Source: a virus. Taken from it: DNA of 64,000 nucleotides. Numbering within the stretch: the first letter of the stretch is position 1; every line of letters starts with the position of its first letter. A model generated the notes under the pieces. That model did no database searches, was not told where the DNA came from, and worked only from the letters and a program-made list of their open reading frames with translations. The stretch lies in the IMG/VR virus record IMGVR_UViG_3300045988_088194; one strand, written 5' to 3'. Position numbers and translations under genes: made by a program. Shown one piece after another: positions 1 to 64,000 of the stretch.

Positions 1-8
1 ACTCACAC

Positions 9-197
9 TTGAAGATGTGGCAATACTTACAGGAAATGACTCTAAAAAATTATAAGATGAAACAATTTGAATCACGCTCATTACCAACAGAGGAAGTAAA
101 GTACTCTGTGGAATTCCCTAAAGAGCCTAAATATGCTCTTAGAAGAGGAAGACTCTGTATCTTAATGTGTGTTGTAACAAAGACAAAACATGAATAA
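9..197 (+). CDS. hypothetical protein, probably 5'-truncated by the window edge
   Basis: The frame is open back to nt 3. Stop TAA 195-197 overlaps the next start (ATGAATAA). No motif recognised. Confidence 0.3.
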   Translation: MKMWQYLQEMTLKNYKMKQFESRSLPTEEVKYSVEFPKEPKYALRRGRLCILMCVVTKTKHE

Positions 198-342
198 CAT
201 AGAGCTTCTAGATAACCCTTTTGAAGAGATAACATCAGAAGGGTTAGATTGGGAACCAGAATACAGATGTCCTAATTGTGACAGTATGTATGATGGTTGT
301 TACTGTCAATGCTGTGGATACAATAACAATGGAGGAATGTAA
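190..342 (+). CDS. small Cys-rich zinc-ribbon-like protein (50 aa)
   Basis: Hand-translated ORF below the 60-aa track cutoff: MNNIELLDNPFEEITSEGLDWEPEYRCPNCDSMYDGCYCQCCGYNNNGGM. It has CxxC plus a C-rich tail and is tightly packed between its neighbours. Confidence 0.45.
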   Translation: MNNIELLDNPFEEITSEGLDWEPEYRCPNCDSMYDGCYCQCCGYNNNGGM

Positions 343-343
343 T

Positions 344-1090
344 ATGATGAGATTATGTACAGTAGTATTTCCTGAAAGCAGTTCTTCAAGAACAAAGGAA
401 TACACATTCAAAATTCCAAAGATGCTCTATGTAAGAGAAGGAGACATACTAAGAAACATAAATTATGGAGATGCTCCTATGAAAGTGATGAGAGTATTTG
501 ATTATCCTGTAAATAATGTCTACAATGGATATATACTCAAAGAACTACTACCTTTTGAAACTAAGATAGAGTCACCATCAACAAGATTCAACAACAATCA
601 AACAAACAATAATATGGAAAAAAGAAATATCAAAGTCTCTCTTGAAGAGGCAAGGAATTGGTATAATGGCAAAGACCAGACTCTGCATAAGCTGGCTCTT
701 CAGGCATATACTGAAAAGGAACTGAGGGAACCACAGAGCCTCAAGGAGGTTCTTGAAGCTCTTGGAATACAGAGCCTTAATCTGGACATGAAACTGGGTG
801 GAAAGGATGCTTCGAGCACCATGAAACTCTCCAAGGAAATAGGCAATGCACTTGCTCTTCATATGAAACTAGCTTTCACAGCCAAGTATTTCAATGGCAC
901 ATGGAGGCCAGAGATGGACAAAACCAAGTATTTCTTGGCAAGGACTCCCTATTCCTATGATGTTCCTAACAGCACTAAGCTGGATAATGGCTATTATATA
1001 GGTACACATGAAAGAGTGATGTATCCAGGAATAGTATATTTCCAGAAGCAGGAAGATGTCAAAAAGGCATATGAAATGCTGAAGAGATAA
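344..1090 (+). CDS. hypothetical protein
   Basis: Track ORF 278..1090 trimmed to ATG 344, which is preceded by GGAGGAATGT. No motif recognised. Confidence 0.6.
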   Translation: MMRLCTVVFPESSSSRTKEYTFKIPKMLYVREGDILRNINYGDAPMKVMRVFDYPVNNVYNGYILKELLPFETKIESPSTRFNNNQTNNNMEKRNIKVSLEEARNWYNGKDQTLHKLALQAYTEKELREPQSLKEVLEALGIQSLNLDMKLGGKDASSTMKLSKEIGNALALHMKLAFTAKYFNGTWRPEMDKTKYFLARTPYSYDVPNSTKLDNGYYIGTHERVMYPGIVYFQKQEDVKKAYEMLKR

Positions 1091-1093
1091 AAC

Positions 1094-1188
1094 AAAGGGC
1101 TATTGCTGAATAGTGGAGTTACTTCACTGATAATGAAATAAGTTTTTGGGTACTTAATTATACTCCACAAACTGTTGCATAGCCCTTT
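1094..1188 (+). ncRNA. long hairpin carrying the AGTTACTTC element (copy 1, permuted R-X-L form); possibly also the terminator of the upstream gene
   Basis: Outer stem AAAGGGCTAT/ATAGCCCTTT and inner stem GTGGAGT/ACTCCAC. ACTTC lies at 1121-1125, then a 29-nt apical segment, then TAATTAT. A T-run follows. The stems covary with the copy at 7467-7559. Confidence 0.5.
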
Positions 1189-1250
1189 TTATAATACGTT
1201 CATAAAGTTTAATTTGATGTAACAGTTTTAATTGGTGTGACATTGTTCAC

Positions 1251-1284
1251 AGAACTCACACTGCTGTGAAGCACTGTGAGTTCT
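1251..1284 (+). repeat. 10-bp hairpin, possible degenerate L...R copy of the same element
   Basis: AGAACTCACA-14 nt-TGTGAGTTCT followed by TTACTTTG. It shares ACAGAACTC with the L arm at 7531-7539. Confidence 0.3.
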
Positions 1285-1331
1285 TTACTTTGAAAGTATA
1301 TTAGTACTAATCTCAAAAAAAAAGAAAACAA

Positions 1332-1643
1332 ATGAAAGAAAAAGATTTCAAGTCTCTCTCTGTTGATGAACAGAAAGAGAAAATCAATGAGCTTGTTGCC
1401 TCTTGGTGTGGGCAGGATTCACGCAACAGATGTGCAGTAGTCATCCTGGGTGACAGGAAAGATGAAGAGGATGCGGGAAAATCTTCATGTGCCATGTTAG
1501 GTCCAGGAGACCTCATAGCAGTATCCCTTAGAACTGCATTGGACCATGATAAAGACCTTAGGAAGTTTGTAACTTGTGGTCTAATGGGACCTCTTGGAGG
1601 ACTGCTATCTATGTTTAACAACTCAAAAGAAGAGGAGGAATAG
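1332..1643 (+). CDS. hypothetical protein (tandem paralog 1)
   Basis: ORF with an A-rich leader (AAAAAAAAAGAAAACAAATG). It shares the pattern W..(8-10)R.C.V(I/V)...D...(S)C A.(L/I)G...LI..L..A with the next ORF. Confidence 0.6.
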   Translation: MKEKDFKSLSVDEQKEKINELVASWCGQDSRNRCAVVILGDRKDEEDAGKSSCAMLGPGDLIAVSLRTALDHDKDLRKFVTCGLMGPLGGLLSMFNNSKEEEE

Positions 1644-1645
1644 TC

Positions 1646-1927
1646 ATGGAAGAAAGAACACTGACCAAAGGTGAACAGAAGAGAGTAGATGCCTGCCAAA
1701 AGGTAGTTGAATGGGCTTCTGAAAACAAGAAACACAGAGGATGTATAGTCATTGCAACAGATGAGAAATCATCAACATGTGCAGTGATTGGAGAGAGCCA
1801 AGGTCTTATTTCAGCACTTCTGTCAGCCATAAAGAGTACTCCGAATTTTAGAAATATTCTAAGTACTGTGCTGATGCTTGATATGGTCACTGGTGGTTCA
1901 AAGAGTGACACTGACAAGGACAAGTAG
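1646..1927 (+). CDS. hypothetical protein (tandem paralog 2)
   Basis: Starts 3 nt after the previous stop. Similar length and motif order to 1332..1643. Confidence 0.6.
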   Translation: MEERTLTKGEQKRVDACQKVVEWASENKKHRGCIVIATDEKSSTCAVIGESQGLISALLSAIKSTPNFRNILSTVLMLDMVTGGSKSDTDKDK

Positions 1928-1934
1928 TCTGGCA

Positions 1935-2008
1935 GACTCCATAGCATAATTGGTTAATGCACCACCCTTTTAAGGTGGGTTATCTGGGTTCAAGTCCCAG
2001 TGGAGTCA
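1935..2008 (+). tRNA. tRNA-Lys (anticodon TTT)
   Basis: Hand-folded cloverleaf: acceptor GACTCCA/TGGAGTC, D arm GCAT-AATTGGTTA-ATGC, anticodon arm CCACC-CTTTTAA-GGTGG, T arm CTGGG-TTCAAGT-CCCAG, discriminator A. Confidence 0.9.
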
Positions 2009-2117
2009 CTATTTAACCAAAAAAAAAACAATGTCATGTAACAAAAAAAAAAGAAGGGATTTCTCAAGGAGAAAAGCCCTTCACAGTAGTATCAACATTT
2101 AACAAGGAGGTGCTGAA

Positions 2118-2348
2118 ATGAACAATAAAGTCATAAACATCACCTATGTAGTAAGATGTGGGTGTGGTTCCACTGATGAAGCTAAATATCATGCAATAGT
2201 CCCTGAAGACTATCATGATGTAGAAGATGGTGACATTATTAACTTTGACAAGATGGAAGCACTGGAAAAAGTAGCAGGGGAAATATACTGTGATGAGTAT
2301 AGAGGTTCTGTGAAAGACCATAATCCTAATGATTACTATGTCTGGTGA
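2118..2348 (+). CDS. hypothetical protein
   Basis: ORF preceded by AAGGAGGTGCTGAA. No motif recognised. Confidence 0.55.
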   Translation: MNNKVINITYVVRCGCGSTDEAKYHAIVPEDYHDVEDGDIINFDKMEALEKVAGEIYCDEYRGSVKDHNPNDYYVW

Positions 2349-2727
2349 TTGGACTTATATACTGGCTGTAGCATTGTGTGCAGCCAGTATATCCTATACA
2401 ATAAGTGTTACAAGTATATTTGAATGGCTCAGAAATCTTATAGAAGACCACATAGGTGGAAAGATAGAAGAACTCATTCACTGTCCTTATTGTCTGGGTC
2501 ACTATGTAGTGCTGGTGATTATGTTCACCACAAAAGGTCTGAGATACCATCTTATGCCAATATCAGGAAATATAGTATATGATTTCCTGTTTACTTGGTT
2601 CTGCATAGTATGTGTACTCTCACTACTTCATTATTTTATGAACCTTGCTTATAAACCAATAGCAGAGAATGAAGGTTTAAGAGCAAGACTTAAGGCGCAA
2701 AAACAAAGAAAAGATAAACAATTATGA
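2329..2727 (+). CDS. hypothetical membrane protein
   Basis: Three or four hydrophobic segments and a basic C-terminal tail. The start may be ATG 2338. Confidence 0.55.
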   Translation: MITMSGDWTYILAVALCAASISYTISVTSIFEWLRNLIEDHIGGKIEELIHCPYCLGHYVVLVIMFTTKGLRYHLMPISGNIVYDFLFTWFCIVCVLSLLHYFMNLAYKPIAENEGLRARLKAQKQRKDKQL

Positions 2728-2990
2728 GGTGGACAACAAAAGAAGATAGACTTATTGCTGAAGCATTAGTCAGAAGTCATAATGAAAAAACTGTAGCTTT
2801 TCAGGATGTAGCAAATGTACTGGGTATTTCCAGAAAGGCTGTTGAAGGCAGGTATTACAGAAAATTTCCTGACCTGGACTTATTAGCAAAAGATATTCTT
2901 GAAGAGATAGCATACAAGAACTATAAGGCTCATAAGCCTTGGTATGTAAAACTCTGGAATGCTGTTAAAAGCATGTTGAACTTAAAGTAG
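2724..2990 (+). CDS. Myb/SANT-like DNA-binding protein (putative)
   Basis: N-terminal W-T-x-x-E-D...L pattern (RWTTKEDRLIAEAL) followed by a helix-turn-helix-like ISRKAVEGRYYR. Confidence 0.45.
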   Translation: MRWTTKEDRLIAEALVRSHNEKTVAFQDVANVLGISRKAVEGRYYRKFPDLDLLAKDILEEIAYKNYKAHKPWYVKLWNAVKSMLNLK

Positions 2991-2998
2991 AGATTATC

Positions 2999-3406
2999 AT
3001 GAGCTATTGGTCATTTACACTCAGTGTGCTGCTATGGGTGGGATTTGGTATAGTCTGTAGGGCATGCCTCCCACCTTTTGAGAAGGGAGCAGATAAACTG
3101 CTTAAAACCATGAGTTGGGCCCTCACTATAGCCACACTTGGTCTATGTGTGCTTGTTTCTTACGCAAGCATAGAGACAAACATAAACAAGGCTATTATAG
3201 ATTATGACAGAGGCAAGTACAAAGTAGAACTTAAAGTCAGTGTAGACACTGTTAGAACTATCAAATGCCCAAAGTTGTACAAACATACTGTCCCATATGT
3301 GACAGAACCACAGCCCATGAGATTTATACCACTAATAACTTGGGAGAAAGAGCAGGAATTACAAGATTCCTTACTGCCTTATTCACAGTTGGACTCTCTG
3401 AAATAG
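2999..3406 (+). CDS. hypothetical membrane protein
   Basis: Two N-terminal hydrophobic helices. The 3' third overlaps 3265..3492 in another frame. Confidence 0.45.
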   Translation: MSYWSFTLSVLLWVGFGIVCRACLPPFEKGADKLLKTMSWALTIATLGLCVLVSYASIETNINKAIIDYDRGKYKVELKVSVDTVRTIKCPKLYKHTVPYVTEPQPMRFIPLITWEKEQELQDSLLPYSQLDSLK

Positions 3407-3492
3407 ATGGATACAGGGTATGTGAATGTCTGAATTGTGGTAAGAAAAGACCCATTAGTGGGGACAATGAAAATTTAAGGTTTGGTATGTAA
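3265..3492 (+). CDS. zinc-ribbon protein (putative)
   Basis: CPIC...(40 aa)...CLNCG four-Cys pattern. Overlaps the previous ORF by 142 nt. Confidence 0.45.
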   Translation: MPKVVQTYCPICDRTTAHEIYTTNNLGERAGITRFLTALFTVGLSEIDGYRVCECLNCGKKRPISGDNENLRFGM

Positions 3493-3496
3493 AATT

Positions 3497-3529
3497 ATTT
3501 GGTAACATCAATTATTTTACTTACCTTTG
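3497..3529 (+). promoter_or_regulatory. Bacteroidota-type promoter (-33 TTTG / -7 TAnnTTTG)
   Basis: TTTG at 3497-3500, a 21-nt spacer, then TACCTTTG at 3522-3529, 27 nt upstream of ATG 3556. Confidence 0.5.
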
Positions 3530-3555
3530 TTAAACAATTAAAACATTAGTTTACT

Positions 3556-4965
3556 ATGTCTAAGTTGAATCCAACCATTAAGCCAACATCTAAATTTACA
3601 GATGAAAGACTTGCTGGAGGTAGTGGTGCTCTTGCTGCTAAGCAGTCAAACATTGCTCTCCTTAAAAGACTCACCTTGGCTAATCTTCTTTGGGAAGATG
3701 CTGCCTATTGTGATGGCAAGAAGATTGCTGAAGAGATTGAAAGGCTCATACCTCTGTGTAGTGCAGAAGATGTATATACTGTTGCTTTGGCAGCAAGAAC
3801 TCTACAGAAACTCAGGCACACACCTTTGTTTCTGGCATCTGAAATGTGCAAATACCCTGAACACAGGCTATTTGTAAGAGACTTACTGCCAAAGATTATA
3901 ACAAGGGCAGATATGCTGACTGACTTCCTCTCTATATACTGGAAAGAAGAAAAGAAGCCACTGGCTAATCAGGCAAAGAAAGGACTTGCAGCAGCATTTC
4001 ATAACTTCAATGCTTATAAGTTTGCAAAGTATGACAGAGATGCTGCAATAAAACTCAGAGATGTAATGTTTCTTGTTCACCCAAGACCTTGTGATGAAAA
4101 GGAAGCAGAACTCTTCAAGATGATTGCTTCAAGAACTCTTCCTGTACCTGAAACTTGGGAAACAATGCTCTCTGCTGGTAAAGATAAAAAAGAAACCTGG
4201 ACTAAACTTATCACTGAAGATAAGATTGGAGGTTTAGCTTTCTTGAGAAATCTTAAAAACATGAGGGAAGCTGGTGTAGACAAGAAAGTAATAAAATATG
4301 GCTTTGAAAGTCTTAAGGCTTCAATGCTGTTGCCTATGAATTTCTTGCAAGCAGCCAGAATGAATCCTGAGTTTGAGAGGGATATAGAAGATGCTATGAT
4401 AACTTCATGGTCCAATCTTCCTAAAATCCCTGGTAGGACTCTGTTCATACTTGATGCTTCTGGTTCTATGGAGTGGGCTGAAATCTCAAAAAAGTCCAAA
4501 CTCACAAGGTTTGATGCTGCAAAGGCTATGGCTATGCTTGCTGCAAACCAGTGTGAAGACTTTGAGTTGGTGGTAACTGCTGGTGATGACTATGCCAGAA
4601 AGCATAAATCAGAAGTAATCAAATATCCTTCAAAGGGATTCAACCTTCTAAAGCAGATAGATGAAGCAAAGAAGAGGGTTGGAGGTGGAGGAATCTTCAC
4701 AAGACAATGTCTTGAGTGGTCAAGAGAACAGTTTACTGGAGAGTTTGACAGAATAATCATATTCTCAGACTCACAGGACTGTGACTACCCTGAGAAGAGA
4801 GTTCCAAAGCCTTTTGGAAAACACAACTACATCTGTGATGTATCATCTGAACTGCATGGTGTGAACTATAGGGGTGCTTGGGATGCTGAAATAAGTGGCT
4901 TCTCAGAGCATTTCCTAACTTTCATAGCAGCATATGAAGGTATTGAGAATACTTTTAATGAATGA
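3556..4965 (+). CDS. TROVE (Ro60/Rsr-like) domain protein with C-terminal vWA domain
   Basis: N-terminal AGGSGA...LFLASE...ITRADMLTDF...AYKFAKYDRDAAIKLRDVMFLVHPRP matches the TROVE pattern (..yqlaKY...lRDvlrl.HPkP). The C-terminus has a vWA MIDAS motif, LFILDASGSM, then VVTAGDD and IIIFSDSQD. Confidence 0.75.
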   Translation: MSKLNPTIKPTSKFTDERLAGGSGALAAKQSNIALLKRLTLANLLWEDAAYCDGKKIAEEIERLIPLCSAEDVYTVALAARTLQKLRHTPLFLASEMCKYPEHRLFVRDLLPKIITRADMLTDFLSIYWKEEKKPLANQAKKGLAAAFHNFNAYKFAKYDRDAAIKLRDVMFLVHPRPCDEKEAELFKMIASRTLPVPETWETMLSAGKDKKETWTKLITEDKIGGLAFLRNLKNMREAGVDKKVIKYGFESLKASMLLPMNFLQAARMNPEFERDIEDAMITSWSNLPKIPGRTLFILDASGSMEWAEISKKSKLTRFDAAKAMAMLAANQCEDFELVVTAGDDYARKHKSEVIKYPSKGFNLLKQIDEAKKRVGGGGIFTRQCLEWSREQFTGEFDRIIIFSDSQDCDYPEKRVPKPFGKHNYICDVSSELHGVNYRGAWDAEISGFSEHFLTFIAAYEGIENTFNE

Positions 4966-5207
4966 GACAGACAATAGGAAACATTCAGGGATATGATGTA
5001 ATCTATGTCCCTGAGAAAAGAATCCTATTCTGTAAGAACACTGCTGTTCCTTATGACCTTCTTAAGGAGGCTGTCTATGGTGACATGGACAGGTATGACA
5101 TACCTCAAAAGAATCTGGTCATAAGGAAGAGTGGTGAAATTATAGAGTTTGGATGCTTGACAACAACTATAGAAAAGGCCAAGAGCATATTGGCAAGTGT
5201 TTATTAA
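4962..5207 (+). CDS. hypothetical protein
   Basis: ORF overlapping the upstream stop by 4 nt (ATGA). No motif recognised. Confidence 0.5.
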   Translation: MRQTIGNIQGYDVIYVPEKRILFCKNTAVPYDLLKEAVYGDMDRYDIPQKNLVIRKSGEIIEFGCLTTTIEKAKSILASVY

Positions 5208-5219
5208 GAAAAAAAAACA

Positions 5220-6608
5220 ATGGAACAAACAATTATCCAGAGCACAAAGGATGTGCTTAAGAAGAAAGTAAACTTCTTTGAACAGCAACAGAAAGAGCGT
5301 ATTATCACAGCCTGTAAGTCAGACATGAAGTATGCAGAAGTTCTGGCATTCATCAAAAATGAGATAGAAATGTCTGAACAGGATGTATCACTAAACTACA
5401 ACATCAAATGTTGGAAGACTGATGGTGCATTCCAGTTTAACAAGGCTGTTGAAGAGATATTTGGCTCAGTAAAGGCTGAGAAAGATGCAGGTCCTTCAGG
5501 CTCTGGTAATATCAATACTCTTGATGTTGTCCTTGCTGATGGCTCAAGAACAAAAGTACCTTTTGGTAAGATTTCATTGCCTGAACTTGGTGAGAATTCC
5601 TATATAGAGCTGAACTACTCTAATAGTGCTTCAGAACTGGTTATAACAGGAGTATGCAAATCCAAGTATCAGTCCATGATTGATGATATTGTGGACAGGA
5701 CAAGGGAGCTCATTGCTATAAACTCTATCTACAAGAATCAAGCTCTTGAGATAACAGAGAAAGGCAAAGAGCCTAAGAGACTCAATCTCAGCCATATAGA
5801 TGGTCAGTTGATGGTCTTGTCAAAACAGACAGAGTTTGACCTTCAGCCTTTGAGGTCAAGAATCCTGTATCCTGAGAAATGTCTCAAGGCAGGCATTCCC
5901 CTTAAGTATGGATGTCTGTTTGAAGGGAAATATGGTACTGGAAAGACTCTTCTTGCATTTAAACTTGCAAGAGAGGCTACCAAGAACAACTGGACTTTCA
6001 TCTATCTTAAGAATCCTTCTCTTCTTGCAGAGACCTTGAGGATGGTGAAAATCATAGACAGGTCATGCAATGGAGTGATAGTCTTTGTAGAGGACATTGA
6101 CCAGGTTACAAGAGGGGAGAGGGATGCATCTCTTCAGGATATTCTGAACACTCTTGATGGTGGTGATACCAAAGATATGAATGTCATTACTTTGTTCACC
6201 ACCAACCACATAGAACTTATTGAACCTACATTCCTCAGAGGAAAGAGAATTGGTTCAGTGGTTACTATGGACTGTCTTGATAAGGAGACAGCATTGAGGT
6301 TCATCAAAGAGTCCTTCAAAGATGGATATGAGATTGGTGAACTTAAAGAGTCCCTTGACCTCATAGAGGAGATGGAGATAGCACCTGCATTCATGGCAGA
6401 GATAGTTGAATCTATCAAGAGTAAACTTATCTTTGCAGAGACCAACCTTGTAACTGATGATATTCTCAAAGGTGCTGTCAAGGCTTATAACAGACAGGTA
6501 AACCTCTCAAGAAAGAAGGATATGAGCATGACTCCTGAGAAGGAGTTCTACCAGAGTATGCAAACTATAATGGCTGAAGGAATCAAGCAGGTTCTTAGAG
6601 GCAAATAG
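5220..6608 (+). CDS. AAA+ ATPase (classical AAA family)
   Basis: Walker A GKYGTGKTLL, Walker B VIVFVEDIDQV, sensor-1 LFTTNH and a second region of homology, PTFLRGKRIG. Confidence 0.85.
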   Translation: MEQTIIQSTKDVLKKKVNFFEQQQKERIITACKSDMKYAEVLAFIKNEIEMSEQDVSLNYNIKCWKTDGAFQFNKAVEEIFGSVKAEKDAGPSGSGNINTLDVVLADGSRTKVPFGKISLPELGENSYIELNYSNSASELVITGVCKSKYQSMIDDIVDRTRELIAINSIYKNQALEITEKGKEPKRLNLSHIDGQLMVLSKQTEFDLQPLRSRILYPEKCLKAGIPLKYGCLFEGKYGTGKTLLAFKLAREATKNNWTFIYLKNPSLLAETLRMVKIIDRSCNGVIVFVEDIDQVTRGERDASLQDILNTLDGGDTKDMNVITLFTTNHIELIEPTFLRGKRIGSVVTMDCLDKETALRFIKESFKDGYEIGELKESLDLIEEMEIAPAFMAEIVESIKSKLIFAETNLVTDDILKGAVKAYNRQVNLSRKKDMSMTPEKEFYQSMQTIMAEGIKQVLRGK

Positions 6609-6618
6609 GGGGGTTACT

Positions 6619-6888
6619 ATGAAAATACAGGTCAGTCCAAAAGCATCTGAGTGGATATTGAAGCAGCCTTGGCTATCTCAGTTTGTAGATAACTGTGTAG
6701 CAATTAAGACCCCCCCAGATATGATACTTGCCTATCTTCTTGGTACGGAGTCATACAGCACGATTTTTAGTGCTTTCACCTGGAGTAGTACTCCTGAAGG
6801 TGGAGATTTCTGGAGCAAGATTGATGATGAGATATCAGAGGTTAGTGAGGAGGAAAACTGGGATGATATTACCACTATAGAGATATAG
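6619..6888 (+). CDS. hypothetical acidic protein
   Basis: ORF preceded by GGGGGGTTACT. No motif recognised. Confidence 0.5.
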   Translation: MKIQVSPKASEWILKQPWLSQFVDNCVAIKTPPDMILAYLLGTESYSTIFSAFTWSSTPEGGDFWSKIDDEISEVSEEENWDDITTIEI

Positions 6889-6892
6889 TGAA

Positions 6893-6913
6893 AGAGGCAG
6901 CAAGTCTGCCTCT
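6893..6913 (+). other. 8-bp hairpin between the CDS and the tRNA array (terminator or processing stem?)
   Basis: AGAGGCAG-CAAGT-CTGCCTCT. No T-run follows. Confidence 0.35.
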
Positions 6914-6917
6914 ATAT

Positions 6918-7002
6918 GCAGGGATGGCAGAATGGATTATGCACCAGTCTTCTAAACTGGGTTCTGAATGGAACAATGTGAGTTCGAGTCTCACTCCCTG
7001 TA
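6918..7002 (+). tRNA. type-II (long variable arm) tRNA with anticodon TCT; CCA encoded at 7003-7005
   Basis: - Acceptor: GCAGGGA/TCCCTGT (G1-U72).
- D stem: 3 bp, GCA/TGC.
- Anticodon arm: CCAGT-CTTCTAA-ACTGG.
- Variable arm: 17 nt, GTTC-TGAATG-GAAC-AAT.
- T arm: GTGAG-TTCGAGT-CTCAC.
- Discriminator: A73. Confidence 0.7.
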
Positions 7003-7069
7003 CCAAATAAATTCCTTTTTTGGGGGATGAATATGGACAGGTCTGCTGTGAAGTAAACTTGTTCATTAC

Positions 7070-7143
7070 ACTCACATAGCTCAACTGGTCAGAGCAGGAC
7101 TCTTATACAGTCAAGGTTGGGGGTTCAAGTCCCTCTGTGAGTA
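7070..7143 (+). tRNA. tRNA-Ile (anticodon TAT)
   Basis: Acceptor ACTCACA/TGTGAGT, D arm GCTC-AACTGGTCA-GAGC, anticodon arm GGACT-CTTATAC-AGTCA (one G-A mismatch), T arm GGGGG-TTCAAGT-CCCTC. Confidence 0.85.
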
Positions 7144-7223
7144 CTAAAGAAAGAACAGATGGAAAAGTTAAAGGAATATCTTTGGAATGAGTGGAGATAT
7201 AATAATGCTCCTAAATTCCTCAA

Positions 7224-7270
7224 ATACTTTGAAGAGTAGTTTGAAAACCTCACAGATTTGCAGATACTTC
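7224..7270 (+). repeat. degenerate copy of the AGTTACTTC element
   Basis: ATACTTTGAAGAGTAGTTTG...GCAGATACTTC aligns with TTACTTCTGAAGAGATAGTGTT...GAGAGTTACTTC in the tRNA-Met insert. Confidence 0.3.
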
Positions 7271-7321
7271 AGTATACTGCATAATGGAAGGATACAAGAC
7301 CATTTTATAAGACAACATAAA

Positions 7322-7458
7322 GCATTACATAGTGCGGGGTAGAGTTACTTCAGATTAGATAAATGGTTATATCATAAGATTGTGGTTCTTAAATTTGTTG
7401 GTTCGAGTCCAGCATCTGGCTATAAACACTCTATCAATTATTCTTGTAATGCTTTTTT
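7322..7458 (+). ncRNA. long stem structure (permuted R-X-L element, copy 2) enclosing the tRNA-His-like module
   Basis: Outer stem GCATTAC (7322-7328) / GTAATGC (7446-7452) followed by TTTTTT. Inner stem GGTAGAGT (7338-7345) / ACTCTATC (7428-7435). ACTTC lies at 7347-7351 and TATAAAC at 7421-7427. Confidence 0.5.
7349..7421 (+). tRNA. tRNA-His-like (anticodon GTG), atypical acceptor end
   Basis: D arm GATA-AATGGTTA-TATC, anticodon arm TAAGA-TTGTGGT-TCTTA (perfect) and T arm GTTGG-TTCGAGT-CCAGC. The acceptor TTCAGAT/ATCTGGC has a T1-C72 mismatch and a T2-G71 wobble. There is no G-1/C73. Confidence 0.65.
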
Positions 7459-7466
7459 GAAATATA

Positions 7467-7559
7467 GACACTATTGTTGGTATTTAGAGTTACTTCATCC
7501 ATGATTTAAATTATTGCAAATAACTTTTAACAGAACTCTAAAGATTGTTACATAGTGTC
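7467..7559 (+). ncRNA. long hairpin carrying the AGTTACTTC element (copy 3, permuted R-X-L form)
   Basis: Outer stem GACACTAT/ATAGTGTC, a G-U-rich middle helix and a perfect 9-bp inner stem, TTTAGAGTT (7483-7491) / AACTCTAAA (7534-7542). ACTTC lies at 7492-7496, then a 31-nt apical segment, then TAACAG. Confidence 0.5.
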
Positions 7560-7571
7560 TTCAATATAAAC

Positions 7572-7696
7572 TTCCCTGTAGCTCAATTGGTAGAGCATGT
7601 ATAGAACTGTGAAGAATGTTCCCTAATTGTGGTGATGTTTACAGTTACTTCAGATTTGTAATCTCAGGGTTCTTGGTTCAAGTCCAAGCAGGGAAG
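7572..7696 (+). tRNA. tRNA-Thr (anticodon TGT) interrupted by a 52-nt intervening sequence
   Basis: Acceptor TTCCCTG/CAGGGAA, D arm GCTC-AATTGGTA-GAGC and T arm CTTGG-TTCAAGT-CCAAG. Removing 7600-7651 gives the anticodon arm TGAGA-TTTGTAA-TCTCA and a 73-nt canonical tRNA. Confidence 0.75.
7600..7651 (+). other. 52-nt intervening sequence in tRNA-Thr (between positions 28 and 29)
   Basis: TATAG-[AACTGTGAA]-24 nt-[TTTACAGTT]-ACTTC, a 9-bp hairpin. Homologous to 8810-8864. Confidence 0.65.
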
Positions 7697-7741
7697 TTTT
7701 TTAATAGAAACCTTAATACTATTATATATAATAATGGAGGA

Positions 7742-7840
7742 ATGATTATGATTCAGGTTTTTAGGGCACTGGCAGTGGCTTCTTTGGTATTAGCACTGGT
7801 GTTTATTATCTTTATATCGTCTGGCACGGATGATGATTGA
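7742..7840 (+). CDS. small hydrophobic protein (32 aa)
   Basis: Track ORF 7616..7840 trimmed to ATG 7742, which follows GGAGGA. The upstream part of the track ORF overlaps tRNA-Thr. Single TM-like segment. Confidence 0.4.
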   Translation: MIMIQVFRALAVASLVLALVFIIFISSGTDDD

Positions 7841-7889
7841 CTGGGGTGAACCTGTTGAAATTAAATAACTATGAAAACAATTGAAAATC

Positions 7890-8177
7890 ATGACTAACAA
7901 GGAAATTATAAAGTTTTTGAAAGAATATCCATTGGACAGGTATATTATTCTTACAACACTGTTAGAGGATGATACAATTTCAATTGCAGAACTTGTCAAG
8001 CACAAGGAGGACTCCCTTAAGAAAGTAGTAGGGGAAAAGACAGAAGAATTAGCAAATGCATGTGCACTTATTATAAGGTATAAGGATAAAATAAATACCA
8101 ATACCGTTGAAGCTGATGCACAGAATTTTTTAGAGAATTGCAGCTGCACTGCATTTACTGGATATGGCACTAAATAA
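7890..8177 (+). CDS. hypothetical protein
   Basis: The track ORF starts at TTG 7881. The first ATG is at 7890. No motif recognised. Confidence 0.55.
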   Translation: MTNKEIIKFLKEYPLDRYIILTTLLEDDTISIAELVKHKEDSLKKVVGEKTEELANACALIIRYKDKINTNTVEADAQNFLENCSCTAFTGYGTK

Positions 8178-8194
8178 GTGCAGAAAATTATATT

Positions 8195-8371
8195 ATGATG
8201 ACAGTAAAAAATCTTATTGATGAACTTAAAAAGTTTCCTGAAGATGCAGATGTCCTTATGACTGAGTTGAAACATACAAATGGATATCATAGACTCAAGT
8301 ATATTGGAGGAATGAAGGTACAGGACCCTTCAAATGGTTCTGAATCAACCTGTCCAGTTCTTGTGTTTTAG
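8195..8371 (+). CDS. hypothetical protein (58 aa)
   Basis: Hand-translated ORF below the track cutoff: MMTVKNLIDELKKFPEDADVLMTELKHTNGYHRLKYIGGMKVQDPSNGSESTCPVLVF. Confidence 0.5.
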   Translation: MMTVKNLIDELKKFPEDADVLMTELKHTNGYHRLKYIGGMKVQDPSNGSESTCPVLVF

Positions 8372-8377
8372 TGGAAT

Positions 8378-8785
8378 GGGGGTGTTTTGGTTTTGATTAC
8401 ACTCTATTTGGTAGTACCTTATGCAGTAGATGGGCAGTCTACTATAAAAGAGCCCAAAACAATTAAATGCTAACAAAGTTAGAAAATCAGTTAGAAGCCT
8501 TGTAGATTATATTAAATCTGCTATGCAGGCACCAGCAATTTCAGCTTATGCTGTTGCTGCCTAACAAAAGGCTTTAGTATTTGAGCCTTAATCAAGTACT
8601 TGGTGGAAGATGGGTGGATACCCAAATATGACTGCATGGCCTTGTAATTAGCAGAGGAAGAAGGAGTCAAGGGACGGTTTAATGGGACAGATTTCCATCT
8701 ATAGTAATAATCTGTCATCCTAAGCATATAAATAAAGGTATTATTGAAGGTTTGTAAGACACAGGTTCGAGTCCTGTCACCTCCA
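8378..8785 (+). ncRNA. ssrA: tmRNA (transfer-messenger RNA)
   Basis: - 5' end: GGGGGTGTTTTGGTTTTGA.
- 3' end: ACAGG-TTCGAGT-CCTGT-CACCTCC-A.
- Together these form a tRNA-Ala-like acceptor with G3-U70.
- CCTAAGCATATA box near the 3' domain.
- Internal tag frame: GCT ATG CAG GCA CCA GCA ATT TCA GCT TAT GCT GTT GCT GCC TAA (8520-8564), ending ..AYAVAA. Confidence 0.85.
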
Positions 8786-8794
8786 CTAATAAAT

Positions 8795-8922
8795 GGGGAA
8801 GTAGCATAATAAAAAACTCTTAAGCTTTTACTTCTGAAGAGATAGTGTTATTGAGAGTTACTTCAGGTTAATGCATTAGTTTCATAAGCTAAAGATTGTT
8901 TGTTCAAATCAAACCTTCCCCA
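8795..8922 (+). tRNA. tRNA-Met/Ile2-type (anticodon CAT) interrupted by a 55-nt intervening sequence in the D-loop; CCA encoded at 8923-8925
   Basis: Acceptor GGGGAAG/CTTCCCC, D stem GCAT (8804-8807) / ATGC (8871-8874) separated by 63 nt, anticodon arm TTAGT-TTCATAA-GCTAA and T arm GTTTG-TTCAAAT-CAAAC. Confidence 0.75.
8810..8864 (+). other. 55-nt intervening sequence in the tRNA-Met D-loop
   Basis: TAAAA-[AACTCTTAA]-27 nt-[TTGAGAGTT]-ACTTC. Removal leaves the D-loop AAAGGTTA. Boundaries were set by alignment with 7600-7651. Confidence 0.6.
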
Positions 8923-8958
8923 CCATAGAACAAGGCAGTAATAATAATAAGGGTGCTG

Positions 8959-8990
8959 ACCAGGTTCTCAAGGACACTTCAAAATAAGGT
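8959..8990 (+). terminator. rho-independent terminator after the RNA gene array
   Basis: AAGGACAC-loop-GTGTCCTT followed by TTTATTT. Confidence 0.7.
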
Positions 8991-9026
8991 GTCCTTTTTA
9001 TTTGTAAATCATTAAAATCTTATATT

Positions 9027-9410
9027 ATGATAGAGTATAAAGTTATAACTTGGAACTTCAGTACTGACAGAGTAGAGCATTATGATATAATGCCTTATCT
9101 GTACAGAAGACTTGAAGAGAAAAGAAAGAGGAAGCAGATAGCATTGAAAGACCTCACTTTGGAAAGGTTGAAGGAGTTCATTGATACTGAATCAAAGTAT
9201 CAGTTCTGGGCAAGATGCCAGTATGAAGTGATACTTTCTTCATGGCCTCCAAGAGAGAATGGACATAAGCATAAGATGGATGTATATGAACAGATTCATA
9301 TGAATCTTGACAATATAGCCAAACTTATGTATGATGACCTTCAGAAAGGAAAGTCTGCAAGAGCAACTAAGACTAGCAAGCACATAAGAGTTAAAACTTT
9401 AGATAGTTAA
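9027..9410 (+). CDS. hypothetical protein
   Basis: ORF. No motif recognised. Confidence 0.55.
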   Translation: MIEYKVITWNFSTDRVEHYDIMPYLYRRLEEKRKRKQIALKDLTLERLKEFIDTESKYQFWARCQYEVILSSWPPRENGHKHKMDVYEQIHMNLDNIAKLMYDDLQKGKSARATKTSKHIRVKTLDS

Positions 9411-9781
9411 TGAGCAGTCAGCCAAAAATTCTTCTCTCTATACAAGGTATAGAGGGAGGAACCCTAAGACCCATTGGGAAAAAGAGGGTCAATTGGTCCA
9501 TAACCAAAAAGGATTTGGACCCAAAATATCATGGTAAAGATGCATTTAAGCCAATCAGGAAAGGTCATATGGACATTCCTGAGTTTGAGAGTGTATCTTG
9601 CCAGCAGAGCATTAAACTCACACAGGATGCCTATGACTATATGACATCTTCTGAACAGCCTTACTGGTTCAAAGGTCCTTGGAAACTTATGACCAAGAAA
9701 CAGAGACTTGAGGTTCATCTTCAGAGGATATGTGATGATAGGGGAGGCACAAGTTACACCTATTCAATCCTTGAAGATTAA
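9410..9781 (+). CDS. hypothetical protein
   Basis: ORF with a start/stop overlap (TAATG). No motif recognised. Confidence 0.55.
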   Translation: MSSQPKILLSIQGIEGGTLRPIGKKRVNWSITKKDLDPKYHGKDAFKPIRKGHMDIPEFESVSCQQSIKLTQDAYDYMTSSEQPYWFKGPWKLMTKKQRLEVHLQRICDDRGGTSYTYSILED

Positions 9782-9984
9782 TGAAAGTAAGGACAAAGAA
9801 AGTAATTTTATTTGCACTATGGTCTGTAATAGTATTTCCTGTTTTTGGAATACTTCTTTCAGGCTTAAGTGCTCCATCTACCATCACTAATCTTGCCTCA
9901 ATATTGGCAATAGTTGGATTAGTTTTGATTAGTATAAACACAAAATGTTTCACAAACTTTATAAAAACTAAAACAAATGAGTAA
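9781..9984 (+). CDS. small membrane protein
   Basis: Two hydrophobic helices. Start/stop overlap with the upstream ORF. Confidence 0.5.
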   Translation: MKVRTKKVILFALWSVIVFPVFGILLSGLSAPSTITNLASILAIVGLVLISINTKCFTNFIKTKTNE

Positions 9985-10759
9985 ATCTTTCAAATTTATT
10001 ATGGTTATTGCTGCAATAACCATGATGGCAATGTCCTGTACAAGAATCAATGCAGGATATGAAGGTATCAAGGTCAATCTCTATGGAGACAAGAAGGGAG
10101 TAGATGATGTTACTCTTGTGACTGGTATGGTATGGTACAACCCTATCACTACAGCAGTCTATGAGTATCCTACTTTCATTCAGACAGTTGATTACCCAGC
10201 ATTTACTATCAATGCAAAGGATGGTTCTCAGTTCACCATTGACCCTACTATCAACCTTAACATGATTCCAGGTACTTCTTCTAAGGTATTTGTAAAATAT
10301 AGGAGACCTATGGATGAGGTTATTAAGGAAGTACTATTTACACATGTGAAGAATGCCTATAGGATTAAACTCAGCAATTATACTACAGATGAGTTGGTAT
10401 CCAAGAGGGAAGAATTTGAAAAGACTACAGAAGATTATCTCAGGGAAGTACTGTTTAAGGAGAACTTTGAACTTGGAGAAATGACTTCAGGCCTTAAGTA
10501 TCCTGCTTCACTTGAAGCCTCTATTACAGCTAAGAATGAAGCAGTACAAAAAAGCCAGAAAGCTCAAAATGAATTGGAACTTGTAAAGGCAGAGGCAGAG
10601 AAGATGCTTGTTGCTGCAAGAGCAGAGAAAGAGGCCAACTTGCTTAAGACACAGGCTCTCACACCTCAGGTGCTTGAACAGATGTGGATAGAAAAGTGGA
10701 ATGGTGTTCTGCCTGTATATGGTACAGTTCCTACTCTATTCAAAGATATAACTAAGTAG
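9977..10759 (+). CDS. SPFH/band-7 (prohibitin-like) domain lipoprotein
   Basis: Lipobox-like signal peptide AMSC, then an SPFH-like core (GYEGIKVN..VTGMVWYNP..FTINAKDGSQFTIDPTINL) and an Ala/Glu/Lys-rich coiled-coil tail. Confidence 0.65.
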   Translation: MSKSFKFIMVIAAITMMAMSCTRINAGYEGIKVNLYGDKKGVDDVTLVTGMVWYNPITTAVYEYPTFIQTVDYPAFTINAKDGSQFTIDPTINLNMIPGTSSKVFVKYRRPMDEVIKEVLFTHVKNAYRIKLSNYTTDELVSKREEFEKTTEDYLREVLFKENFELGEMTSGLKYPASLEASITAKNEAVQKSQKAQNELELVKAEAEKMLVAARAEKEANLLKTQALTPQVLEQMWIEKWNGVLPVYGTVPTLFKDITK

Positions 10760-10760
10760 T

Positions 10761-11066
10761 ATGTGGTGGGTATTTATATCTATAGTTTTTGCTCTTATAC
10801 TATATGTAAGCACAAGAAACCTTACAGAGTACAGTTATAAGAGTAAAGACTACATACCAATCAGATTTCCTGTTTGGAAAATGCTGTTGGTAATCTTTTT
10901 TCTGCTCACTCCTGGTCTTAACATCCTAATATTTCTTGTATGTATGTTCGGGATTTTTGCAGCAATATCTATAGGAACTAAAGATGCTCATGATGGGTGG
11001 CAACTCCTGGAGGGGAAGAAGAATTGGGTTTACAGTGTAGTGAGGTTTTTACAGAAAGAAATCTAA
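10761..11066 (+). CDS. membrane protein
   Basis: Three hydrophobic segments. Starts 1 nt after the SPFH gene stop. Confidence 0.5.
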   Translation: MWWVFISIVFALILYVSTRNLTEYSYKSKDYIPIRFPVWKMLLVIFFLLTPGLNILIFLVCMFGIFAAISIGTKDAHDGWQLLEGKKNWVYSVVRFLQKEI

Positions 11067-11093
11067 AAAAAAAATACTGTAACAGAACATAAT

Positions 11094-11124
11094 GAGCACC
11101 TTCTTTAAGAGGGTGCTCTTTTAA
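11094..11124 (+). terminator. rho-independent terminator
   Basis: GAGCACC-loop-GGTGCTC followed by TTTTAAT. Confidence 0.65.
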
Positions 11125-11148
11125 TGAATTTCATAATGAATTAAAACT

Positions 11149-12306
11149 ATGGAAATAAAGATTGTATTGGGGCTTCTCTTTGGAGATGAAGGTAAGGGTA
11201 ACACAGTTCAGTGGCTCTGCAAGAAAGCCTTGGAAGAAGGTAAAAGACCTTGTGTAGTGCGTTTTTCAGGAGGTCCTCAGGCAGGACATACTGTAAGGCA
11301 TAATGGTATTACACATGTATGTTCTTCCTATGGCTCTGGTGTTCTTCTTGGAGTTCCTACACTGTATGTAGGAGGTCTTATTGACCCTCTATGTATATGG
11401 AATGAGAAGAAATCATTAGAAGAGAAAGGAGTGACGGTACCTCCTATCTATATAGGTGGAGAGGTTCCCCTGATAACTCCTTATGATGTAGCAGACCAAC
11501 TTGAGTGGTCTAAAGACCACCCTAACAGAACTTGTGGAAAGGGAGTAATGTCTGCTGTCTTGAGACAGAAAACCCGTCTAAGAGATAGATGTGCAGAGGC
11601 AGCAGACTTTTCTTCAAAGTCTTTTATTGAATATAAGTTAGAGCATATAAGAAAATTCTATGCTGAAGAAGGAATAACTGCTGACAAAGAGGTTGTCAAA
11701 GATTGGACAAAGGCAGGGTTGAACCTATGTAAGGACTTCTTCAAGTACAATATAGAGGATTTTGATGTTCTTATCTTTGAGGGAACTCAAGGACTTCTGT
11801 TAGATTCTGAATGTGGATTCTATCCTTATGTAACTTCAACTAAGGTAGGGCTCAATGGTGTCCCTAAAGAGTATCTTAAAGGTGCTGAAATATACCTTGT
11901 AACAAGGACTTATCTTACAAGACATGGAGAGATGGGACCACTTGAGAGGCAGTGGTTTGAGGGGAGAGAGAAGGAAGTACCTACTGATAAGTTAGAGACT
12001 AATGTCTTCAATGAACATCAGGGAGAGTTCCTTACTGCAAAGTATTATCCAGAACCTTACAAATATGCTGTACAAAGGCACTGTCTTGACAACATGCAGA
12101 AGAGGTATAACCTCACGATGAATCTTGTAGTTACTCATACTGATGTAGACTATTCTGAAGCTGGTGTATGTTTCCCTAAAGGAGACTGCTCTTTCTTTAT
12201 AAATAGTATATCAGGAACTCTTAAAGAGTTTCTTGTTCTACAGAACATTTATACCTCAGATAATCCTAACTCAAACTTTGAACTGTATGACACAAGAATT
12301 AACTGA
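11149..12306 (+). CDS. adenylosuccinate synthetase family protein (PurA/PurZ-like)
   Basis: N-terminal P-loop LLFGDEGKGNTVQW and the RFSGGPQAGHT motif are PurA-family signatures. At 385 aa it is shorter than typical bacterial PurA. Confidence 0.75.
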   Translation: MEIKIVLGLLFGDEGKGNTVQWLCKKALEEGKRPCVVRFSGGPQAGHTVRHNGITHVCSSYGSGVLLGVPTLYVGGLIDPLCIWNEKKSLEEKGVTVPPIYIGGEVPLITPYDVADQLEWSKDHPNRTCGKGVMSAVLRQKTRLRDRCAEAADFSSKSFIEYKLEHIRKFYAEEGITADKEVVKDWTKAGLNLCKDFFKYNIEDFDVLIFEGTQGLLLDSECGFYPYVTSTKVGLNGVPKEYLKGAEIYLVTRTYLTRHGEMGPLERQWFEGREKEVPTDKLETNVFNEHQGEFLTAKYYPEPYKYAVQRHCLDNMQKRYNLTMNLVVTHTDVDYSEAGVCFPKGDCSFFINSISGTLKEFLVLQNIYTSDNPNSNFELYDTRIN

Positions 12307-13534
12307 ACAGAAATGCAGATTGCAGAATGAAATGTCAGATTACCTCAATGAAAGGGGTAATCTGGCTTTACAATGGGCTACTGGAGTAGGCAAATCCAGA
12401 GTGGCAGTAAATGCTGTAATGGATTTGTTTGACCAGTATGGAGAAGAGTTCAGGGCTCTCATTGTAGTAGCAGAAGATGCTCATAAGAATAACTGGAGAG
12501 AAGAGTTCAGAAAAGGACTTAACCCTCTGGTATATGACTGGATAATGCCTCATGTTCAGATTATCTGTTATGCTTCTCTCAAGAACTGGAGAGGTACAAA
12601 GTGGGACCTTATTGTGTTTGATGAGGCTCATCACCTTCAGTCTGATATAAGGAAGGACATTCTGCAAAGTCTCAACTCACCAAGAGTGCTTGCTCTGTCT
12701 GCAACTCTCAAGGAAGATGTCCTTGAGGCTCTCACCAGATGTTTTGGAAGATTTAAAGTGAGCAAGATAACTTTGCAGGATGCCATTGATAAGGGCTTTC
12801 TTCCTGAACCAAAGATAGTCTGTATTCCTCTTGAACTTAAAAGATTTGACAGAACTGAGACTATTGAAATGGACTTGAGAACTGTCAAGTCTGGAGATAA
12901 GGGGATTATAGATGACCTTTGGGGCAACAGGTGGAAGTATATGAGGAACAGAAAGGCATACTTGGGATATGTTCTTAGGTTTTCATGTACTCAGAAAGAA
13001 AAGTATGAGTATATAAATGAGCAGTTTGATTACTGGAAAAAGCAGTACTTTAGGAATCAGGGCAACATAAGGCTTAAGAATATGTGGCTTCAATGGGGAA
13101 CTAAGAGAAAGAGATTCCTTGGTGAACTCAAGACAGGAGAAGCAGAAGAACTTTGTATCAAACTCAATGAGGAAGGTAAGAGGTTCATCTGTTTTTGTTC
13201 TTCTATTACACAGGCTGAGTTCCTTGGAGGAGAGAACTGTATTCACTCAAAGAAGAGAGGTGTAAGAGAGATTATCTCTGCATTCAACTCAGGAAAGACC
13301 AACTCAATCTTTGCAGTAGGAATGCTTCAGGAAGGTCAGAACCTGACCAATATACAGGCAGGTATCATTGTGCAGCTTGATGGAGAAGAGAGAGGATTTA
13401 TACAGAAGTTTGGGCGTAGCCTTAGAGCTACTGACCCAGTTCAGTATATTCTTTATTATAGAGGGACAAGAGATGAAGAGTATCTCCAGAAAGCACTTGA
13501 AGGCATAGATGAAGAATATATAGTGGAGGAATGA
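12287..13534 (+). CDS. superfamily-2 DEAH-box helicase
   Basis: Walker A ATGVGKS, DEAH box (IVFDEAHHL) and motif VI QKFGRSLR. The track ORF was trimmed to ATG 12287; an alternative start is ATG 12332. Confidence 0.8.
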   Translation: MTQELTEQKCRLQNEMSDYLNERGNLALQWATGVGKSRVAVNAVMDLFDQYGEEFRALIVVAEDAHKNNWREEFRKGLNPLVYDWIMPHVQIICYASLKNWRGTKWDLIVFDEAHHLQSDIRKDILQSLNSPRVLALSATLKEDVLEALTRCFGRFKVSKITLQDAIDKGFLPEPKIVCIPLELKRFDRTETIEMDLRTVKSGDKGIIDDLWGNRWKYMRNRKAYLGYVLRFSCTQKEKYEYINEQFDYWKKQYFRNQGNIRLKNMWLQWGTKRKRFLGELKTGEAEELCIKLNEEGKRFICFCSSITQAEFLGGENCIHSKKRGVREIISAFNSGKTNSIFAVGMLQEGQNLTNIQAGIIVQLDGEERGFIQKFGRSLRATDPVQYILYYRGTRDEEYLQKALEGIDEEYIVEE

Positions 13535-14136
13535 AATATGTAATTAGTACAAAAGCACTAAGGGATAGAGGAATCAAGGAAGAAGAGGCTCTTGCTGTAC
13601 TTCTTATAACTGCTTGTGACAACATCTCTGAACTGTTTGAAAGACTTATCAAGAAGGGATATATAAGAAGGACTGAAGGAATCTTTGAGCAAGGCTTTGA
13701 AATAAATGAGACCTTTCTCAATAAAGTTCAGGCAGCCCTTCTTTCTAAAGACCCAGATGTCCCTGAAGAGGATAAGTTGGACACTCTTGCTTCTCAACTT
13801 ATGGAGGTATTTCCAAAAGGAAAGAAGGAAGGAACCACTTCATATTGGAGGGGTAACAGGAAGGAGATAAGAGAGAGGTTGCAGAAGTTCTTCAAACTCT
13901 ATGGAAACAAATACACTGATGAACAAATCCTGAAGGCAACACAGGACTATGTGAGTTCCTTCAATGGAAATTATTCCTATATGAGGGTACTCAAGTACTT
14001 TATTCTGAAGGATGAAAGAAAATCTGATGAGGAAGGTAAACTGATAGTGCAGCAAGTCTCTGACTTGGCAACATTCATTGAGAATGCAGAAGACCTTGAC
14101 CCTGTCAGAAATGATTGGACATCTAACTTGAATTGA
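13531..14136 (+). CDS. hypothetical protein
   Basis: ORF overlapping the upstream stop (ATGA). No motif recognised. Confidence 0.55.
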   Translation: MKYVISTKALRDRGIKEEEALAVLLITACDNISELFERLIKKGYIRRTEGIFEQGFEINETFLNKVQAALLSKDPDVPEEDKLDTLASQLMEVFPKGKKEGTTSYWRGNRKEIRERLQKFFKLYGNKYTDEQILKATQDYVSSFNGNYSYMRVLKYFILKDERKSDEEGKLIVQQVSDLATFIENAEDLDPVRNDWTSNLN

Positions 14137-14137
14137 T

Positions 14138-15304
14138 ATGAAGTTTTCAGAAGTGTTGCAGGACCTTCAAAGGAGAAGAGATAGAGTGATGAATGGACTG
14201 TGGAACTGTATTCCACTGCCATTTCCAAGATTTAAACAGTTACTTCCTGGATTTGAACAGGGGAAGTACATAGTGGTTACTGCCAATCAGAAGGTTGGTA
14301 AGTCAAAACTATGTGATTATCTGTTGGTCTATTCTATCATATTCTTTGCTATGGAACATCCAGAGTTCAAGGCAAAGATTCTCTACTTTACTCTTGAGAT
14401 GAGTCCTAAAGAGAAGTATAATGAGTTCTTATGTCATCTTCTGTTCAGACTTGATGGTATAACCATATCTCCTACAGAACTCAAGAGCACTGATAAGGAC
14501 AAGCCAGTTGACCCTCATATCTTTGAACTTCTTAAAAGTGAAAGGTATCAAGCCTATATAAGGAAGTTTGAAGAAATGGTGGAATATATAGATACTGACA
14601 GAAATCCTACTGGAATAAACAAAAAGTGCAGGGCTTATGCAGAAGAGCATGGTCATTACAATTATAAGACAGTCAAGAGCAAGAACAAACTGACTGGTGA
14701 GGAAGAGGAAATAAGGATACTTGACCCTACTGAGCCTTATACTTCTGATGACCCAGAAGAGTACAAGATTGTCATAGTGGATAATGCTTCTAACATATCT
14801 TTGGAAAAGGGTATGGACAAGAGGGAATCCATTGACAAACTTTCAAAGTATGGTATTACTTTAAGAAATCAGATGCAGTTCATATTTGTGCTTATTCAGC
14901 ATCAGGCTCAAGCCCAAGAAGGCATTGAGAACCAAAAACTGAACAGGCTTAAGCCATCATCAGATGGATTGGCTGACTGTAAGACTACCACCAGAGATGC
15001 AAATCTTGTGATTGGTCTGTACTCACCATTCAAGTATGGAATACCTGATTTTGAAGGATATGACATCAGGAAGTTTAGGAACTATATAAGGTTTATGGAA
15101 GTTATTGAAGATAGGGATTATGGTTCAGCAGGAAACATATGTCCATTGTTCTTCAATGGTGCAGTAAGTACATTCAATGAACTTCCTCTACCAACAGACA
15201 GTGCTGGACTTGAGAGTGTCTATGGCTACATAGATAATCTTAACAAACAGAAGATGAGAAGAAAGGCTAAGTCTTTCTTCATGTATTTGAGAAGAATTTT
15301 TTAA
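14138..15304 (+). CDS. DnaB-like replicative DNA helicase
   Basis: RecA-type core with Walker A TANQKVGKSK and Walker B YKIVIVDNAS. The size and its position beside the primase fit a replicative helicase. Confidence 0.7.
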   Translation: MKFSEVLQDLQRRRDRVMNGLWNCIPLPFPRFKQLLPGFEQGKYIVVTANQKVGKSKLCDYLLVYSIIFFAMEHPEFKAKILYFTLEMSPKEKYNEFLCHLLFRLDGITISPTELKSTDKDKPVDPHIFELLKSERYQAYIRKFEEMVEYIDTDRNPTGINKKCRAYAEEHGHYNYKTVKSKNKLTGEEEEIRILDPTEPYTSDDPEEYKIVIVDNASNISLEKGMDKRESIDKLSKYGITLRNQMQFIFVLIQHQAQAQEGIENQKLNRLKPSSDGLADCKTTTRDANLVIGLYSPFKYGIPDFEGYDIRKFRNYIRFMEVIEDRDYGSAGNICPLFFNGAVSTFNELPLPTDSAGLESVYGYIDNLNKQKMRRKAKSFFMYLRRIF

Positions 15305-15317
15305 GAAATAAGTGTAG

Positions 15318-16061
15318 ATGAAAGCATTAGTGCTTGCAAAAAGTGGATTTGGGAAGAGTACCTCAATTGGTGCTATTCCTGAATTGGGACTTAAAGGGCT
15401 TGACCCAGCCAAGACTTATCTGATTAGCTGTGTGAATAAACCTCTTCCTTTTAGAGGTGCTGCTTCTCAGTATAAGATTGCCAAGGTTAAGAGTCAGCCA
15501 ACAGACAAGACTTTCCCTGCTGAGATAGCATCTGGGAACAGACTTATCTCTAATGATGCAAAGACCATTGCAGCAGTAATTGAACTGCTTGCTGATTCCC
15601 CTTATGAGAACATAGTTCTTGATGATATGAACTACATATCTCAGGACTTCTATATGAAGAATGCTCTCAAGGGAGGATGGGATACCCCAAAGCAGATTGG
15701 CTATGGTATGGGACTTATCTTTGATGCAATCAACAAGATTCCTGAAGATAAGAACATGATTTGTCTTGCTCATTATGAGGAGTACAAGGACAAAAATGGT
15801 GATAGTATCTCTTATAGATATAAGAGTACTGGAAACATGGTTGACCAATATATTACTCCAGAAGGTAAGTTTGAGGTAGTCCTTTATGGAAAAGCCTCAT
15901 ATGATGAGAAAGAAAAGAAGTCTATCAGAGAGTTTGTAACCAATGATGATGGACAGTATCCAGCAAAATCTCCTGTGGGAATGTTTCCATTGTATATACC
16001 TAATGACCTTGGGTATGTTGTGGATACCATGAAGGAGTATTACTTTGGAAGTAACAACTAA
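15318..16061 (+). CDS. P-loop ATPase (small RecA-like/Sak4-like phage ATPase)
   Basis: Walker A LAKSGFGKST at the extreme N-terminus and Walker B NIVLDDMNY. Confidence 0.6.
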   Translation: MKALVLAKSGFGKSTSIGAIPELGLKGLDPAKTYLISCVNKPLPFRGAASQYKIAKVKSQPTDKTFPAEIASGNRLISNDAKTIAAVIELLADSPYENIVLDDMNYISQDFYMKNALKGGWDTPKQIGYGMGLIFDAINKIPEDKNMICLAHYEEYKDKNGDSISYRYKSTGNMVDQYITPEGKFEVVLYGKASYDEKEKKSIREFVTNDDGQYPAKSPVGMFPLYIPNDLGYVVDTMKEYYFGSNN

Positions 16062-16073
16062 AAATAAATACAA

Positions 16074-16463
16074 ATGGAATTAAGTAGATATGAACTTGCT
16101 GCTGTCAAGAGGACAGCACAGATTATTAAGCCTAAGAGAGCTAAAATGGCTAAACTTATTGCCAAGAGGGATGCCCTTGACAATGAAATCAATGCTCTCC
16201 AGAATGAGATTGACCTTTGGGAGGCTCCTATCATAACCAAACATGGTTATTCTTCTGAACAGATTCTTTCAGGAGAGGCTGATGAGATAGCCTCACAGAC
16301 TGAGAATATGTCAGGGGTTTCTGTAGAAACTGTTGATGATACAGAGGAGGCTCCTTTGAGAACTGGTTTCTCAAGGGTAGAAGGGGAAGAAACTGCTGAT
16401 ACAGAGATTGCACATACATCAGTATCTGTGGATGAGGACCCATTCAAAGACCCAGAACTTTAA
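16074..16463 (+). CDS. hypothetical acidic coiled-coil protein
   Basis: ORF. No motif recognised. Confidence 0.5.
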   Translation: MELSRYELAAVKRTAQIIKPKRAKMAKLIAKRDALDNEINALQNEIDLWEAPIITKHGYSSEQILSGEADEIASQTENMSGVSVETVDDTEEAPLRTGFSRVEGEETADTEIAHTSVSVDEDPFKDPEL

Positions 16464-16493
16464 CAGTAAATCAACTAAAAACAAACAAAACAA

Positions 16494-17438
16494 ATGAGTA
16501 GAACTAATAAACTGTTTTTTGCAGTAGCAAAAGGTAAAGTATCCTCTGAGGGAGGAGAAGTCAAGAGGTACATTGGTGTAGCACCAGTATTTGTACTTGC
16601 AGTGAATCCAGACAAGAAGAAGCTGGAGGAGCTCTATGGTAATACTCTTGAGAATGACCCAGTATATGTAGGTGAGGCTGAGGTTGGAGAGGACAAGAAG
16701 AAAGTAGCACAGGTAAGGCTTGACTTTATCCTCAAGATAGATGGTACCAAGTGCAAAGACTCTCAGGGAAATCCTATTGATGCTCTTACCAGAGTGTCAT
16801 TCTTCCTCAGAAACCAGTATAGAACCAACAATGCTGGAGATAAAATTCAGGTGATTGACAAGTATGGAAGGACTGCATGGGTAACCAAGGAGCAGTTTGA
16901 GAAGAAGGAGATTCCTGTATATTCCAATGGTCCTGCAAACCTTGACAAGGACTATAGACCATGCTTCTGGGGAGAGGAGCAGCTCACTAACTTCATAAGG
17001 GCATATCTCAACATTCCTAATGTAATGAAGTATGTCAATAAGCAGTGGGTTCTTATTGACAAGCCAGAGGAGGCAGAAGTAAGGTTGGATGAGATTTCCA
17101 ACTATTTCAAGGGTAACTATTCAGAATTGAATGAAATCCTTACTTATCAGCCTCAGAATAAGGTTAAACTCCTCTTTGGAGTAAGGACAACTGATGACAA
17201 CAAGCAGTTCCAGGCTGTATATACTGAGATGTTCCTCAAGAATAGTGTGACTGACTATTCAAGACTTGACAAGGATGTTCAGGAGAGGAAGAATGCAGGA
17301 GCATATCCTACAACTGAGTTTGAGGTATGTGACCTCAAGGTCTATCAGGTAGGTGCAACTGACCTGAGCAATACAGCAGACACTGGTGACATGCCTGATT
17401 TCACAGGTGCTCCAGCCAATCCTTGGGGAAGCAAATAA
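16494..17438 (+). CDS. hypothetical protein (position compatible with an ssDNA-binding protein; unproven)
   Basis: ORF with an A-rich leader. No motif recognised. Confidence 0.5.
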   Translation: MSRTNKLFFAVAKGKVSSEGGEVKRYIGVAPVFVLAVNPDKKKLEELYGNTLENDPVYVGEAEVGEDKKKVAQVRLDFILKIDGTKCKDSQGNPIDALTRVSFFLRNQYRTNNAGDKIQVIDKYGRTAWVTKEQFEKKEIPVYSNGPANLDKDYRPCFWGEEQLTNFIRAYLNIPNVMKYVNKQWVLIDKPEEAEVRLDEISNYFKGNYSELNEILTYQPQNKVKLLFGVRTTDDNKQFQAVYTEMFLKNSVTDYSRLDKDVQERKNAGAYPTTEFEVCDLKVYQVGATDLSNTADTGDMPDFTGAPANPWGSK

Positions 17439-17465
17439 AGAACAAACTACAAATAATATATCCAT

Positions 17466-18443
17466 ATGGTAGCAAGAGGTTCAGACAGTACTTCCATTGA
17501 GAAGGTCAATGACCTATATTCAGACTTTGATATTGCACACAAGTATTTAGGTATTACTTGTGTTCCCGAAGTAATCAATTCCCCACTCAGACAGGACAAT
17601 AACCCTTCATTGGGATTGTTCATAAACAACAAGACCAATGGTCTGTGGTTCAAAGATTTTGGAAGTGGAGAAAAAGGAAGTCTGTATGACCTTCTTGCCA
17701 AAATGTGGAATGTCTCCAAAGACAAGGTGTATGATAGAATCCTTAAAGATATGCCTGCTCCAGCCCTCATAAGAAAGCATGGAGCAAAAGTGTACAGGAA
17801 GTCAGCAGGCAAAGTTGAAGTCAGAGTCAGAGAATGGAAGGACTATGATATTGCCTATTGGGATTCCTATGGAATATCACTTCCTTGGCTTAAATTTGGA
17901 GAAATATATCCCATATCTCATATTATCTTTACCAAGAATGGACACTCTTATCCTATTCCAGCAGAGAAGTATGCTTATGTATATGTAGAAAGGAAAGATG
18001 GTATAGTCTCATTCAAGATTTACCAGCCTTACTCAAAAGAGTATAAGTGGATGTCTAAGCATGACTCTTCTGTATGGGATTTATGGACTAAGATTCCAGA
18101 GAAAGGTGATAAACTGATTATCACTTCATCAAGAAAAGATGCCCTTGCTATATGGTCCAATACAGGTATTCCTGCCCTTAGCTTGCAGGGGGAAGGTTAT
18201 ATACCAAAGGAGCATGTAGTCCAACAGTTGAAAGACAGATATAATAAGGTTTATGTACTTTATGATAATGACTTTCAAAGTGAAGAGAATCATGGAAGGA
18301 TGTATGGTAAGATGATTGCTGAGAGATTTAATATTACTCAGATTGAAATACCTGAGAAGTGGGGGAGCAAGGACCCTTCAGACTTAGTAAAAAATCATGG
18401 AAGAGAAGTTCTGAGAGAGGTCATAAATGAATTAGTAAACTAA
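17466..18443 (+). CDS. DnaG-like DNA primase (TOPRIM)
   Basis: Degenerate zinc-finger region NPSLGLF..WFKDFGSGEKGSLYDLL. TOPRIM-like LIITSSRKDALA and VYVLYDNDF acidic motifs. Confidence 0.65.
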   Translation: MVARGSDSTSIEKVNDLYSDFDIAHKYLGITCVPEVINSPLRQDNNPSLGLFINNKTNGLWFKDFGSGEKGSLYDLLAKMWNVSKDKVYDRILKDMPAPALIRKHGAKVYRKSAGKVEVRVREWKDYDIAYWDSYGISLPWLKFGEIYPISHIIFTKNGHSYPIPAEKYAYVYVERKDGIVSFKIYQPYSKEYKWMSKHDSSVWDLWTKIPEKGDKLIITSSRKDALAIWSNTGIPALSLQGEGYIPKEHVVQQLKDRYNKVYVLYDNDFQSEENHGRMYGKMIAERFNITQIEIPEKWGSKDPSDLVKNHGREVLREVINELVN

Positions 18444-18455
18444 AAAAAAGAAACA

Positions 18456-19118
18456 ATGAGTAGAAAAGTTACTGTGCTTGTAGAGAGCACACAGAGCAAA
18501 GTTGTGTTTGAGTCAAATGCTACCACCCTTGGTGAGCTTAAGAATGAACTGAGAGAGAGACAGGTAAGGTATGACTCAGATTGTGTATTCAAGGAGGCTG
18601 CTTCAAAGACCATCCTTACATCTGATGAGTCCATCCTTCCTTCTAACATTCCTTGGAAGGGTCAGGTAACTAATGACCTTGTGTTCATGGTTACTGCACC
18701 TCAGAAGAAAATCAGGTCTGGTGCTATGGACAGGAAGGAAGCCTATACAAGAGTTAAGGAGCTTGGTCTTCAGGGGAAGATTCAGGAACATGAGGGAAAG
18801 AACTTCACTCAGTGTTCAACTGCTATTCTTATCTCCTATATAGAGGATGAGAAGAAAAAGGCAGTCAAGAAGACTCCTAAACATACTCCTGCTCCTATAG
18901 CAAAGGAGAAAGTAGTTAAAGCAGATGCCTACACTATGCCAGCATCAGGAAAAGAAATGGTGTCTAATCTTAGAAACCTTCTTGATGAGATGGTATCTAA
19001 GGGAGTTCTCATGCAGCATGATGCTAATAACATCTGGGGTGTTGCCAATGGTCAGCCTGCTCTTCCTGTAGAAAGGGAGCAGTCCTATGATGAACTTGCT
19101 GAACAGTTTAACTTCTAA
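18456..19118 (+). CDS. hypothetical protein with N-terminal ubiquitin-like (beta-grasp) pattern
   Basis: The first ~88 aa (KVTVLVES..SKVVFES..TLGELKNELRERQ..LVFMVTAPQKKIRSG) mimic the ubiquitin strand/helix order and end in R-S-G. A 130-aa extension follows. Confidence 0.35.
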   Translation: MSRKVTVLVESTQSKVVFESNATTLGELKNELRERQVRYDSDCVFKEAASKTILTSDESILPSNIPWKGQVTNDLVFMVTAPQKKIRSGAMDRKEAYTRVKELGLQGKIQEHEGKNFTQCSTAILISYIEDEKKKAVKKTPKHTPAPIAKEKVVKADAYTMPASGKEMVSNLRNLLDEMVSKGVLMQHDANNIWGVANGQPALPVEREQSYDELAEQFNF

Positions 19119-19122
19119 TAAT

Positions 19123-19171
19123 GAGGGATAAGGGTCAGGATGAACTTCCTCTCCCTTATCCCCTTTTTTTA
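19123..19171 (+). terminator. rho-independent terminator
   Basis: GAGGGATAAGGG-loop-CCCTTATCCCC followed by TTTTTTT. Confidence 0.7.
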
Positions 19172-19176
19172 TAGGG

Positions 19177-20352
19177 ATGAATATGACAGATGAACAGAAA
19201 AAAGAATGGGAAAATCTGTATGACAGCCTGATGGAGAAACCAAGAAGAATCCTTGAAATATTCAGTGATTATTTTGGAGAAGATAAAGTGGATATGCAAG
19301 GATTCCGCACTAAGGAGGACTTCTGTAAAAATAAATCATTAGGGAAGGGTAATACAGATGCTATATTACTCCCAAGTGGTATATTTATACTTGTATGGTT
19401 TCCTCAAGTGAGAGTCACTAATGAGTATAACAGGTCTGTAGATATACAGGACCTTTATGCTAAAGTGAAGATTGATACAGAGGGACAACTCATAGGAAAG
19501 TTCTATCTCAATAGAGCTACTTATCCATTAAGTCATATGAGGGCTGGATATATGCATTCCCATATTCCAGGAATAAATACCCGTGACTTCTCAGACTTTC
19601 TTACACCTTGTACTGGAAGTGGACCCATCAATGCTACTATTGGAGGTCTTAACAGGGAGTTTGATGAAGATATGTGGCAGTTATTCTGTAGTGAACTTGA
19701 AGACTTTACTCAAGTAGAGTCAGTTGTAGGGGTTCCTTATAGAAGACTTGAGAATATAGGTGCCAGCCAGTCTTGTAGTGTGACACAGAAGTTCTTTTAT
19801 GTAGTCAGAGGATTTTATGGAAAGGTAGCAAGACCTCCATATGAATCAAGGAGTGTAGACCTTGGAATCATACCAGATTTTACAAGATACCTACTTAAGA
19901 ATGTCTCTCTTCCTATGGAATACTCAAATGGAACATACTGTCTTGGAATGTCTTATTATGATGCTACCATCTTGATTAGTAATAAGTTCATAGAATGGTT
20001 CAATCTTGAAGACAATCCATATAGGAGATTGTATGATTTTCAGTATTTGAAGAACAGGAGAATCCTTGGAGAGTATATAGTAGTTGATGGTAAAATCTAT
20101 ACTATTGGGGATGCTGAAAGTATCAATAGTTATAGGGACTATGAGGGTAAATTTGTATGTAAATTCAAAGGAAAAGAAATTAGATTACATATAGATAATG
20201 GTCTTTCCTCTGAACAGTATCCAGCTACCCTATTGGAAGAAAATGTTTTAAAGGATATAGTATCAGCTATCTGTAAAGTTGTAAATTTAAGATATGGAAG
20301 AAAAGAAGGAGAAGAAGAGTCTGAGCTTGATAGACAGACATTCTATGTATAA
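19177..20352 (+). CDS. hypothetical protein, possible E2/UBC-like fold
   Basis: A helix, then four predicted strands, then MHSHIPGI...(15 aa)...TPCTGSG. This resembles the HPN-flap plus catalytic Cys layout of E2 enzymes. Weak evidence. Confidence 0.3.
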   Translation: MNMTDEQKKEWENLYDSLMEKPRRILEIFSDYFGEDKVDMQGFRTKEDFCKNKSLGKGNTDAILLPSGIFILVWFPQVRVTNEYNRSVDIQDLYAKVKIDTEGQLIGKFYLNRATYPLSHMRAGYMHSHIPGINTRDFSDFLTPCTGSGPINATIGGLNREFDEDMWQLFCSELEDFTQVESVVGVPYRRLENIGASQSCSVTQKFFYVVRGFYGKVARPPYESRSVDLGIIPDFTRYLLKNVSLPMEYSNGTYCLGMSYYDATILISNKFIEWFNLEDNPYRRLYDFQYLKNRRILGEYIVVDGKIYTIGDAESINSYRDYEGKFVCKFKGKEIRLHIDNGLSSEQYPATLLEENVLKDIVSAICKVVNLRYGRKEGEEESELDRQTFYV

Positions 20353-21439
20353 ACTTATAATACCTGATTCAGTTCAGAGAAAGATAAGGGAGTGGTGTTA
20401 TCATTTCCCTACCAAAGAGTGGTCTGGAACACTGTTCTATACAGTAGAGGGTTCTTTTGAGGATGGTTCTTTGGTTATTACCTGTAAGGATATTTATGTA
20501 TCTGACATAGGTTCTGCTACCTATACAGAGTTTGACCATAGTGCTGATATTGTTACTTATCAGGCAATGAATGACCTGCTTGACTGCTATACGGGACTTA
20601 TCCACTCACATAACCAAATGGCAACATTCTTCAGTGGAACAGATAGAAACACTCTTATAGAGGAAGGTATGGATATGCCTCATTTCCTCTCTCTTATAGT
20701 GAATAATGCAGGTGTATATACTGCCAAGATTACCAGAAGGGTGAGTCTTCAGACCTCTAAGATAACCTATCCTACCTTTGGTGGAGAAAGTAAGTCTGAG
20801 GAAGTGGAATCTACTGTCAATGAATATCTTGAGGCATTTCCTCTTGAGATAGATGTACAGGAAGATACATCTATCAGGGATGAGGTTGCTCAGAGAATCA
20901 AAGAGATAGAAGCAGAGAAGACCGCTGTAAGAAGAACTAACTTTCTTTCTTATACCAAGAAGGAAGATGCACCCTTTAAAAGAGAAGAGGAAGTATCATT
21001 TACTAAGGAGTTCCCCTCACAGAGAACACCAGTACAGCCAACATTGTTCCCTGCTGACAGAATATCCCCTTCAGAAACAGATGGGAGTTGGGTCAATATT
21101 GAAGTCCCTCAAGAGTTGGCTCAGAAACTACTTGTACAGTTAGTAACTGGCTCTATCACAACTGGTTATAGTGACAAGTTTGATATAGAGAAGTGGTGTT
21201 CATCTATGATGGAGAAGGCTTTCCTCAGAAGGTTCCCTAACCCTCAGGACCTTGAGAACTGGCTTGACCTCTATACAGAGTTCCTTACATGGTACACTTG
21301 CTGGAAGGAAGTTGAAGATGAGGATTGTGATGTGATAGCCCAGGCTGTGGCAGCTAAATTGCTTAGTATGTGTGAGCAATTACCTGATAACAAGATACTT
21401 GATGTTATCAAGTCTAAACTTGAGGAGATAATGGCATGA
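20345..21439 (+). CDS. JAB/MPN (JAMM) metalloprotease domain protein
   Basis: EWSGTLFY...HSHNQMATFFSGTD matches the JAMM motif E...HxH-x7-S-xx-D. Track ORF trimmed to ATG 20345, which overlaps the upstream stop. Confidence 0.75.
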   Translation: MYKLIIPDSVQRKIREWCYHFPTKEWSGTLFYTVEGSFEDGSLVITCKDIYVSDIGSATYTEFDHSADIVTYQAMNDLLDCYTGLIHSHNQMATFFSGTDRNTLIEEGMDMPHFLSLIVNNAGVYTAKITRRVSLQTSKITYPTFGGESKSEEVESTVNEYLEAFPLEIDVQEDTSIRDEVAQRIKEIEAEKTAVRRTNFLSYTKKEDAPFKREEEVSFTKEFPSQRTPVQPTLFPADRISPSETDGSWVNIEVPQELAQKLLVQLVTGSITTGYSDKFDIEKWCSSMMEKAFLRRFPNPQDLENWLDLYTEFLTWYTCWKEVEDEDCDVIAQAVAAKLLSMCEQLPDNKILDVIKSKLEEIMA

Positions 21440-22395
21440 CACAGAATATACAACAGGCTGTACAACAGGATATAGCACTTAGACTGACTGAGGCAATTAA
21501 TGGTCTTGTAGACCAGGTCAGTGTTGAGCATACTGGGGCTGCTGTTTCAGAGAATACTTCTGAAGAGATAGAAGAGCAGGCTGCATATCCGGAGTATCCA
21601 AGTATAAGCAGTGAAACTACTGTTCCTGAGCAGGCTCATGATAGGATTCCTACCAACTCTGAGACTATTACCATTGACATGAGCACTTCAAGGTTTAGTG
21701 GTGCAGTGTGGTATAATAAAGTGCAGGAGAAGACAATCACTCTTGCAGGTTTGGGTGGTATAGGTTCTTATGTGGCTTTCCTTCTCTCAAGAATGAAGCC
21801 TAATCACATAAGACTCTATGATGATGATACTGTAGAATTGGCAAATATGTCAGGGCAGTTCTACAGTGTTCTTGACATCAACAAGACTAAGGCTCAAGCC
21901 ATGACTGACATGATGCACAATTACAGTAATTATTGTTCCATAACCTCTGTCAATGAGAGGTTCACAACAGATTCCCCTGCTACTGACATCATGATTTGTG
22001 GATTTGACAATATGACTGCCAGAAGGATATTCTACAGTGTATGGAAACACCATGTGATGAGTATACCTGAAGAACTAAGAAAGCATTGCCTGTTCATAGA
22101 TGGAAGGCTTGCAGCAGAGGAGTTTCAGGTTCTGTGTATACAGGGTGGTGACAGTTATAATATGAAGAGGTATGAGAAAGACTGGCTGTTCTCAGATGAT
22201 GAGGCTGATGCCACACTCTGTAGTTATAAGCAGACAACCTTCATGGCTAATATGATTGGCTCTATCATGACTAATCTCTTTGTGAACTTTTGTGCCAATG
22301 ACCTTGAAGGTGATGAAAAGCCTATGATAGATAGGAGTCTTCCATTCCTTACATCATATGATGCTTCTTTGATGATGTTTACTACGGAGGCTTGA
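21436..22395 (+). CDS. ThiF/MoeB/E1-like adenylyltransferase
   Basis: Rossmann motif TLAGLGGIGSYVAFLL followed by IRLYDDDTVELANMSGQFY, matching the E1 pattern GxGGxG...D.D.V..sNl.RQ. Confidence 0.75.
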   Translation: MTQNIQQAVQQDIALRLTEAINGLVDQVSVEHTGAAVSENTSEEIEEQAAYPEYPSISSETTVPEQAHDRIPTNSETITIDMSTSRFSGAVWYNKVQEKTITLAGLGGIGSYVAFLLSRMKPNHIRLYDDDTVELANMSGQFYSVLDINKTKAQAMTDMMHNYSNYCSITSVNERFTTDSPATDIMICGFDNMTARRIFYSVWKHHVMSIPEELRKHCLFIDGRLAAEEFQVLCIQGGDSYNMKRYEKDWLFSDDEADATLCSYKQTTFMANMIGSIMTNLFVNFCANDLEGDEKPMIDRSLPFLTSYDASLMMFTTEA

Positions 22396-23159
22396 TTATG
22401 GTTGCAACAATTTACAATGACCTCATTACTCATCCCTTCAATACCGTGTATGCAAGTACAGGTATGTTTATTGCATATTCCTCCTGTCTTGAAGAGCATG
22501 ATATACTGAATGGATACATATGTACAGATGTGAATCATACTGGTTCATTTGAAGTACCTATGGTTATGCTTCCTTATCTTGAGACCATCTTGATACAGCC
22601 AGAGATAAAGTGGAAGCAGATTGCTATGCCTCTATATTATGGAAATACTGCTGTAAAGAACACTTCTGATGCTATCATAAAACATTTCTTCAGAAACATT
22701 CAAGCAGGTTGTGAAAGACTCTCTAAGATTGTGACAAAGAAAGGAGAGGTTTATTATGGGGGAAATGGGATGATATTTGACCAACATATGAAACCTCTTG
22801 TCCTGTATACTGCTACTGTTACAGGTATGACTCCTGTAACTGTTCCTCACAGGCCAGTAAGAATGAAGACAACCATTTCTGCCCTTAATGTGAGAGTGTC
22901 CCCTCAGGTGCTTCTTAAGGATGATATGCTCAAGAAGAATATAATCTCCAAGGTTATACCTTCACTTGTATCAAGGAGTTTTACAAGTATAAGAGGTGTA
23001 GTGTTTGATAAGCCTATAACTCCTAAGATTATCATTGAGGACCTTTCAGAGTGGATTAAAAGACCTGCAAAAGTAGGCAGTCCTCAGACCTTCAAGGAGG
23101 ATATGCAGAAGTTCTTGTCAAGAGAGGATATTATTCAGGATATAGTAGAATGCCTATGA
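22392..23159 (+). CDS. hypothetical protein
   Basis: ORF overlapping the E1-like stop (ATGA). No motif recognised. Confidence 0.55.
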   Translation: MIMVATIYNDLITHPFNTVYASTGMFIAYSSCLEEHDILNGYICTDVNHTGSFEVPMVMLPYLETILIQPEIKWKQIAMPLYYGNTAVKNTSDAIIKHFFRNIQAGCERLSKIVTKKGEVYYGGNGMIFDQHMKPLVLYTATVTGMTPVTVPHRPVRMKTTISALNVRVSPQVLLKDDMLKKNIISKVIPSLVSRSFTSIRGVVFDKPITPKIIIEDLSEWIKRPAKVGSPQTFKEDMQKFLSREDIIQDIVECL

Positions 23160-23794
23160 CTTGGAGTGGCATAGTATCAACAGATAGTATGGCTATTCCT
23201 TGGTCTAAGGTCATGAAATCTGGAAGACCTTTTTGTCCTGATAAGAATGACATTTTCAAGGCATTCTCATACTGTAGTCCTGATGACTGCAAGGTGGTAT
23301 TTCTTGGACAAGACCCATATCCTCAGAAGGGTGTTGCAACTGGTATACTGTTTGCAAATAAGTCAGAAACTTTGCCTGAACAACTATCTCCTTCATTGAA
23401 GGTTATCAAAAATTCTTTGTTTGAAGATTTGCATATTTCAGAAAAAGACTTTAACTTTGACCCTTCATTAATATCCTGGGCAGAACAGGGGATACTTATG
23501 ATTAACTCTGCACTTACTGTAGAGGTGAACAAGATAGGTTCTCATGTTATGATATGGAGACCTTTCATATCAAAACTTCTGAGGAATCTGTCTCTGTACA
23601 ATCCAGATATACTGTTTGTTTTGTTTGGTTCACAAGCAGGCACATTCAGACCTTATATCAACAAGGAGAGTACTGTTCTTGAGATACCTCACCCTGCATA
23701 TAGTGCAAGAACTGGAGAAAAGTTTCCTCTTATCTTCAATGCAATAAATGAAATTCTTGCAAAGAAAGGTAAGAAGAAGATACATTGGATTTAA
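23150..23794 (+). CDS. uracil-DNA glycosylase-like protein
   Basis: VVFLGQDPYPQKGVATGILF (UNG motif GQDPY) and IPHPAYSA (HPSPLS-like). Confidence 0.7.
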   Translation: MPMTWSGIVSTDSMAIPWSKVMKSGRPFCPDKNDIFKAFSYCSPDDCKVVFLGQDPYPQKGVATGILFANKSETLPEQLSPSLKVIKNSLFEDLHISEKDFNFDPSLISWAEQGILMINSALTVEVNKIGSHVMIWRPFISKLLRNLSLYNPDILFVLFGSQAGTFRPYINKESTVLEIPHPAYSARTGEKFPLIFNAINEILAKKGKKKIHWI

Positions 23795-23808
23795 CATTTT
23801 ATTTAATT

Positions 23809-24366
23809 ATGGGAATTAAATTTATAACTAAAGAAGGAAAAAAGGTTTCTCTTGGAGAACCTATTAGTATTACTGCTACTCTAGAGAAGGAGGGAGTGAA
23901 GACAACCTATATATTCAGGAGTGACAGGCTTACTTCCTCACAGGCAAAAATGCTTGTAATGAAGGGAATACTAAAGGAAGAGAAGCCTCTTGACAAGGTA
24001 GAGAAAAAACCTAAGGTTCCTACCACTGATGAGGTATTTGCTCTTGTAAGTACATGGCTTATGGGCACTCCTCATGAAAAGGATACAGCAAGAGAGTTCC
24101 TTGCTGCAATGCCTGACTATGCAAGGTTCTCAGTTATACTCAGAGCTCTTGCAGTTTTGATAGACAGGAAATATCCTGACCACATCAACAATGCTGATGT
24201 TGATAAGTATTTCACTATTGACATGACTAATGGAAGAGTATGTGAAGTTCCTAAAGGTAAAATCAAGAACTTTAGAAACTTTGCTGCATTCAGAAGCATT
24301 GATGACATCAAGATTGCCACTAAGATTCTGAGACCTTTCATTAAGGAACTGTGGCCTAATGAATAA
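23809..24366 (+). CDS. hypothetical protein
   Basis: The track ORF starts at TTG 23785. The first ATG is at 23809. Confidence 0.5.
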   Translation: MGIKFITKEGKKVSLGEPISITATLEKEGVKTTYIFRSDRLTSSQAKMLVMKGILKEEKPLDKVEKKPKVPTTDEVFALVSTWLMGTPHEKDTAREFLAAMPDYARFSVILRALAVLIDRKYPDHINNADVDKYFTIDMTNGRVCEVPKGKIKNFRNFAAFRSIDDIKIATKILRPFIKELWPNE

Positions 24367-24778
24367 GAAAGTAGTCAATGCTACAGCTGTACTTAGGGAC
24401 AATATAAAGTTCAGAAGTAAGGCTGAAGCAAAGATGTATGAACTGTTGAAGGATTCAGGGCTCTGGTTTGAATATGAACCAGACCCTATAGTCCTTCAAG
24501 AAAGTTTCTATCCTATGGGATGGTATGAAGGTACAAAGTACAGGGAAGACAAGATTAGGGCCATTACCTATACACCTGACTTTATTGTAAAGGTTCCAGA
24601 TAAAAACTGGTTCTTTATAGTGGAAGTAAAAGGTTTTATTACTGACAGATACCCTCTCAAAAGGAAGATGCTTATCAATCACATAGATAATTCAGAGAAT
24701 AATTATGTGTTTGCAGAGGTTCATACCAAAAGAGATATGGAGTTTATAATAGCAGAAATAAAGAAGTTTTCAAGATGA
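24359..24778 (+). CDS. PD-(D/E)XK endonuclease (DUF1064-like, putative structure-specific nuclease or resolvase)
   Basis: FRSKAEAKMYELL...YTPDFIV...FIVEVKG...KRKML matches the S.E..y..L...YtPDF...EvKG...K pattern. Confidence 0.6.
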   Translation: MNKKVVNATAVLRDNIKFRSKAEAKMYELLKDSGLWFEYEPDPIVLQESFYPMGWYEGTKYREDKIRAITYTPDFIVKVPDKNWFFIVEVKGFITDRYPLKRKMLINHIDNSENNYVFAEVHTKRDMEFIIAEIKKFSR

Positions 24779-25047
24779 GTACACCCGTCCAAAGAATCAA
24801 ACAGTTGCTTTCCTGTGTACCAGAGAAAGACATTCCTTATGCAAATAAGTTCATTAAGGAGAGAGATTTTGAAGCCCTTAGAGATTTAGTCAAGTCTGAT
24901 ATACAGATACTTCTTAAGAAGAAGGATGAGTCCCTTGAGGAGCAGATAGACAATCTGAGACTTCTTAAAACTGAGATAGACTCCTATCTGCTTTTGTTAG
25001 GTCTTGAAGATGATGATGAAATTGAAACAGATTTTTGGGAAGGATGA
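24775..25047 (+). CDS. hypothetical protein
   Basis: ORF. No motif recognised. Confidence 0.5.
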   Translation: MSTPVQRIKQLLSCVPEKDIPYANKFIKERDFEALRDLVKSDIQILLKKKDESLEEQIDNLRLLKTEIDSYLLLLGLEDDDEIETDFWEG

Positions 25048-25671
25048 TAATGAAATCATTGAAAGACATATCATGGAATGTAACAGAAGACCAGTATAGG
25101 GCTGATTCAGCATTGTCTTATTCTACTCTTTCAAGATTCAATAGAGAGGGGTTTGACAATCTTGTTCATCTGTTTGATAAGACAGAAAGTCCTTCACTTC
25201 TTTTTGGTAGTGTAGTTGATACTCTACTTACAGGAACCAAGGAGGAATTTGATGAGAGGTTTTTCATAGCAGATTTTCCTGAACTGCCTGATAAACAGAA
25301 GGAAGTAGTCACTGTACTGTTTAATGCTGTGGGAGGTAGAGTCTCTTGGAAGGACTTGCCAGATGGACCACTTATTACTGCTATAGAAGCAGTTAATTAT
25401 CAACCTAACTGGAGAGATGATACCAGAGTGAAGGTCATTAGGGAGGTAGGTGGGGAATATTATGACTTACTTACACTTGCTGATGGAAAGACAGTGGTAT
25501 CACAGAAATTGTATCAGGATGCTCTGGATTGTGTAGAGATATTGAGAAAGTCTGAAAGCACCAAGTGGTATTTTGAAGTAGACAATCCTTTCAACAAGAC
25601 TATTGAAAGACTGTATCAATTGAAGTTCAGAGGAAGTTATGAGGGCATAGACCTCAGATGTATGGCGGATT
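25035..25671 (+). CDS. PD-(D/E)XK (RecB/Cas4-like) exonuclease, exon 1
   Basis: The ORF ends ..GIDLRCMAD at an in-frame TAA created by the intron. The nuclease core motif continues in exon 2. Confidence 0.7.
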
Positions 25672-25711
25672 AACAAAAAATAATAATTATTTATAAATAT
25701 TTTCTTAACTT

Positions 25712-25743
25712 TATTGTATTTTTAATCAATTATTATTACCTTT
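25712..25743 (+). promoter_or_regulatory. Bacteroidota-type promoter inside the intron, upstream of the homing endonuclease gene
   Basis: ATTG at 25712-25715, a 20-nt spacer, then TACCTTTG at 25736-25743, 22 nt before ATG 25765. Confidence 0.45.
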
Positions 25744-25764
25744 GCCCATATAACTATATGTAAT

Positions 25765-26550
25765 ATGAGTAAAAAATTAGGAATAAAAATTGATGAAATT
25801 GTTACTTTATATAATCAAGGTAACACTCCAGCACAAATAGCAGAGAGATACGGATGTTGTACTTCTAATATAACAAGAAGGCTTAAAAAAGTAGGAATAG
25901 AGTTTAAAAGAGACTACTTAAAAACTCGTCACAATAGAAATGGTAGACACAAAATAGATACAGATTTCTTTAAATGTATAAATACAGAAGAGAAAGCTTA
26001 TTTTTTAGGTATTATGTATTCTGATGGAAGTGTATCTGATAATCAATTCTATTTAAAACTTAAAGATGAGGATGTTGTAGTTAAATTTAAAAAGGCTTTA
26101 AAGTGTGATTATCCAATAATACATAATGAAAGTCCTTATTATAACTATATTTTACAAGTAAGTAGTAAAGAAATGTGTAGAGATTTAATAAATTTAGGTT
26201 GCTATAAAAATAAAACTAGAATTATTAAATTTCCAGATATTGACCCTTCTTTATTTAAGCATTTTATTAGAGGATTCTTTGATGGTGATGGTTGTGTAAG
26301 AGTTGGTAAAACTAAAGGAACTTGTATGTTTGATATAACATCTGCTTCTTACACTTTTATAATGCAGTTAAAAACCATTTTAACACCTATAGCTTATCAT
26401 ATAGGTATATCTAAAGAATCTAAATATGATGTATGGCATCTTAGGTGTGGAGGAAAGCAAGTACAACAAATTTTAGATTGGTTATATGAAGGTAGCACAG
26501 TCTATATGCAAAGAAAATATTTTAAATATCAATTATTAAGTTCGCTTTAA
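25765..26550 (+). CDS. LAGLIDADG homing endonuclease (double-motif) with N-terminal HTH
   Basis: Two LAGLIDADG motifs, YFLGIMYSDGSV and FIRGFFDGDGCV. N-terminal HTH-like TPAQIAERYGCCTSNITRRL. Confidence 0.85.
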   Translation: MSKKLGIKIDEIVTLYNQGNTPAQIAERYGCCTSNITRRLKKVGIEFKRDYLKTRHNRNGRHKIDTDFFKCINTEEKAYFLGIMYSDGSVSDNQFYLKLKDEDVVVKFKKALKCDYPIIHNESPYYNYILQVSSKEMCRDLINLGCYKNKTRIIKFPDIDPSLFKHFIRGFFDGDGCVRVGKTKGTCMFDITSASYTFIMQLKTILTPIAYHIGISKESKYDVWHLRCGGKQVQQILDWLYEGSTVYMQRKYFKYQLLSSL

Positions 26551-26760
26551 ATTGGGTTAAAAAGGGGAAGCCTTAGTTGGTAATCCTTTGCCAAGCTATA
26601 ATTTAAATGATTATAGAAGGCCAAACGACTAATAGGTGAAACTACTGTATAGTAGAATATAATCCTAACACGAAATCCCAATACTAGAAATAGTAAAGAT
26701 ATAGTCTGAACTACAGATATAAAATGAAACTGTAGAATAAGAGGATAAACAGCCTCTTAG

Positions 26761-27182
26761 ATAACAAAATGTTAATTATAGTAGACCATGAGAAGAAGAT
26801 AGTATATCCTTGTGACCTTAAGACTTCTTTCAAACCTGAATGGAGATTCTACAAGTCCTTCATGGAATGGGGATATTGGATTCAAGCCCAACTGTACTGG
26901 TATCTTATCAGGCAGACTATGGATAAAGATGAATACTTCAAGGACTTCAAACTGGCAGATTACAGGTTTATTGTCATAAGTAACAGGACAAGAAAACCTC
27001 TTGTGTGGGAATTTCCACAGACTCAGGCTATTACTGACCTTAAACTTGGGGAACATAAACTCAGGAACTGGAGAGGTATAGCAAAAGAACTTTATACTTA
27101 CCTTATCAAGGACTATGAAGTTCCAGTGGATATTAACATGAATTTAATCAACAATATAAGCAAGTGGTTGGAGAATGAATGA
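26761..27182 (+). CDS. PD-(D/E)XK (RecB/Cas4-like) exonuclease, exon 2
   Basis: IIVDHEKKIVYPCDLKTS...WIQAQLYWY matches D-x(n)-(D/E)xK plus the QxxxY motif. It is in frame with exon 1 when T25671 is joined to A26761 (..MAD-Y-NKMLIIVD..). Confidence 0.7.
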
Positions 27183-29340
27183 GCATAAAGTAGTTAAGAG
27201 AGATGGCACCCTTGCAGAGTTTGATGAAGAAAAGATTATCAATGCAGTTGCTGCTGCATTTGAATCAGTGGGACAGACTCTGCCACCAAGACTTATGAGG
27301 TCTTTTATCAAGGCAATTGGAGTCAATCTCCCTAATCCTGTAGGAGTAGAGGAGATACAGAATAGGGTTGAAAGATACCTTATGGACAACAAATATTTTC
27401 AGGCAGCAAAATCTTTCATTCTATATAGAGAGAAGCATAAGGAGGATAGGATACTTAAGGATAGACTGTCCTATATGATGCAATATGTTAATTCAAAAGA
27501 GAATGCTGCAACTTCTTCTGAAGAGGATTCAAATGCCAATGTTTCAGTAAAGAATGTTGCCAATCTCAATGGAGAGACATATAAGAACACCAATAGAAGG
27601 CTTCAGAGAATGTGGATGAGAAACAAACTTAAGGAAATGTTTCCTGAAGTTGCTTCTCAATATGAGAAAGACTTGGAAAGTCACATCATATATACGCATG
27701 ATGAAAGTTCTTTCCCTGTTCCTACCAACTATTGTGAGGCAGTATCACTCTACCCTCTTCTTATGGATGGAACATCTTCTATGGATGGATTGAGAACTAC
27801 TCCTCCTCATAACCTGAACTCTTTCTGTGGACAGTTAATTAACCTTACATTCCTGCTTGCAGCACAATGCAAAGGAGCAGTTGCCTTTGGAGAGTTCTTC
27901 AACTTCTTTGACTATTTCTGTGTTAAAGAATGGGGACCAAAGTGGCACATGAAGTTGGGACTGAGTGCTACTACAGAAGTCTGTGAGAAGCAGAGGACTG
28001 TCAGAGACATTATCATTCAGGCATTTCAGCAGATTGTATATTCATGGAATCAGCCTGCTGGAAACAGAAGTTACCAAAGTCCTTTTATCAACATATCATA
28101 TTTTGATTCAAACTACTGGAAGGCTCTCTTTGAAGATTTTGTCTTCCCAGATGGTTCAAAGCCTGAGTGGGAAAGAGTGGATGTACTTCAAAGAATGTTT
28201 CTTGACTGGTTTAACTCTGAAAGGAAGAAAACTCTTCTTACATTCCCTGTTGAGACAATGTCTCTTCTTACAGATGGAGAGGATGTGATTGATAAAGATT
28301 ATAAGAAACTCACCTGTGAGATGTGGGCTAAAGGACATTCATTCTTCCTCTATAACTCAGATAGTCCTGATAACCTTGCTTCATGTTGCAGATTGAGGAA
28401 TGAACTTGGTAAGAATGAGTTCAGTTTCACCAATGGTCTTACTGGGATAAGAACTGGAAGCTGTAATGTCATTACCCTTAATCTCAGTAGGATAATCCAG
28501 AATTTTGTAAGAGAGAAATATGGAGTCCCAAGAGTCCATCTTTCTTCAGAGGTATATCCTGAAATGAAAGAATATCTTGGTGAGATACTTGACAGGGTGT
28601 ATAAGTATCATACTGCCTACAAGACTATGCTCTATGAACTCGAGGAGGCAGGTATGCTTACTGCAAGTAAAGCAGGGTACATATATATGCAGGATTTATT
28701 CTCTACAATAGGTATCAATGGTCTCAATGATGCAGCAGAGTTCATAGGTCTGGAGTGTAATGACAACCCTGATTATGAGTTGTTTGTTCAGACTATCACT
28801 GGATTTATTTCTGAGCAGAACAGAGCTCATAGTTCTAAGAAGTTCAGATTCAATCAGGAGTTTGTACCTGCTGAACAGTTAAGTTCAAGAAACTATAACT
28901 GGGATAAGGAAAATGGGTATTGGGTTAATCCAAACAGAAATCTCTATAACTCATATATCTATCTTGCAGATGATGAGAAAACCTCTATTCTTGACAGGAT
29001 AAGACTTCATGGAAAGAGGTACACTGGACTTATGGATGGAGGTGTAGGCTGTCACAACAATCTTAGTGAACACTTATCTGAAGAACAGTATGCCAAAGTT
29101 CTTGAATATGCTATCAAGGAAGGATGTTCATACTATACATTCAATGTTCCAAACACTGAGTGCCTAAGTTGTGGACATATAGAGAAGATACCTGTGGAGA
29201 AGTGCCCTGTCTGTGGAAGTACTAACCTTACACATTGGGTCAGAGTGATTGGATATTTGAGACCGGTCAGGTTCTTTGACAAGTATAGAAGAGAGGAAGA
29301 AAAGACAAGAGTATATCATTCTAAAGAGAATCTATCATGA
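27175..29340 (+). CDS. nrdD: anaerobic ribonucleoside-triphosphate reductase (class III)
   Basis: N-terminal ATP-cone (VVKRDGTLAEFDEEKIINAV), C-terminal Zn site CLSCGH...CPVCGS and glycyl-radical motif RVIGYLRPV. Confidence 0.9.
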   Translation: MNEHKVVKRDGTLAEFDEEKIINAVAAAFESVGQTLPPRLMRSFIKAIGVNLPNPVGVEEIQNRVERYLMDNKYFQAAKSFILYREKHKEDRILKDRLSYMMQYVNSKENAATSSEEDSNANVSVKNVANLNGETYKNTNRRLQRMWMRNKLKEMFPEVASQYEKDLESHIIYTHDESSFPVPTNYCEAVSLYPLLMDGTSSMDGLRTTPPHNLNSFCGQLINLTFLLAAQCKGAVAFGEFFNFFDYFCVKEWGPKWHMKLGLSATTEVCEKQRTVRDIIIQAFQQIVYSWNQPAGNRSYQSPFINISYFDSNYWKALFEDFVFPDGSKPEWERVDVLQRMFLDWFNSERKKTLLTFPVETMSLLTDGEDVIDKDYKKLTCEMWAKGHSFFLYNSDSPDNLASCCRLRNELGKNEFSFTNGLTGIRTGSCNVITLNLSRIIQNFVREKYGVPRVHLSSEVYPEMKEYLGEILDRVYKYHTAYKTMLYELEEAGMLTASKAGYIYMQDLFSTIGINGLNDAAEFIGLECNDNPDYELFVQTITGFISEQNRAHSSKKFRFNQEFVPAEQLSSRNYNWDKENGYWVNPNRNLYNSYIYLADDEKTSILDRIRLHGKRYTGLMDGGVGCHNNLSEHLSEEQYAKVLEYAIKEGCSYYTFNVPNTECLSCGHIEKIPVEKCPVCGSTNLTHWVRVIGYLRPVRFFDKYRREEEKTRVYHSKENLS

Positions 29341-29825
29341 GATATGCAGATGCTAAAGTAGTATTCTCTGAAGTCCCTGATGAAATCACTCTTGCAGTGA
29401 GTATCTCAGGATGTCCTGGTACATGTGAAGGATGTCACTCCCCTTGGCTTAGAGAAGATAAGGGGGAAGAGCTTGATAAGACATCACTACATAAACTTAT
29501 AGAGGATAACCCTGGAATATCATGTATCTGTCTTATGGGAGGAGACCAGAATACAGCTTATCTTATGACTATGTTCCATTGGCTGAAGACCAAACATCCT
29601 GAACTCAAGACAGCATGGTATAGTGGATTGGATAAACCTGATGATACCAGCATACTCAAGTATCTTGATTATCTGAAGGTTGGACCCTATAGAAAGAATT
29701 TAGGTCCTTTGAATAGCCCTACCACTAATCAGAGATTCTATAAGATAATACATACTTCTGTACCTTCTACACTGTTAGTAGACCAAACACATCTATTTTG
29801 GAAAAAAGATTCCTCAGAAAAGTAA
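29337..29825 (+). CDS. nrdG: anaerobic RNR activating protein (radical SAM)
   Basis: CPGTCEGC (CxxxCxxC) cluster motif. Overlaps the nrdD stop. Confidence 0.85.
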   Translation: MRYADAKVVFSEVPDEITLAVSISGCPGTCEGCHSPWLREDKGEELDKTSLHKLIEDNPGISCICLMGGDQNTAYLMTMFHWLKTKHPELKTAWYSGLDKPDDTSILKYLDYLKVGPYRKNLGPLNSPTTNQRFYKIIHTSVPSTLLVDQTHLFWKKDSSEK

Positions 29826-30013
29826 TTGGGGAGAAGACATTCCCAAGATGCCATTATACAAGAAAGAAGCACAGATGGAAGCCTAAAGTTCCTTATGTCT
29901 CTATGCAAGCAGCTGAACTCTTTATTGAAGAGAGAAAGTTAGAGAATTATGAGGCTTACAAATGTCCTATATGTGGTAAATGGCATATTGGATTTCATAA
30001 AAGAGAAGAGTAG
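29798..30013 (+). CDS. small basic zinc-finger-like protein
   Basis: ..C-H...CPICGKWH pattern. Overlaps the nrdG 3' end by 28 nt. Confidence 0.4.
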   Translation: MEKRFLRKVIGEKTFPRCHYTRKKHRWKPKVPYVSMQAAELFIEERKLENYEAYKCPICGKWHIGFHKREE

Positions 30014-30017
30014 AACA

Positions 30018-30043
30018 AGCCCTCAGAAATGAGGGCTTTTATT
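30018..30043 (+). terminator. rho-independent terminator
   Basis: AGCCCTCA-GAAA-TGAGGGCT followed by TTTTATT. Confidence 0.75.
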
Positions 30044-30053
30044 ATGTAGTGTT

Positions 30054-30272
30054 ATGAAAATAGAAACAAGATTTAATATTGATGATGGAGTCTGGGTTAT
30101 CTCTAATAATCAGGTGAAAAAAGGTTACATTAATGAGATTACCTTCAAATGTAAATCTGTAATTGGAGAAAATGAGATACTCTATAATGTGGCTGTTGGT
30201 TCTTCCCTAAGTTGTACAAGAACAGAAGGTCAGGTGTTTGCATCTAAAGAAGAACTTCTTAAATCATTATGA
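30054..30272 (+). CDS. hypothetical protein
   Basis: ORF. No motif recognised. Confidence 0.5.
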   Translation: MKIETRFNIDDGVWVISNNQVKKGYINEITFKCKSVIGENEILYNVAVGSSLSCTRTEGQVFASKEELLKSL

Positions 30273-30739
30273 AACTGAAGATAAAAGTAAAAACATTTGC
30301 AGGTCAGGTACTTCCTAAAATCATAGACAAGGGAGACTGGATAGATTTGAGAGCAACAGCAGACTACAATCTTAATCCAGGAGAATATAGACTTCTCAAT
30401 TTGGGTGTAGCAATGGAACTTCCTAAAGGTTTTGAAGCCATAGTGGTTCCAAGAAGTTCTACATTCAGGAATTATGGCATCCTATGTGCCAACTCCTTTG
30501 GTGTGATAGACTATAGTTACAATGGAGATATGGATGAGTGGAAATTCCCAGCATTTTCTCCTAAGGGAAGTATGATACTGGCTGGAGACAGAATATGCCA
30601 GTTTAGAATACAGTTGTCACAGAAGGCAACAGTTTGGCAGAAGATTAAATGGTTCCTGAGCAATGGAATAAAGATTGAAAAAGTAGAAAGATTGAATACC
30701 ATTAACAGAGGTGGGGTTGGAAGCACAGGAAAGAGATAA
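30269..30739 (+). CDS. dut: dUTP diphosphatase (trimeric dUTPase)
   Basis: Motifs PRSS, GVIDYSYNG, DRICQFRI and C-terminal RGGVGSTG. Confidence 0.85.
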   Translation: MKLKIKVKTFAGQVLPKIIDKGDWIDLRATADYNLNPGEYRLLNLGVAMELPKGFEAIVVPRSSTFRNYGILCANSFGVIDYSYNGDMDEWKFPAFSPKGSMILAGDRICQFRIQLSQKATVWQKIKWFLSNGIKIEKVERLNTINRGGVGSTGKR

Positions 30740-30774
30740 CCTGTGCTATTGTTGGACAGAAAATAAAAAAGAAA

Positions 30775-31269
30775 ATGGTATTGACTTTAATAATTTGTTT
30801 CTTAGTTGCAGTAATAATAGCATTCAGTAGGGATGCACTTAACCTATGGCTATCTAAAAAGGTAGGGTTTTCTCTTAAGGAGACTATGACTGATATAGGT
30901 GTTCCCATAGTTACCCTGAAGAACGGGGAAAAAGAATTTAACTTCATTCTTGATACTGGAAGTGATATATCTCATATAGACTCTAATATTAAGGACTCTC
31001 TATCTAATATAGAGGAGGTTGAAGGTGATAATCTTACTGTTACTACTGCAAATGGTTCAGTTGAAGGTAACAACAACTGGATTAGAGTTCCTCTGAACTA
31101 TAAGAAACAGAGCTTTATTGAGGATTTCATGCCTTTGGACTTGCATGATTCCTTTGAGGTCCTAAGAGAAGATACAGGAATACAGTTGCATGGTATTCTT
31201 GGTGGTACCTTCCTTAGAAAGTACAGATATGTACTTGACTATGTTGATTTAGTTGCATATACAAAATGA
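30775..31269 (+). CDS. membrane-anchored retropepsin-like aspartic protease
   Basis: N-terminal TM helix. LDTGSD active-site motif and a GILGGTFL flap-like motif. Confidence 0.6.
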   Translation: MVLTLIICFLVAVIIAFSRDALNLWLSKKVGFSLKETMTDIGVPIVTLKNGEKEFNFILDTGSDISHIDSNIKDSLSNIEEVEGDNLTVTTANGSVEGNNNWIRVPLNYKKQSFIEDFMPLDLHDSFEVLREDTGIQLHGILGGTFLRKYRYVLDYVDLVAYTK

Positions 31270-33590
31270 ATAATATCTATCTTGTATCACAGCAGATATT
31301 GCCTCCCTCAGATACTTACAAAAGGATAAGTGTTGAGGAGTCTCTACAGTTGCTTGAAACTATCTCTGTTGTGGGTCTTGATACTGAGACTATGGGCTTT
31401 GACCCATATACAAAACAACTCCTTATGCTTCAGTTGGGCTGTTATGACTTTCAAGTAGTCATAGACTGTACCACAGTAAGTCTTGAACTCTACAGAAGTT
31501 ATCTTGAATCTGATAGGCTGTTCATTGGATGGAATATAAAGTTTGACTTGAAGTTCCTGTTCCATCAGAGAATAGTACTTAAGAATGTCTATGATGGGTT
31601 CCTTGCAGAGAAACTCATGTGGTTGGGTTATCCTGCTGGTACTCATTCTATGAGTCTTAAGGCAGCAGGGGAGAGATATTGTGGGGTTGAACTTGACAAG
31701 ACAGTCAGAGGCCAGATTATGTGGGCAGGACTTTCAGATGCAGTCATTGACTATGCTGCAAATGATGTAAAGTGGCTGTCTATGATTATGGAGAAGCAGG
31801 CTATAGAACTTGAGAAACAAGGTCTGGCAAATGCTCTTGTTTATGAGAATAAGTCTGTTATCTGGCTTGCCTATACTGAGTATTGTGGAGTGCTTCTTAG
31901 TAGAGAAAGATGGAGGAGAAAGATGGACTTGGACAGAATGAATGTCCAAGTGTTTGAAGATGCTCTCAATAAGTGGGTAATAAGTTCTTATAAAGGAGAA
32001 GAGTACTCCTATCATTATCTTCAGACAGAAGGTATTCCAGAAGATGACCTTAATAAGATGAGGTCTAAAATGGAAGGGGAGAGAGCACCAGAGGCTGATA
32101 TAAAAGGAGAAAAGAGAGGCTATTATGAAGCATATAAAGTTCCTATAGGAGTTAAGGTTCCTGAAGATTTTGTCATTGATGACCCTCAAGGAGACCTATT
32201 CTCTGGTTGGGACAATGCTGTTCAGTGTAATATAAACTGGAACAGTCCTATGCAGGTGATAAGACTTTTCAAGTTCCTTGGATTCAATCTGTTGGTTCAA
32301 GACCCTGAGACTGGTGAAATGAAGGATAGTATTGAGTCAAAAGTGATAGAGCCTCAGAAAGAGAGGTCTACTTTGGCTTATCTATATCTTCAGTATAAGG
32401 CTGCCACAAAGGTTACTTCTACCTATGGAGAGAATGTACTCAGGCAGATTAATGAGACCAGTGGAAGGCTTCATACCAACTTCAATCAGTTAGGAACTGA
32501 TACAGGAAGATTGAGTTCTGGAGGAAAGGATAAGAAGGCAGGACTTGAGTACCTGAACTTTCAGAACTTTCCTGCTGACCCTGAGACCAGAGCCTGTTTT
32601 ATATCTGGTCCTGGAATGAAGTGGATTAGCTGTGACTACAGTGGACAGGAGTCAAGGATTATAGCAGACATAACCAATGATGCTGCTATGCTTGACCTGT
32701 TCAACAATGGTTGTGGAGACATTCATTCTCTGGTAGCAAAGATGGCATATCCAGAAATTATTGGAGATTGCCCTATTGAGGAAATCAAACACAAGTTCAA
32801 GCATTGGAGAAGTGAGGCAAAGGGTGTTGAGTTTGCCATAAATTATGGTGGAGATGCCAACACTATCAAGTCAAATAAAGGTCTGCCTATACAAGAGGCT
32901 CAGAAGATATATGACAGTTATATGAAAGGTTTCAAGGGTATGAAGGCATATCAGGACAGACAGAGAAAGTTTGTCATGGAAAATGGCTTTATCATCCTTA
33001 ACCCAATAAGCCAACATAAGGCATATATCTATGACTATGACCTTCTGATGAAACTTAAGTCCAAGTTTACATCAGACTTTTGGTCTGATTATAGACTGTG
33101 TAAGGGTAAAGAGACCAAGAATCTGCCAAAAGTAGTGAAGCAGGAGCTCTATAAGAGGTTTGCTGAATGTACTGATATAAGGCAGGTTACAGGGCAATAT
33201 CCTTATACAAAGAAGGTAGGACAGAAGGAAGAACATTGTACAGCAGTAGTTACTCTGGAAGATGCCTATGTACATCCTGTCAAGCATTTCTTCAAAAGAA
33301 AGGCTGCTTCTGAAAAGCAGGCAATCAACTATCCTTGTCAGGGTACAGGAGCTGTCATGTTCAAGACAGCCTCATGTTTCTTGTGGGATTATCTTGTTAA
33401 ACATGACTTAGTATTCAAAGTCAAACTCTGTATTCCAGCACATGATGAATGGAATATAGAGGTTCCAGAGGAACTTGCTGATGAAATGACCAAAGTATTG
33501 CAGGACTGTATGGCTAAAGCAGGAGGATATTTCTGTAGAAAGCTTGAACTTCCAGCAGATGCGGAGGTAAACACATATTGGATACATTAA
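31266..33590 (+). CDS. family A DNA polymerase with 3'-5' exonuclease domain
   Basis: ExoI VGLDTET, motif A ISCDYSGQESRI, motif B RSEAKGVEFAINYGG and motif C IPAHDEW. Confidence 0.9.
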   Translation: MNNIYLVSQQILPPSDTYKRISVEESLQLLETISVVGLDTETMGFDPYTKQLLMLQLGCYDFQVVIDCTTVSLELYRSYLESDRLFIGWNIKFDLKFLFHQRIVLKNVYDGFLAEKLMWLGYPAGTHSMSLKAAGERYCGVELDKTVRGQIMWAGLSDAVIDYAANDVKWLSMIMEKQAIELEKQGLANALVYENKSVIWLAYTEYCGVLLSRERWRRKMDLDRMNVQVFEDALNKWVISSYKGEEYSYHYLQTEGIPEDDLNKMRSKMEGERAPEADIKGEKRGYYEAYKVPIGVKVPEDFVIDDPQGDLFSGWDNAVQCNINWNSPMQVIRLFKFLGFNLLVQDPETGEMKDSIESKVIEPQKERSTLAYLYLQYKAATKVTSTYGENVLRQINETSGRLHTNFNQLGTDTGRLSSGGKDKKAGLEYLNFQNFPADPETRACFISGPGMKWISCDYSGQESRIIADITNDAAMLDLFNNGCGDIHSLVAKMAYPEIIGDCPIEEIKHKFKHWRSEAKGVEFAINYGGDANTIKSNKGLPIQEAQKIYDSYMKGFKGMKAYQDRQRKFVMENGFIILNPISQHKAYIYDYDLLMKLKSKFTSDFWSDYRLCKGKETKNLPKVVKQELYKRFAECTDIRQVTGQYPYTKKVGQKEEHCTAVVTLEDAYVHPVKHFFKRKAASEKQAINYPCQGTGAVMFKTASCFLWDYLVKHDLVFKVKLCIPAHDEWNIEVPEELADEMTKVLQDCMAKAGGYFCRKLELPADAEVNTYWIH

Positions 33591-33603
33591 AATGTTTGGG
33601 AAA

Positions 33604-33701
33604 AAGGGGCTGTAGTACCTTAAGCCTTACCTGAGCCCCTGAACCTTTCAGGTGACAGACCATTGGGTAATTCCATAGGAGTGCAGTAGTAAGGCTTTTT
33701 A
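33604..33701 (+). terminator. structured intergenic region ending in a terminator-like stem plus T-run
   Basis: The helices AGGGGCT (33605-33611) / AGCCCCT (33634-33640) and AAGCCTTAC (33622-33630) / GTAAGGCTT (33689-33697) interleave. TTTTAT follows. Confidence 0.4.
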
Positions 33702-33714
33702 TAAAGAAAAAAAA

Positions 33715-34017
33715 ATGAATGAAACGAGCAATGCTATAATTGATAATATACTCAGCCAGTATACAAAGCCAATAGAAGAAGTTCTCCATGGTTGGATTAT
33801 TCTTATAGATGGTCAGGTATGGAAATCTCCTGCAAGAGGTTTTATATTTAACTCAAGGAAACAGGCAGTTGCTGCTTTTTATAATGGGATGAGGTGGAGA
33901 GTAACAAGCTCTATGGGAAGAGCTGAAGGCAATGACCACTATTGGAGTGACACTTCAATGTATTGGGCAAGGTTTAAGGAAGCCTTGAAAGATAGAATGG
34001 AAATAAGACAGATTTAA
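33715..34017 (+). CDS. hypothetical protein
   Basis: ORF with an A-rich leader. No motif recognised. Confidence 0.55.
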   Translation: MNETSNAIIDNILSQYTKPIEEVLHGWIILIDGQVWKSPARGFIFNSRKQAVAAFYNGMRWRVTSSMGRAEGNDHYWSDTSMYWARFKEALKDRMEIRQI

Positions 34018-34018
34018 C

Positions 34019-34300
34019 ATGGAAACAAGAGAATATCTATTGAATCGGGGAGAAAAGGCAGAGAAAGATATGGTTAATCATCCAGACCATTATAATATCA
34101 ATGGCATGGAATGTATTGATGTTATGGAAAAACTGTTTGGTATAGATTGGACATATCATTTCTGTGTACTTAATGCTTTCAAATATCAGTTTAGGTTTAA
34201 TAATAAAGGCAAGGCTCAGGAAGATTTGAGAAAGGCTGCATGGTATAATACTAAGGCAGCAGAACTTCTTGAGAAGATGGAGGGAGAAGACAATGGCTGA
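34019..34300 (+). CDS. DUF3310-like phage protein
   Basis: HPDHYN..MECIDVMEK...LNAFKYQFR...DLRKAAWY matches the DUF3310 pattern HP.HY...E.idv...KY..R...DL.KA. Confidence 0.6.
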   Translation: METREYLLNRGEKAEKDMVNHPDHYNINGMECIDVMEKLFGIDWTYHFCVLNAFKYQFRFNNKGKAQEDLRKAAWYNTKAAELLEKMEGEDNG

Positions 34301-34982
34301 ATACCAGAAAATACAGACACTATTTCTCAGGGATGATAAGAACATTATCATTCCTGACCAGTTCACTTATCCAGAGTTTGAGTATCTTAAAGATAATAAA
34401 TGGGAGTGTACTGAGAAGATTGATGGAACCAACATTAGAATAGAACTTGACTTCTATGTCCATGATGATGGAGTAAAAGAGGTAAATGTCAATTTCAGAG
34501 GAAGAACTGATAAGGCTAATATACCTGAACATTTGTACAGAAAGCTTAAAGAACTGTTTGACAATGTTGATTGGTTTAAGATATTTGATATCACAGGTAC
34601 CACATCCATTACCCTCTATGGTGAAGGCTATGGAGCCAAGATTCAGAAAGGAGGTAACTACATAAGTTCTGATGTAGATTTTATCCTCTTTGATGTTAAA
34701 GTTGGTAAATGGTGGCTGCAAAGGGATGCTGTTGAAGATATTGCAGATGAACTCAACATCAAAGTAGTCCCTCTTATAGGATATATGACTATCCCTGAGG
34801 CAATTGAGTATGTCAAGAAAGGCTTTAAGTCTACTATTGCAGAGAATGAGGATTATGATGCTGAAGGTCTTGTTCTTAAGACTCCTACAGGACTCCTGAG
34901 AAGGAATGGAGAAAGGCTTGTAACCAAAATCAAGACAGTTGACTTCAGAAAATACAGAGATAGTCAAGTGATGAAATCATGA
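34293..34982 (+). CDS. ATP-dependent RNA ligase (nucleotidyltransferase superfamily)
   Basis: Motif I EKIDGTN, motif III TLYGEGYG, motif IV FILFDV and motif V EGLVLK...KIK. Track ORF trimmed to ATG 34293. Confidence 0.75.
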   Translation: MAEYQKIQTLFLRDDKNIIIPDQFTYPEFEYLKDNKWECTEKIDGTNIRIELDFYVHDDGVKEVNVNFRGRTDKANIPEHLYRKLKELFDNVDWFKIFDITGTTSITLYGEGYGAKIQKGGNYISSDVDFILFDVKVGKWWLQRDAVEDIADELNIKVVPLIGYMTIPEAIEYVKKGFKSTIAENEDYDAEGLVLKTPTGLLRRNGERLVTKIKTVDFRKYRDSQVMKS

Positions 34983-35167
34983 AGCAGTGGACATCAAGAG
35001 AGTTTCTAAGGATGCTTAGAAAGAATGGATATACTTACAGCAGACATAATGGGGACCATCATATCTATGTAAGTGAGGGAGGAAGGCATATATCTGTACC
35101 TCAGAAACTTGAGTGTGTCATTGCAAGAAGACTAATTAAAGAATATAATTTGAATATTGAACTATGA
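34979..35167 (+). CDS. hicA: HicA-like mRNA interferase (toxin-type RNase)
   Basis: The 62-aa sequence TSREFLRMLRKNGYTYSRHNGDHHIYV..GRHISVPQK...ARRLIKEYNL matches the HicA/YcfA pattern, including the G(S/D)HH motif. Confidence 0.7.
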   Translation: MKQWTSREFLRMLRKNGYTYSRHNGDHHIYVSEGGRHISVPQKLECVIARRLIKEYNLNIEL

Positions 35168-35406
35168 GTTTAGGAGGATACCCATTGGGAGCTGACCAGG
35201 ACCCAAGAGCTCCCTGGAAAGAAAAAGATGTCTTTGTAGATGCTACAGTAAGTATCACATATCATAAGACTATAAGGGTCAAACTTAATGAGCATTATGA
35301 TACTCCTGACCTCTACAATGCTGCACAGGATGAGGTCTATGATGATGTAAAAGCACTTTCTGACAATGGCTGGTATGAGGATGAATTTGAAGTGGTAGAA
35401 GAGTAA
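35164..35406 (+). CDS. hypothetical acidic protein (positional candidate HicA partner)
   Basis: Overlaps the hicA-like stop. No HicB motif recognised. Confidence 0.4.
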   Translation: MSLGGYPLGADQDPRAPWKEKDVFVDATVSITYHKTIRVKLNEHYDTPDLYNAAQDEVYDDVKALSDNGWYEDEFEVVEE

Positions 35407-35987
35407 TGGCAACAGTTTATTTCATATCAGATGCTCACTTTGGACATAAGAACTTGAGTGAGAGATTTAGAGGAATGTCTGTTGAAGAGTCAGATGAATT
35501 GTTAATCAGGAATTGGAATAACAAGGTAAAGAAGAAAGATGATATTGTCTATTATCTTGGTGACTTTTCAATGGATGCTCCTGAACTTCTTGAGAAGTAT
35601 CTTGACAAATTGAATGGAAAGATATACATCATAGGAGGAAACCATGATACAAGAAGAGTGTGTACCAAATTCAAAGAGTTAGGCATTACTGTACTTGGAT
35701 GTATGGAATATAAGGGCTATATGCTCACTCATATGCCTGTAGATAGAAGGATGATTAAGGAAGGTCCATTCAGAAGATATAGAGGAAACATACATGGGCA
35801 TATCCATGCTTATGAACTTGTTTCCCCAGACTATATTTCTGTGGCTGCTGACCTCAATAATCTTACTCCTATGACTTTTGAGGAGATTATTGAGAAGCAG
35901 AAGAAGAAACATCAATTGAAAGTCAAACTCAAGAACTTCCTTATGTATGTTACCTTTTTGTTTAACAAAACTTTTAAGAAGAAATGA
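35406..35987 (+). CDS. calcineurin-like metallophosphoesterase
   Basis: Motifs SDAHFGH, LGDF, GGNHD and HGHIH. Confidence 0.8.
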   Translation: MATVYFISDAHFGHKNLSERFRGMSVEESDELLIRNWNNKVKKKDDIVYYLGDFSMDAPELLEKYLDKLNGKIYIIGGNHDTRRVCTKFKELGITVLGCMEYKGYMLTHMPVDRRMIKEGPFRRYRGNIHGHIHAYELVSPDYISVAADLNNLTPMTFEEIIEKQKKKHQLKVKLKNFLMYVTFLFNKTFKKK

Positions 35988-36670
35988 GAATATTGGTTAT
36001 AGGTGACATACATGGTCACAATGGCTGGGATAAAATAGTCTTCAAGGAGGATTGGGATAAAGTAGTCTTCCTTGGAGATTATTTTGACAATTATAAGAAT
36101 ACTCCTGGAAAAGAGCAAGTTACTAACTTCAAGGAGATACTTGCAATGAAGGCTACTCACCCTGATAAGGTAGAACTTCTTTATGGAAATCATGACCATT
36201 CCTATCTTAACAAGGAGATGTGCAGTGGTTATAAATGGCAAAATCAACTTATTTATGAAGAAGTACTTAAGGGAGCTAAGGATAAAGGTTGGCTTAAACC
36301 TGTGTATATTCATGATGACATTATCTTCTCTCATGCAGGAGTGTCTTCATATTGGCTCAAAGAGGTAGCCCAATTAGCACATCCTCAGGATATTACTTGG
36401 GAGAATGTTCCTCTTGATAAGTTCAACTTCAATGGACTTACTGGATACAATTCATTTGGAGATACACCTTCACAGAGTCCTATCTGGATTAGACCTACAT
36501 CTCTTCTGCAATACCCTATTGATGGATACAGGCAGGTAGTAGGACATACTCATATGGGGGCTCCTGTGAATAGAGATGGAGTATGGTTCAATGATATGAT
36601 GCCTAAGTATTATATCATTATTGAAGATGGCAACATAGAATTTAAGGAGAATAAATATGAGATTAATTAA
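35984..36670 (+). CDS. metallophosphoesterase (lambda-phosphatase-like)
   Basis: Motifs IGDIHGH, LGDYFD, YGNHDH and VGHTH. Confidence 0.8.
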   Translation: MRILVIGDIHGHNGWDKIVFKEDWDKVVFLGDYFDNYKNTPGKEQVTNFKEILAMKATHPDKVELLYGNHDHSYLNKEMCSGYKWQNQLIYEEVLKGAKDKGWLKPVYIHDDIIFSHAGVSSYWLKEVAQLAHPQDITWENVPLDKFNFNGLTGYNSFGDTPSQSPIWIRPTSLLQYPIDGYRQVVGHTHMGAPVNRDGVWFNDMMPKYYIIIEDGNIEFKENKYEIN

Positions 36671-37499
36671 ACCTTCTTATGAAATATGGGAGCAGGAGTC
36701 TGGTCTTGAAGGTGTCTATAAGATGATAGAGAAGGTAGGTAGAGTCTGTTATAAATCAGAAGATAAGATAGCAGAAGGAACTGCAAAGTCTTTTGTAGAC
36801 AGACTTATGAAATCAGGACATGGTGCTATGTTGGAACATGGTACTATATATCTGATGATTCCAAATGACCACCAAGCATATAATTTCTTCGGAGATAATT
36901 GGGTAAGAGACACCTATGGTGCATCTCCTTATTCTTCAGTAGTTTGGGATAGTGATAAAATTTACATTACAACTAACTTAAGAGTGCTGGTGGAGAATGG
37001 TTGGCTTGATGACTTGAAGTATCTTTGTGAACCTACTGAGTATCATGTTAAGAGAGTTACTGTACACTTTGTATGTGATAGAGGAGTATCCCATGAATTT
37101 GTAAGACATAGAGTGTTTAGCTTTGCTCAGGAGAGTACAAGATATTGCAATTATTCTAAGGATAAGTTTGGTAATGAAGTTACTTTCATTGAACCTTGCT
37201 GGTACAATACCTCTAAATCAAATGACCTTGCTGATGAGTATTTTATTAATAGTTTAAAAGATGCTGAACGGTTATATTTTAATCTATTAGACAATGGGTG
37301 GAAACCTCAGGAAGCAAGAGCAGTATTACCTAATGCTTTGAAGACAGAACTTGTAATGACAGGTTTTGTGGATGAATCTGGATGGATAAACTTCTTTAAT
37401 CTTAGAGCATTGGGGACTACAGGTGCACCACATCCTCAGGCTAAAGAACTTGCTGAACCACTCTTTGAAGAGTTTAAAGCCAAAGGGCTTATTAAATAA
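36657..37499 (+). CDS. thyX: flavin-dependent thymidylate synthase
   Basis: ThyX signature RHRVFSFAQESTRY (RHRxxSxxxxSxR). Confidence 0.9.
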   Translation: MRLIKPSYEIWEQESGLEGVYKMIEKVGRVCYKSEDKIAEGTAKSFVDRLMKSGHGAMLEHGTIYLMIPNDHQAYNFFGDNWVRDTYGASPYSSVVWDSDKIYITTNLRVLVENGWLDDLKYLCEPTEYHVKRVTVHFVCDRGVSHEFVRHRVFSFAQESTRYCNYSKDKFGNEVTFIEPCWYNTSKSNDLADEYFINSLKDAERLYFNLLDNGWKPQEARAVLPNALKTELVMTGFVDESGWINFFNLRALGTTGAPHPQAKELAEPLFEEFKAKGLIK

Positions 37500-37516
37500 T
37501 CACTAAAAAAAAAACA

Positions 37517-38149
37517 ATGACAACATTTATGAATAGGGATAAATTAAAAGTTGGTAATATACTTTCTGAGACAACTCACTACAAGGTAGTAGCAAAGTTT
37601 GGAGACCATATTGACTGTATTCTTCAGGAAAGTGGAGATAAAGTAAGTCTTGGAAATGACTATGCCTTGAAGTATTGTTCTTCAGGAGATGTCTATGAAG
37701 AAATCAAGGAGGTAACCAAGGAGGATAAGGCTGATGGAACTCCAGGTATAAGGTCTATCTTTGAGAACATCCATTCTTCTGAGGTATTTACAGTGGTATT
37801 CAAAAAGCAGGATAAAAAGAAGACCAGAAAGCAGATAGCAGAGGAGAAGAACTCTCAGATAAATGAGGCTATTGCTATGATTAACAGAGCCAAAGAGCAG
37901 AAGAAGTCTATGGCTGTAGCCTATACTGAAGCTCTTCAGTTCATTCAGAACAATCCTGTTCAGGATTATATTGAAGGAGAGAGTAGAACTCTCAGAGGAT
38001 ACAAGATTCAGTTCCAATCAAGAGATGGAAGATATGACTGTGTGGATATGGACATTGAAAGAACTGATACTGAGAGTGGTATAAGACCAGTTAATATCAA
38101 CACCATCAGCTCTTTAATCTATAAAGGTGTAAAATATGTAGTGAAATAA
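37517..38149 (+). CDS. hypothetical protein
   Basis: ORF with the leader AAAAAAAAAACAATG. No motif recognised. Confidence 0.55.
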   Translation: MTTFMNRDKLKVGNILSETTHYKVVAKFGDHIDCILQESGDKVSLGNDYALKYCSSGDVYEEIKEVTKEDKADGTPGIRSIFENIHSSEVFTVVFKKQDKKKTRKQIAEEKNSQINEAIAMINRAKEQKKSMAVAYTEALQFIQNNPVQDYIEGESRTLRGYKIQFQSRDGRYDCVDMDIERTDTESGIRPVNINTISSLIYKGVKYVVK

Positions 38150-38192
38150 AAATATACATAGAAATTCACTTACGGAATAATTAGATTTATTG

Positions 38193-38225
38193 GGGAGACT
38201 AATAAAGTCTCCCTTATTTTTTCTT
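38193..38225 (+). terminator. rho-independent terminator
   Basis: GGGAGAC-TAATAAA-GTCTCCC followed by TTATTTTTT. Confidence 0.7.
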
Positions 38226-38274
38226 TATAAAATTAGTAATCAAATTAGAGAGTATGTAGATTAATACTTAATAA

Positions 38275-38306
38275 CTTGGTTAATTAAAATTAAATACTTA
38301 TCTTTG
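38275..38306 (+). promoter_or_regulatory. Bacteroidota-type promoter upstream of the giant ORF
   Basis: CTTG at 38275-38278, a 20-nt spacer, then TATCTTTG at 38299-38306, 27 nt before ATG 38333. Confidence 0.5.
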
Positions 38307-38332
38307 TCCTAAATCTAAATTATTATAATAAT

Positions 38333-41300
38333 ATGGCTTGTGTAAACACAAAGGAAAAAAGTTTTAAAGAGCTAGTTTCTAAATATGGTGCTTCATCAGG
38401 AACTGTAGAAAATGCCATTAAAATTTATATGGATAAAAATAATCTTGAGACCTATGATACTAATTCTCAAGATTTCATAGACCATATGGATTCTTATTTT
38501 CAGCTTAAAAGCAGTAATTTCTACTCTTCTAAAGGTAAGTACAATAGAGCTCATGCTCTTTGGGAAAAAATAAATCCTACACAAAATGTAGCAGATATAA
38601 AGACTGCTACTAAAGAGTATAATGCTCTTGTTGAAATATTTGGAGAAAATAATGTTACTGTTTTTGAAACTTCAGATGGAGGATTTAGAGTTAGGGCAGC
38701 TGAGCCTATATTTGGTGACGGTATTACTTCAGATAAGAAATTATTGAAGGAAATGTCTGACATTCTTTCTAAAGCTCCTAGAGATAAAAATGGTAATCTA
38801 TTAGCTCCTAATGGTAAAAAGTCTAATTTAACTGAAAGACAATATGCTCAAGTAAGAACTAAAGCTTTTAAAGAGTGGTTTGGTGATTGGGAAACATTAG
38901 CAGAAGGACATAATAAAAAACTTAATTTACCTGATAAACCATCTGGTCTTACTGATACTTGGATAAAAGATAATATAGTAGAATTTAAAGGTTTATCTAC
39001 GGGAACTAAATATAATATAGGCTATTCTGGTGGAAGATATTTTATCGTTATAAATATTAATGGAATTAATGTTCCATTCTATAAATCCTCAGGTTTAGGT
39101 GGAAAAAAGAATGTTGAAGCAGGTAAATGGTATCCATTTTTTGGGATATCTAAAAAAGGATGGTTAAATAAGACTACTGAGGAGGAAATAAACAACTACT
39201 ATAATAGTCAAGTACTTGAATTAATTTCTAATAAACTAGATTCATTATTTAATAATGAAGACTATGGTATAGAAATAGTAAATGGTATTCCAGTAAAGAA
39301 GGGTAAACAAGCTAATAACGCTATAGATTTAAACTTTACAGACGGAGAAAAAGTCATAAATAAAGACCTTAATCCTACTGAAAATCATAAAGATAATACT
39401 GTAAATATAGTAAATAGTAATATTGAAAAAGTTAAAAGGAGTATATCTTATACTACTTTAAATAATAAAGTCTCAAAAGTAGTAGATGAAAATGGTGAAC
39501 CTTTGGTTGTTTATCATTATACAGATAATGAAAGTCTGACTAAATTTAGTACAGAGTTTGATAATTATTTCTCAAAGGAAGGTGGTACTAAGAAAGCTAT
39601 ATTCTTTACAACAGATAATGTTGTACCTGGTAGTGAAGATAACTTCTTAACTAATAGAAAAGCTAAGCTGGCATTATTCTTAAATATAAAAAACTTAGAA
39701 GAGTTTCATGGTACTAAAGAAGATTTGCATAAACAAGGAACTTCTTATAGAGAAATAGTAAATAAATCTTCTGAAAGAGCAGGTCTTGAAAATGGTATAG
39801 TATTTACTGGTTTTGATGATAACAAGAAGGAGAATCAAACTATATATGTTGTTCATAATCCAAATCAAATTAAATCAGCTACTAGTAATACAGGAGCTTT
39901 TTCTAAAATTAATGATAGAATAGACGATTTTGAAAGTAATGTAAAAGTTACTGTTGAATATACTCCTATAGGAAAAAGTAGACAAACTTATACTATTAGA
40001 GGGAACAAAATCTTTAATAAAGAAGGTAAAGAAGTCTTTAAGACAGACAGTGTAGATAGAAACAAGATTTTTGCCAATCTTGCAGTACAGCAAGGTAGAG
40101 CAGTAGTAGTAAATCATAAGAATAAAGAGTATGTTGTAAACAACAGAAATCAGATTATCTCTGTTACTACTGGTAAAATGATGCAGTGGGATGAAAAGAA
40201 TGGAGATAGAAATGCAATCATTAAAGCTGCTCAGGAAAAGTTTAGTAAAAACAAACCCTCTGAAAGTATTCAAAAATCTGCGTCTTTTAATTGGGGAAGA
40301 ACTTCAGATAATAATTATGAAGTATCTTCAAAAGGAGATAAAAGATTTTCTGCTCTTAATGCTACCTTTAAGAAAGGTACTGTTATAGATGGAGTAGATG
40401 TAGGAGGAATGACCATTGAAGATGTATATCAGAAGGTCATTAAAAAGAGTGGTAAAGGTAAAGCTCCTGCTGTAGATAGTAAGTTAAATATTTCTTACAG
40501 AGTAAGTACCGAAGGAATTACTAAGCAATATGGAGTAGTAATAGATAAAAATTTAAAAAGAAATTATAGTGAATGGCAAAATGCTAATCCAAATGGTATA
40601 GTTGCGTATAGAGTTAATTATAGTAAATACAATACCCCTGAAGAAGCACAAGCTGGTAGAATAGGTAATCCATTTTCTGAAGGTATAGGACAAGCTAATA
40701 AAGGGGAAGATACTGTACAAAAGTTCTTTATTTGGCTTACTACTGGAAATAACTTTGGTAATCCAAAAGCTACTGAAGAATATAGACAAGCCATTCTTCA
40801 TAAACTAATTAGTACTCCAAAAGGAACTAATATATTATATTATACTGAACTCAATAGACCATCTCATGCAACTGTATTAGGTTATTTAATTAATCATAAG
40901 GAATTTATAACAAACTATAAAGATAGTGCAGAAGATTTCTCTTATACTGAAGGTTATTTACCATTGTGGCAAGAATGGGCTAAACAAAACCCTGAATTAA
41001 TAGAGGAACTAAGAACTAAAGCAGCAGGTAAAACTCTTACTGACCAGTTTGCTAATACAAGAGTAAGTCAGGCAAGAGCTTTGGCTGATATTCTTAATTC
41101 TACTAATACTAAGTCAGAAACTATAGAAGAAGCTCCTATATTTGAAGAAGAAAATAATAATATGCAATCTGCTAAAGAACTTGTAGATAGGATGATAGCA
41201 GATTCAAGAGAGCATATTAAATTTAACAAAGAGGACCATTCCTATATAGTAGATGGAAAAAAGGCTGATACCAGTGTTACTCAGTTTATACATGGTAAGA

Positions 41301-44300
41301 AAGACCTTGGTCAATGGGGAACAGCAGCCTCTGCCATAGGTACAACAGCAGACAGTGTCACAAGAGACTTCTTCAAAGGTGAGCTGAAAGATGAATATCC
41401 AAACTTGTCAGATAAGGACCTTTCCTTTCTCAAGCATGACTTGAAGAGCCTTAGGAACTTCTTTGACAAGAAGTTTGGAAAGGACAAATATACAGTAGTG
41501 ACTGAAGAGTTCCCAATAGCCTCAAAGTATACATACACTGACAAGGATGGAAAACTTAAGGGAGGTGTAATGGCAGGAACTATGGATATGCTTATCTATG
41601 ATAATGAAGGTAACTTCTATATCTATGATATGAAGACTTCAAGAAGTGGTCTCAATGAGAACAAGGTTGCTGGATATGCAAAGCAGCTGACACTCTATAA
41701 GGCTATTCTTGAGGCCAATTATCCAGAGCTGAGAGGCAAGATAAAGGAGCTTAAACTTATTCAGTTTAGGGTAGGTTATCCACAACCTGGAGCTGACTTC
41801 ATCTATTCAGCAACTGATGGTCAGTTATATCTTAATAATGTTCCTATTCAGGAGACTGAAGACTACTATGCACCTCACTTGGATTTTACTGGAAACAGTC
41901 TTGACAATCAGGTGCTTGTTCCAGTAGAACCTGTAAGTATGGATATTCACTTTGAAGGTATGACTGAAGATGAGGTAGAATCAATGAGGGAGGAAACAAG
42001 AGAGCCAGAGAGTACTGAGTTCTCACAGAATGAAGTAGATAGCCAGAGAGATAACCTCTATGGAAACCCTCTGCTTTCAGCTACAGAGAGAACATTCCTT
42101 GCTAACAATGTAATGAGTCTTACTTCCTTTATTGTTACTCACTTACAGACAAATCCTGAGGCTAATCAGTTCTATTTTGGAGACCAATTCAGTAGGCTCA
42201 ACTTTACTAAGATGTCAAGAGAAGACATCATAAGTACTGTTGGGGTAACAAAGATATTTGAGTATATAAAGGAAAGATGGTATAATCCTGATAACAGGAC
42301 TGACATTGATGATTTTGATACTCTTGACAAGTTACAGATAGCCTATGACAACTGGGCAGCCCTTGTGAAGTCTGCCTATGCAAAACTTATAACTCTTGAA
42401 GGTGTTACAGTAGTTGCTGCAAGACCTGATGAAATAAGTAGAGAGGATATTGAGACCTCTTTTCAAGAACAGATAGATGCTGGTGAACTTGAAGAGAAAG
42501 AAAGGGAGTATTGGCAGCTTGGTATAAGAAACATATCAGCAAGGTCAAGTCTTAGTGGTGATATAAGAAGGTCATTTGAAAGGCTCTTTGCCATAGACTC
42601 CAATGGAAATCCTATAAAGGACAAGTTTGGTTTCAATTTTGATACTTTTGTAGATTCTGGTGTTGCTGTAAATAGTATCCTTGAATGGACCAGAACTGCT
42701 ACAACTGTAGAAGAGATGGAGGAGATACTTGATGGAATGAAGGACTCTTATCCTTGGCTTAACTCTATCCTCAATAAGATAAAGGAAGAACCTTTCAGGT
42801 CTCAATTCTTTCAGAATTTCAGAAAGGACTTTACACAGTATAGTATTGTAACTGTGGAAAGGGATGAGAAAGGAAATAAGGTATATCAGACTCAAATAAT
42901 TAACACTAAGGGAGCATCACAGTCTGTACTTGATGAGATTACTACCTATTATAATTCAGGACTTATGCAGAACATCATAATCACTGCTGATGGTATTGAA
43001 GGTAAGGGTAGGGTTAATGTCAAGAATGTTGAGGCTCTTAAGGCTGAGAAGGACAAAATAGTATCTGACCTTAAGGGTGCATTCACTGCTGTGAGAAAGG
43101 AAGTATATAATAACACTCTCAAGAACTCTGTACCTAAGATTACAAAACTCCTAAATGAGTTAGGAATAAGAGTAGATGCCAAGACAGTCTCTAATACCAT
43201 AGTTGGTAAAGAAAGACCTAAGGACATTAATAACTCCCCAGTAATGAAACTTCTGAGTGAAATGTCCTATATGTTTGATGCCTTGCTATCAAAGAAGGAC
43301 TCTACCTCATATAATCCTCTTCTTAAAGGGGAGGAGAAGAACATCTATGGAAATTATAAATCTATAGTTGGACTTATGAGCAAGTATATTCAGGACAGTA
43401 TTGAGTCATCATCCTATGAGAATGGCAAGATGCACTACTCTTTTGTAACTCCTTCTTATATGGGAAAACTTATTCTCAATCTGAAAGATGCCATTGGCAA
43501 TCCAAGCAAGTTCAATTCATTTATGGAAGAGAATTATGGGTCATATAGATGGTTCAGGGAAGAGGATGGAACTTGGAATAATGCATGGCTTGAGTTGATT
43601 TCTGAAAGTAAGGATGCAAGACAAGGCTTGGAACATAAAGTTCAGTTGTCATTTGATGGAACTCCTTACACTGATTTGAGTGAGTTGGGATATACTCTAT
43701 CTCTTATGAGTGAGTACTTCTATGATAAGGGAAGTAGAGGAAAAGGTCCTCAGTGGGCATGGTACAGAGTTCCTATGCTTTCAAATAAACCTTCTTCCGA
43801 ATTTATAAGGTTCAAGAGATACTCAGGTTCTGAATATAAGAGAAGAATCAAGAGGGGACTCAAAATGGTTCTCAATCAGGAAGTTCTTAGGTTCAGAGCT
43901 GTACTTGAAAGAAGTGTGAATGCAAACATTGAACCTATCTCAAACTTTGATATAAGTTCTAAAGTCCTGAAGAAGAATCCTCAGATTGAGGCTAAGATGA
44001 GAGCTGGAGAACCTCTTACTCATGATGACCTTGTGAAGAATGGAAAACTTATAACTGCTGCAAGTGGAGCTTCCTTTAAGTTCCTTGAAGCTTTCAATCA
44101 AAATATAGTTGAAGGTGATGAGCTTGGAATGATGCTTATAGACAAGATAAATGGTGTCAGTGTAAATGAGGATTCTTTTGACAAGTTAGTCAATCAGAAC
44201 CTTGATTCTTACATGGACATTATAGTAAGCAAGGAGATTTCACAGTGGGAGAAGATTGGTCTATTTGATACAGAGGAAGTCAGAAGGGGCGAAGATGTTG

Positions 44301-47300
44301 AAACAAGATATAAGTACATATCTAATCTTACAAGGTCATACTCAACTATAAAGAAAGAACTGTTTGGAAAGGAGAGAAGACTCTCCAAGGAACAGAAGTC
44401 TGAGATAATGCAGGTTATGGAGTCTGAGGCTAAGGCTAATCTTGAAGAGTATGTATGGAATGATATGTTTGCAACTATAAACATAATCCAACTTACTGCT
44501 ACAGACCTTGCCTATTACAAGAATGTAGAGGACTTCCAGAAGAGGTATGCTCAAGTCCATTCTCCTGCAATGAGATTGAATATAACTGCAAGGGATTCAA
44601 AGGGTAGACTCTATTCTGCTGATGGAATGGAAAGAACCATGTACATTACAGATTATGAGGTAGAGTCTGACATAATTCCTAATGTTGAAGAGATATTTGA
44701 CCAGAGGATTTCTTCAATCTCTGACCCTTCTGAAAAGGCTAACATGAAAATGATGAAGGACCTCATAGTTGATTCTTTCAGGAAGATTAATGTAGCAGAT
44801 GCTCAGGGGTATTCATCACCTACTTCATACAGAAAGAAGATGGGTATGATGGGTAAGTGGTCTGATGAAATGGAAGAGGCTTATAATAGAATCAAGAGAG
44901 GAGACTTCAATGTCAATGACCTTGGTGTTGTCTGGCAGCCCTTAAAACCTTTTGTCTATTCCCAGATTAGGAAACCAGGAGGTTCAGATGCTCTTTCTGA
45001 ACTTAAGGTTCCTGTTCAGAACAAGAACTCTGAATATCTTCTCCTCCTTGCAGATGCACTTATGAGAGGGGGAAAGAAGCAGAGCAAACTTGCTGCTATC
45101 TTTGATTTCATGGAGGAATCTGCCTATGATGGCAGAGAGACCCAATTCAATCCAAAGACCAACACTTATGAGGTTGTAAAGGAAGGTACATACAATGGAA
45201 AGGGTATTGATACTGTCCAGTTTGAATCATCTGTGAAGTCAGGAAAGTCTGGAGTTGTGAACATAAATAAGGTAGAATCATATGAGGAAATTAAGAATAT
45301 CCTTAATGAGGCTACATATATCAATTCTGACAGAACTGCTTCTTCTGATAATAATAATGACAGATATAATGTCAATTACATCCATACAATCCCTTTTGAA
45401 GATTATGGCATTCAGCAGGAAGTTCCTGCCCACTTGGTAGACCATGAGCAGCTCATGGGTTCTCAGATGAGAATACTTAGTATAAGTGACATTACCCCAG
45501 GTACTGAGTTCCAGATAGGAGATGAACATCTTAAGAGTGATGAACTTATCAGTGAGTATCAGAATCTTATAAAAGAAAACATTGAGCAGAGTTTTGAAAG
45601 ACTGTGTAAAGATTTCAAGGTCAGAGGAACAAGGCTTGAAAGGAATAAGGCACTTGAGAAAATACTTCAGGAAGCTATTGAAAAGGACCAGAGGTATGGT
45701 GCTGATATACAGAGAGCTTGTTCTCTTGATAAGAATGGAGAATTTATAATCCCACTTAGTGACCCTATACAGTCTATCAGAATACAGCAACTTCTCAATT
45801 CTATTATAAAGAGCAGGATAAACAAGCAGAAGGTAACTGGTGGTCCAGTAGTTCAGGCTTCAGTATTTGGTATGTCAGATGACCTTTCAATAAGATTCAA
45901 GGACAAAGATGGAAATCTCATTGAAACTTATAGTGAGTTTGTAGAGAAGAGGGGTTTCTCAAAGGATAAATCTTCAGCAGCTAAATATAAGAAGTTCATT
46001 AATGACAAACAGGCTTCTGTGGCATACTTTGAGTGCTATATGCCTATTCCTTCTTCTGAACTTGAAGAAGCTCTTACAAGATATGATAAGGATGGACATG
46101 CATACATAATATCAATGGAAGAAGCAGTTAAGGAAGGTATAATTCCTGAAGAAATGAGAAAGGCTATTGGATATAGAATTCCTACAGAGGATAAGTATTC
46201 TATGGCTCCTCTCTATATAAAAGGATTTCTTCCTAAAGCAGCTGGAGAGGCAGTGATGCTCCCTAAAGAGATTACTCTTCTTTCAGGTTCTGACTTTGAT
46301 ATTGACAAGCTGTATGTGATGCTTAAGACTTTCACTCTCAAGAGGAGAACTGATTGGGGTAAACTTGAAAAAGATATTCTCAAATCAAGCAAGGCTAAAG
46401 GAGAAGAGAGAAAGAAGAGAAAGGAAGCCTTGAGGATAGTCATTGAGCAGATTAAGGCTGGAATGGAGTTTAGTGAAGGCACCTTTGAAATGGCTGTGCA
46501 TGACTATTATTATGACCATAGAGACAGGTATGATAGAGCTTCTTTTGAACTGTCTGATGGTGGTACTGATAGAAGGAACAACAGGATATTTGACCTTCAG
46601 TGGGCTGTTCTCACTAACCCTGACACAATGAGCAAGATGTTTAATCCTGGTTCATTTGATGTACAGAAGAAGACTGCAAGAATTGTAAGGATACTTCAGG
46701 AGACAAAGGGTCATACCTATCAGGAGTTGAGCAAGCTTAATCTTGACCAGCTTGATGAAATACTTGACTCTTCAACTGACAGGAATATCATCTACTCAAC
46801 TTCTCAGGTGTACTTCCATAAGCAGAATATGACTGCTGGCAAGTTGATTGGTATATTTGCTAATAATAACACCAGTCACGCATTTATTTCTATGCAGGGA
46901 ATAGACTTAAAGTTAGGAGATGACCTTAAGTTTACATTTGATGGAGTCACAGTAGATGAGAATCAAAATAATAGATTGGACCCACTGAAAGGAAAAAATG
47001 GTAGTTTAATTAGTAAAACTATTGCAGGTTTTCTTGCAGCCTCTGTGGATGCTGTGAAGGACCCAGTACTTAACTTTATGAATCTTAATACATTTACTTC
47101 TGGACCAGCAATGGTTCTGGCAAGACTTGGTTTTGATTCTGACAGTATAGGTCTGCTTCTCTCTCAGCCTATTATAAGAAGGGTGACTGATGAATACTTC
47201 AGGAGGAACAATGAGGGTTACATCTCAGCTGAGGACCTAATTGATGAGTTTCTTGAACAGGACAAGAATGCAAAGGGTTATGAAAAGACTCTTACTCTAA

Positions 47301-48856
47301 CTAACTTCTCTAAAGAAGAACTTGCTCAGGGTATATCACTTAATAGTGATAAAGGAGACTTTCAGACAAGAGCACTTATTTTGTTCAAGAGGTTGTCAAA
47401 AATATCACAGGACTTTGGCACACTTACATTCCTTACTAAGTTCAACTCAGTAACCAATGCTGTTGGTCCAACCATTGCAGATACCCTTGTAATGAAGCAG
47501 AGATATAAGAAGTTCCTTGACAAGTTTGAGGATGGCAATGCAATCTTCTCAGATAATGCAAAGAATGTCATTCAGAACTCTCCTATTCTTGATGCCTTCT
47601 ATACAACCACAGTATCTGATACTGGGGCTTCTCAGTTGATATTCCAGGGATATTTCCCTCAGTACTCTGATAAATTCAATCAGGTTCTTGGAAAGTTCAG
47701 AGAAACCACAAAGGCAAATGTAGATAGCAAGACTATCAATTCCCTTGTCAGTGACTTTGTTCTTTACAAACTTACTGGAGGACCAAACCCAGTTCTTAAT
47801 TCAGATGGAAAGGTAAGAGAAGAGTTCATCCATGACTTTATAGTAGAGTTTAAGGAGAAGGCTGCTGGAATAGTAGATAATGAACTTATCAAGATTATAA
47901 CTGTTAAACCTTCTACTGGAAAATGTCCTGTTCCAACTTTGGAAGCAAAGACTGGTGGATATACTCAGGATGTTCAAGAGAGAGTAAGAGATGCTTGGAC
48001 AAATCTTATAACAAATGAAAGTACAAGAGACCTTGGAGTCAAACTATTCTTCTACAATATGTACAGAACAGGACTTTCATTCAGTCCTAAGACTTTCCTT
48101 CACCTTGCTTCAACTGATGTGAAACTTGCAATTCCAGGATATGTTGAAAGTATTAGGGATATCAATTATAATGACTCCTTTGATGTGAATGACTTCCTTC
48201 TTCAGTATAGAAGGAATCATACAGACAACTTCAGGGTTGTTCCTCATATAACACAGAGAAAGGGAATTGCATCTTCTATCACTGAAGATAGAGCTGGTAA
48301 CAGGAAGATAACCTTCACATTTGCTTCAGACAGTGCTTCTTCACAGTTCATTGTCAAGAAGGTAAAAAGGGGAAGTGGAAAAGTATCTACTAAAGAGACA
48401 ATAGCTGCTCCTGTTATCCTCTATAATGATAAGGTGTATTTCAATCCTGAAATCAACTCAGATGGTTCTATTACTTATACTGAAACAACAACTCTTGGTA
48501 ATACCAACAACTTCCTTGAATATGATATGAATGAATCTGGAAGTGAGATAAGAACTTCTATTCAGAGAACTTCTGAAGAAGATGTACATGAGAAGGAGGT
48601 TCAGGAGTCTCCAGCAAGAGAAGTTCCTGAGGATGATGGAGAGACTGAAGCAGTAGAGCTCTCAGAGACTGATATTGAGAATATACTCAGTGAGATATTT
48701 GATGAGGGTGAACTGGACAGTCTTATGACATCTCTTGTCAAAGGACAATCAAAGAAGGTAGACAAGTATAAGAGTATGATTGAAGAGCACACAGACTCTG
48801 AGACTGCTTCTAAGGTTATGAAGAAAATGATAGATATTGTAAAGGGAATTTGCTAA
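38333..48856 (+). CDS. giant virion-RNAP-like protein (crAss-type) with a fused N-terminal polyvalent-protein-like module
   Basis: - Uninterrupted 3507-aa ORF.
- GSDFDIDK (DFDID at nt 46292-46306) resembles the DxDxD metal loop of double-psi-beta-barrel RNAPs described for crAss-like virion RNAPs.
- PD-(D/E)XK-like MDMLIYD..IYDMKTS..QLTLYKAIL at nt ~41577-41710.
- The N-terminal 943 aa are AT-rich and carry WFGDWE, VVYHYT..FFTT..QIKSA and GNPF motifs. Confidence 0.75.
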   Translation: MACVNTKEKSFKELVSKYGASSGTVENAIKIYMDKNNLETYDTNSQDFIDHMDSYFQLKSSNFYSSKGKYNRAHALWEKINPTQNVADIKTATKEYNALVEIFGENNVTVFETSDGGFRVRAAEPIFGDGITSDKKLLKEMSDILSKAPRDKNGNLLAPNGKKSNLTERQYAQVRTKAFKEWFGDWETLAEGHNKKLNLPDKPSGLTDTWIKDNIVEFKGLSTGTKYNIGYSGGRYFIVININGINVPFYKSSGLGGKKNVEAGKWYPFFGISKKGWLNKTTEEEINNYYNSQVLELISNKLDSLFNNEDYGIEIVNGIPVKKGKQANNAIDLNFTDGEKVINKDLNPTENHKDNTVNIVNSNIEKVKRSISYTTLNNKVSKVVDENGEPLVVYHYTDNESLTKFSTEFDNYFSKEGGTKKAIFFTTDNVVPGSEDNFLTNRKAKLALFLNIKNLEEFHGTKEDLHKQGTSYREIVNKSSERAGLENGIVFTGFDDNKKENQTIYVVHNPNQIKSATSNTGAFSKINDRIDDFESNVKVTVEYTPIGKSRQTYTIRGNKIFNKEGKEVFKTDSVDRNKIFANLAVQQGRAVVVNHKNKEYVVNNRNQIISVTTGKMMQWDEKNGDRNAIIKAAQEKFSKNKPSESIQKSASFNWGRTSDNNYEVSSKGDKRFSALNATFKKGTVIDGVDVGGMTIEDVYQKVIKKSGKGKAPAVDSKLNISYRVSTEGITKQYGVVIDKNLKRNYSEWQNANPNGIVAYRVNYSKYNTPEEAQAGRIGNPFSEGIGQANKGEDTVQKFFIWLTTGNNFGNPKATEEYRQAILHKLISTPKGTNILYYTELNRPSHATVLGYLINHKEFITNYKDSAEDFSYTEGYLPLWQEWAKQNPELIEELRTKAAGKTLTDQFANTRVSQARALADILNSTNTKSETIEEAPIFEEENNNMQSAKELVDRMIADSREHIKFNKEDHSYIVDGKKADTSVTQFIHGKKDLGQWGTAASAIGTTADSVTRDFFKGELKDEYPNLSDKDLSFLKHDLKSLRNFFDKKFGKDKYTVVTEEFPIASKYTYTDKDGKLKGGVMAGTMDMLIYDNEGNFYIYDMKTSRSGLNENKVAGYAKQLTLYKAILEANYPELRGKIKELKLIQFRVGYPQPGADFIYSATDGQLYLNNVPIQETEDYYAPHLDFTGNSLDNQVLVPVEPVSMDIHFEGMTEDEVESMREETREPESTEFSQNEVDSQRDNLYGNPLLSATERTFLANNVMSLTSFIVTHLQTNPEANQFYFGDQFSRLNFTKMSREDIISTVGVTKIFEYIKERWYNPDNRTDIDDFDTLDKLQIAYDNWAALVKSAYAKLITLEGVTVVAARPDEISREDIETSFQEQIDAGELEEKEREYWQLGIRNISARSSLSGDIRRSFERLFAIDSNGNPIKDKFGFNFDTFVDSGVAVNSILEWTRTATTVEEMEEILDGMKDSYPWLNSILNKIKEEPFRSQFFQNFRKDFTQYSIVTVERDEKGNKVYQTQIINTKGASQSVLDEITTYYNSGLMQNIIITADGIEGKGRVNVKNVEALKAEKDKIVSDLKGAFTAVRKEVYNNTLKNSVPKITKLLNELGIRVDAKTVSNTIVGKERPKDINNSPVMKLLSEMSYMFDALLSKKDSTSYNPLLKGEEKNIYGNYKSIVGLMSKYIQDSIESSSYENGKMHYSFVTPSYMGKLILNLKDAIGNPSKFNSFMEENYGSYRWFREEDGTWNNAWLELISESKDARQGLEHKVQLSFDGTPYTDLSELGYTLSLMSEYFYDKGSRGKGPQWAWYRVPMLSNKPSSEFIRFKRYSGSEYKRRIKRGLKMVLNQEVLRFRAVLERSVNANIEPISNFDISSKVLKKNPQIEAKMRAGEPLTHDDLVKNGKLITAASGASFKFLEAFNQNIVEGDELGMMLIDKINGVSVNEDSFDKLVNQNLDSYMDIIVSKEISQWEKIGLFDTEEVRRGEDVETRYKYISNLTRSYSTIKKELFGKERRLSKEQKSEIMQVMESEAKANLEEYVWNDMFATINIIQLTATDLAYYKNVEDFQKRYAQVHSPAMRLNITARDSKGRLYSADGMERTMYITDYEVESDIIPNVEEIFDQRISSISDPSEKANMKMMKDLIVDSFRKINVADAQGYSSPTSYRKKMGMMGKWSDEMEEAYNRIKRGDFNVNDLGVVWQPLKPFVYSQIRKPGGSDALSELKVPVQNKNSEYLLLLADALMRGGKKQSKLAAIFDFMEESAYDGRETQFNPKTNTYEVVKEGTYNGKGIDTVQFESSVKSGKSGVVNINKVESYEEIKNILNEATYINSDRTASSDNNNDRYNVNYIHTIPFEDYGIQQEVPAHLVDHEQLMGSQMRILSISDITPGTEFQIGDEHLKSDELISEYQNLIKENIEQSFERLCKDFKVRGTRLERNKALEKILQEAIEKDQRYGADIQRACSLDKNGEFIIPLSDPIQSIRIQQLLNSIIKSRINKQKVTGGPVVQASVFGMSDDLSIRFKDKDGNLIETYSEFVEKRGFSKDKSSAAKYKKFINDKQASVAYFECYMPIPSSELEEALTRYDKDGHAYIISMEEAVKEGIIPEEMRKAIGYRIPTEDKYSMAPLYIKGFLPKAAGEAVMLPKEITLLSGSDFDIDKLYVMLKTFTLKRRTDWGKLEKDILKSSKAKGEERKKRKEALRIVIEQIKAGMEFSEGTFEMAVHDYYYDHRDRYDRASFELSDGGTDRRNNRIFDLQWAVLTNPDTMSKMFNPGSFDVQKKTARIVRILQETKGHTYQELSKLNLDQLDEILDSSTDRNIIYSTSQVYFHKQNMTAGKLIGIFANNNTSHAFISMQGIDLKLGDDLKFTFDGVTVDENQNNRLDPLKGKNGSLISKTIAGFLAASVDAVKDPVLNFMNLNTFTSGPAMVLARLGFDSDSIGLLLSQPIIRRVTDEYFRRNNEGYISAEDLIDEFLEQDKNAKGYEKTLTLTNFSKEELAQGISLNSDKGDFQTRALILFKRLSKISQDFGTLTFLTKFNSVTNAVGPTIADTLVMKQRYKKFLDKFEDGNAIFSDNAKNVIQNSPILDAFYTTTVSDTGASQLIFQGYFPQYSDKFNQVLGKFRETTKANVDSKTINSLVSDFVLYKLTGGPNPVLNSDGKVREEFIHDFIVEFKEKAAGIVDNELIKIITVKPSTGKCPVPTLEAKTGGYTQDVQERVRDAWTNLITNESTRDLGVKLFFYNMYRTGLSFSPKTFLHLASTDVKLAIPGYVESIRDINYNDSFDVNDFLLQYRRNHTDNFRVVPHITQRKGIASSITEDRAGNRKITFTFASDSASSQFIVKKVKRGSGKVSTKETIAAPVILYNDKVYFNPEINSDGSITYTETTTLGNTNNFLEYDMNESGSEIRTSIQRTSEEDVHEKEVQESPAREVPEDDGETEAVELSETDIENILSEIFDEGELDSLMTSLVKGQSKKVDKYKSMIEEHTDSETASKVMKKMIDIVKGIC

Positions 48857-48857
48857 T

Positions 48858-51800
48858 ATGGTTAAATCTTGTGTTTATGTTCCTACAGTGAAAGTAGGAA
48901 ACCAGGAAGTGGATAGCCAGCTCTTTAGGGAGCTGGTTACCTACACTGGTAATAGAGAATCAGCAAAGTACATTTGGGGACTTACTCAGGTTCCTGAGTT
49001 CATGAGTTCTCTTAAGGGTATTGAGAAGGATAAGAATGGAGAACCTACTCTTTCTTCTCTCACTAAGGCTATTGATATAGACAGTCTATTAGATGAAGGT
49101 ATATCAATAGAAGGTGCTAAGAAAGAACTTGGTGCTATAAATAGTAAAGGGGAACCTGTTATACATTCTTCTACTGATGAGATTATCAACTCAGTAGTTA
49201 AATTCAATAAGAACCATCCAAAGATGGTTGCTGATATTGGAAGTAAAGATGGAGGATATGTAATAAATGTTGAGCCTAAGACTCCTCAGAATGCAACCTC
49301 TCCTGAAAAGCTTGTATTCAACAGTTCTCTTAACAATCAGTTGAGGGGTATCCTTAGAAGGCTTGGGTTTGATGTTGAGGTACTCAGTACTCCAAGATTC
49401 AATGCTATGTTCAGTCCTGAGAATGCAAGAACAAATGCAGAAGGATTAAAGACAGTCATACAGATAGCCAAAGGTCAGAGAGGGGAAGATGCCTTTCCCG
49501 AAGAGTTCAGCCATCTTATGATAGAAGGACTTATCAACCAGCCTTTAGTTCAGAGGCTTGTAAATTCTGTAGGTTCTTATGAAGTCCTAAAGGAAATTCT
49601 TGGTGAAAACTTTGATACCTATGTAAGGCTTTATAAAGGAGATATGGAATCTCTCCAGAAGGAAGCTGCTGGACAACTGCTTCAGAAGTATATCACTGGT
49701 GAGAGTCTTCCTGTAAGTAGGCCTTCTCTGCTTGAAAGACTTTGGAATTGGATTAAGTCCAAGTTTGGCAGTATGTCTGAAGATGATGTTGATAATATCA
49801 TACTACAGGCCAATAGAGACGCTTCTCAGGTAGCAAGTTCTATCCTTGATGAGTCTATACTTCCATTAGTAGATAAAGACCTTATAGTTAATGCAAAGAC
49901 CTTGTACAATGTAGAGAGGTCTGTATCTGGAATGGAGGAACTGGCTCAGAAGGCTCTTGAGGTTGCAAGTAAGAGACTTGAGATTTTAAGATTAAGAAGT
50001 AGAAGTGGTAGATATAGTGAAGATGACCTTAAGTCAATAAAGAATCTTCAGGACCTTATTGAAAAGAAGAAATACTCCAAGAGCTGTCTTGCTTTTCTTT
50101 CAGATAGCCTTCAACAGTTAGAACAACTGAATACCAACTTAAGTAAACTTGATGCTAACAACCTTAGTGAAGAGTCAGACTTGAACAGAATCAGAAAGAT
50201 TAGTTCTACTCTAAGGAAAATTAAGGAGTTCTCAGATGCATATGAGCCTATCATCAAACAGATGATGAGTATAGATGCTATGAAGGAGAGAGGAGAGGTT
50301 GAACTGTCTGCTGAAGATGCTGCTACTATTGCAGACAAGGCTTCCTCTGTATTCAGAATAATCACCAAGATTAACTCTGGGTATAAGAGCATGAGGTTCA
50401 ATACTCTTTACAGCTTCCTTAAGATGTACTGGGGGGAGGATAAGATTATTGATTCTGGAAAAGATAAGGGCAAGAGAATTACTCTTGAAATGATAATGAA
50501 GATGGCTGATAAGGATATTAACTTCCTTGACAGATATATCAGTTCAATGAGTGATGCATCAGACCCAATGCTGTCTCTTGTAGATAAGGTAGTCAAATCT
50601 ACACAGTCTAAGAGGGATTCAGTGCTTGAGGAGGTTCTTGCAGGAGTGAGAAGTGCCCATACTAAACTTTCACAGGCTGGATATACTACAGACTTTATGT
50701 ATGAGAGAGACAAGAATGGAAAGCTTACTGGAAGAATAATAAGTGATATTGACTTTGTTAAGTTTAAGGAGGAGTATGATGCTGAGAAGAAGAGACTTAT
50801 GGATGAAAAACTTCCTTACTATACAGTCAAGTCAAAACTTGATGCATGGGAAAGAAGACATACTGAAACTGTTCTTATAGATGCAGACTCAGGTAGAAAG
50901 GAAGAACTTCCTAAGAAGAGTCTTTATGGTGTTGACAGAATAAGTAAACTTGCACCTGCACAGAGAGAGTATTACAACACTATGATTAACCTTAAGGCTA
51001 CTCTTGACTCTCTAATACCAGCAAGGTTTGCAAATACTTTCAATGCAGTCCAGATAAGGAATGATGTTACTGAAGCCATCATGGATAATGTGACCAATCC
51101 TAAGAAGTCTGGGAAGATGGTTATAGAGAACCTCAAGGACAGTTTCCTCAGAAGAAGTGATGACACTGACTGGGGAGATACAACAGTTCTTGGTGATGGA
51201 GAATCCCCTATTCTTACTAAGGCAAAGAAGATAGGTCTGGATTTCTCAGGTAATCCTATACAGAAACTGCCAGTGTACTATACAACTCCTCTTGAAGATA
51301 TGGAGAGGCTGAGTACAGATTTCACCTCATCTATTATGGCATACGCATCTATGGCAATAAACTATAATGAGATGAGTAAAGTGATTGATGTACTTGAACT
51401 TACAAGAGACCTTATCAAAGAGAGGGAAGTTCAGCAGATGTCTGGAGACTCAAAACTGATAGATGCTTTCAAGGTTGTCCATAAGAAGTTCAGTAAGAAC
51501 TATACCAAGTCTGGAGAAAGAACTAACATTGGAGAGAGAATAGATGATTATTATGCTTCTGTTCTGTATGGTCAGCATAAGAAAGATGAAGGAGCTTGGA
51601 ATGTTTTTGGTAAGGAGATAGATAAAGCCAAGACTATGGATGCTTTGAAGAGTTATACAGGAGCACTTGGACTTGGTCTTAACCTGTTCTCTGCTATAAG
51701 CAATGTCACTATGGGTAAGATGCAGTTGTTCATAGAGGCTATGTCTGGAGAATACTTCAATATGAAAGACTCAGCCATAGGTAAGAAGAACTACTATGCA

Positions 51801-52937
51801 CTTCTTCCACAGTATATGGCAGAACTTAACTCTACAAAGAAAACAAGTAAGCTTGGTCTCCTTATAGACAAGTTTGATGCTCTTGAAGAGTTCTATGGAA
51901 ACCTTAAATCACAAGGGTATTACAAAGGACCTTTGTCAAGAATTATAGGTTCTGCAAATATATTCTTCCTTAACAACATGGGAGAGCACTATCTTCACAG
52001 TAGGAATATGCTGGCTATGCTCAATAATGTCAAAGTAAAGGACAGAAGTGGAAAAGAGATGAGCCTGTTTGATGCTTTTGAAGTAAAGACAGACCCTGAA
52101 GGGGCATCAAAGATAGTCCTTAAGGAGGGAACAAAAGACCTTGATGGTAATCTTCTTTCTACAGAAGGGCTTGACAGGAACTCTGAATTGTATGAAGAAG
52201 TGGAGAAGAGATATGATGACTTCATTACAAACCAGAAACTAAGGATTGGAAAGGTCAATCAATCTCTTAATGGTGCATTCAATGAGACTGACAAAGGAGC
52301 TATCCATAGATATTCTCTTGGAAGACTTGCTATGCAGTTTAGACAGTGGATGCCTGCCCATTACTCAAGAAGGTTCTCAAGTGCAAGTTATGATGCCAAA
52401 CTTGACCATTGGAGAGAAGGTTATTACAGAACTATAGCAAGATTTGCTATAAACCTTATGAAAGATATAGGCAGAGCAAAGTTTGACCTTGCAACCAACT
52501 GGAACAGTCTTAGCACCCATGAGAAGGCAAACATAAGAAGGGCTTTAACAGAACTTGGAATGTTTGCTACACTTTCAGCACTTATTGCCATGATAGGACC
52601 TGAGAAGGATAAGAAAGGCAGATGGGGCGAGAGAATGATTGTATATCAGCTTAAGAGAATGCAACTTGAGACTGGTGCCTCTATACCTTGGTTCTCAGCC
52701 ATTGAGAATGCATGGACCATATTACAAAGTCCAGCAGCAGCCATAAACAGTTTCAATGGACTGCTTGATTTGGTTAAGTTCTGGAACATGTTTAATGAAC
52801 TTGAATCTGGAAGATACAAGGGGTGGAGTGAGTGGGAGAGAGATGCTTCACAGGCAATTCCTCTTTATGGTCAGCTTAGGAAGATAGCAGACCTCTCTGA
52901 GGAAGATTATATGTACACTATATTTGCTGATAGATAA
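48858..52937 (+). CDS. large virion-associated protein (RNAP partner or ejection protein?), function unknown
   Basis: 1359-aa ORF starting 1 nt after the giant ORF stop. It has C-terminal hydrophobic segments (LGLGLNLFSAISNV, MFATLSALIAMIG). The call is positional only. Confidence 0.5.
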   Translation: MVKSCVYVPTVKVGNQEVDSQLFRELVTYTGNRESAKYIWGLTQVPEFMSSLKGIEKDKNGEPTLSSLTKAIDIDSLLDEGISIEGAKKELGAINSKGEPVIHSSTDEIINSVVKFNKNHPKMVADIGSKDGGYVINVEPKTPQNATSPEKLVFNSSLNNQLRGILRRLGFDVEVLSTPRFNAMFSPENARTNAEGLKTVIQIAKGQRGEDAFPEEFSHLMIEGLINQPLVQRLVNSVGSYEVLKEILGENFDTYVRLYKGDMESLQKEAAGQLLQKYITGESLPVSRPSLLERLWNWIKSKFGSMSEDDVDNIILQANRDASQVASSILDESILPLVDKDLIVNAKTLYNVERSVSGMEELAQKALEVASKRLEILRLRSRSGRYSEDDLKSIKNLQDLIEKKKYSKSCLAFLSDSLQQLEQLNTNLSKLDANNLSEESDLNRIRKISSTLRKIKEFSDAYEPIIKQMMSIDAMKERGEVELSAEDAATIADKASSVFRIITKINSGYKSMRFNTLYSFLKMYWGEDKIIDSGKDKGKRITLEMIMKMADKDINFLDRYISSMSDASDPMLSLVDKVVKSTQSKRDSVLEEVLAGVRSAHTKLSQAGYTTDFMYERDKNGKLTGRIISDIDFVKFKEEYDAEKKRLMDEKLPYYTVKSKLDAWERRHTETVLIDADSGRKEELPKKSLYGVDRISKLAPAQREYYNTMINLKATLDSLIPARFANTFNAVQIRNDVTEAIMDNVTNPKKSGKMVIENLKDSFLRRSDDTDWGDTTVLGDGESPILTKAKKIGLDFSGNPIQKLPVYYTTPLEDMERLSTDFTSSIMAYASMAINYNEMSKVIDVLELTRDLIKEREVQQMSGDSKLIDAFKVVHKKFSKNYTKSGERTNIGERIDDYYASVLYGQHKKDEGAWNVFGKEIDKAKTMDALKSYTGALGLGLNLFSAISNVTMGKMQLFIEAMSGEYFNMKDSAIGKKNYYALLPQYMAELNSTKKTSKLGLLIDKFDALEEFYGNLKSQGYYKGPLSRIIGSANIFFLNNMGEHYLHSRNMLAMLNNVKVKDRSGKEMSLFDAFEVKTDPEGASKIVLKEGTKDLDGNLLSTEGLDRNSELYEEVEKRYDDFITNQKLRIGKVNQSLNGAFNETDKGAIHRYSLGRLAMQFRQWMPAHYSRRFSSASYDAKLDHWREGYYRTIARFAINLMKDIGRAKFDLATNWNSLSTHEKANIRRALTELGMFATLSALIAMIGPEKDKKGRWGERMIVYQLKRMQLETGASIPWFSAIENAWTILQSPAAAINSFNGLLDLVKFWNMFNELESGRYKGWSEWERDASQAIPLYGQLRKIADLSEEDYMYTIFADR

Positions 52938-52980
52938 AAAAAAGAGGAAGTAGTTATTCTACTTCCTCTTTTTTTTTCTT
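52936..52980. terminator. bidirectional terminator at the convergence point
   Basis: A-run, AGAGGAAGTAG-TTATT-CTACTTCCTCT, T-run. Confidence 0.8.
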
Positions 52981-52992
52981 TTTGTAGTATCT

Positions 52993-55900
52993 CTATCTAC
53001 AATTCTTTATAGTGTCAATAAGACTGTTGAATGCTTCTGCTGAGGTTATAGTCTCAGGACTTGGAAGATTATTCTCTGGATTTCTTATGAAGTCCATAAA
53101 CTCTTCAACATTCTTAAATCCAAGCTCTCTGAGAACTCCCCTATTTCCTCTTATATAAGATGAAATCTGTAGTTTGGTTTCATCAGATATTGGAGTGAAG
53201 GATTCAGTAAGAGTAAATGTAGGTTTTGACACTTTGGTTTCTGGTGCTTTCTTTACTGGCTTTGAAGCTTCTTCTCCTCCAAGGATAGCCATAGCAAGTT
53301 CATCAGATATAGTCTCCATTGAGATTCCATCTTCAGAGTCTGCTGGTTCTTCCTTTGCTATTTCCTGCTTTGGAACTTTGTCAGAAACTCCATACTGAGA
53401 TTCAAGATATGAAAGATTAGCACCTTCAGCAGCTTCCATTGCAAGTGCAGTTTCCCCTACTTTCCTGTTCTGAAGTTCTTTCTTATGAAGCTTCTCTGCC
53501 TTACTCTTAAGTTCCTTCAGAGAGTTTCCTGTCTTGACAACTCCATTGACTATACCAAACTCTGTACTATCATTGGTATAAACTCCTAAGTAAAGTCTCT
53601 TACTACCTGAAACTGGATTTATCAAGCCTTGGTTTATCTTGGAAAGTAAGGTGAGTTCATCTATACTATTCTGATTTGAAACTACCTCTCCCTTATCATC
53701 ATAGATATTACCTTCTGAATCTATACTATAACTCTTGCTGTTAAGAGTCAATGTAGTCCTATTGAGAACATTCTGTATTCCCCTCTTTCCAGTATGACCT
53801 TTAAGAGCAATCTCACCTCCTTTAACAGATGGCTTACCTTCTGAATCAACTGGTGCAATATCAAAACTTGCATTAACATTACCAGGCTGATATAAATCAG
53901 TGGTAAGTATGCCAGACTTGAGTATATCCTCTTGATACTGAGGGTCAGTAAGTTCTGAAGTAACTACATTGAATCTTAATCCAAGTTCATCACTTTGGAG
54001 TGCCTGAACCAGAAGTGCTGTTGCTTCATCCAAAGAGGTTGCTCCCCCAGTTATATTCTCTATAATTCCTGGTATAGATACAATATTTCCCTTCTTTGAG
54101 AAGGCTATATCAATCCCTTCTGGAAAATGCAGAACTTCCTTAAGGTCATACTTGGCAAGAGACTTCTGATATTGAGTGCTTTCTGGATTTACAAGAACTT
54201 CAGCATCCCTTCCTATCCTTTCAACTATTGGGGAGTCTCCCCATACATCAAGTGGATATTCAGTTTCTGTGAACCTCTTTGCCCTTAGATGTTTAGGATA
54301 CCACCTTCCATCAGCCTCCTTGGTCATGAGCCATATAGAACCAGCCCTTGGATTCTGATTATTAGTATTAAGTGGAACTATTTCAACATTATCAAGACCT
54401 GGAGTTTCAAATCTTGTATTATTGTAATAGATACCAATCCTAAGAGGTCTTCCTCTAAGAAACTCCTTTGTGAGGTCTTTATTCTCAACTGGTGAGTCTT
54501 CTGTAGACTTGACCATTCTTCCACTGTATATGTGGGTTACCTTAGTATAATAGGATGAAACAAATGCACTTCCTTCATTACTTTCAGAAGCAGAATACTC
54601 ATCATTTACTGCATCCACTATATCATTGTAGTTCTTTATGGACTCCTTATTATTCTTATTGAAACCAAGGACTCCTACTACCTGATACCTCTTTCCATCA
54701 CTTCCCTCTATTGGATTCAGAGATTTGTCTTTTTCTCCTATTTCTACAGCAAGCAGTATATGACTGTTAAGTCTGCTATCTGAAGATATGATAAGATGTA
54801 TTGGCAAATCTTCATTTGCATCAACTCTATCTGCAAGATAGCCTTCATCCACATACTGAAAAGCTCCTAATTCCTGTAAGGCATTCACTATTGGATTGTT
54901 CCTTAATACAGCCTTTCTCTCTCTTCTATTCTTAAGAGGATTAAATTCATACTCAGTCTCAACCCAGCTTCTAAGTCCCTGTGTAATACCACTATCTTCA
55001 GGAGATGCATTATCCTCAACTTCCACATTACTCTCCTCACCAGCAGCAGGAAGAAGTCTGTTGTCATGTATCTTTGCAGCAAGTCTTCTTAGAGCAGTAT
55101 TATCTTCCTTTGGAAGGGAAGCATCACCCTTCTTGGCTATATCTACAAGCTCATCCTGACTCTTTTCTTCAAGTCTTCCCTCAAGACTTTCTGGTTCTTC
55201 CTTAGAAGGTTTTTCTTTACCTTCCTTCTCACCTTCAGCTTCTTCCTCAGATAGAGCATCCTTAACATCTGGAGAATCAGACAACATATCAAAGAACCCT
55301 TTCTTTCCAGCTTTCTTAGGCTTGTTCTTTGATTTCTTTGTATCCTTTCTTGAAGTTTTCCCTGACTTCTTCTGCTCTATGAACTTATCAACTATCTCTT
55401 GAAGAGTAGCCTTTACTTCTTCTGGTATAGAAGAGTCCTGTGCTTGGTCAAGAGTGGTAAGTATATCATCAAGTGATTCAGCATTCTCAAGAGCATCCTG
55501 TATGATGTTCTTAGCTGATATTACTTCGGGAGAAGGCTCTGTAGCAGACAGAATATCTGTGAATATAGCAGAAGACTCATCAAGGTCTTCATAAGTCTCT
55601 GCCAACTTCTTGAGAGTGTCATTACCACCATTCTTCAATGATTCTATTATATCCTTCTTTTGTTCAGGATAATTAGAGAATATTTCCCTAAGGTCATTAA
55701 CTGAAGTTGCTGAGTCTGCTTTAAGTTTTGCTTCATCAAGAATCCTCTTCACATTATCTTCCTTGACAGCTTTTATAGAATCCTGTACCTGCTGTGAGAA
55801 GAGCTCTGGATTCTTTGAAAGTGCAGTGTACTTATCAATGAACTCATTTCTTGCTTCATATATTTTAAGCATATCAGATAAGTCCATGAAAAGTTTCATG

Positions 55901-58299
55901 TTCCTTAATGATTTATCCTTATCTTTATCAGCAAGAACTTTCTCATCAGATAGAGCATCCCTGACTGCCTTTCTATTGAGAGTATTCAGCAAAGATTCAG
56001 CTGTAATATCAGTCAGTTCTCCTATCTTCTGGTTTGCATTTGCTCCAAAGAACCTTTTATCCCTATCCCCAATAACCTGAGAAGCTCCCTTCTTCACTTC
56101 TTCAAAGAGGGACTTGAATCTTGACTCCCAATCATCAATTTGAGTCATCATCCAAGTCATCTCCTCAAGATAGTCATCAGCCATATCTTCTCCATAGAGT
56201 GTCTTGAGGTTAGTAGAGATTTCAGAATACTTCTGAAGTTTGGTCTTTGCATCCCTGACCTGCTTATTAACATGGTCAATTACTTCCTGGTCTGACTTAC
56301 CTTCAAAGATTGACTTCCCTGTATTCTTATCAACTGCAAGATTTCTTATATCATCTACATCATCCTGAGTTACATTTCCTGCCTCCTCTATAATGTCATA
56401 TAAGTCCTGCAATCTTCCAGCCTTTTCAAACATTATAGCATCTGAAATAAACTGGGAATGCTCTGCATTCTTATAATCAAAGTTACTTCCATTTGCAAGG
56501 GCAGCCTCCATATCATTCTGATATTTCTGATGCCTTATGAAGCCTTGATAATAGTTTAGGAACTCTGGACTTTGTACTCTCTGATTAAGGGCATCTACAA
56601 GGGATTGTGCCTGCTTCTTCTCTTCTCTGACATCAGAGATTCCTTCCCACAGTTCACCTTCCAGAGATAGTTTTACTTTCTTCTTACCATTTTCTCCCTT
56701 CACTCTTGAGAGTTTAGGTATTCCAAGAAGTCCTGTAAGACCTCCTATGAAACCTTCCTCCCAGTTATCAGCATCTCCATATATATTAGAGAACCCCTTG
56801 ACCATTGAGTTGAGGAATGTTGAAGTCTCTTCCTCAGCTTCAGGATTAACCTTTGCTCCATAGAAACTGTTGAGTTTTGAAGATTGCTGTAATCCTGTTC
56901 CCTCTGAGAACCAAGACTGCATCATCTCCTCATTCATCTCAGCCAGTGGGTTTGAAAGGGCTCTTGCCCATTTCTTTGCTATATTACCCTTTGATATAGA
57001 GAAACCATCCTTTGCACTTCCTTTTATAATACCATTGGCAAGCTTTCCTGTGTTATAACCTCCAGATAGGAACCTTCCAAACTGCCATATGTTTGAGGCA
57101 GAAAGCATTACAGTATTAAGTCCAAAGTCAGCATTAGCCATAGCAGCTCTATACTCAGCAAGCTTGGCTATTGAGTCATTGTATCTTGTATCAATCTGGT
57201 TCTTTATATTAGCCCACTCAGCTTGTCCTTCAGGAGATACAAGTCTTCTTTCATACCTTATACCTGTCTCAGGTGAACCAGTCTGAACAAAAGAGAACCA
57301 CTCTGGGTGTTCCTCAAACAAGGCATTCTCAATATTTGAAATATCCTTTTGATATTGGTCATTAAGGAGTTGCCTATGATATGTTTCCCATTCCTTACTA
57401 TTTCCAATGGCCTCAATTCTTCCCTCACCCATAGCTGCATTTACTGCACCTACAGTCTTAAGAGTCCATTCAGCATTCCTCAACTGCTTGGCAGCCTTTC
57501 CTAAGTCTTCAGTGAGCTTTATTCCATCCATGAAGGCATCTCCAGACTTATAGGCCTTTGCTATCTCTGAAGCTGTATTCAGGGTTCTTCCTGATGCTGT
57601 AGTAACAGCTCCCTTGAAGGCATCCCTCACACCTTTCAGTCCCATAGCCTTTGACACTGCACCTGCTGTGAGTTTACCTGAATATGCAGCACCTACGGTA
57701 AATCCAAGGTTCTTGAGGAACTTGTCTCCTATGAAGTTTGCTGAGAATATATGTTCCCACCATGGGTCTTCTTGTTCTGCTTTTGTATAGTAGTTTGGAA
57801 GGGCTGACTCAACCTTCTCATTGATGTCCTGCATAAGTACACTGAATGGGTTACTTATGAACAAGTTACCAATCTCCCTCATAGGACTGTCACTTTCAGA
57901 AATCTTGTCTGTGTTCCCAAGAATGTTCAATGCTCCAGCTATAGTTCCAAGGACTCCATCAGCAAAGGTAGTGGCAGCAAGGACAGAGCCTTTAAGTATG
58001 CCTGCACCTATCTGGTCATACCAAGGCTGTATGTTGGCTCTTGATTCATTCAGGTCTGCAAGCTCCCCAAGCTGGGTCATCCTCTTATCATACCTACTTT
58101 CTCCAAAATCCTCAACTCCAACATTTTCAACTGGACCTCTTTGAATGAGGTCCAGTTTCCTTGCTGTATTATCTCTCCAGTCTGGTCTGAAGTTCTGGAA
58201 CATTGACACATAATCTGTACCATCTGCTGACTTGGTATTCAAGCCTTTAAGTCCAGATACACCCATCTTTCTTGGGTCCTTTATTTCATTTTCTCCCAT
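52993..58299 (-). CDS. large virion/tail-associated protein, function unknown
   Basis: 1768-aa ORF with an ATG start at 58299. Acidic and Lys-rich central linker. No catalytic motif recognised. Confidence 0.6.
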   Translation of the reverse strand: MGENEIKDPRKMGVSGLKGLNTKSADGTDYVSMFQNFRPDWRDNTARKLDLIQRGPVENVGVEDFGESRYDKRMTQLGELADLNESRANIQPWYDQIGAGILKGSVLAATTFADGVLGTIAGALNILGNTDKISESDSPMREIGNLFISNPFSVLMQDINEKVESALPNYYTKAEQEDPWWEHIFSANFIGDKFLKNLGFTVGAAYSGKLTAGAVSKAMGLKGVRDAFKGAVTTASGRTLNTASEIAKAYKSGDAFMDGIKLTEDLGKAAKQLRNAEWTLKTVGAVNAAMGEGRIEAIGNSKEWETYHRQLLNDQYQKDISNIENALFEEHPEWFSFVQTGSPETGIRYERRLVSPEGQAEWANIKNQIDTRYNDSIAKLAEYRAAMANADFGLNTVMLSASNIWQFGRFLSGGYNTGKLANGIIKGSAKDGFSISKGNIAKKWARALSNPLAEMNEEMMQSWFSEGTGLQQSSKLNSFYGAKVNPEAEEETSTFLNSMVKGFSNIYGDADNWEEGFIGGLTGLLGIPKLSRVKGENGKKKVKLSLEGELWEGISDVREEKKQAQSLVDALNQRVQSPEFLNYYQGFIRHQKYQNDMEAALANGSNFDYKNAEHSQFISDAIMFEKAGRLQDLYDIIEEAGNVTQDDVDDIRNLAVDKNTGKSIFEGKSDQEVIDHVNKQVRDAKTKLQKYSEISTNLKTLYGEDMADDYLEEMTWMMTQIDDWESRFKSLFEEVKKGASQVIGDRDKRFFGANANQKIGELTDITAESLLNTLNRKAVRDALSDEKVLADKDKDKSLRNMKLFMDLSDMLKIYEARNEFIDKYTALSKNPELFSQQVQDSIKAVKEDNVKRILDEAKLKADSATSVNDLREIFSNYPEQKKDIIESLKNGGNDTLKKLAETYEDLDESSAIFTDILSATEPSPEVISAKNIIQDALENAESLDDILTTLDQAQDSSIPEEVKATLQEIVDKFIEQKKSGKTSRKDTKKSKNKPKKAGKKGFFDMLSDSPDVKDALSEEEAEGEKEGKEKPSKEEPESLEGRLEEKSQDELVDIAKKGDASLPKEDNTALRRLAAKIHDNRLLPAAGEESNVEVEDNASPEDSGITQGLRSWVETEYEFNPLKNRRERKAVLRNNPIVNALQELGAFQYVDEGYLADRVDANEDLPIHLIISSDSRLNSHILLAVEIGEKDKSLNPIEGSDGKRYQVVGVLGFNKNNKESIKNYNDIVDAVNDEYSASESNEGSAFVSSYYTKVTHIYSGRMVKSTEDSPVENKDLTKEFLRGRPLRIGIYYNNTRFETPGLDNVEIVPLNTNNQNPRAGSIWLMTKEADGRWYPKHLRAKRFTETEYPLDVWGDSPIVERIGRDAEVLVNPESTQYQKSLAKYDLKEVLHFPEGIDIAFSKKGNIVSIPGIIENITGGATSLDEATALLVQALQSDELGLRFNVVTSELTDPQYQEDILKSGILTTDLYQPGNVNASFDIAPVDSEGKPSVKGGEIALKGHTGKRGIQNVLNRTTLTLNSKSYSIDSEGNIYDDKGEVVSNQNSIDELTLLSKINQGLINPVSGSKRLYLGVYTNDSTEFGIVNGVVKTGNSLKELKSKAEKLHKKELQNRKVGETALAMEAAEGANLSYLESQYGVSDKVPKQEIAKEEPADSEDGISMETISDELAMAILGGEEASKPVKKAPETKVSKPTFTLTESFTPISDETKLQISSYIRGNRGVLRELGFKNVEEFMDFIRNPENNLPSPETITSAEAFNSLIDTIKNCR

Positions 58300-58311
58300 A
58301 AAATTTCATCT

Positions 58312-60120
58312 TTATAAAGGAAATGTTGAAACCTTTGAACTTGTCTTTGATGCTTCTGGTGCTGCACCATTGTATGAATTATACAATGCCCCATAGAAGG
58401 TATTCAACATATTGTCCATAGCCATCTTTGCCTCATTGCTGTTGGTGTCATATTGAGAAGACTGTGCAAAGTTTGTAATCATCTCCAGGAACTCATCTCC
58501 AGGAATTACCCCAACAGGTGTTGGAACTCCTATGTTATGGAATGCTGCTGAGTTATCTATTTCATAACTTCCATAGGAACCTTCTATAATGGACTTTCCA
58601 GTGACAGGATTAAACTGTATTGTTGCAGCACTGTCATTGAATATCTTGGACAGGGTTTCTTCATCAGGAGCAGCCTTACTGTCTCCTAACTTATGAATCC
58701 TCTTTCTGACTTCCTTCTTATCTGACCTATCCTCTATTCCAGACAGAATAGCTGCTCTCAGTTCCCTCATTGCAAGGTCAGATTGAGTAGTCTTGAACTT
58801 TGCATACTTATTTACAGCTACAGCCTTCTTCAATGATAATTCCTGTTCTTTTATAAGAGAGTCAATATCATCTGTTCCATACTGTTTAGAGAGGTTAGTA
58901 TAAGAGTTATATACAGGGTTTTCAGTCCTATACTCCTTATCCATCTTTGGAGTACTCCCTCCAACCATAGCGTATGAATCAAGGCTCCTCTTTAAGTCAG
59001 CTTGTAGATTCTTAAGTCCTATATCAGTATCAGGATTCCATTCTGGATTTTCATTCTGCCTTTTTGCTATATAGCTCTCAATTCTCTTTGCCTTGTCATC
59101 CAATACCCTGTTGGCATAGCCCATCCTTGATGTATAAGGAGATACAGTCTCTCCTCTATCTATTGAGTCTTTATATGCCCTAAGATTCTTAAGGTCCTCA
59201 TTCAGTTGTTTAGCATTGGCATCCCTGTCAATATTAAGCTCAGTTCCTACATAATCATAGAAGATAGGCTGCTGAGAATCTTTTTCTCTCATCTTCCACC
59301 TTTCATAAGGTGAAAGGAAGTTTCTATCCTGTAGGGTATCATACTTAGTAGTACCAATAGCATTATAGAGACCACTTGTTATATAGTCTATTGCTCTCTT
59401 CTTTGTACTATTATCAGCCCAAGAATCAATTCCTGAAGACTCATAAACCTGCTTTATTATATTTCTGAGTTCCTCCGGAGCATCCTTGTTAAATTGAGAA
59501 GCAAGGACTATCTCTTCAGGAGTATATCCTGATTTTTCCATAGTCTGCCAGTATTGTCCACCAAGTATGTGTTCCCACTTCCTTGGGTCTGACCTCATAG
59601 ATTTAGCAAGATTAGAAGCCATATCTCCAGCCTGCTTAGCAAGTACTGCTCCTGAATAGGATGCTCCATAATCAATCTCTGGATTTGCAATGAAGTCATC
59701 AAGACTCATAGTAGAAGCATCCCTCTGATACATGAGGGTAGGATTCTCAGCAAGTGCCTTTCTTTGCTCATCAGCAAGCTGTCTCCTTCTTGTATAAGCC
59801 TGCTCTATTGGAGTTATCTCCTGAGAATATCTGCCCTTCATTTTCAGAAGGTTCTGTCTGCTTACCTGAGTAAGTCCTTGACTGGCAAGAGCATCAGCCT
59901 GACTCTTAAGGTCTTCAGAGTATCTCTTGTACATCTGATAGGCTTTAGGGTCAGTCTGCTCATTTGCTATATTCTCCCATACACTTGCTTTAGTATCAAG
60001 GTCTGCATATTCAGTCTCAAGAGCCTGATGTGCTACTGTAGCTTCCTGCAAGGGTCTTACCAACTCATCATAAGAGAATGGTCTGAACTTACTTCCTATA
60101 GTTACATATGATGTTGCCAT
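58312..60120 (-). CDS. virion structural protein, function unknown
   Basis: 602-aa ORF. Its start overlaps the upstream stop (TAATG on the minus strand). Confidence 0.6.
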   Translation of the reverse strand: MATSYVTIGSKFRPFSYDELVRPLQEATVAHQALETEYADLDTKASVWENIANEQTDPKAYQMYKRYSEDLKSQADALASQGLTQVSRQNLLKMKGRYSQEITPIEQAYTRRRQLADEQRKALAENPTLMYQRDASTMSLDDFIANPEIDYGASYSGAVLAKQAGDMASNLAKSMRSDPRKWEHILGGQYWQTMEKSGYTPEEIVLASQFNKDAPEELRNIIKQVYESSGIDSWADNSTKKRAIDYITSGLYNAIGTTKYDTLQDRNFLSPYERWKMREKDSQQPIFYDYVGTELNIDRDANAKQLNEDLKNLRAYKDSIDRGETVSPYTSRMGYANRVLDDKAKRIESYIAKRQNENPEWNPDTDIGLKNLQADLKRSLDSYAMVGGSTPKMDKEYRTENPVYNSYTNLSKQYGTDDIDSLIKEQELSLKKAVAVNKYAKFKTTQSDLAMRELRAAILSGIEDRSDKKEVRKRIHKLGDSKAAPDEETLSKIFNDSAATIQFNPVTGKSIIEGSYGSYEIDNSAAFHNIGVPTPVGVIPGDEFLEMITNFAQSSQYDTNSNEAKMAMDNMLNTFYGALYNSYNGAAPEASKTSSKVSTFPL

Positions 60121-62393
60121 TATCTTCTCCTCCTGTTCCTCTTAGTAAGCATTCCACCTCTCTTATTCTTATATCCTACTGTTCCCCTACCATTGGTATA
60201 ATAGTAGAGCAGACTTGGGTTAGAGGCTATCTGATTCATTATGAAGTTCTCTTGTCCAACAGCACCAAGGTTGTCAAAGAAATTAGTAAGGTTCATACTC
60301 TTTGAATTGGCAAGAGCTGTATCTGTTGCCTCCCTCATTCCAGCAGCAGAAGTTATACCTGCAAGTCTCATCCTGTCTCTCATAGATGCTAATTGTGCAT
60401 TTTGTGCAGCAGCCTTCATGGCAGCCTGTGAGTTATACTGGTTAGTTCCTCTATTGAACTGTTCCACTGCCTGTCTCTGCTGCTCATTATACATATCCAT
60501 CTTCATAAGAGTGTCTCCTACAGCATTCTGAGCATTATAGTCTGCTGCAAGAAGTCCAGCCATAACTTGTCCAGGATTACTTCCTGAATTTCTCAGTGCT
60601 GCTCTTGTTGCACCAGCCTGTCCTTGAAGTTTGCTAAGGTAATAATTCCTGTCAAGAGGTTTATAAGTGAGGTAGTTGTTTATAGGTCTGCTACTTACCC
60701 TATCTCTTGAAAGGTTATTTACTACATTAAGTATGAGGTCAGAGTTAGTATAATCTGGTTTCTCAAATACACTTGAGAGTGCTCCAATTGCTGAACCAAC
60801 TATAGGAGCATATCTTGCAAAAGTAGATAATGGTTTTTGTTTTGGGTCTGTATCTGTAGAAGATTTAATAGATTTATGAGGAGTAGGAACTTGTAAGGTT
60901 CCAGCTCTTTCAGCCTCTATTATATCTGGGTTAATTCCAGTTTTAGCATCATCTATTAACTGTTGTTCATGCAGCATTTCATCCACTACATCTGGATTCC
61001 ATCCTTTATACTCAGGGGGATTATTTAAGCCTTCTATATCCCAAGGACCTGCATACTTCCTACCACCAAATGCCATCATCTGTTGGGTTCCTTTCTTTCC
61101 TTTCTTCATTCTCTGCTGTTCCTGTAGAAGTGCAAGCTTCCCAAGTGAATCCTGTAGCCCCCTTTGACTTATAGGGTCATTAGGTCTTTCTGAGGACTCC
61201 TTGCTCATATCTTCTGCTATGAGTGCAAAAGTATATCCCCTATATTTGTTAGGAAGTCTTGACTCCTTAAGTTGCTTATCTGAAGGGTGAAGCCTATTTG
61301 AAAATACATAATCATTGAAAATTACTTCTCCCTCTTCTACAAGATTTGGTTGTCCATCTGGAGCAATCCCCATAGGAACTCCTTCATGTGGATTATCTTC
61401 ATGTGTTCCACCAGCTCCTACCATAGTTACTCCATTGAGAAAGTCTCCTCCATGAGTCTGATAGGCAGGAATGTCTGAATATAGATTACCTCCATCTTCA
61501 AACATATATCCCCCTAATGAGTGCTTCCATTTGCTTGCATTCCTTGCAAAGTTTGCTCTCTTTACCAAGGTAGAACTGTAGTCATCCTTATTGGCTAACA
61601 CATGTCTTGCAAACTCCTGTACTCCCATTCCAGCTCTCTTTGCTGAGGCAGTAAACTTCCCTCTATTACTCTTCTTTATATGAATGGCTCCTCCATCTTT
61701 TGCATAGGCAGCCATCATTGCATTTCTTGCATTATCTTTCATAACACTATCTGCTTGATAATCAAAGGCATCAATAGCTCTATTATTAGCATCTTTTGCT
61801 GCTAAATTGAGCATTTTTGCTTTCTTTCTTGCCTTACTGTTACCTGTGAATATCCCAGCAAGAGCACCGCCAAGACCTACAGCAGCACCTGCTACAGCAC
61901 CCCAAGGACCTCCAACAGAAGCACCAGCAGAAGCACCTGAGCCAATTGCTGATAGAGTGTTCATAGCCATTTCCCCTCCAGATACTCCTCTAATATCCTT
62001 CATAGAGTAGTTATCCTTCTGGAAGTTTATACTATTGTAAGCATCAAGAAGTGAATCACTGTCTGTGGCTTCAGAGAAAGTCTCATCCTTAAGTTCCTGT
62101 ATATTACTTTCTATTCCAGTGGTATCAGCAGTCTGAGCATTTTTCATGGCAGAGTCTACTATGGAAGTAACTCCTCCAACTACAGACCCAACACTATTAA
62201 TAGCACTTCCTACATTAGAGAAGGAACTTTTCAAAGCATCTCCAGATGCCTTATTCCAGCCTAATCCCTTCTCCTTGCCATTATAGTCTAATATACCACC
62301 AAAATCTAATCTTCTTGATAATGGTCTATACCTTATTCCTGTAGAAAGGTCAAGTGTTTTACTATGCCTTCTTTTAATATTATACTTAGCCAT
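60120..62393 (-). CDS. virion protein with a Gly/Ala-rich hydrophobic segment (ejection or tape-measure-like?), function unknown
   Basis: The track ORF starts at TTG 62441. The first ATG is at 62393 (MAKYNIKRR). It contains GSGASAGASVGGPWGAVAGAAVGLGGALAGIFTG. Confidence 0.55.
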   Translation of the reverse strand: MAKYNIKRRHSKTLDLSTGIRYRPLSRRLDFGGILDYNGKEKGLGWNKASGDALKSSFSNVGSAINSVGSVVGGVTSIVDSAMKNAQTADTTGIESNIQELKDETFSEATDSDSLLDAYNSINFQKDNYSMKDIRGVSGGEMAMNTLSAIGSGASAGASVGGPWGAVAGAAVGLGGALAGIFTGNSKARKKAKMLNLAAKDANNRAIDAFDYQADSVMKDNARNAMMAAYAKDGGAIHIKKSNRGKFTASAKRAGMGVQEFARHVLANKDDYSSTLVKRANFARNASKWKHSLGGYMFEDGGNLYSDIPAYQTHGGDFLNGVTMVGAGGTHEDNPHEGVPMGIAPDGQPNLVEEGEVIFNDYVFSNRLHPSDKQLKESRLPNKYRGYTFALIAEDMSKESSERPNDPISQRGLQDSLGKLALLQEQQRMKKGKKGTQQMMAFGGRKYAGPWDIEGLNNPPEYKGWNPDVVDEMLHEQQLIDDAKTGINPDIIEAERAGTLQVPTPHKSIKSSTDTDPKQKPLSTFARYAPIVGSAIGALSSVFEKPDYTNSDLILNVVNNLSRDRVSSRPINNYLTYKPLDRNYYLSKLQGQAGATRAALRNSGSNPGQVMAGLLAADYNAQNAVGDTLMKMDMYNEQQRQAVEQFNRGTNQYNSQAAMKAAAQNAQLASMRDRMRLAGITSAAGMREATDTALANSKSMNLTNFFDNLGAVGQENFIMNQIASNPSLLYYYTNGRGTVGYKNKRGGMLTKRNRRRR

Positions 62394-62409
62394 TATATAA
62401 TCATTTGCT

Positions 62410-62442
62410 GCAAATGTAAGAAAAATAATTGACTTAAACAAT
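62410..62442 (-). promoter_or_regulatory. Bacteroidota-type promoter (minus strand)
   Basis: Minus strand: ATTG (62442-62439), a 21-nt spacer, then TACATTTG (62417-62410), 17 nt upstream of ATG 62393. Confidence 0.45.
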
Positions 62443-62450
62443 AAGGTATA

Positions 62451-62491
62451 TAAAATGATAAAAGAGTAGTAAGTAAATTACTTACTACTCT
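62451..62491 (-). terminator. rho-independent terminator (minus strand)
   Basis: Perfect 13-bp palindrome AGAGTAGTAAGTA-AAT-TACTTACTACTCT, followed on the minus strand by TTTATCATTTTA. Confidence 0.7.
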
Positions 62492-62496
62492 CTTAA

Positions 62497-64000
62497 CTAT
62501 TCAAAATATCTTACTGCCAAATCATGGAACTCCATTCTTTCATTAGAAAGAGTTGGAGTCTTGGACAGTTTAAGATATATCCAAGGGTTTCTTATTCTGT
62601 TCAATCCATAAGGATTGTCAGGACCTTTCTTATCTCTTGGAATATCCATTCTCCATATTCTGAACTTCCTTCTTACATCAGGATATTTATCCCTTACATT
62701 AAAAGAATATAGAGGAGAAGTAGAGTCACCTATAGAAATCTTGTTTCCCTGATATTCATTCCATACTTCAAGAGTATCAAAGGTATCTCCTGTAAGTTTT
62801 CCCTCACCAGGCATATAAGGATTATAATCTGGGTCACTCATATCAAACATGTCAGCCCTATATTCAAGACAACTGAATGTTTTGTCTCCATAAGGGTCAG
62901 GAGTAATTCTGTATAACATATGATAGCCTTGCAGGTTTCCAAACAGATTATTAAACTCTCCTTCACCCTGTATCCACAATTTATTTACTCCCTTGTTATC
63001 CTCTTTGAATGCTACAAATTTATCCTGAATATTAACCATCATTGGGACTTTTCCATAACTGAAGAATGATGTAAATTGTCCAAGCATTTCATTATAGCAC
63101 AGCACATCCTGTTGTTCCTCTTCATTCCCTCTAAGGAAGTAGACATCATCATTCACCCTATCCCAGTAAGCAACAAAGTTATTGAAGTCCGCAGGATTCC
63201 ATAAATCAGTAGAATTGTTTCTTCCTATCCAATCCTTGAACCCCTTCTCATCAGAGAGAGATTTCACAGTTCCTGTAAACAGACTAAGTGAACTATTGAT
63301 ATTATCTATGAAGTAGATACCATTCTTGGTTTCAACTATAGACCACTTGTTGATACATCCAGCCTTGTCAGTAATATACCTCTTTCCATCAACCTTACCT
63401 GAGTTGGCAATCTCAATAGGTACTCCTTGCTGGGTTCCAATCTGAGTTCTTGAATTAAAGAGTATCTCAGCAATACCCTTATCCTGGAATGCTATAAGTG
63501 AGTTCTGGAACCTTCTTATGGCTCTAAGTGGTCCCTTATCACCATCAAGAGACTCTATTGATGCTAAAGTCAGATTAGTCCAAGTATCAATCTGCTCCCC
63601 TAAAGTCTTAGTTTTGGTCCAAGTGAACTGAGTAGGATACAGAGAATCAGTGCTACTACTATCAATTACAGCAGAAGTATTGAATGAATCTTGTCTGGTG
63701 TATAACTCATTTATACTGTTAAAGGTTTTAGTATTTATAAGAGTATAGTCAGAAGTAAACATATTCTTGTCTGTTTTACCATTCAGATTTATTCTACTTT
63801 CAACCATTCCAGAGAATATTTCAATAATACTGTTCTCCTTATTTTCTGCATAAGGCATAGTCTTCAAGACATCATACCTTTGATAATATGAATCTCCTTC
63901 AACTCCATAGAGAAGGTTAGTCTGTGTAATGTCTGTAACAACTCCACAGTCTACAAAGATATTCTTCTTGAGAGCATCTTCTTCTATACCTCCATATCTG
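62497..64000 (-). CDS. tail/virion structural protein, 5'-truncated by the window edge
   Basis: The frame stays open from 63867 to nt 64000 (..RYGGIEEDALKKNIFVDCGVVTDITQTNLLYGVEGDSYYQRYDVLKT..). The track start at 63867 is a TTG, so the true start is probably beyond the window. Confidence 0.6.
   Translation of the reverse strand, partial: RYGGIEEDALKKNIFVDCGVVTDITQTNLLYGVEGDSYYQRYDVLKTMPYAENKENSIIEIFSGMVESRINLNGKTDKNMFTSDYTLINTKTFNSINELYTRQDSFNTSAVIDSSSTDSLYPTQFTWTKTKTLGEQIDTWTNLTLASIESLDGDKGPLRAIRRFQNSLIAFQDKGIAEILFNSRTQIGTQQGVPIEIANSGKVDGKRYITDKAGCINKWSIVETKNGIYFIDNINSSLSLFTGTVKSLSDEKGFKDWIGRNNSTDLWNPADFNNFVAYWDRVNDDVYFLRGNEEEQQDVLCYNEMLGQFTSFFSYGKVPMMVNIQDKFVAFKEDNKGVNKLWIQGEGEFNNLFGNLQGYHMLYRITPDPYGDKTFSCLEYRADMFDMSDPDYNPYMPGEGKLTGDTFDTLEVWNEYQGNKISIGDSTSPLYSFNVRDKYPDVRRKFRIWRMDIPRDKKGPDNPYGLNRIRNPWIYLKLSKTPTLSNERMEFHDLAVRYFE

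What the first reader, a model, noticed from the sequence alone, without database searches (positions are those of the whole stretch)
3556..8925. Candidate phage RNA quality-control or repair block: Ro60/TROVE-vWA protein, AAA+ ATPase, tRNA and tRNA-like RNAs, and tmRNA
**What is seen**
- A TROVE+vWA (Ro60/Rsr-like) ORF has its own Bacteroidota-type promoter.
- It is followed by a small ORF, a classical AAA+ ATPase and another small ORF.
- Then comes an uninterrupted 2-kb array of structured RNAs, closed by a terminator at 8959-8990.

**Established background**
- In bacteria, Rsr works with Y RNAs, some of which mimic tRNA.
- rsr is genetically linked to RNA ligase (rtcB) operons.
- vWA proteins often pair with AAA+ ATPases.

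**Inference**
The co-location suggests one functional module. I am not aware of such a module being described for crAss-like phages.
Basis: inference. Interest (0 to 1): 0.75.

Follow-up and report, generated by a model that had tools for sequence, protein, structure and literature searches.

The report
Phage Ro60 protein with tRNA-shaped Y RNAs
This crAss-like gut phage encodes a Ro60-type RNA-binding protein together with five previously unannotated partner RNAs, some shaped like tRNAs, that carry the Ro60-binding signature known from bacterial Y RNAs; the neighbouring AAA+ ATPase, ordinary tRNAs and tmRNA are just neighbours.

Summary
The listed genes exist, but the block is not one module. 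ORF 3556-4965 is a Ro60/TROVE-vWA homologue. It is 68% identical to crAss001 Gp96, which is already annotated, and its family profile matches the solved Thermus phage phiLo Ro60 over its full length.

The new result concerns the "tRNA-like RNAs". Five RNAs on the + strand (1097-1185, 7323-7453, 7468-7560, 7571-7698, 8796-8926) share one structured module:
- a stem with a bulged U;
- URGYG(AA);
- a 9-bp stem;
- UUACUUC.

This module is a variant of the YrlA Y-RNA signature (GNCGAAN0-1G plus YUAY). It covaries strongly. It lies on the TROVE strand in 36 of 44 phage TROVE loci and 55 of 80 bacterial TROVE loci. It never occurs on the opposite strand, and it is absent from 803 kb of AAA+-only phage loci.

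Two window copies are tRNA-shaped, that is, circular permutations of YrlA with an open acceptor stem. One copy encloses the "tRNA-His".

The orf81-AAA+ pair is a separate cassette: TROVE and AAA+ are adjacent only in four near-identical genomes. No RNA ligase gene was found among the ORFs scanned, and three small ORFs interrupt the "RNA array".

Verdict: a phage Ro60-Y RNA system, a new variant of a known kind.

The parts
3556..4965 (+). Ro60/TROVE + vWA (MIDAS) RNA-binding protein, an orthologue of crAss001 Gp96
   Evidence: Pfam TROVE scores 52.2 bits (cutoff 23), and phrog_850 matches over the full length. It is 68% identical to crAss001 Gp96. The family profile matches phiLo Ro60 (9KOP/9L5Y) at E=3e-45, Xenopus and human Ro60 at about 1e-9 to 1e-10, and D. 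radiodurans Rsr at 1e-6. The DxSxS MIDAS residues are invariant.
3522..3529 (+). TAccTTTG, a match to the Bacteroides -7 promoter box (TAnnTTTG) 27 nt upstream of the TROVE ATG. Unverified.
   Evidence: Read directly from the sequence. The upstream TTTG lies about 30 nt away, a spacing longer than the one I recall as canonical.
1097..1185 (+). Y-RNA-like mini hairpin (module copy 1), followed by a U-run. It lies 2.4 kb upstream of TROVE.
   Evidence: Motif hit at 1104-1125. S1 is GGGCUAU/AUAGCCC, followed by a bulged U. Pair 11-51 is kept as C-G, a covariation relative to the family consensus G-C.
7323..7453 (+). Y-RNA-like RNA (copy 2). Its Ro-module stems S1 (GCAUUACA/UGUAAUGC) and S2 (GGUAGAGU/ACUCUAUC) enclose a complete cloverleaf, which was called 'tRNA-His(GUG)' at 7349-7421. 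A U-run follows at 7454-7459.
   Evidence: Exact motif at 7330-7351. The minimum-free-energy fold recovers S1 and S2 around the cloverleaf. ARAGORN and Rfam call the inner tRNA at 47.6 bits. The same design encloses a tRNA-Gln in L015 and L017.
7468..7560 (+). Y-RNA-like mini hairpin (copy 3)
   Evidence: Motif at 7475-7496. The stems are conserved while the loop varies by indels in four kin genomes. The MFE fold gives S1 and S2. Pair 11-51 is kept as U-A.
7571..7698 (+). tRNA-shaped Y-RNA-like RNA (copy 4). It has an open acceptor stem, a D arm, the Ro module in place of the anticodon arm, a variable-arm hairpin and a T arm. It is a circular permutation of YrlA.
   Evidence: Motif at 7630-7651. 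ARAGORN in intron mode calls a cloverleaf with a 35-37 nt insert. RNAalifold on 17 homologues finds compensatory changes in 19 of 25 pairs. Model R1 scores it at 112.5 bits, but it was in the training set.
8796..8926 (+). tRNA-shaped Y-RNA-like RNA (copy 5). The acceptor is GGGGAAG/CUUCCCC with an encoded ACCA end. The Ro module sits inside the D stem (GCAU/AUGC). An anticodon-like arm has the loop UUCAUAA, and a T arm follows.
   Evidence: Motif at 8843-8864. It is 97% conserved in L004 and L005. Model R1 matches it over the full length at 63.6 bits, E=6e-11, and it was not in the training set.
4962..5207 (+). orf81, the conserved partner of the AAA+ gene. It is part of a separate two-gene cassette, not of the TROVE module.
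   Evidence: It co-occurs with the AAA+ gene in about 45 TROVE-less phage loci. It has no Pfam or PHROG match.
5220..6608 (+). Classical-clade AAA+ ATPase (Cdc48-D2/PAN-like) with an unknown N-terminal domain (aa 1-210). An independent cassette.
   Evidence: PF00004 at 3.4e-14 and phrog_10440. The best PDB matches are VCP/Cdc48. There are no Ro-module motifs in 803 kb of AAA+-only loci.
6619..6888 (+). orf89, a small ORF found only in close kin genomes. Function unknown.
6918..7005 (+). tRNA-Arg(UCU) with an extra 14-nt variable-arm insert. An ordinary decoder with no Ro module.
   Evidence: ARAGORN and Rfam, 55.7 bits. The version in L005 and L006 is 73 nt.
7070..7144 (+). tRNA-Ile(UAU), an ordinary tRNA
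   Evidence: Rfam 64.7 bits
7744..8371 (+). Three small protein-coding ORFs that interrupt the 'RNA array': about 7744-7840 (a hydrophobic peptide of about 32 aa, if translation starts at the ATG next to GGAGG), 7881-8177 (98 aa) and 8195-8371 (58 aa).
   Evidence: ORF list. orf98 is 85% identical at the amino-acid level in L006. orf58 is 93% identical in L003 and 47% in L004 and L005. PHROG matches cover the N-terminus of orf58.
8378..8788 (+). tmRNA (SsrA). The tag peptide is ANKVRKSVRSLVDYIKSAMQAPAISAYAVAA.
   Evidence: ARAGORN and Rfam RF00023, 82 bits against a gathering score of 47.
8970..8996 (+). Intrinsic-terminator-like hairpin (10 bp) followed by a U-run
   Evidence: fold z-score -2.97

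Best explanation
The functional unit is a phage Ro60-Y RNA ribonucleoprotein system, not the whole 5.4-kb block.

**Shown**
- ORF 3556-4965 is a Ro60 (TROVE ring plus vWA/MIDAS) homologue.
- Five + strand RNAs in the window carry one structured module: stem S1, a bulged U, two pairs (R10-Y52 and G11-C51), the internal loop YGAA // N4-GUU, a 9-bp stem S2, then single-stranded UUACUUC.
- The module is found next to TROVE genes, on the same strand, in crAss-like phages, unrelated phages and bacteria of several phyla.
- It is a variant of the YrlA features GNCGAAN0-1G plus YUAY.
- It has the same layout as the published 5' end of the M. smegmatis YrlA RNA, which co-immunoprecipitates with Rsr.

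**Inferred**
- The phage Ro60 binds this module.
- The RNAs come in four architectures: mini hairpins (YrlB-like); a hairpin whose apex is a whole tRNA-His-like cloverleaf; a tRNA-shaped RNA with the module in place of the anticodon arm; and a tRNA-shaped RNA with the module inside the D arm, an anticodon-like loop and an encoded CCA end.
- The last two are circular permutations of YrlA. The 3-D layout is the same, but the ends lie at the acceptor stem instead of the Ro stem.

**Most likely mode of action (inferred by analogy)**
- The analogy is with D. radiodurans and Salmonella RYPER, and with the phage phiLo Ro60-Yrl-PNPase complexes formed in vitro.
- Early in infection (the crAss001 orthologue is an early gene), Ro60 loaded with these RNAs is tethered through the tRNA-like domain to a host factor that recognises tRNA or degrades RNA, such as PNPase.
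- This would redirect RNA decay or quality control, or protect or chaperone tRNA-like substrates.

**Neighbours, not components**
- The orf81-AAA+ cassette, orf89, tRNA-Arg, tRNA-Ile, three small ORFs and the tmRNA sit in a variable island of RNA and accessory genes.
- In this lineage the island has been wedged between TROVE and its RNAs. In crAss001-type genomes the RNAs follow the TROVE stop codon directly.
For: **Protein**
- Pfam TROVE is above its cutoff, phrog_850 matches over the full length, and the PDB profile hits Ro60 proteins.

**RNA motif in the window**
- There are 5 hits with at most 1 mismatch, all on the + strand, against 0.11 expected by chance.

**Linkage to TROVE**
- The motif gives 90 hits in 36 of 44 phage TROVE loci and 109 hits in 55 of 80 bacterial TROVE loci. 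All are on the TROVE strand and none on the opposite strand. There are 0 hits in 803 kb of AAA+-only loci.
- The reverse test started from the motif alone in IMG/VR. Among 120 stretches, 50 had a TROVE ORF in the fetched stretch, all 50 on the same strand, at a median distance of 215 nt.

**Structure**
- In 86 sequences, 91% of cells are paired against 42-54% in the slid controls. S1 was not used to select the sequences, and all 7 of its pairs covary. Pairs 10-52 and 11-51 are 98.8% paired.
- For the tRNA-shaped form, the acceptor, D, T, S2 and bulged-U helices are predicted independently, with 19 of 25 pairs showing compensatory changes.
- With CM R1, long hits of at least 57 bits occur only in TROVE loci. 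They include window 8795-8923, which was not in the training set.

**Link to YrlA**
- Rfam RF02553 gives sub-threshold hits that start at the motif in L040, L021, L035, L247, L267 and L280.
- The published motif, the YUAY element and the M. smegmatis 5' sequence fit the module layout.

**crAss001**
- Three such RNAs lie in the unannotated gap after Gp96.
- TROVE is an early gene in crAss001.

**AAA+ independence**
-.
Against: - No expression, processing or binding data exist for these RNAs.
- The window copies do not meet the strict GNCGAA consensus. All five have U instead of C, and the AA is variable.
- Rfam YrlA does not hit the window, even at E<=5.
- Folding energies of copies 2 and 3 are no better than those of shuffled sequences, so the evidence is comparative only.
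- The selection of S2 partners was partly circular, although shuffled controls gave 8% against 36% and S1 is an independent check.
- About 8 of 44 phage TROVE loci and 25 of 80 bacterial TROVE loci show no motif at this stringency.
- A few genuine-looking motif copies sit in tRNA arrays with no TROVE gene in the fetched stretch (L110, L120, L209).
- The downstream effector (PNPase or another factor) is pure analogy.
Confidence: 0.72

Rival explanations
1. One reading: TROVE-vWA, the AAA+ ATPase, the tRNAs, the tRNA-like RNAs and the tmRNA form one co-transcribed RNA quality-control and repair module, with the AAA+ acting on the vWA domain.
For: - In this genome and four near-identical ones the genes are contiguous and on the same strand. 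The orf81 start overlaps the TROVE stop codon.
- A tmRNA lies within about 3.5 kb of TROVE in roughly 10 of 44 phage TROVE loci, against 1 of 49 AAA+-only loci.
Against: - TROVE and AAA+ are adjacent only in genomes that are 93-97% identical. About 40 TROVE loci lack the AAA+, and 49 AAA+ loci lack TROVE and the RNA motif.
- Even among close kin, an HNH-like ORF separates TROVE from orf81 (L005).
- The ATPase is of the classical Cdc48/PAN type, not MoxR.
- No RtcB or ligase match was found in the ORFs scanned.
- Internal hairpin-plus-U-run sites and three ORFs break up the 'array'.
Confidence: 0.05
2. The repeated element is a cis-acting DNA or RNA signal of the phage's RNA-gene island, such as a promoter, terminator or processing site. 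On this view the tRNA-like elements are tRNA genes with inserts or decayed tRNA pseudogenes, unrelated to the TROVE protein.
For: - Several copies end in U-runs and could act as terminators (1186-1190, 7454-7459, 7698-7703).
- Copies flank or enclose tRNA-like sequences, and ARAGORN can read the module as an 'intron'.
- A few copies occur in tRNA arrays with no TROVE gene in the fetched stretch.
Against: - The same module accompanies TROVE/rsr genes in Acidobacteriota, Moraxella, Bacillota and unrelated phages of different GC content. It is always on the TROVE strand, and it is absent from tRNA-rich AAA+-only phage loci.
- The helices covary, so the element works at the RNA level.
- The 'anticodons' that ARAGORN assigns to homologues are arbitrary (Val, Ser, Thr, Stop, Phe and others).
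- The module has the layout of the Rsr-bound M. smegmatis YrlA.
Confidence: 0.08
3. The tRNA-shaped forms act mainly as tRNAs or tRNA decoys. They could be substrates for RNase P, CCA addition and perhaps aminoacylation, or baits for host anticodon nucleases and tRNA-targeting defences. Ro60 would serve as a stabilising or delivering handle rather than as a decay factor.
For: - The acceptor stems are open, 7 bp long and covarying. Several copies have an encoded CCA end (window 8924-8926; L029, L030, L036).
- Copy 5 and its homologues keep a 5-bp, 7-nt anticodon-like arm, mostly with U33.
- In crAss001 kin that arm and the T stem differ, with compensatory changes, while the rest of the RNA is identical.
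- M. smegmatis YrlA is cleaved by RNase P and gains CCA in vivo.
Against: - Copy 4 and its homologues have no anticodon loop at all.
- The anticodon-like loops show no consistent identity.
- There are no data on charging or cleavage.
- This model is compatible with the best explanation rather than exclusive of it.
Confidence: 0.15

Closest known systems
Bacterial Rsr (Ro60) with YrlA/YrlB Y RNAs (S. Typhimurium, M. smegmatis; Chen et al. 2014, PMC4201824)
   Same: - A Ro60 homologue is encoded within 4 kb of its RNAs, on the same strand.
- The 5' motif is of the GNCGAAN0-1G type, followed by a stem and YUAY (here UUAC).
- There is a tRNA-like domain with D and T arms.
- There are several RNAs per locus, including minimal ones (YrlB-like).
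- The M. smegmatis 5' end (GGGCGCUUGGUGAUGUGAGCCG) has the same layout.
   Different: - The window copies have U for C in the motif.
- Rfam RF02553 does not detect them.
- Two copies are circularly permuted: the acceptor stem is open, one copy has an encoded CCA end, and the Ro stem is capped by a loop.
- One copy encloses a whole cloverleaf.
- The genes are carried by a phage and, in the crAss001 orthologue, are expressed early.
- There is no rtcBA operon.
Thermus phage phiLo Ro60 with Yrl1/Yrl2 (NAR 2025, PMC12135203; PDB 9KOP, 9L5Y)
   Same: - It is the closest solved homologue: profile E=3e-45 over the full length.
- It is a phage-encoded Ro60 with adjacent Y-like RNAs that carry a CGAA-type motif.
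- Hijacking of host PNPase has been proposed for it.
   Different: The phiLo Yrl RNAs are described as stem-bulge-stem RNAs located upstream of the gene. In what I read, no tRNA-shaped or permuted forms are reported. The host and phage lineage are different.
crAss001 Gp96 'TROVE domain-containing protein' (MH675552; Shkoporov et al.)
   Same: It is 68% identical and lies at the same genomic position, at the early end of the genome and upstream of the SPFH and replication genes.
   Different: - In crAss001 the Y-like RNAs directly follow the gene, in an unannotated gap of about 900 nt (L001 about 5900-6480, which corresponds to MH675552 about 96,200-96,780 on the complementary strand).
- crAss001 has no AAA+ cassette.
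- The RNAs are not annotated in the record and are not mentioned in the papers I searched.
D. radiodurans RYPER (Rsr-Yrn1-PNPase)
   Same: The working model is the same: a Y RNA tethers the Ro60 ring to an exoribonuclease.
   Different: The effector here is unknown. Yrn1 has a different arrangement of its tRNA-like parts. The NCBIfam Rsr equivalog model is not met (23 bits against 900).
MoxR-type AAA+ / vWA protein pairs
   Same: A vWA-containing protein lies next to an AAA+ ATPase in this genome.
   Different: The ATPase is of the classical PF00004 Cdc48/PAN type, not MoxR (AAA_3 or AAA_5). The adjacency is not conserved.

Membership tests
Ro60 / TROVE protein family | TROVE (HEAT-repeat ring) domain above the curated threshold | tested here: met
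   PF05731 scores 52.2 bits against a cutoff of 23. phrog_850 matches at 8.5e-35 over aa 23-458.
Ro60 / TROVE protein family | C-terminal vWA domain with a MIDAS (DxSxS) motif | tested here: met
   Pfam vWA_Ro60 and VWA_2 are below threshold (20.9 and 20.3 bits). However, D300, S302 and S304 are invariant in the family alignment, and the profile aligns through the vWA domain of 9KOP and 1YVP.
Ro60 / TROVE protein family | Full-length homology to a structurally solved Ro60 | tested here: met
   9KOP/9L5Y at E=3e-45 (profile positions 12-449), human and Xenopus Ro60 at 3.5e-10 and 3.5e-9, and Rsr 2NVO at 1e-6.
Ro60 / TROVE protein family | NCBIfam 'RNA-binding protein Rsr' equivalog | tested here: not met
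   NF041674 scores 23.4 bits against a cutoff of 900. The protein is a divergent phage-type clade, not an Rsr equivalog.
Ro60 / TROVE protein family | Binds Y RNA or misfolded RNA | not testable with these tools
   Needs RIP or EMSA.
YrlA-type bacterial Y RNA (Rfam RF02553) | Reaches the Rfam gathering score | tested here: not met
   There is no YrlA hit in window 3000-9500 even at E<=5. Relatives score 31-45 bits against a gathering score of 69.
YrlA-type bacterial Y RNA (Rfam RF02553) | GNCGAAN0-1G motif near the Ro-binding stem | tested here: inconclusive
   Family-wide the motif is UGG(C/U)GAAG. The five window copies read UGCUGAAU, UAGUGCGG, UGUUGGUA, UGGUGAUG and UAGUGUUA. All have U at the C position, and the AA is variable.
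YrlA-type bacterial Y RNA (Rfam RF02553) | Conserved YUAY after the stem, at the start of the variable region | tested here: met
   UUAC(UUC) is invariant in all five window copies and nearly invariant in 86 family members. The feature is described in PMC4201824.
YrlA-type bacterial Y RNA (Rfam RF02553) | tRNA-like domain with D and T arms | tested here: met
   Copies 2, 4 and 5 have T arms, and copies 2 and 4 also have D arms. Copies 1 and 3 lack the domain and are YrlB-like.
YrlA-type bacterial Y RNA (Rfam RF02553) | Encoded within about 4 kb of the Ro60 gene on the same strand | tested here: met
   All five copies are on the + strand, 2.4 kb upstream or 2.4-4.0 kb downstream of TROVE. Across loci the motif occurs on the TROVE strand and never on the opposite strand.
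YrlA-type bacterial Y RNA (Rfam RF02553) | Topology: 5' and 3' ends in the Ro-binding stem, acceptor-like stem closed by a loop | tested here: not met
   Copies 4 and 5 have open acceptor stems and a capped Ro stem, which is a circular permutation. The canonical topology is seen in L040 7500-7615.
vWA-MoxR AAA+ pair | An ATPase of the MoxR family, with conserved adjacency to the vWA gene | tested here: not met
   The ATPase matches PF00004 and is Cdc48/PAN-like. The adjacency is limited to four near-identical genomes.
rsr-rtcBA RNA repair operon | RtcB ligase or RtcA cyclase linked to rsr | tested here: not met
   Pfam found no such domain in 20 window ORFs out to 19 kb. The neighbours are SPFH, PurA-like and helicase genes. 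Small ORFs with no hits cannot be excluded.
tmRNA (RF00023) | Gathering score reached, tag reading frame present, tRNA-like ends | tested here: met
   82 bits against a gathering score of 47, matching the model end to end (1-374). ARAGORN finds a tag ending in AVAA.
Canonical tRNA (for 7571-7698) | A 7-nt anticodon loop on a 5-bp stem | tested here: not met
   The anticodon arm is replaced by the 50-60 nt module. ARAGORN's intron mode assigns different, arbitrary anticodons to homologues.

The most novel reading that the evidence does not exclude
The tRNA-shaped Y RNAs are not mere tethers. They would be bifunctional 'tRNAs with a Ro60 handle'. Their features are an open acceptor stem of 7 bp, an encoded or added CCA end and, in one subclass, an anticodon-like arm that varies between otherwise identical phages. 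On this reading they are processed like tRNAs. They then either enter translation or act as decoys or sensors for host tRNA-targeting defences such as anticodon nucleases, with the early-expressed Ro60 protecting or delivering them. That would be a new anti-defence or translation-takeover strategy in the most abundant group of human gut phages.
Probability: 0.15. Interest if true: 0.85.

Novelty: new variant of a known kind. Interest (0 to 1): 0.62.

Why it matters
- **Gap filled.** Ro60-Y RNA particles are known in animals, some bacteria and a few phages. crAss-like phages are among the most abundant viruses in the human gut, and for them only an orphan 'TROVE protein' had been annotated.
- **A testable RNP.** Candidate partner RNAs are now defined for a whole set of crAss-like and other TROVE phages, with coordinates, a covarying structure and a searchable signature. 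In crAss001 they are three unannotated RNAs right after gp96. An unexplained early gene thus becomes a directly testable RNP.
- **Plasticity of the fold.** The permuted, tRNA-shaped forms show that the YrlA design tolerates re-connection of its strands. This bears on how Y RNAs evolved from tRNAs and on what the tRNA-like domain recruits.
- **Annotation.** 'tRNA-His' at 7349-7421 and similar calls are probably domains of Y RNAs rather than decoders. The Rfam YrlA model misses this large subgroup in phages and in bacteria.
- **Speculative.** Gut bacterial Ro60 orthologues have been discussed as triggers of anti-Ro60 autoimmunity (from my own knowledge, not checked here). An abundant phage-encoded Ro60 RNP in the gut could be relevant to that question.

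Tried and rejected
- **Megablast.** A search of 3400-9100 against GenBank phages found nothing. Only protein-level searches linked the window to crAss001.
- **Rfam on the window.** No Y-RNA family was found, so the family had to be built de novo from the recurring 10-mer AGTTACTTCA.
- **Regex sorting.** A crude regex classification of hairpin versus tRNA-embedded forms was unreliable. It was replaced by a partner search with shuffled controls.
- **Alternative pairing.** Pairing of loop nucleotides 10-12 with 44-46 was tested. It was inferior (78% paired, no double changes) to pairs 10-52 and 11-51 (98.8%).
- **Folding energy.** Thermodynamic z-scores do not support copies 2 and 3.
- **Database scan noise.** Many hits of the motif scan in IMG/VR that lacked TROVE were chance matches inside coding DNA.
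- **Anticodon-like loops.** A tabulation across loci gave no consistent identity.
- **Literature.** Two reviews (PMC10870794, PMC6047535) are not held.
- **AAA+ function.** The N-terminal domain of the AAA+ and orf81 remain unexplained. I ran no further search on them, because synteny had already separated them from the TROVE system.
- **Defence role.** PADLOC gave only weak IetA-like hits for the AAA+.
- **Introns.** I considered whether the tRNA-like elements are intron-containing tRNAs and rejected this: the assigned anticodons are arbitrary, and the module is conserved and TROVE-linked.

Full report
**1. What is in the window**

The region lies in a crAss-like (Steigviridae-type) phage genome. 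Giant RNAP-like ORFs lie downstream. The closest cultured relative at protein level is crAss001. Four IMG/VR contigs of about 103 kb share 93-97% TROVE identity.

- The TROVE ORF is 3556-4965.
- orf81 (4962-5207) overlaps the TROVE stop codon.
- The AAA+ ORF is 5220-6608, and orf89 is 6619-6888.
- ARAGORN and Rfam call tRNA-Arg(UCU) 6918-7005, tRNA-Ile(UAU) 7070-7144, 'tRNA-His' 7349-7421 and a tmRNA at 8378-8788 (82 bits against a gathering score of 47).
- A hairpin followed by a U-run lies at 8970-8996.
- A TAnnTTTG box lies at 3522-3529, before the ATG at 3556.

The claim of an 'uninterrupted 2-kb array of structured RNAs' is wrong. Three small ORFs occupy about 7744-8371. Two of them are conserved at protein level in kin genomes.

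**2. The protein**

- Pfam TROVE scores 52.2 bits against a cutoff of 23. phrog_850 ('RNA-binding protein') matches over the full length.
- A profile built from ten phage homologues matches the solved Ro60 of Thermus phage phiLo at E=3e-45 over the full length. It also matches human and Xenopus Ro60 and D. radiodurans Rsr.
- The MIDAS DxSxS residues are invariant.
- The NCBIfam Rsr equivalog is not met (23 bits against 900). The protein therefore belongs to a divergent, phage-type Ro60 clade.
- The orthologue in crAss001 (Gp96, 68% identity) is already annotated. It has been reported as an early gene and 'a possible ribonucleoprotein component'.

**3. Synteny splits the block**

I ran tblastn with all the block's proteins against 98 loci fetched around TROVE or AAA+ relatives.
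- TROVE and orf81-AAA+ are adjacent only in the four near-identical genomes.
- About 40 other TROVE loci have no AAA+.
- 49 other loci have orf81-AAA+ but no TROVE within 8 kb. In those loci the cassette sits inside tRNA arrays of other large phages.
- No contig is shared between the two sets apart from the four kin.
- In one kin genome (L005) an HNH-like ORF is inserted between TROVE and orf81.
- The ATPase is a classical Cdc48-D2/PAN-like AAA+, not the MoxR type that partners with vWA proteins.
- No RtcB, ligase or cyclase domain was found in the block or in flanking ORFs out to 19 kb. The neighbours are SPFH, PurA-like and helicase genes.

The AAA+ part and the 'repair' part of the interpretation therefore fail.

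**4. The RNAs: a TROVE-linked module**

Reading 6860-9060 showed the 10-mer AGTTACTTCA four times. A fifth copy lies at 1117. The same 10-mer occurs on the + strand just after TROVE in nearly every crAss-like TROVE locus. This includes the unannotated gap of about 900 nt after crAss001 gp96. It also occurs before TROVE in distant phages with 36-42% TROVE identity.

Aligning 42 distinct copies gave a fixed-spacing signature: U-R-G-Y-G, then 8 nt, then AGUUACUUC.
- **In the window:** 5 hits with at most 1 mismatch, all on the + strand, against 0.11 expected.
- **By locus class:** 90 hits in 36 of 44 phage TROVE loci and 109 hits in 55 of 80 bacterial or MAG TROVE loci. The bacterial loci include Acidobacteriota chromosomes, Moraxella, Bacillota and Rhodanobacteraceae. 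Every hit is on the TROVE strand and none is on the opposite strand. There are zero hits in 803 kb of AAA+-only phage loci.
- **Reverse test:** I scanned IMG/VR for the motif alone. It returned 120 stretches. Of these, 50 contained a TROVE ORF, all 50 on the same strand, at a median distance of 215 nt. Most of the remaining stretches with long flanks are chance matches in coding DNA.

**5. Structure of the module**

I joined the two halves of 86 distinct copies, with the loops excised, and counted pairs.
- S1 (7 bp) was not used to select the sequences. All seven pairs covary, and 84% of cells are paired.
- A bulged U follows S1. Then come pairs R10-Y52 (GC 69, AU 13) and G11-C51, which are 98.8% paired.
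- An internal loop follows: YGAA on the 5' side, and four variable nucleotides plus GUU on the 3' side.
- S2 (9 bp, 94.6% paired, with up to six pair types per position) comes next, then single-stranded UUACUUC.
- Overall, 91% of cells are paired against 42-54% in the slid controls, and 0 of 500 shuffles reach the observed covariation.
- Within this one genome, pair 11-51 appears as G-C (three copies), C-G (copy 1) and U-A (copy 3).

**6. Identity of the module**

The paper that defined bacterial YrlA RNAs describes a GNCGAAN0-1G motif near the 5' end. It is thought to be the Rsr contact and resembles the vertebrate GGUCCGA. The paper also describes a conserved YUAY that begins the variable region.
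- Family-wide, the motif found here is UGG(C/U)GAAG, then a stem, then UUAC(UUC).
- The 5' end of M. smegmatis YrlA, as given in the primers of that paper (GGGCGCUUGGUGAUGUGAGCCG ... CACUUC), has the same layout. That RNA co-immunoprecipitates with Rsr, is cleaved by RNase P, and receives CCA in vivo.
- Rfam's YrlA model hits relatives only below threshold (31-45 bits against a gathering score of 69), starting at the motif. It does not hit the window at all.

This is therefore a YrlA-related subgroup that the curated model misses.

**7. Architectures in the window**

1. **1097-1185:** a mini hairpin followed by a U-run.
2. **7323-7453:** S1 (GCAUUACA/UGUAAUGC) and S2 (GGUAGAGU/ACUCUAUC) enclose the whole 'tRNA-His' cloverleaf, and a U-run follows. 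The MFE fold recovers this arrangement. L015 and L017 have the same design around a tRNA-Gln.
3. **7468-7560:** a mini hairpin. The stems are conserved and the loop varies by indels among kin.
4. **7571-7698:** acceptor stem, D arm, the module capped by a UAAUU loop in place of the anticodon arm, a variable-arm hairpin and a T arm.
   - ARAGORN in intron mode recognises this design here and in 20 other TROVE loci, with arbitrary 'anticodons'.
   - RNAalifold on 17 of them independently predicts the acceptor, D, T, S2 and bulged-U helices. Compensatory changes occur in 19 of 25 pairs, and there are eight different acceptor sequences.
5. **8796-8926:** acceptor GGGGAAG/CUUCCCC with an encoded ACCA end, the module inside the D stem, an anticodon-like arm (loop UUCAUAA) and a T arm.
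   - A covariance model built without this copy matches it end to end at 63.6 bits, E=6e-11.
   - With that model, long hits of at least 57 bits occur only in TROVE loci. AAA+-only loci yield only ordinary tRNAs.

In L040 the same module carries a canonical YrlA-type domain: T arm, closed acceptor hairpin, then D arm. Copies 4 and 5 are therefore circular permutations of YrlA. The junction is the same, but the termini lie at the acceptor stem and the Ro stem is capped.

**8. How it most likely works**

*Shown:* a Ro60 homologue, and a family of structured RNAs that co-evolve with it in position and strand.

*Inferred:*
- Ro60 binds the bulged-U helix and YGAA module. This follows from the Xenopus, Deinococcus and Mycobacterium data cited.
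- The tRNA-like domain recruits a tRNA-recognising or RNA-degrading host factor, as in RYPER. In-vitro complexes of phiLo Ro60, Yrl RNA and PNPase have been reported for Thermus phage phiLo.
- The crAss001 orthologue is expressed within 10 minutes of infection. The RNP probably acts in early takeover of host RNA metabolism.

The effector and the biological outcome are unknown. An alternative or additional role is that the tRNA-shaped forms act as processed tRNAs or as decoys. This is not excluded, and it is the most novel reading.

**9. The rest of the block**

- tRNA-Arg(UCU) and tRNA-Ile(UAU) are ordinary decoders.
- The tmRNA is complete. A tmRNA lies within about 3.5 kb of TROVE in roughly ten phage TROVE loci, against one of 49 AAA+-only loci. 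Its position relative to TROVE varies, and the loci are phylogenetically dependent. I read this as clustering of small-RNA genes in one variable early-region island.
- The island is a hot spot for insertions: HNH-like ORFs in L004 and L005, and the orf81-AAA+ cassette here.

**10. Novelty**

Phage Ro60 genes and phage YrlA-like RNAs have been known since 2014, and the phiLo structure dates from 2025. The crAss001 TROVE gene is annotated.

I found no paper in the held library that combines crAss terms with 'Y RNA'. The RNAs are not annotated in the crAss001 or cr106_1 records. The permuted, open-acceptor, tRNA-shaped architecture and the cloverleaf-enclosing architecture appear to be new variants.

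**Verdict:** a real feature and a new variant of a known kind.

Noticed in passing
L004 15373-16222 (corresponds to window position 8768, inside the tmRNA T-arm region): One kin genome has an insertion of about 850 bp in the 3' part of the tmRNA gene. The insertion carries a 191-aa HNH-like ORF on the opposite strand (15574-16149). It may be an intron or a homing element in ssrA. ARAGORN no longer calls the tmRNA in that genome.
   Followed up: partly
L005 9413-9964: A 183-aa HNH-like ORF (CxxC ... HHLDN ... CSNCH) is inserted exactly between the TROVE stop codon and orf81 in a kin genome. The TROVE/orf81 overlap is therefore not conserved even within the species-level group.
   Followed up: partly
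L049-L098 (about 49 IMG/VR contigs of 93-270 kb), position about 7700-9400 in each locus: The orf81-AAA+ pair is a conserved two-gene cassette that is repeatedly nested inside dense tRNA arrays of other large phages. A tRNA lies about 20 nt upstream and another 200-400 nt downstream. L081 also has suppressor-like tRNAs and a tmRNA next to it. The function is unknown, and the cassette is not linked to TROVE.
   Followed up: partly
L001 6339-6478, L008 9841-9980, L010 7902-8040 (crAss001 and close kin): The D-arm-type tRNA-shaped Y-like RNA is identical across these phages except for the anticodon-like arm and the T stem. Those differ with compensatory changes (loops UUAGGGA, UUUGGGU, CAGUAAA). 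This suggests localised swapping or diversification.
   Followed up: partly
window 6918-7005: tRNA-Arg(UCU) carries an extra hairpin of about 14 nt in the variable region (88 nt in total). The kin genomes L005 and L006 have a normal 73-nt version.
   Followed up: no
window 1097-1185: A fifth copy of the Ro module lies 2.4 kb upstream of TROVE, directly after ORF 278-1090. It ends in a U-run, so it may also serve as that gene's terminator.
   Followed up: partly
L219-L229 (genome contigs): Short contigs binned into MAGs labelled Melainabacteria, Bacilli, Clostridia, Fibrobacter and others carry TROVE genes 59-93% identical to the window. Several also carry the same RNA motifs. They are most likely crAss-like phage contigs binned by mistake into bacterial MAGs.
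   Followed up: no
L243 (Candidatus Angelobacter MAG) 285-1870, upstream of rsr: At least eight tandem copies of the Ro module lie upstream of a bacterial rsr gene (motif starts at 285, 362, 490, 640, 791, 1029, 1362, 1818). This is an unusually large Y-RNA array.
   Followed up: no
window 11149-12306: The phage encodes an adenylosuccinate synthetase-like protein (PF00709, 1.4e-31) just downstream of the SPFH gene.
   Followed up: no
L001 1112-1203, L010 1405-1495, L008 5336-5425: Long tRNAs of 90-91 nt with long variable arms lie upstream of TROVE in crAss001-type phages. In crAss001 the gene is annotated 'tRNA-OTHER (taat)'. They score 52-57 bits against the tRNA-shaped Y-RNA model R1 but lack the Ro module. 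Their relationship to the Y-like RNAs is unclear.
   Followed up: no

What the first reader, a model, noticed from the sequence alone, without database searches (positions are those of the whole stretch)
7224..7559. The same bipartite element occurs permuted (R-X-L) inside long covarying stems, with the topology of a permuted intron-exon or a Y-RNA-like scaffold
**The two halves**
- The 3' half (R) is ..(C)TA(T)TG..GAGTT-ACTTC.
- The 5' half (L) is TAnnn(n)-AACTCTnA..

**Where the permuted order R-X-L is found**
- At 7467-7559, R at 7483-7491 pairs perfectly with L at 7534-7542 around a 31-nt X.
- At 7322-7458, X is the tRNA-His-like module.
- At 1094-1188, X is 29 nt.
- A degenerate copy lies at 7224-7270.

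**Supporting structure**
- Each permuted copy is further enclosed by an outer stem that differs in sequence but keeps its pairing: GGGCTAT/ATAGCCC, GACACTAT/ATAGTGTC and GCATTAC/GTAATGC.
- The inner helices also covary: GTGGAGT/ACTCCAC versus TTAGAGTT/AACTCTAA.

**Possible meanings (inference)**
- If the L:R helix is a cleavage and ligation signal, R-X-L would excise or circularise X.
- Alternatively these are Y-RNA-like scaffolds for the TROVE protein encoded about 3 kb upstream.

I cannot decide between these from the sequence alone.
Basis: partly seen in the sequence, partly recalled or inferred. Interest (0 to 1): 0.8.

Follow-up and report, generated by a model that had tools for sequence, protein, structure and literature searches.

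The report
Phage Y RNAs for Ro60 protein
The three "permuted" stem elements are small non-coding Y RNAs that most likely bind the Ro60 (TROVE) protein encoded next to them in this crAss-like gut phage; this kind of RNA is already known, but here the same binding arm is also grafted into transfer RNAs.

Summary
**Observation.** Three R-X-L elements are real: 1094-1188, 7322-7458 and 7467-7559. The "degenerate copy" at 7224-7270 is not supported.

**Homology.**
- A covariance model built only from elements beside TROVE genes of distant phages finds exactly these three in the 64 kb window.
- It finds 89 matches in 44 sources, all on the TROVE strand; 58 lie within 500 nt of the gene.
- All 17 base pairs covary (95% paired, against 40-46% when the partners are slid).

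**Identity.**
- The conserved core is U-GG-YGAA / 9-bp helix / UUACUUC ... UUGUU-CC. It resembles the GNCGAA and YUAY motifs of bacterial Y RNAs.
- Long relatives hit Rfam YrlA below its threshold.
- The closest solved protein, phage phiLo Ro60, binds such RNAs.
- So these are Y RNAs for the phage Ro60: new members of a known kind.

**Rival reading.** The cleavage-ligation idea is not supported:
- the stems are conserved while X drifts;
- no bulge-helix-bulge motif is present;
- no splicing endonuclease was found.

It is not excluded, because an RNA-ligase-like gene exists.

**Unusual part.** In Crassvirales relatives, including cultured crAss001, the same arm, capped by a loop, sits inside otherwise canonical tRNAs. 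That layout is a circular permutation of YrlA.

The parts
1094..1188 (+). Y RNA-like element A. A long hairpin with no tRNA-like module (YrlB/Yrn2-like). It has an outer stem, a bulged U, GC/GC pairs, an internal loop (UGAAUA / AAACUGUU), the inner helix and UACUUC. A T-run follows.
   Evidence: R1 hit 1098-1184, 33.5 bits. Fold z = -3.2. Orthologues in L001-L004 keep R and L at 89-100% identity while X changes length from 19 to 36 nt.
3556..4965 (+). Ro60/TROVE + vWA protein gene, the presumed protein partner.
   Evidence: Pfam TROVE 7e-14 plus Ro60 vWA. phrog_850 'RNA-binding protein' 8.5e-35 over the full length. Best PDB sequence match is Thermus phage phiLo Ro60, 9KOP/9L5Y, E 3.4e-15, residues 23-460.
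7322..7458 (+). Y RNA-like element B. The Ro-type stem encloses a normal-order tRNA-like module at 7349-7421, a D. radiodurans Yrn1-like topology. A T-run follows.
   Evidence: R1 hit 7324-7450, 41.5 bits. tRNA 47.6 bits; ARAGORN His(gtg). There is no G-1:C73 and the first acceptor pair is U.C. Orthologues L013:4229-4363 and L015:5435-5569 carry a different anticodon loop.
7467..7559 (+). Y RNA-like element C. A long hairpin with no tRNA-like module.
   Evidence: R1 hit 7472-7557, 21.7 bits. The 9-bp inner helix 7483-7491 / 7534-7542 is a perfect reverse complement. X diverges among orthologues.
7571..7697 (+). tRNA-Thr(UGU)-like RNA. It carries the same Ro-type arm, capped by a loop (L-loop-R, 7600-7651), inserted between anticodon-stem positions 28 and 29.
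   Evidence: R2 hit 7600-7651, 57 bits. Deleting 7600-7651 gives a canonical tRNA-Thr by ARAGORN defaults; the intact sequence is not called.
8795..8925 (+). tRNA-Met(CAU)-like RNA with the capped Ro-type arm (8810-8864) inserted in the D loop. CCA is encoded at 8923-8925.
   Evidence: R2 hit 8810-8864, 53.5 bits. Deleting the insert gives tRNA-Met by ARAGORN defaults.
7224..7270 (+). It is not a copy of the element.
   Evidence: No R1 match even with filters off. Fold z = 0.17.

Best explanation
The three R-X-L elements are genes for Y RNA-type non-coding RNAs.

**Anatomy.** Each folds into a long stem closed by its own 5' and 3' ends. The stem has four parts:
- a variable outer helix;
- a bulged U followed by two G-C pairs;
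- a conserved asymmetric internal loop (5' YGAA, 3' R-N-U-U-G-U-U);
- a 9-bp inner helix that ends at a conserved UUACUUC.

**Binding (inferred).** This stem is the binding site for the phage's own Ro60 (TROVE) protein, encoded 2.4 kb away on the same strand.

**The variable part X.** X is the effector or cargo module. It is a small loop in A and C, as in YrlB/Yrn2-type Y RNAs. It is a tRNA-like domain in B, as in Yrn1/YrlA-type Y RNAs.

**Function (by analogy).** With bacterial RYPER and phage phiLo as models, the RNA would tether or gate Ro60. It would link Ro60 to a host RNA-handling enzyme such as PNPase, or to a tRNA-binding factor, early in infection.

**Shown here:** homology, structure, strand, and linkage to TROVE.

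**Inferred:** binding to Ro60, the effector, and the biological role.
For: **1. Homology.** Model R1, built only from 15 short elements next to TROVE genes of 36-58% identity, hits exactly A, B and C in 64 kb.

**2. Linkage to TROVE**
- 89 R1 hits in 36 of 44 sources, all on the TROVE strand; 58 lie within 500 nt of the gene.
- Reverse test: the pattern TGGTGAA-N7-GTTACTTC retrieved 119 viral loci. 44 carry TROVE at a median distance of 218 nt, 43 of them on the same strand.
- Among the first 100 of those loci, 37 of 46 R1-positive loci and 0 of 54 R1-negative loci have TROVE.
- In bacterial genomes, 25 of 120 motif loci have TROVE, all co-oriented.

**3. RNA structure**
- 95.4% of cells are paired, against 40-46% in slid controls. 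All 17 pairs show double changes. Covariation score is 0.97 against 0.10-0.18.
- G.U pairs number 70 against 8 A.C, so the structure forms in RNA read from the + strand.

**4. Known motifs**
- The consensus U-RG-Y-G(invariant)-W-A resembles GNCGAAN0-1G; 11 of 82 sequences read GGCGAA.
- UUAC equals the YUAY / UA-kink motif of YrlA.

**5. Rfam YrlA RF02553**
- It matches long relatives over the full model: L029 33.6 bits, E 1.6e-5; L206 37.4 and 40.7 bits.
- The L206 match coincides with an R1 hit.

**6. Protein partner**
- The closest solved protein, phiLo Ro60, binds two phage Y-like RNAs encoded beside it.
- Phage Y RNAs were reported in 22 phages.

**7. Selection.** It acts on the stem, not on X: R and L are 89-100% identical while X is 60-69% with indels.
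Against: - No window copy reaches any Rfam Y RNA or YrlA score, even at E<=10. Relatives stay below the gathering score of 69.
- The GNCGAA-like motif is degenerate in the window copies (UGCUGAA, UAGUGCGG, UUGUUGGUA).
- B's tRNA-like module is in normal order, not T arm / closed acceptor / D arm as in YrlA.
- In this lineage the RNAs lie 2.4 kb from TROVE rather than directly adjacent.
- No expression or binding data could be consulted.
- Alignment A3 was fitted to the model, which inflates the paired fraction somewhat.
Confidence: 0.8

Rival explanations
1. Processing or splicing signal. The L:R helix with its flanks (UA... / ...UACUUC) directs endonucleolytic cleavage and ligation. In R-X-L it would release or circularise X. 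In tRNAs (L-loop-R) it would be a protein-dependent intron, whose removal yields functional tRNA-Thr and tRNA-Met.
For: - Deleting the capped module restores canonical tRNAs: Thr-UGU, and Met-CAU with CCA.
- The same holds by eye for Lys, Glu and others in relatives.
- Inserts sit at several sites (28/29, 31/32, D loop), as mobile or archaeal-type introns do.
- Inserts begin with UA and end with UACUUC.
- The phage encodes an RNA-ligase-family protein at 34269-34982 and two metallophosphoesterases.
Against: - There is no 3-4-3 bulge-helix-bulge. The junction is a 9-bp helix flanked by 6-10 nt on the 5' side and UACUUC plus 0-2 nt on the 3' side, with variable offsets.
- At 52-55 nt the insert is too small for a group I or II intron, and no Rfam intron or ribozyme hit was found.
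- No splicing endonuclease was found in about 40 ORFs.
- The 'intron' carries the same conserved protein-binding loop as the free-standing Y RNAs.
- Distant YrlA-type relatives have the stem leaving the same position of an anticodon-like arm, yet their acceptor is closed, so tRNA-likeness does not imply decoding.
- Orthologous D-loop chimeras have degenerate anticodon loops, such as an 8-nt loop or a mismatched closing pair.
- In R-X-L, X is the least conserved part.
- No insert-free allele was found in IMG/VR.
Confidence: 0.12
2. The RNAs are Ro60 substrates rather than scaffolds. The stem is a tag that recruits Ro60 to phage tRNA precursors, for folding control, protection from host anticodon nucleases, or repair together with the phage RNA ligase. 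A and C would be decoys or relics.
For: - B is a tRNA whose leader and trailer form the stem. Two further tRNAs carry the arm.
- An RNA-ligase and phosphoesterase cassette is present in the same genome.
- rsr-Y RNA-rtcB operons respond to tRNA damage in Salmonella (abstract listed).
- TROVE is an early gene in crAss001.
Against: - Stand-alone hairpin forms without any tRNA part are the most common class (63-98 nt) and are conserved across phages and bacteria.
- Known Ro60 substrates are bound through single-stranded ends in the central cavity, not through a conserved helix.
Confidence: 0.2
3. The elements act at the DNA level or in transcription only. They would be intrinsic terminators, or a repeated palindromic (MITE/REP-like) element that happens to lie near TROVE.
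For: A and B are followed by T-runs. The copies lie in intergenic DNA.
Against: - Strict strand bias: 89 of 89 and 47 of 47 hits are on the TROVE strand.
- G.U pairs greatly outnumber A.C.
- Unpaired nucleotides are conserved and some are invariant.
- C has no T-run.
- The terminator scan called none of the copies.
Confidence: 0.03

Closest known systems
YrlA (Rfam RF02553; Chen et al. 2014, PMC4201824; Wang et al. 2018, bioRxiv 10.1101/312249)
   Same: - Encoded beside and co-oriented with a Ro60 gene.
- 5'/3' stem with a GNCGAA-like 5'-strand motif, followed by YUAY (here UUAC).
- tRNA-like effector domain.
- Long relatives of the window elements match the whole Rfam model.
   Different: - Window copies do not score with the Rfam model.
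- The window family has its own conserved core: UGGYGAA ... GUUACUUC ... UUGUUCC.
- A and C lack a tRNA-like domain.
- B has it in normal order, not T arm / closed acceptor / D arm.
YrlB (Salmonella, M. smegmatis) and Yrn2 (D. radiodurans): the second, hairpin-type Y RNAs
   Same: [quoted passage not shown] A and C fit that class and lie in an array with a tRNA-like one.
   Different: No sequence homology was tested. The loops of A and C are 36-38 nt and are not notably pyrimidine-rich.
D. radiodurans Yrn1
   Same: The Ro-binding stem sits at the acceptor end, with the T arm and an anticodon-like arm in normal tRNA order. This is the same topology as copy B.
   Different: Yrn1 lacks a full D arm and has a 6-nt 'anticodon' loop. 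B is a nearly complete cloverleaf (47.6 bits).
Thermus phage phiLo Yrl1/Yrl2 with phiRo60 (PMC12135203)
   Same: A phage-encoded Ro60 whose closest PDB relative status applies to the window protein. Two stem-bulge-stem RNAs with a CGAA motif are encoded next to the gene. Binding to phiRo60, and assembly with host PNPase, were shown experimentally.
   Different: Those RNAs lie upstream of the gene. No tRNA chimeras were reported. RNA sequence relatedness was not tested here.
[quoted passage not shown] 2014)
   Same: A Ro60-bound tRNA-like RNA with free acceptor ends and a CCA tail. This is the nearest precedent for the tRNA chimeras at 7571-7697 and 8795-8925.
   Different: It is a two-piece RNA with an open-ended Ro stem. 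The phage chimeras are one piece, with the Ro stem capped by a loop and inserted at 28/29, 31/32 or in the D loop.
Archaeal bulge-helix-bulge introns and permuted tRNA genes
   Same: Short inserts at non-canonical tRNA positions. There is a permutation relationship between the two arrangements.
   Different: There is no BHB geometry, no EndA-type endonuclease was found, and the insert carries a conserved protein-binding loop shared with free-standing RNAs.

Membership tests
Bacterial/phage Y RNA (Ro60-associated ncRNA, criteria of Chen et al. 2014) | Encoded within about 2 kb of a Ro60/TROVE gene, on the same strand | tested here: met
   A lies 2372 nt upstream; B and C lie 2359 and 2507 nt downstream; all on the + strand. 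In relatives the distance is mostly under 500 nt.
Bacterial/phage Y RNA (Ro60-associated ncRNA, criteria of Chen et al. 2014) | Long stem formed by the 5' and 3' ends, interrupted by a bulge or internal loop, and supported by covariation | tested here: met
   17 of 17 pairs covary on 82 distinct sequences, with 95.4% of cells paired.
Bacterial/phage Y RNA (Ro60-associated ncRNA, criteria of Chen et al. 2014) | GNCGAAN0-1G-type motif on the 5' strand | tested here: inconclusive
   The family consensus is U-GG-Y-G-A-A, with G invariant and 11 of 82 sequences reading GGCGAA. The window copies read UGCUGAA, UAGUGCGG and UUGUUGGUA.
Bacterial/phage Y RNA (Ro60-associated ncRNA, criteria of Chen et al. 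2014) | Binding to Ro60 protein | not testable with these tools
   Needs RIP or EMSA. The only indirect support is that the nearest solved homologue binds such RNAs.
YrlA proper (Rfam RF02553) | Conserved YUAY after the Ro-binding stem | tested here: met
   UUAC is present in A, B and C. U25, A26 and C27 occur in 82, 79 and 82 of 82 sequences.
YrlA proper (Rfam RF02553) | tRNA-like domain ordered T arm / closed acceptor stem-loop / D arm | tested here: not met
   A and C have no tRNA-like part. B has the normal tRNA order. The feature is met only in distant relatives such as L029, L032, L036 and L038.
YrlA proper (Rfam RF02553) | Reaches the Rfam gathering score (69 bits) | tested here: not met
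   No YrlA hit in window 1-9500 at E<=10. Relatives score 33.6-40.7 bits.
Archaeal-type BHB intron / permuted tRNA processing | Bulge-helix-bulge (3-4-3) at both cleavage sites | tested here: not met
   The junction is a 9-bp helix with 6-10 nt and 6-8 nt single-stranded flanks. The offsets vary between loci.
Archaeal-type BHB intron / permuted tRNA processing | Splicing endonuclease and ligase available | tested here: inconclusive
   No endonuclease was found in about 40 window ORFs. An RNA-ligase-family ORF is present. The rest of the roughly 100 kb genome and the host were not examined.
Self-splicing group I/II intron or small ribozyme | Match to a known catalytic core | tested here: not met
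   No Rfam hit at gathering threshold or at E<=10 in 1-9500. The inserts are only 52-55 nt.

The most novel reading that the evidence does not exclude
The Ro60-binding arm is a portable RNA module. In Crassvirales-type phages it has been grafted, capped by a loop, into otherwise canonical tRNAs with free acceptor ends, some of them with CCA encoded.

These 'tRNA-Y chimeras' would be single-piece, non-permuted YrlAs. Two functions are conceivable:
- they stay intact and bring Ro60 to tRNA-handling machinery, for example as shields or decoys against host anticodon nucleases, working with the phage RNA ligase;
- they are a new protein-guided tRNA intron that is removed to give decoding tRNAs.

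They would also suggest an origin for YrlA. A read-through across two tandem chimeras, from R of the first to L of the second, gives exactly the YrlA order.
Probability: 0.3. Interest if true: 0.8.

Novelty: new member of a known kind. Interest (0 to 1): 0.5.

Why it matters
**Where the elements are found**
- crAss-like phages are the most abundant phages of the human gut, and their TROVE gene is expressed within minutes of infection.
- No paper in the searched library describes their Y RNAs.
- In the RefSeq record of cultured crAss001, the 900-nt stretch after gp96 that holds them carries no annotation.

**What this makes testable**
- Recognising the elements as Y RNAs gives the TROVE protein a set of five candidate RNA partners in one phage.
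- It supplies a covariance model that finds the family in over 80 viral and bacterial loci that Rfam misses at its threshold.
- It points to a tractable system, crAss001 on Bacteroides intestinalis, for asking what the tRNA-like domain of Y RNAs is for.
- The capped arm inside real-looking tRNAs is an undescribed topology. It bears on how YrlA arose, and on whether phage tRNAs are guarded or processed by Ro60.

Tried and rejected
**Rfam**
- The window at gathering threshold and at E<=10 gave no Y RNA, YrlA, intron or ribozyme hit for the window copies.
- Twelve distant loci and ten bacterial loci at gathering threshold gave only tRNA and tmRNA hits, or nothing.

**DNA similarity.** blastn of 6900-9000 against GenBank phages matched tRNAs only.

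**Alignment.** RNAalifold on a plain MAFFT alignment recovered only the outer stem, because the L halves were out of register. This was solved by a hand-specified structure and a covariance model.

**Exon junctions.** Mapping them with ARAGORN on all cut offsets at a lowered threshold was too permissive to be informative. It was replaced by reading the flanks and by default-threshold runs.

**Insert-free alleles.** The spliced Thr junction found 0 matches, and the 3' exon found only the four close relatives.

**Promoter and terminator scans.** These were uninformative. The scan uses a sigma-70 consensus, and the host is probably Bacteroides.

**Artefacts and unsupported items**
- The R2 hit at 7422-7496 is an artefact: the L half of B followed by the R half of C.
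- The 10-mer at 53956 on the - strand lies inside the 1768-aa ORF 52993-58299 and has no partner half.
- The 'degenerate copy' at 7224-7270 is rejected.

**Literature.** Two reviews (PMC10870794 and PMC6047535) are not held in the library.

Full report
**Setting**

The window is part of a crAss-like phage.
- It encodes Crassvirus cargo and muzzle proteins and a 3507-aa ORF.
- Its first 9 kb is rich in RNA genes. There are four tRNAs called by ARAGORN and Rfam, and a tmRNA.
- A 469-aa TROVE/Ro60 + vWA protein is encoded at 3556-4965 (Pfam TROVE 7e-14; phrog_850 over the full length).
- Its closest solved relative by sequence is the Ro60 of Thermus phage phiLo (9KOP/9L5Y, E 3.4e-15).

**Checking the observation**

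- Copy A: GGGCTAT 1097-1103 / ATAGCCC 1179-1185, and GTGGAGT 1113-1119 / ACTCCAC 1162-1168.
- Copy B: GCATTAC 7322-7328 / GTAATGC 7446-7452, and TAGAGT / ACTCTA. These enclose a tRNA-like module at 7349-7421.
- Copy C: GACACTAT 7468-7475 / ATAGTGTC 7552-7559, and TTTAGAGTT 7483-7491 / AACTCTAAA 7534-7542.

The exact 10-mer AGTTACTTCA occurs five times on the + strand between 1.1 and 8.9 kb. The other two occurrences lie inside interrupted tRNAs (see below).

The 'degenerate copy' at 7224-7270 is not supported. It folds no better than shuffled sequence, and it gives no covariance-model match even with filters off.

**Relatives**

The TROVE protein retrieved 43 viral loci with 97% down to 36% identity.
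- In them the 8-mer GTTACTTC occurs about three times per locus. It is almost always on the TROVE strand and clustered next to the gene.
- A common architecture emerged from the distant loci. It is an outer helix, a bulged U, two G-C pairs, an internal loop (5' YGAA, 3' R-N-UUGUU), a 9-bp helix ending in GU, then UACUUC, a variable X, and the return strands.

**First model (R1)**

I built model R1 from 15 short elements of the distant loci only.
- On the window it finds exactly A, B and C and nothing else, at 33.5, 41.5 and 21.7 bits.
- On the window plus 43 loci it finds 89 matches, all on the TROVE strand, in 36 of 44 sources. 58 lie within 500 nt of the gene.
- Lengths are bimodal, 63-98 nt and 119-144 nt.

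On the 82 distinct sequences, every one of the 17 pairs shows compensatory double changes.
- 95.4% of cells are paired, against 40-46% when the partners are slid.
- The covariation score is 0.97, against 0.10-0.18.
- G.U pairs outnumber A.C 70 to 8, so the structure belongs to RNA read from the + strand.
- One caveat applies: the alignment was fitted to the model.

**Reciprocal test**
- A 15-base pattern from the element (TGGTGAA-N7-GTTACTTC) retrieved 119 viral loci.
- 44 of them encode TROVE, at a median distance of 218 nt, and 43 are co-oriented.
- Among the first 100 loci, 46 are R1-positive and 37 of those have TROVE in the fetched DNA. None of the 54 R1-negative (chance) matches has it.
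- In bacterial genomes, 25 of 120 motif loci carry TROVE, all co-oriented. They include Bradyrhizobium, Hyphomonadaceae and Acidobacteriota.

**What the elements are**

Several lines point to Y RNAs.
- Bacterial Y RNAs are defined by a stem made from the two ends. The stem carries GNCGAAN0-1G on the 5' strand, followed by a conserved YUAY, and in YrlA by a tRNA-like domain. They are encoded beside and co-oriented with rsr.
- The family consensus here, U-GG-Y-G-A-A, has an invariant G, and 11 of 82 sequences read GGCGAA. UUAC is nearly invariant. Both fit those motifs.
- Long members in distant loci have the full YrlA order: stem, anticodon-like/V arm, T arm, closed acceptor hairpin, D arm, stem.
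- Those long members match Rfam YrlA over the whole model, though below the gathering score. L029 scores 33.6 bits at E 1.6e-5.
- A Bradyrhizobium locus scores 37.4 and 40.7 bits, and one of those matches coincides with an R1 hit.
- Phage Y RNAs beside phage Ro60 genes are established (22 phages in Chen et al. 2014).
- Phage phiLo Yrl1/Yrl2 were shown to bind phiRo60 and to form ternary assemblies with it and host PNPase.

I therefore read the three elements as follows.
- A and C are hairpin-type Y RNAs (YrlB/Yrn2-like).
- B is a Y RNA with a tRNA-like module in normal order, the topology of D. radiodurans Yrn1.

Among the window and its four close relatives, the R and L halves are 89-100% identical. 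X is only 60-69% identical and varies from 19 to 38 nt. Selection therefore acts on the stem, as expected for a protein-binding site.

**The cleavage-ligation alternative**

The same arm also occurs in the order L-loop-R.

A second model, R2, finds 47 such capped arms, all on the TROVE strand, and they covary. Two are in the window.
- Module 7600-7651 lies between positions 28 and 29 of a tRNA-Thr(UGU)-like gene at 7571-7697.
- Module 8810-8864 lies in the D loop of a tRNA-Met(CAU)-like gene at 8795-8925, which has CCA encoded.
- Deleting either insert gives a canonical tRNA by ARAGORN defaults. The intact sequences are not called.

That looks intron-like, and the phage has an RNA-ligase-family ORF (34269-34982) followed by two metallophosphoesterases.

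Several things speak against splicing, however.
- The junction is not a bulge-helix-bulge.
- The 5' linker varies from 6 to 10 nt, and the 3' boundary varies from 0 to 2 nt after UACUUC.
- No splicing endonuclease, intron or ribozyme signature was found.
- The insert keeps the same conserved loop as the free-standing RNAs.
- In distant YrlA-type RNAs the stem leaves the same place, between base pairs 2 and 3 of an anticodon-like arm. Their acceptor is closed, so they cannot decode.
- Some orthologous chimeras have degenerate anticodon loops.
- No insert-free allele was found.

I rate excision as possible but unlikely (about 0.12).

**What is unusual**

YrlA has already been described as a circularly permuted tRNA with a closed acceptor. 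M. smegmatis YrlA is opened by RNase P and receives CCA.

The capped arm inside tRNAs is the single-piece, non-permuted counterpart. Its acceptor ends are free and its Ro stem is closed by a loop. L027 even has a GAAA cap and an encoded CCA.

R2 finds this form in the Crassvirales-type loci and in a small second group (L027, L028, L034). It finds essentially none in 67 other TROVE-positive viral and bacterial loci: one weak hit, with the caveat that the model is AT-biased.

The cultured phage crAss001 has the whole set in a 900-nt unannotated gap after gp96. That set is an R-X-L element and two chimeric tRNAs. Its TROVE gene is early.

I found no description of these RNAs in the searchable literature.

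**Verdict**
- The Y-RNA reading is well supported, and the excision reading is not.
- The R-X-L elements are new members of a known kind.
- The tRNA-embedded capped arm is a new variant that deserves an experiment.

Noticed in passing
window 34269-34982, 35406-35987, 35984-36670: An RNA-ligase-family ORF (PF09414 1.8e-18; phrog_548) is followed by two metallophosphoesterases. This may be an RNA end-healing and sealing (repair) cassette, in the same genome as Ro60 and the Y RNAs.
   Followed up: partly
L163 (Bacteroides phage crAss001, NC_049977) 5811-6715: A 900-nt gap after gp96 (TROVE) has no annotation. It holds an R-X-L element (5908-5989, 43 bits), two tRNAs with capped arms (modules at 6121-6177 and 6363-6418), and probably two more R-X-L elements. 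tRNA finders miss the chimeras.
   Followed up: partly
L007:7779-7836, L010:4791-4848, L011:3030-3087, L022:7791-7848: Orthologous D-loop chimeras differ in the anticodon loop: UGG, an 8-nt loop with CAUG, and UUG with a mismatched closing pair. L013:7707-7762 and L015:8023-8078 differ likewise (GUA against GAU). This indicates either rapid anticodon switching or relaxed constraint.
   Followed up: partly
window 8378-8788: A phage-encoded tmRNA (Rfam 82 bits) with a 31-residue tag ending in AYAVAA. tmRNAs also occur in the relatives L013 and L019, near the TROVE locus.
   Followed up: no
window 6918-7005: A tRNA with anticodon UCU (Arg) has a 16-nt variable arm, which is unusual for a bacterial-type tRNA-Arg.
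   Followed up: no
window 25765-26550: A LAGLIDADG + HTH homing-endonuclease ORF lies just upstream of the anaerobic ribonucleotide reductase gene nrdD (27175-29340). No group I intron was called by Rfam.
   Followed up: no
window 11149-12306: This ORF matches phrog_1211, '2-aminooxy adenylosuccinate synthetase' (1e-41), a PurZ-like enzyme. It hints at modified adenine metabolism.
   Followed up: no
window 20294-22395: Adjacent JAB-like and ThiF-family ORFs, a ubiquitin-like activation/deconjugation pair, lie in the replication module.
   Followed up: no
window 5220-6888: An AAA ATPase (462 aa, phrog_10440) and a small ORF separate TROVE from the RNA array in this lineage only. In crAss001 and most relatives the RNAs start 12-130 nt after the TROVE stop codon.
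   Followed up: partly
L133, L115, L126, L096, L131, L117, L097, L070, L071: These nine viral loci have strong R1 matches but no TROVE gene in the fetched DNA. Several matches lie at the locus edge, so the gene may lie just outside. Some could be orphan Y RNAs.
   Followed up: no
distant loci, e.g. L028:5679-5743, L032:2121-2186, L035:5775-5840, L038:5410-5475: In the shortest elements (63-70 nt) the loop X is itself conserved (UACUUC-UUNGGAUGAAAAC-ACC). This suggests a second recognition site or a small UUC/GAA hairpin.
   Followed up: no

What the first reader, a model, noticed from the sequence alone, without database searches (positions are those of the whole stretch)
7572..7696. tRNA-Thr(UGU) gene split inside the anticodon stem by a 52-nt non-group-I intervening sequence
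**What is seen**
- The acceptor, D and T arms are canonical.
- 74 nt lie between A26 and the T arm, where about 22 nt are expected.
- Deleting exactly 7600-7651 joins ..A-TG|AGA-TTTGTAA-TCTCA.
- That restores a perfect 5-bp anticodon stem (TGAGA/TCTCA), U33, anticodon TGT, A37 and a 5-nt variable loop. The result is a 73-nt tRNA.
- No other deletion boundary gives this result.

**The insert**
- It folds as TATAG-[AACTGTGAA]-loop-[TTTACAGTT]-ACTTC, a 9-bp helix.
- It is far too short for a group I or II intron.
- It is not at the canonical 37/38 position.
- I know of no bacterial or phage tRNA intron of this kind.
Basis: seen in the sequence. Interest (0 to 1): 0.85.

Follow-up and report, generated by a model that had tools for sequence, protein, structure and literature searches.

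The report
Ro60-linked RNA module splitting phage tRNA
The 52-base insert in this gut-phage tRNA-Thr gene is real, but it is one copy of a widespread, undescribed folded RNA module that always sits beside a phage Ro60 (TROVE) gene, so the gene most likely makes a tRNA-shaped partner RNA for Ro60 rather than a tRNA with an ordinary intron.

Summary
Deleting exactly 7600-7651 is the only solution that restores a perfect 73-nt tRNA-Thr(UGU) cloverleaf (score 25.25 of 25.25; controls 0/400 at 22 or more). The "intron" reading is only partly right.

- **The insert belongs to a family.** I call it E. It has two helices (P1, P2), a bulged U, conserved internal-loop bases and a GUUACUUC tail. Covariation is strong: 94% of cells paired against 70% in shuffles, 0/500.
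- **The window holds five copies.** They are the Thr insert, an insert in the D-loop of a second missed tRNA (Met, CAU, 8795-8925), and three circularly permuted copies. One permuted copy encloses tRNA-His.
- **E is widespread.** About 60 other phage tRNA genes carry E at varied positions. Rfam 15 has no matching family.
- **E tracks Ro60/TROVE genes.** All 90 motif copies lie on the TROVE strand within 4 kb (median 360 nt). The window's own TROVE gene is 3556-4965. In Acetivibrio, E closes two YrlA-like permuted tRNA mimics directly upstream of rsr. Related phage Ro60 genes carry canonical YrlA where crAss-like phages carry E.

Best reading: a new kind of Y-RNA-like tRNA mimic. Whether E is retained or excised is undecided. 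Cultured crAss001-group phages carry the same arrangement, so this is testable.

The parts
7572..7599 (+). 5' part of the tRNA-Thr(UGU)-like domain: acceptor 5' strand, U8 A9, D arm, A26, and nt 27-28 of the anticodon stem
   Evidence: Unique optimum of the cloverleaf scorer. Conserved in 10 relatives.
7600..7651 (+). E4, the 52-nt insert. Layout: linker 7600-7604; P1 7605-7613 with 7638-7646; J12 GAAUGUU 7614-7620; P2 CCC 7621-7623 with G7629 and GG 7631-7632; bulged U 7630; UG 7633-7634; tail ACUUC 7647-7651.
   Evidence: Model R1 hit 7604-7651, 56 bits, E 1.3e-9. Covariation.
7652..7696 (+). 3' part of the tRNA-Thr-like domain: nt 29-31, anticodon loop UUUGUAA, 3' strand of the anticodon stem, variable loop, T arm, acceptor 3' strand, discriminator G. 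A run of six T follows.
3556..4965 (+). Ro60 ortholog (TROVE plus vWA), the presumed protein partner of E
   Evidence: Pfam TROVE, E 7e-14. 32% identity to Acetivibrio Ro60. PDB 9KOP/9L5Y phage Ro60, E 3e-15. 68% identity to the TROVE protein of cultured crAss001-group phages.
8795..8925 (+). Second split tRNA-like gene (Met/Ile2, CAU), missed by ARAGORN and Rfam. 5' part 8795-8810; E5 insert 8811-8864 in the D-loop; 3' part 8865-8925, ending ACCA.
   Evidence: R1 hit 8814-8864, 61.2 bits. Cloverleaf score 24.75. Conserved with compensatory changes in relatives.
7322..7452 (+). E2, a circularly permuted E enclosing tRNA-His(GUG) 7349-7421. P2 GCAUUACA 7322-7329 with UGUAAUGC 7445-7452; bulged U 7330; AG 7331-32 with CU 7443-44; P1 UAGAGU 7340-45 with ACUCUA 7428-33; tail UACUUC 7346-51.
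   Evidence: Read against the family consensus. tRNA-His.
7466..7560 (+). E3, a circularly permuted E closed by a 38-nt loop. GU 7476-77 pairs with AC 7550-51; P1 7484-90 with 7535-41.
1094..1188 (+). E1, a circularly permuted E after ORF 278-1090. P2 AAAGGGCUAU/AUAGCCCUUU; GC 1105-06 pairs with GC 1177-78; P1 GUGGAGU/ACUCCAC; tail UACUUC 1120-25.

Best explanation
The locus encodes a roughly 125-nt RNA made of a complete tRNA-Thr(UGU)-like body plus an extra arm. The arm sprouts from the 5' strand of the anticodon stem between nt 28 and 29.

**What the arm is.** It is one copy of a conserved two-helix module, E: P1, an internal loop with AAUGUU and UG, P2 with a bulged U, and a GUUACUUC tail. 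Phages and a few bacteria encode E next to, and on the same strand as, a Ro60 (TROVE) gene.

**Proposed mechanism.**
- E is the docking site for the phage Ro60 ring.
- The tRNA-like body is the effector or mimic domain, as in bacterial YrlA Y RNAs.
- The RNA therefore tethers or gates Ro60. Known phage and bacterial Ro60-Y RNA complexes recruit the host exonuclease PNPase, so this one may do the same.
- On this reading the mature RNA keeps E and is not a decoding tRNA.

**Shown here:** the gene's anatomy, the family, its structure and covariation, its three topologies, and its genomic linkage to Ro60.

**Inferred:** physical binding of E to Ro60, and retention of E in the mature RNA.
For: 1. 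**Anatomy.** The unique perfect cloverleaf appears only after removing 7600-7651.
2. **Family and structure.** In an alignment of 29 copies, 94% of cells are paired against 70% in shuffles, and 9 of 14 pairs show compensatory changes, 0/500 shuffles. Model R1 finds 110 copies in 844 kb of motif-selected loci. The CY:RG pair covaries in 21/21 permuted copies. The G-U pairs work only on the + strand, so the structure forms in RNA.
3. **Ro60 linkage.**
   - 60/95 loci fetched only by a 17-nt DNA motif carry a TROVE gene in the stretch held.
   - 90/90 motif copies are on the TROVE strand and within 4 kb, median 360 nt.
   - 0/49 E-free relatives of this phage have TROVE (E absence).
   - TROVE is the only gene family shared broadly by E loci.
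   - This is the criterion Chen et al. 2014 used to call Y RNAs (PMC4201824).
4. **Acetivibrio straminisolvens.** Two permuted E copies each close a permuted tRNA-like domain directly upstream of rsr. Rfam YrlA matches that core at 45 bits, E 6.6e-9. The break point is nt 28/29, the same as here.
5. **Niche replacement.** The nearest non-crAss phage Ro60 genes have canonical YrlA just upstream and no E. The crAss-like PhiCrAssBcn17 has E copies and no YrlA.
6. **Precedent.** Phage Ro60 is known to bind adjacent Y-like RNAs and host PNPase (PMC12135203).
7. **Features that fit a permanent arm.**
   - Linkers and junction offsets are variable.
   - No E-less allele of any E-bearing tRNA exists in about 2.9 Mb held.
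   - The first E-bearing RNA after TROVE in the cultured phage has a non-canonical 9-nt 'anticodon loop'.
Against: - No binding or transcript data exist.
- E lacks the GNCGAAN0-1G / CGAA motif of known bacterial and phage Y RNAs.
- The architecture differs from every described Y RNA: open acceptor end, intact anticodon loop, module closed by its own loop.
- In-silico removal of E gives flawless tRNAs with canonical U33 and R37 loops for many anticodons.
- Homologous D-loop-insert genes differ mainly at anticodon position 34 (UGU, CGU, GGU). This looks like selection for decoding.
- Thr(UGU) fits the phage's set of A-ending-codon tRNAs: Lys UUU, Arg UCU, Ile UAU, Leu UAA.
- No other Thr or Met tRNA is seen in the 64 kb window.
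- The phage also encodes an Rnl-type RNA ligase.
Confidence: 0.55

Rival explanations
1. E is a true intervening sequence. The precursor is cut on both sides of E by a phage or host endonuclease, possibly guided or chaperoned by Ro60. The halves stay held together by the tRNA fold and are sealed by an RNA ligase (phage Rnl 34269-34982 or host RtcB). The product is a functional 73-nt tRNA-Thr(UGU).
For: - A perfect cloverleaf is restored at a unique boundary.
- About 60 other genes restore canonical tRNAs with proper anticodon loops.
- Substitutions in relatives fall in loops or are compensatory, for example G to A turning U-G into U-A in the Met anticodon stem.
- The Thr-family anticodon varies only at position 34.
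- After excision at 28/29 the break is a nick in a duplex, the preferred substrate of Rnl2-type ligases (established knowledge). PF09414 ligase and metallophosphoesterases are present.
- In Salmonella, rsr and Y RNAs share an operon with the RtcB ligase (PMC7790460, listed).
Against: - There is no BHB motif.
- Rfam matches no ribozyme or intron family.
- Junction offset from the module ranges from -2 to +15 nt and the 5' linker is variable, so no fixed cleavage rule emerges.
- Ro60 is not a nuclease.
- There are no presence/absence alleles.
- The ligase cluster is 27 kb away and unlinked to E.
- Some family members cannot give a canonical anticodon loop.
Confidence: 0.27
2. E is a small self-cleaving ribozyme of a new class. 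Circular permutation is typical of such ribozymes. It would cut near the UACUUC tail to make tRNA 5' ends or free the 3' half.
For: - It has a compact two-helix core with conserved internal-loop bases.
- Natural circular permutants exist.
- Whole tRNAs begin exactly after ACUUC in L225/L276 (Arg) and L267 (Gln).
Against: - One ribozyme gives one cut, while an insert needs two.
- The junction is not at a fixed distance from the tail.
- No match to any Rfam ribozyme family.
- The strict Ro60 linkage is not explained by this model.
Confidence: 0.06
3. The gene is a dead tRNA disrupted by a selfish repeat (MITE-like) or by a DNA-level signal such as a promoter. The RNA has no function.
For: - The motif recurs in intergenic DNA on one strand.
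- tRNA cassettes in relatives show recombination scars, for example the truncated tRNA-Met in L013.
Against: - Both halves and the insert core are conserved while flanking spacers diverge.
- Compensatory changes and strand-specific G-U pairs show an RNA structure under selection.
- The motif is bipartite with a covarying partner, which is not how a promoter behaves.
Confidence: 0.05

Closest known systems
YrlA Y RNAs of bacteria and phages (Rfam RF02553; Chen et al. 2014, PMC4201824; Wang et al. 2018, 10.1101/312249)
   Same: - A tRNA-like domain with D and T arms joined to a stem module.
- Encoded within 4 kb of a Ro60 gene and on its strand.
- The module is attached at the anticodon stem.
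- The Acetivibrio E-flanked RNAs match the YrlA core.
   Different: - In YrlA the Ro60 stem is formed by the RNA's two ends and the acceptor stem is capped. Here the ends are at the acceptor stem and the module is capped.
- The anticodon stem-loop is kept.
- E lacks the GNCGAAN0-1G motif.
- No RF02553 hit appears in the window.
Deinococcus Yrn1 and Thermus phage phiLo Yrl1/Yrl2 with phiRo60 (PMC12135203)
   Same: - A phage-encoded Ro60 with adjacent partner RNAs.
- E2 around tRNA-His has the Yrn1-like arrangement, in which the module continues from the acceptor end.
   Different: - Those RNAs carry the CGAA motif and have no full tRNA.
- Their binding was shown experimentally. Here binding is inferred only.
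Archaeal non-canonical tRNA introns and split or permuted tRNA genes (bulge-helix-bulge system)
   Same: - Short inserts occur at many tRNA positions, including the D-loop and anticodon stem.
- The same motif is used both inside tRNAs and flanking them.
- Permuted gene versions exist.
   Different: - No BHB motif can be drawn at the junctions here (sequence inspection).
- No EndA-type endonuclease is known in these phages or their hosts.
- E is a larger conserved structure, not a junction motif.
'Enigmatic' tRNA introns of Lak megaphages (Devoto et al., 10.1101/356790)
   Same: - Gut phages of Bacteroidota with over-long tRNA genes, including Thr(UGU).
- The inserts are highly conserved and of unknown type.
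   Different: - Their sequences could not be compared because no supplement is held.
- The Lak Thr insert was described as itself tRNA-like.
Bacterial and phage group I introns in tRNA genes
   Same: They interrupt a tRNA gene in a bacterial virus.
   Different: - Group I introns are at least about 200 nt, have a P1-P9 core and sit in the anticodon loop.
- This insert is 52 nt with two helices and gets no Rfam intron hit.

Membership tests
Canonical tRNA gene | A contiguous cloverleaf detected by ARAGORN or Rfam RF00005 at gathering score | tested here: not met
   Not reported. Only a 22.3-bit misaligned hit, below the gathering score of 29.
Canonical tRNA gene | A cloverleaf with U8, G18G19, U33, R37 and a T-loop after removing one insert | tested here: met
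   Score 25.25/25.25 at the unique boundary 7599|7652.
Group I / group II intron | Size and conserved catalytic core (Rfam intron models) | tested here: not met
   The insert is 52 nt. No intron family appears at E up to 10 over 7450-7800.
Archaeal/eukaryal BHB tRNA intron | Two 3-nt bulges separated by a 4-bp helix at the exon-intron junctions | tested here: not met
   By inspection, neither GCAUG|UAUAG nor ACUUC|AGAUU can form the 4-bp central helix in either register.
Y RNA / YrlA | Encoded within 4 kb of a Ro60 (TROVE) gene on the same strand | tested here: met
   TROVE is at 3556-4965 (+) and the Thr locus at 7572-7696 (+), 2.6 kb downstream. Family-wide, 90/90 copies are on the same strand and within 4 kb.
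Y RNA / YrlA | A tRNA-like domain with conserved D and T arms | tested here: met
Y RNA / YrlA | A terminal stem formed by the 5' and 3' ends that carries the GNCGAAN0-1G (CGAA) Ro60 motif, with a capped acceptor stem | tested here: not met
   The module is internal and capped, the acceptor end is open, and the motif is absent from 7600-7651. There is no RF02553 hit.
Y RNA / YrlA | Physical association with Ro60 | not testable with these tools
   Needs EMSA or RIP-seq.
E module (defined here, model R1) | P1, an internal loop with (A)AUGUU and UG, a CY:RG pair with a bulged U, P2, and a GUUACUUC tail | tested here: met
   R1 scores 56 bits, E 1.3e-9, at 7604-7651. CC 7621-22 pairs with GG 7631-32.
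Known self-cleaving ribozyme classes (Rfam) | A match to the hammerhead, twister, twister-sister, pistol, hatchet, hairpin or HDV models | tested here: not met
   No such hit over E copies. The only twister-sister hit in L290 is at E 0.4, outside E.

The most novel reading that the evidence does not exclude
E is a removable, Ro60-recognised processing cassette. Phage Ro60 would dock on E in precursor RNAs and direct trimming or cutting on both sides of P1. An RNA ligase would then seal the nick. Phage tRNAs (Thr, Met and, through the permuted copy, His) would mature only in infected cells. That would be a protein-dependent tRNA splicing pathway in a bacterial virus, unrelated to group I or BHB systems, and a first catalytic-pathway role for Ro60 in tRNA biogenesis.
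Probability: 0.2. Interest if true: 0.95.

Novelty: new variant of a known kind. Interest (0 to 1): 0.78.

Why it matters
- **A candidate partner for an orphan protein.** Ro60 and Y RNAs are conserved from bacteria to humans, yet their bacterial and phage roles remain poorly understood. crAss-like phages are the most abundant viruses of the human gut. Their early TROVE protein has no known RNA partner (PMC8375218).
- **A concrete RNA family.** This analysis gives that protein a candidate partner RNA family that is absent from Rfam 15.
- **New architectures.** Ro60 modules can be grafted into otherwise complete tRNAs in three topologies.
- **A testable system.** Cultured Bacteroides phages of the crAss001 group carry the same arrangement.
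[quoted passage not shown] They could act as decoys or platforms in the conflict over tRNA cleavage and repair. If it is removed, this is a new tRNA splicing pathway.
- **Practical consequence.** tRNA finders miss these genes, so phage tRNA inventories and codon-usage inferences for such phages are incomplete.

Tried and rejected
1. **Promoter hypothesis** for the repeated T[AG]NTG-N9-GTTACTTC motif. Rejected: the motif has a covarying complementary partner and strand-specific G-U pairs. The sigma-70 scan was uninformative, and the crAss promoter literature gave no match.
2. **IS200/IS605 TTAC target site or integron attC-like cassette site.** The resemblance came from memory only. The core sites do not fit and the evidence points to RNA.
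3. **BHB intron.** No motif can be drawn.
4. **Known ribozyme or RNA family.** Rfam E-value scans were negative.
5. **A pseudoknot between the UACUUC tail and P2 loops (GAAG/GUAA).** It is not consistent across copies.
6. **Loose collection scan** TAGTG-N{1,12}-AGTTACTTCA. It returned mostly chance hits and wasted a scan.
7. **ARAGORN on all deletion variants**. It was too permissive, giving hundreds of solutions per locus. I replaced it with a strict scorer.
8. **Genome-collection scan**. The 72 hits roughly equal the chance expectation. Only those with R1 hits or adjacent TROVE genes are real.
9. **Search for uninterrupted alleles** in viral, metagenome and held loci. None were found.
10. 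**Thg1-like 5' repair of tRNA-His.** Considered because of its U1-C72 mismatch. No supporting gene was found and I did not pursue it.
11. **Literature searches** for phage tRNA introns or ribozymes. Only the Lak report turned up.

Full report
**1. The observation**

The window comes from a crAss-like phage. It has a 3507-aa giant protein, a tRNA cluster and a tmRNA. The TROVE protein of cultured Kehishuvirus phages is 68% identical to the window's.

At 7572-7696 the sequence has these parts:
- a 7-bp acceptor stem (7572-7578 with 7689-7695);
- U8 A9;
- a GCUC/GAGC D arm;
- A26;
- a CUUGG/CCAAG T arm with UUCAAGU.

Seventy-four nt lie where about 22 are expected. ARAGORN and Rfam at gathering score do not report the gene.

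I tested every possible single deletion with a strict cloverleaf scorer.
- There is one optimum: the 5' part ends at 7599 and the 3' part starts at 7652. It scores 25.25, the scorer's maximum. The runner-up scores 23.25.
- Replacing the upstream half with 400 random window segments never reached 22.

**2. Conservation**

Ten related contigs from IMG/VR and public metagenomes carry the same interrupted gene. No uninterrupted copy was found.
- The flanking spacers diverge strongly between two sub-groups.
- The two tRNA parts differ only at D-loop, position-26, variable-loop and T-loop positions.
- The core of the insert is invariant.
- Only the first 5-10 nt of the insert vary (UAUAG, UACAG, UGCAA, UGUAA, AUGUAAAAAG).
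- G7611 changes to A in two genomes, turning a G-U into an A-U pair.

This is not a decaying pseudogene.

**3. The insert is one member of a family**

The 3' third of the insert repeats a motif found five times on the + strand of the window. Scanning for T-arm signatures revealed a second gene that both tRNA finders miss.
- It is a tRNA-Met/Ile2(CAU)-like gene at 8795-8925.
- Its D-loop holds a 54-nt insert (8811-8864) with the same design.
- Relative to the Thr insert, its 9-bp helix carries two compensatory differences: G-C to C-G and G-U to U-G.
- Relatives add further wobble-to-Watson-Crick changes.

A collection scan for TAGTG-N6-AGAGTTACTTC returned 99 stretches against roughly 10 expected by chance. 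Most come from 100-kb phage contigs, and some from 130-480-kb phages.

Aligning 29 distinct copies gives this consensus, which I call E:
- a variable 5' linker;
- P1 (ACUCUnn, 7-9 bp);
- a joining strand n-AAUGUU;
- P2, which begins with a CY dinucleotide and is capped by a variable hairpin or a bare loop;
- a bulged U;
- RG, pairing with CY;
- UG-N4-5;
- the P1 3' strand (nnAGAGU);
- the tail UACUUC.

On that alignment 94% of pair cells are standard pairs against 70% in shuffles. Nine of 14 pairs show changes on both sides. Slid controls reach at most 51%.

The covariance model R1 scores the window's two inserts at 56 and 61 bits. It finds 110 copies at E up to 0.01 in 844 kb of motif-selected loci. 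G-U pairs that would be A-C on the other strand show that the structure forms in + strand RNA.

Rfam 15 has no family matching E.

**4. Three topologies**

- *Insert type.* The flanks leave through P1 and P2 is capped. The strict scorer shows about 60 distinct phage tRNA genes that regain a near-perfect cloverleaf (score 23-25.25) after removing 51-72 nt.
  - The commonest site is after nt 28/29, as here.
  - Other sites are the D-loop, nt 21-24, the anticodon loop and nt 40.
  - The 3' junction is usually right after ACUUC but ranges from -2 to +15 nt. When a 3' linker exists it pairs with the 5' linker.
- *Permuted, empty.* The flanks leave through P2, and P1 is closed by a loop that starts with UACUUC. 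The CY:RG pair covaries in 21 of 21 such copies: AG/CU, GU/AC, GG/CC.
- *Permuted around a tRNA.* The P1 'loop' is a whole tRNA.

The window holds all three:

| Copy | Coordinates | Topology | CY:RG pair |
|---|---|---|---|
| E1 | 1094-1188 | permuted, empty | GC/GC |
| E2 | 7322-7452 | permuted, enclosing tRNA-His 7349-7421 | CU/AG |
| E3 | 7466-7560 | permuted, empty | AC/GU |
| E4 | 7600-7651 | insert in Thr | CC/GG |
| E5 | 8811-8864 | insert in Met | CU/AG |

The 'TAGTG' just upstream of the Thr gene is simply the P2 3' strand of E3.

**5. What E goes with**

The one scan of bacterial and archaeal genomes gave about the chance number of hits. Model R1 singled out a few real ones.

In the isolate Acetivibrio straminisolvens JCM 21531, two permuted E copies each enclose a circularly permuted tRNA-like domain.
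- The domain runs from the 3' half starting at nt 29, through a capped acceptor stem, to the 5' half ending at nt 28.
- Both lie directly upstream of, and on the same strand as, a TROVE plus Ro60-vWA gene.
- Rfam's YrlA model matches the tRNA-like core at 45 bits (E 6.6e-9, positions 23-88 of 114). It falls short of the gathering score because the terminal stem is E rather than the YrlA stem.

The window's ORF 3556-4965 is itself a Ro60 ortholog.
- Pfam TROVE.
- 32% identity to the Acetivibrio protein.
- Best PDB matches are the Ro60 of Thermus phage phiLo, 9KOP and 9L5Y.

The linkage across loci is as follows.
- Of the 95 loci fetched solely through the DNA motif, 60 contain a TROVE gene in the few kb held.
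- All 90 motif copies in those loci are on the TROVE strand and within 4 kb, median 360 nt.
- Most loci without TROVE are short fragments.
- None of 49 relatives of this phage that lack E has TROVE.
- TROVE is the only protein family widely shared by E loci.
- 'Within 4 kb and same strand' is exactly how Chen et al. defined candidate Y RNAs (PMC4201824).

The next-closest phage Ro60 genes (Xanthomonas phage Tabio, Caulobacter phage CcrPW) have full-length YrlA-like matches immediately upstream and no E. In Bacteroides phage PhiCrAssBcn17 the TROVE gene is followed on the same strand by two permuted E copies and two E-bearing tRNA-like genes, with no YrlA match.

E therefore occupies, next to this Ro60 clade, the place YrlA occupies elsewhere.

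**6. Interpretation**

The best-supported reading is that E is the Ro60-docking module of a new kind of Y-like RNA. The Thr locus then encodes a tRNA-shaped RNA with that module grafted onto the anticodon stem. This is the position where YrlA joins its Ro60 stem, and the break point of the Acetivibrio permuted RNAs.

By analogy with Deinococcus, Salmonella and phage phiLo, such RNAs tether or gate Ro60 and can recruit host PNPase (PMC4201824; PMC12135203). The crAss001 TROVE gene is an early gene (PMC8375218).

Features that fit a permanent arm:
- flexible linkers;
- variable junction offsets;
- no E-less alleles;
- family members whose 'anticodon loop' is non-canonical, such as the 9-nt loop of the first E-bearing RNA in PhiCrAssBcn17.

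Binding to Ro60 and retention of E are inferences, not results.

**7. The main rival**

Excision of E to give working tRNAs remains credible.
- The restored tRNAs are flawless and have canonical anticodon loops for many amino acids.
- Related D-loop-insert genes differ chiefly at position 34 within the Thr family.
- Thr(UGU) fits the phage's set of A-ending-codon tRNAs.
- The phage encodes an Rnl-type ligase and metallophosphoesterases.

Against it:
- No cleavage rule, BHB motif or ribozyme signature could be found.
- Ro60 is not a nuclease.
- The ligase cluster is unlinked to E.

I put this at about 0.27. A new self-cleaving ribozyme gets about 0.06, and a dead gene or DNA-level signal about 0.05.

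**8. Novelty and verdict**

Phage Ro60 genes and adjacent Y-like RNAs are known: mycobacteriophages, CcrColossus, phage G and phiLo. 'Enigmatic' phage tRNA introns were noted in Lak megaphages.

New here:
- the E module itself, which is not in Rfam and lacks the CGAA motif;
- its presence in the crAss-like phages of the human gut, including cultured ones;
- the unpermuted 'tRNA plus Ro60 arm' architecture and its permuted relatives.

Its 'novel intron' interpretation is partly supported, and the thing found is arguably more interesting than a lone intron.

Noticed in passing
window 8795-8925: A second interrupted tRNA-like gene (Met/Ile2, anticodon CAU, ending ACCA in this genome) with a 54-nt E insert in the D-loop. 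ARAGORN and Rfam both miss it. It is conserved in relatives.
   Followed up: yes
window 7322-7452: tRNA-His(GUG) sits inside a circularly permuted E element. Its first three bases, UUC, are the end of the conserved UACUUC tail. That gives a U1-C72 mismatch and no G-1, so it may not be an ordinary tRNA-His.
   Followed up: partly
window 8378-8786: A phage-encoded tmRNA (Rfam 82 bits; tag peptide ANKVRKSVRSLVDYIKSAMQAPAISAYAVAA) lies between the two E-bearing tRNA-like genes.
   Followed up: no
window 6918-7005; L006 2901-2984; L027 7674-7762: Class I tRNAs with long extra variable arms: Arg(UCU) with a 17-nt variable region here, against 73 nt in L001/L002. In more distant relatives, Thr(UGU) is 84 nt and Pro(UGG) 89-90 nt.
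   Followed up: partly
L013 about 5000-5130; L015/L044 about 5625-5720: A tRNA-Met is truncated inside its anticodon stem and followed by ...TTTGTTTAT plus an odd tRNA-like gene (AGGGACG...CGTCCCT) with an over-long D region. This suggests cassette-like replacement in phage tRNA arrays.
   Followed up: no
L006 and L027, upstream of many tRNAs: In E-free relatives, tRNAs are preceded by hairpins of variable, covarying sequence with long loops, then CUGUUUAU abutting tRNA position +1. This may be a different leader or processing element.
   Followed up: no
L352 2181-2271 (Bacteroides phage PhiCrAssBcn17): A tRNA with a 22-nt insertion in the anticodon loop (Rfam tRNA 58 bits; ARAGORN calls it 'tRNA-???'). 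It is unrelated to E.
   Followed up: no
L290 5985-6340 (Acetivibrio straminisolvens JCM 21531): Two circularly permuted tRNA-like RNAs, one keeping a Lys CUUUUAA anticodon loop, are closed by E stems just upstream of rsr. The shared A strand can pair with either neighbouring B strand, giving alternative folds. WYL/WCX-type regulator genes lie upstream.
   Followed up: partly
window 34269-36670: An RNA ligase (PF09414) overlaps a HicA-toxin-like ORF and is followed by two calcineurin-like phosphoesterases. This looks like an RNA heal-and-seal cluster. It lies 27 kb from the E elements.
   Followed up: partly
window 4962-6608: An AAA+ ATPase (5220-6608) sits just downstream of the Ro60-vWA gene, an arrangement reminiscent of MoxR-vWA pairs. 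Its relatives in E-free phages lack any TROVE gene, so it is not part of the E/Ro60 association.
   Followed up: partly
L188, L189, L194, L200, L352 7676-7817: An E-bearing Lys-like tRNA family would have a 9-nt 'anticodon loop' AUGUUGAAA after E removal. In PhiCrAssBcn17 it also has a 27:43 mismatch.
   Followed up: partly
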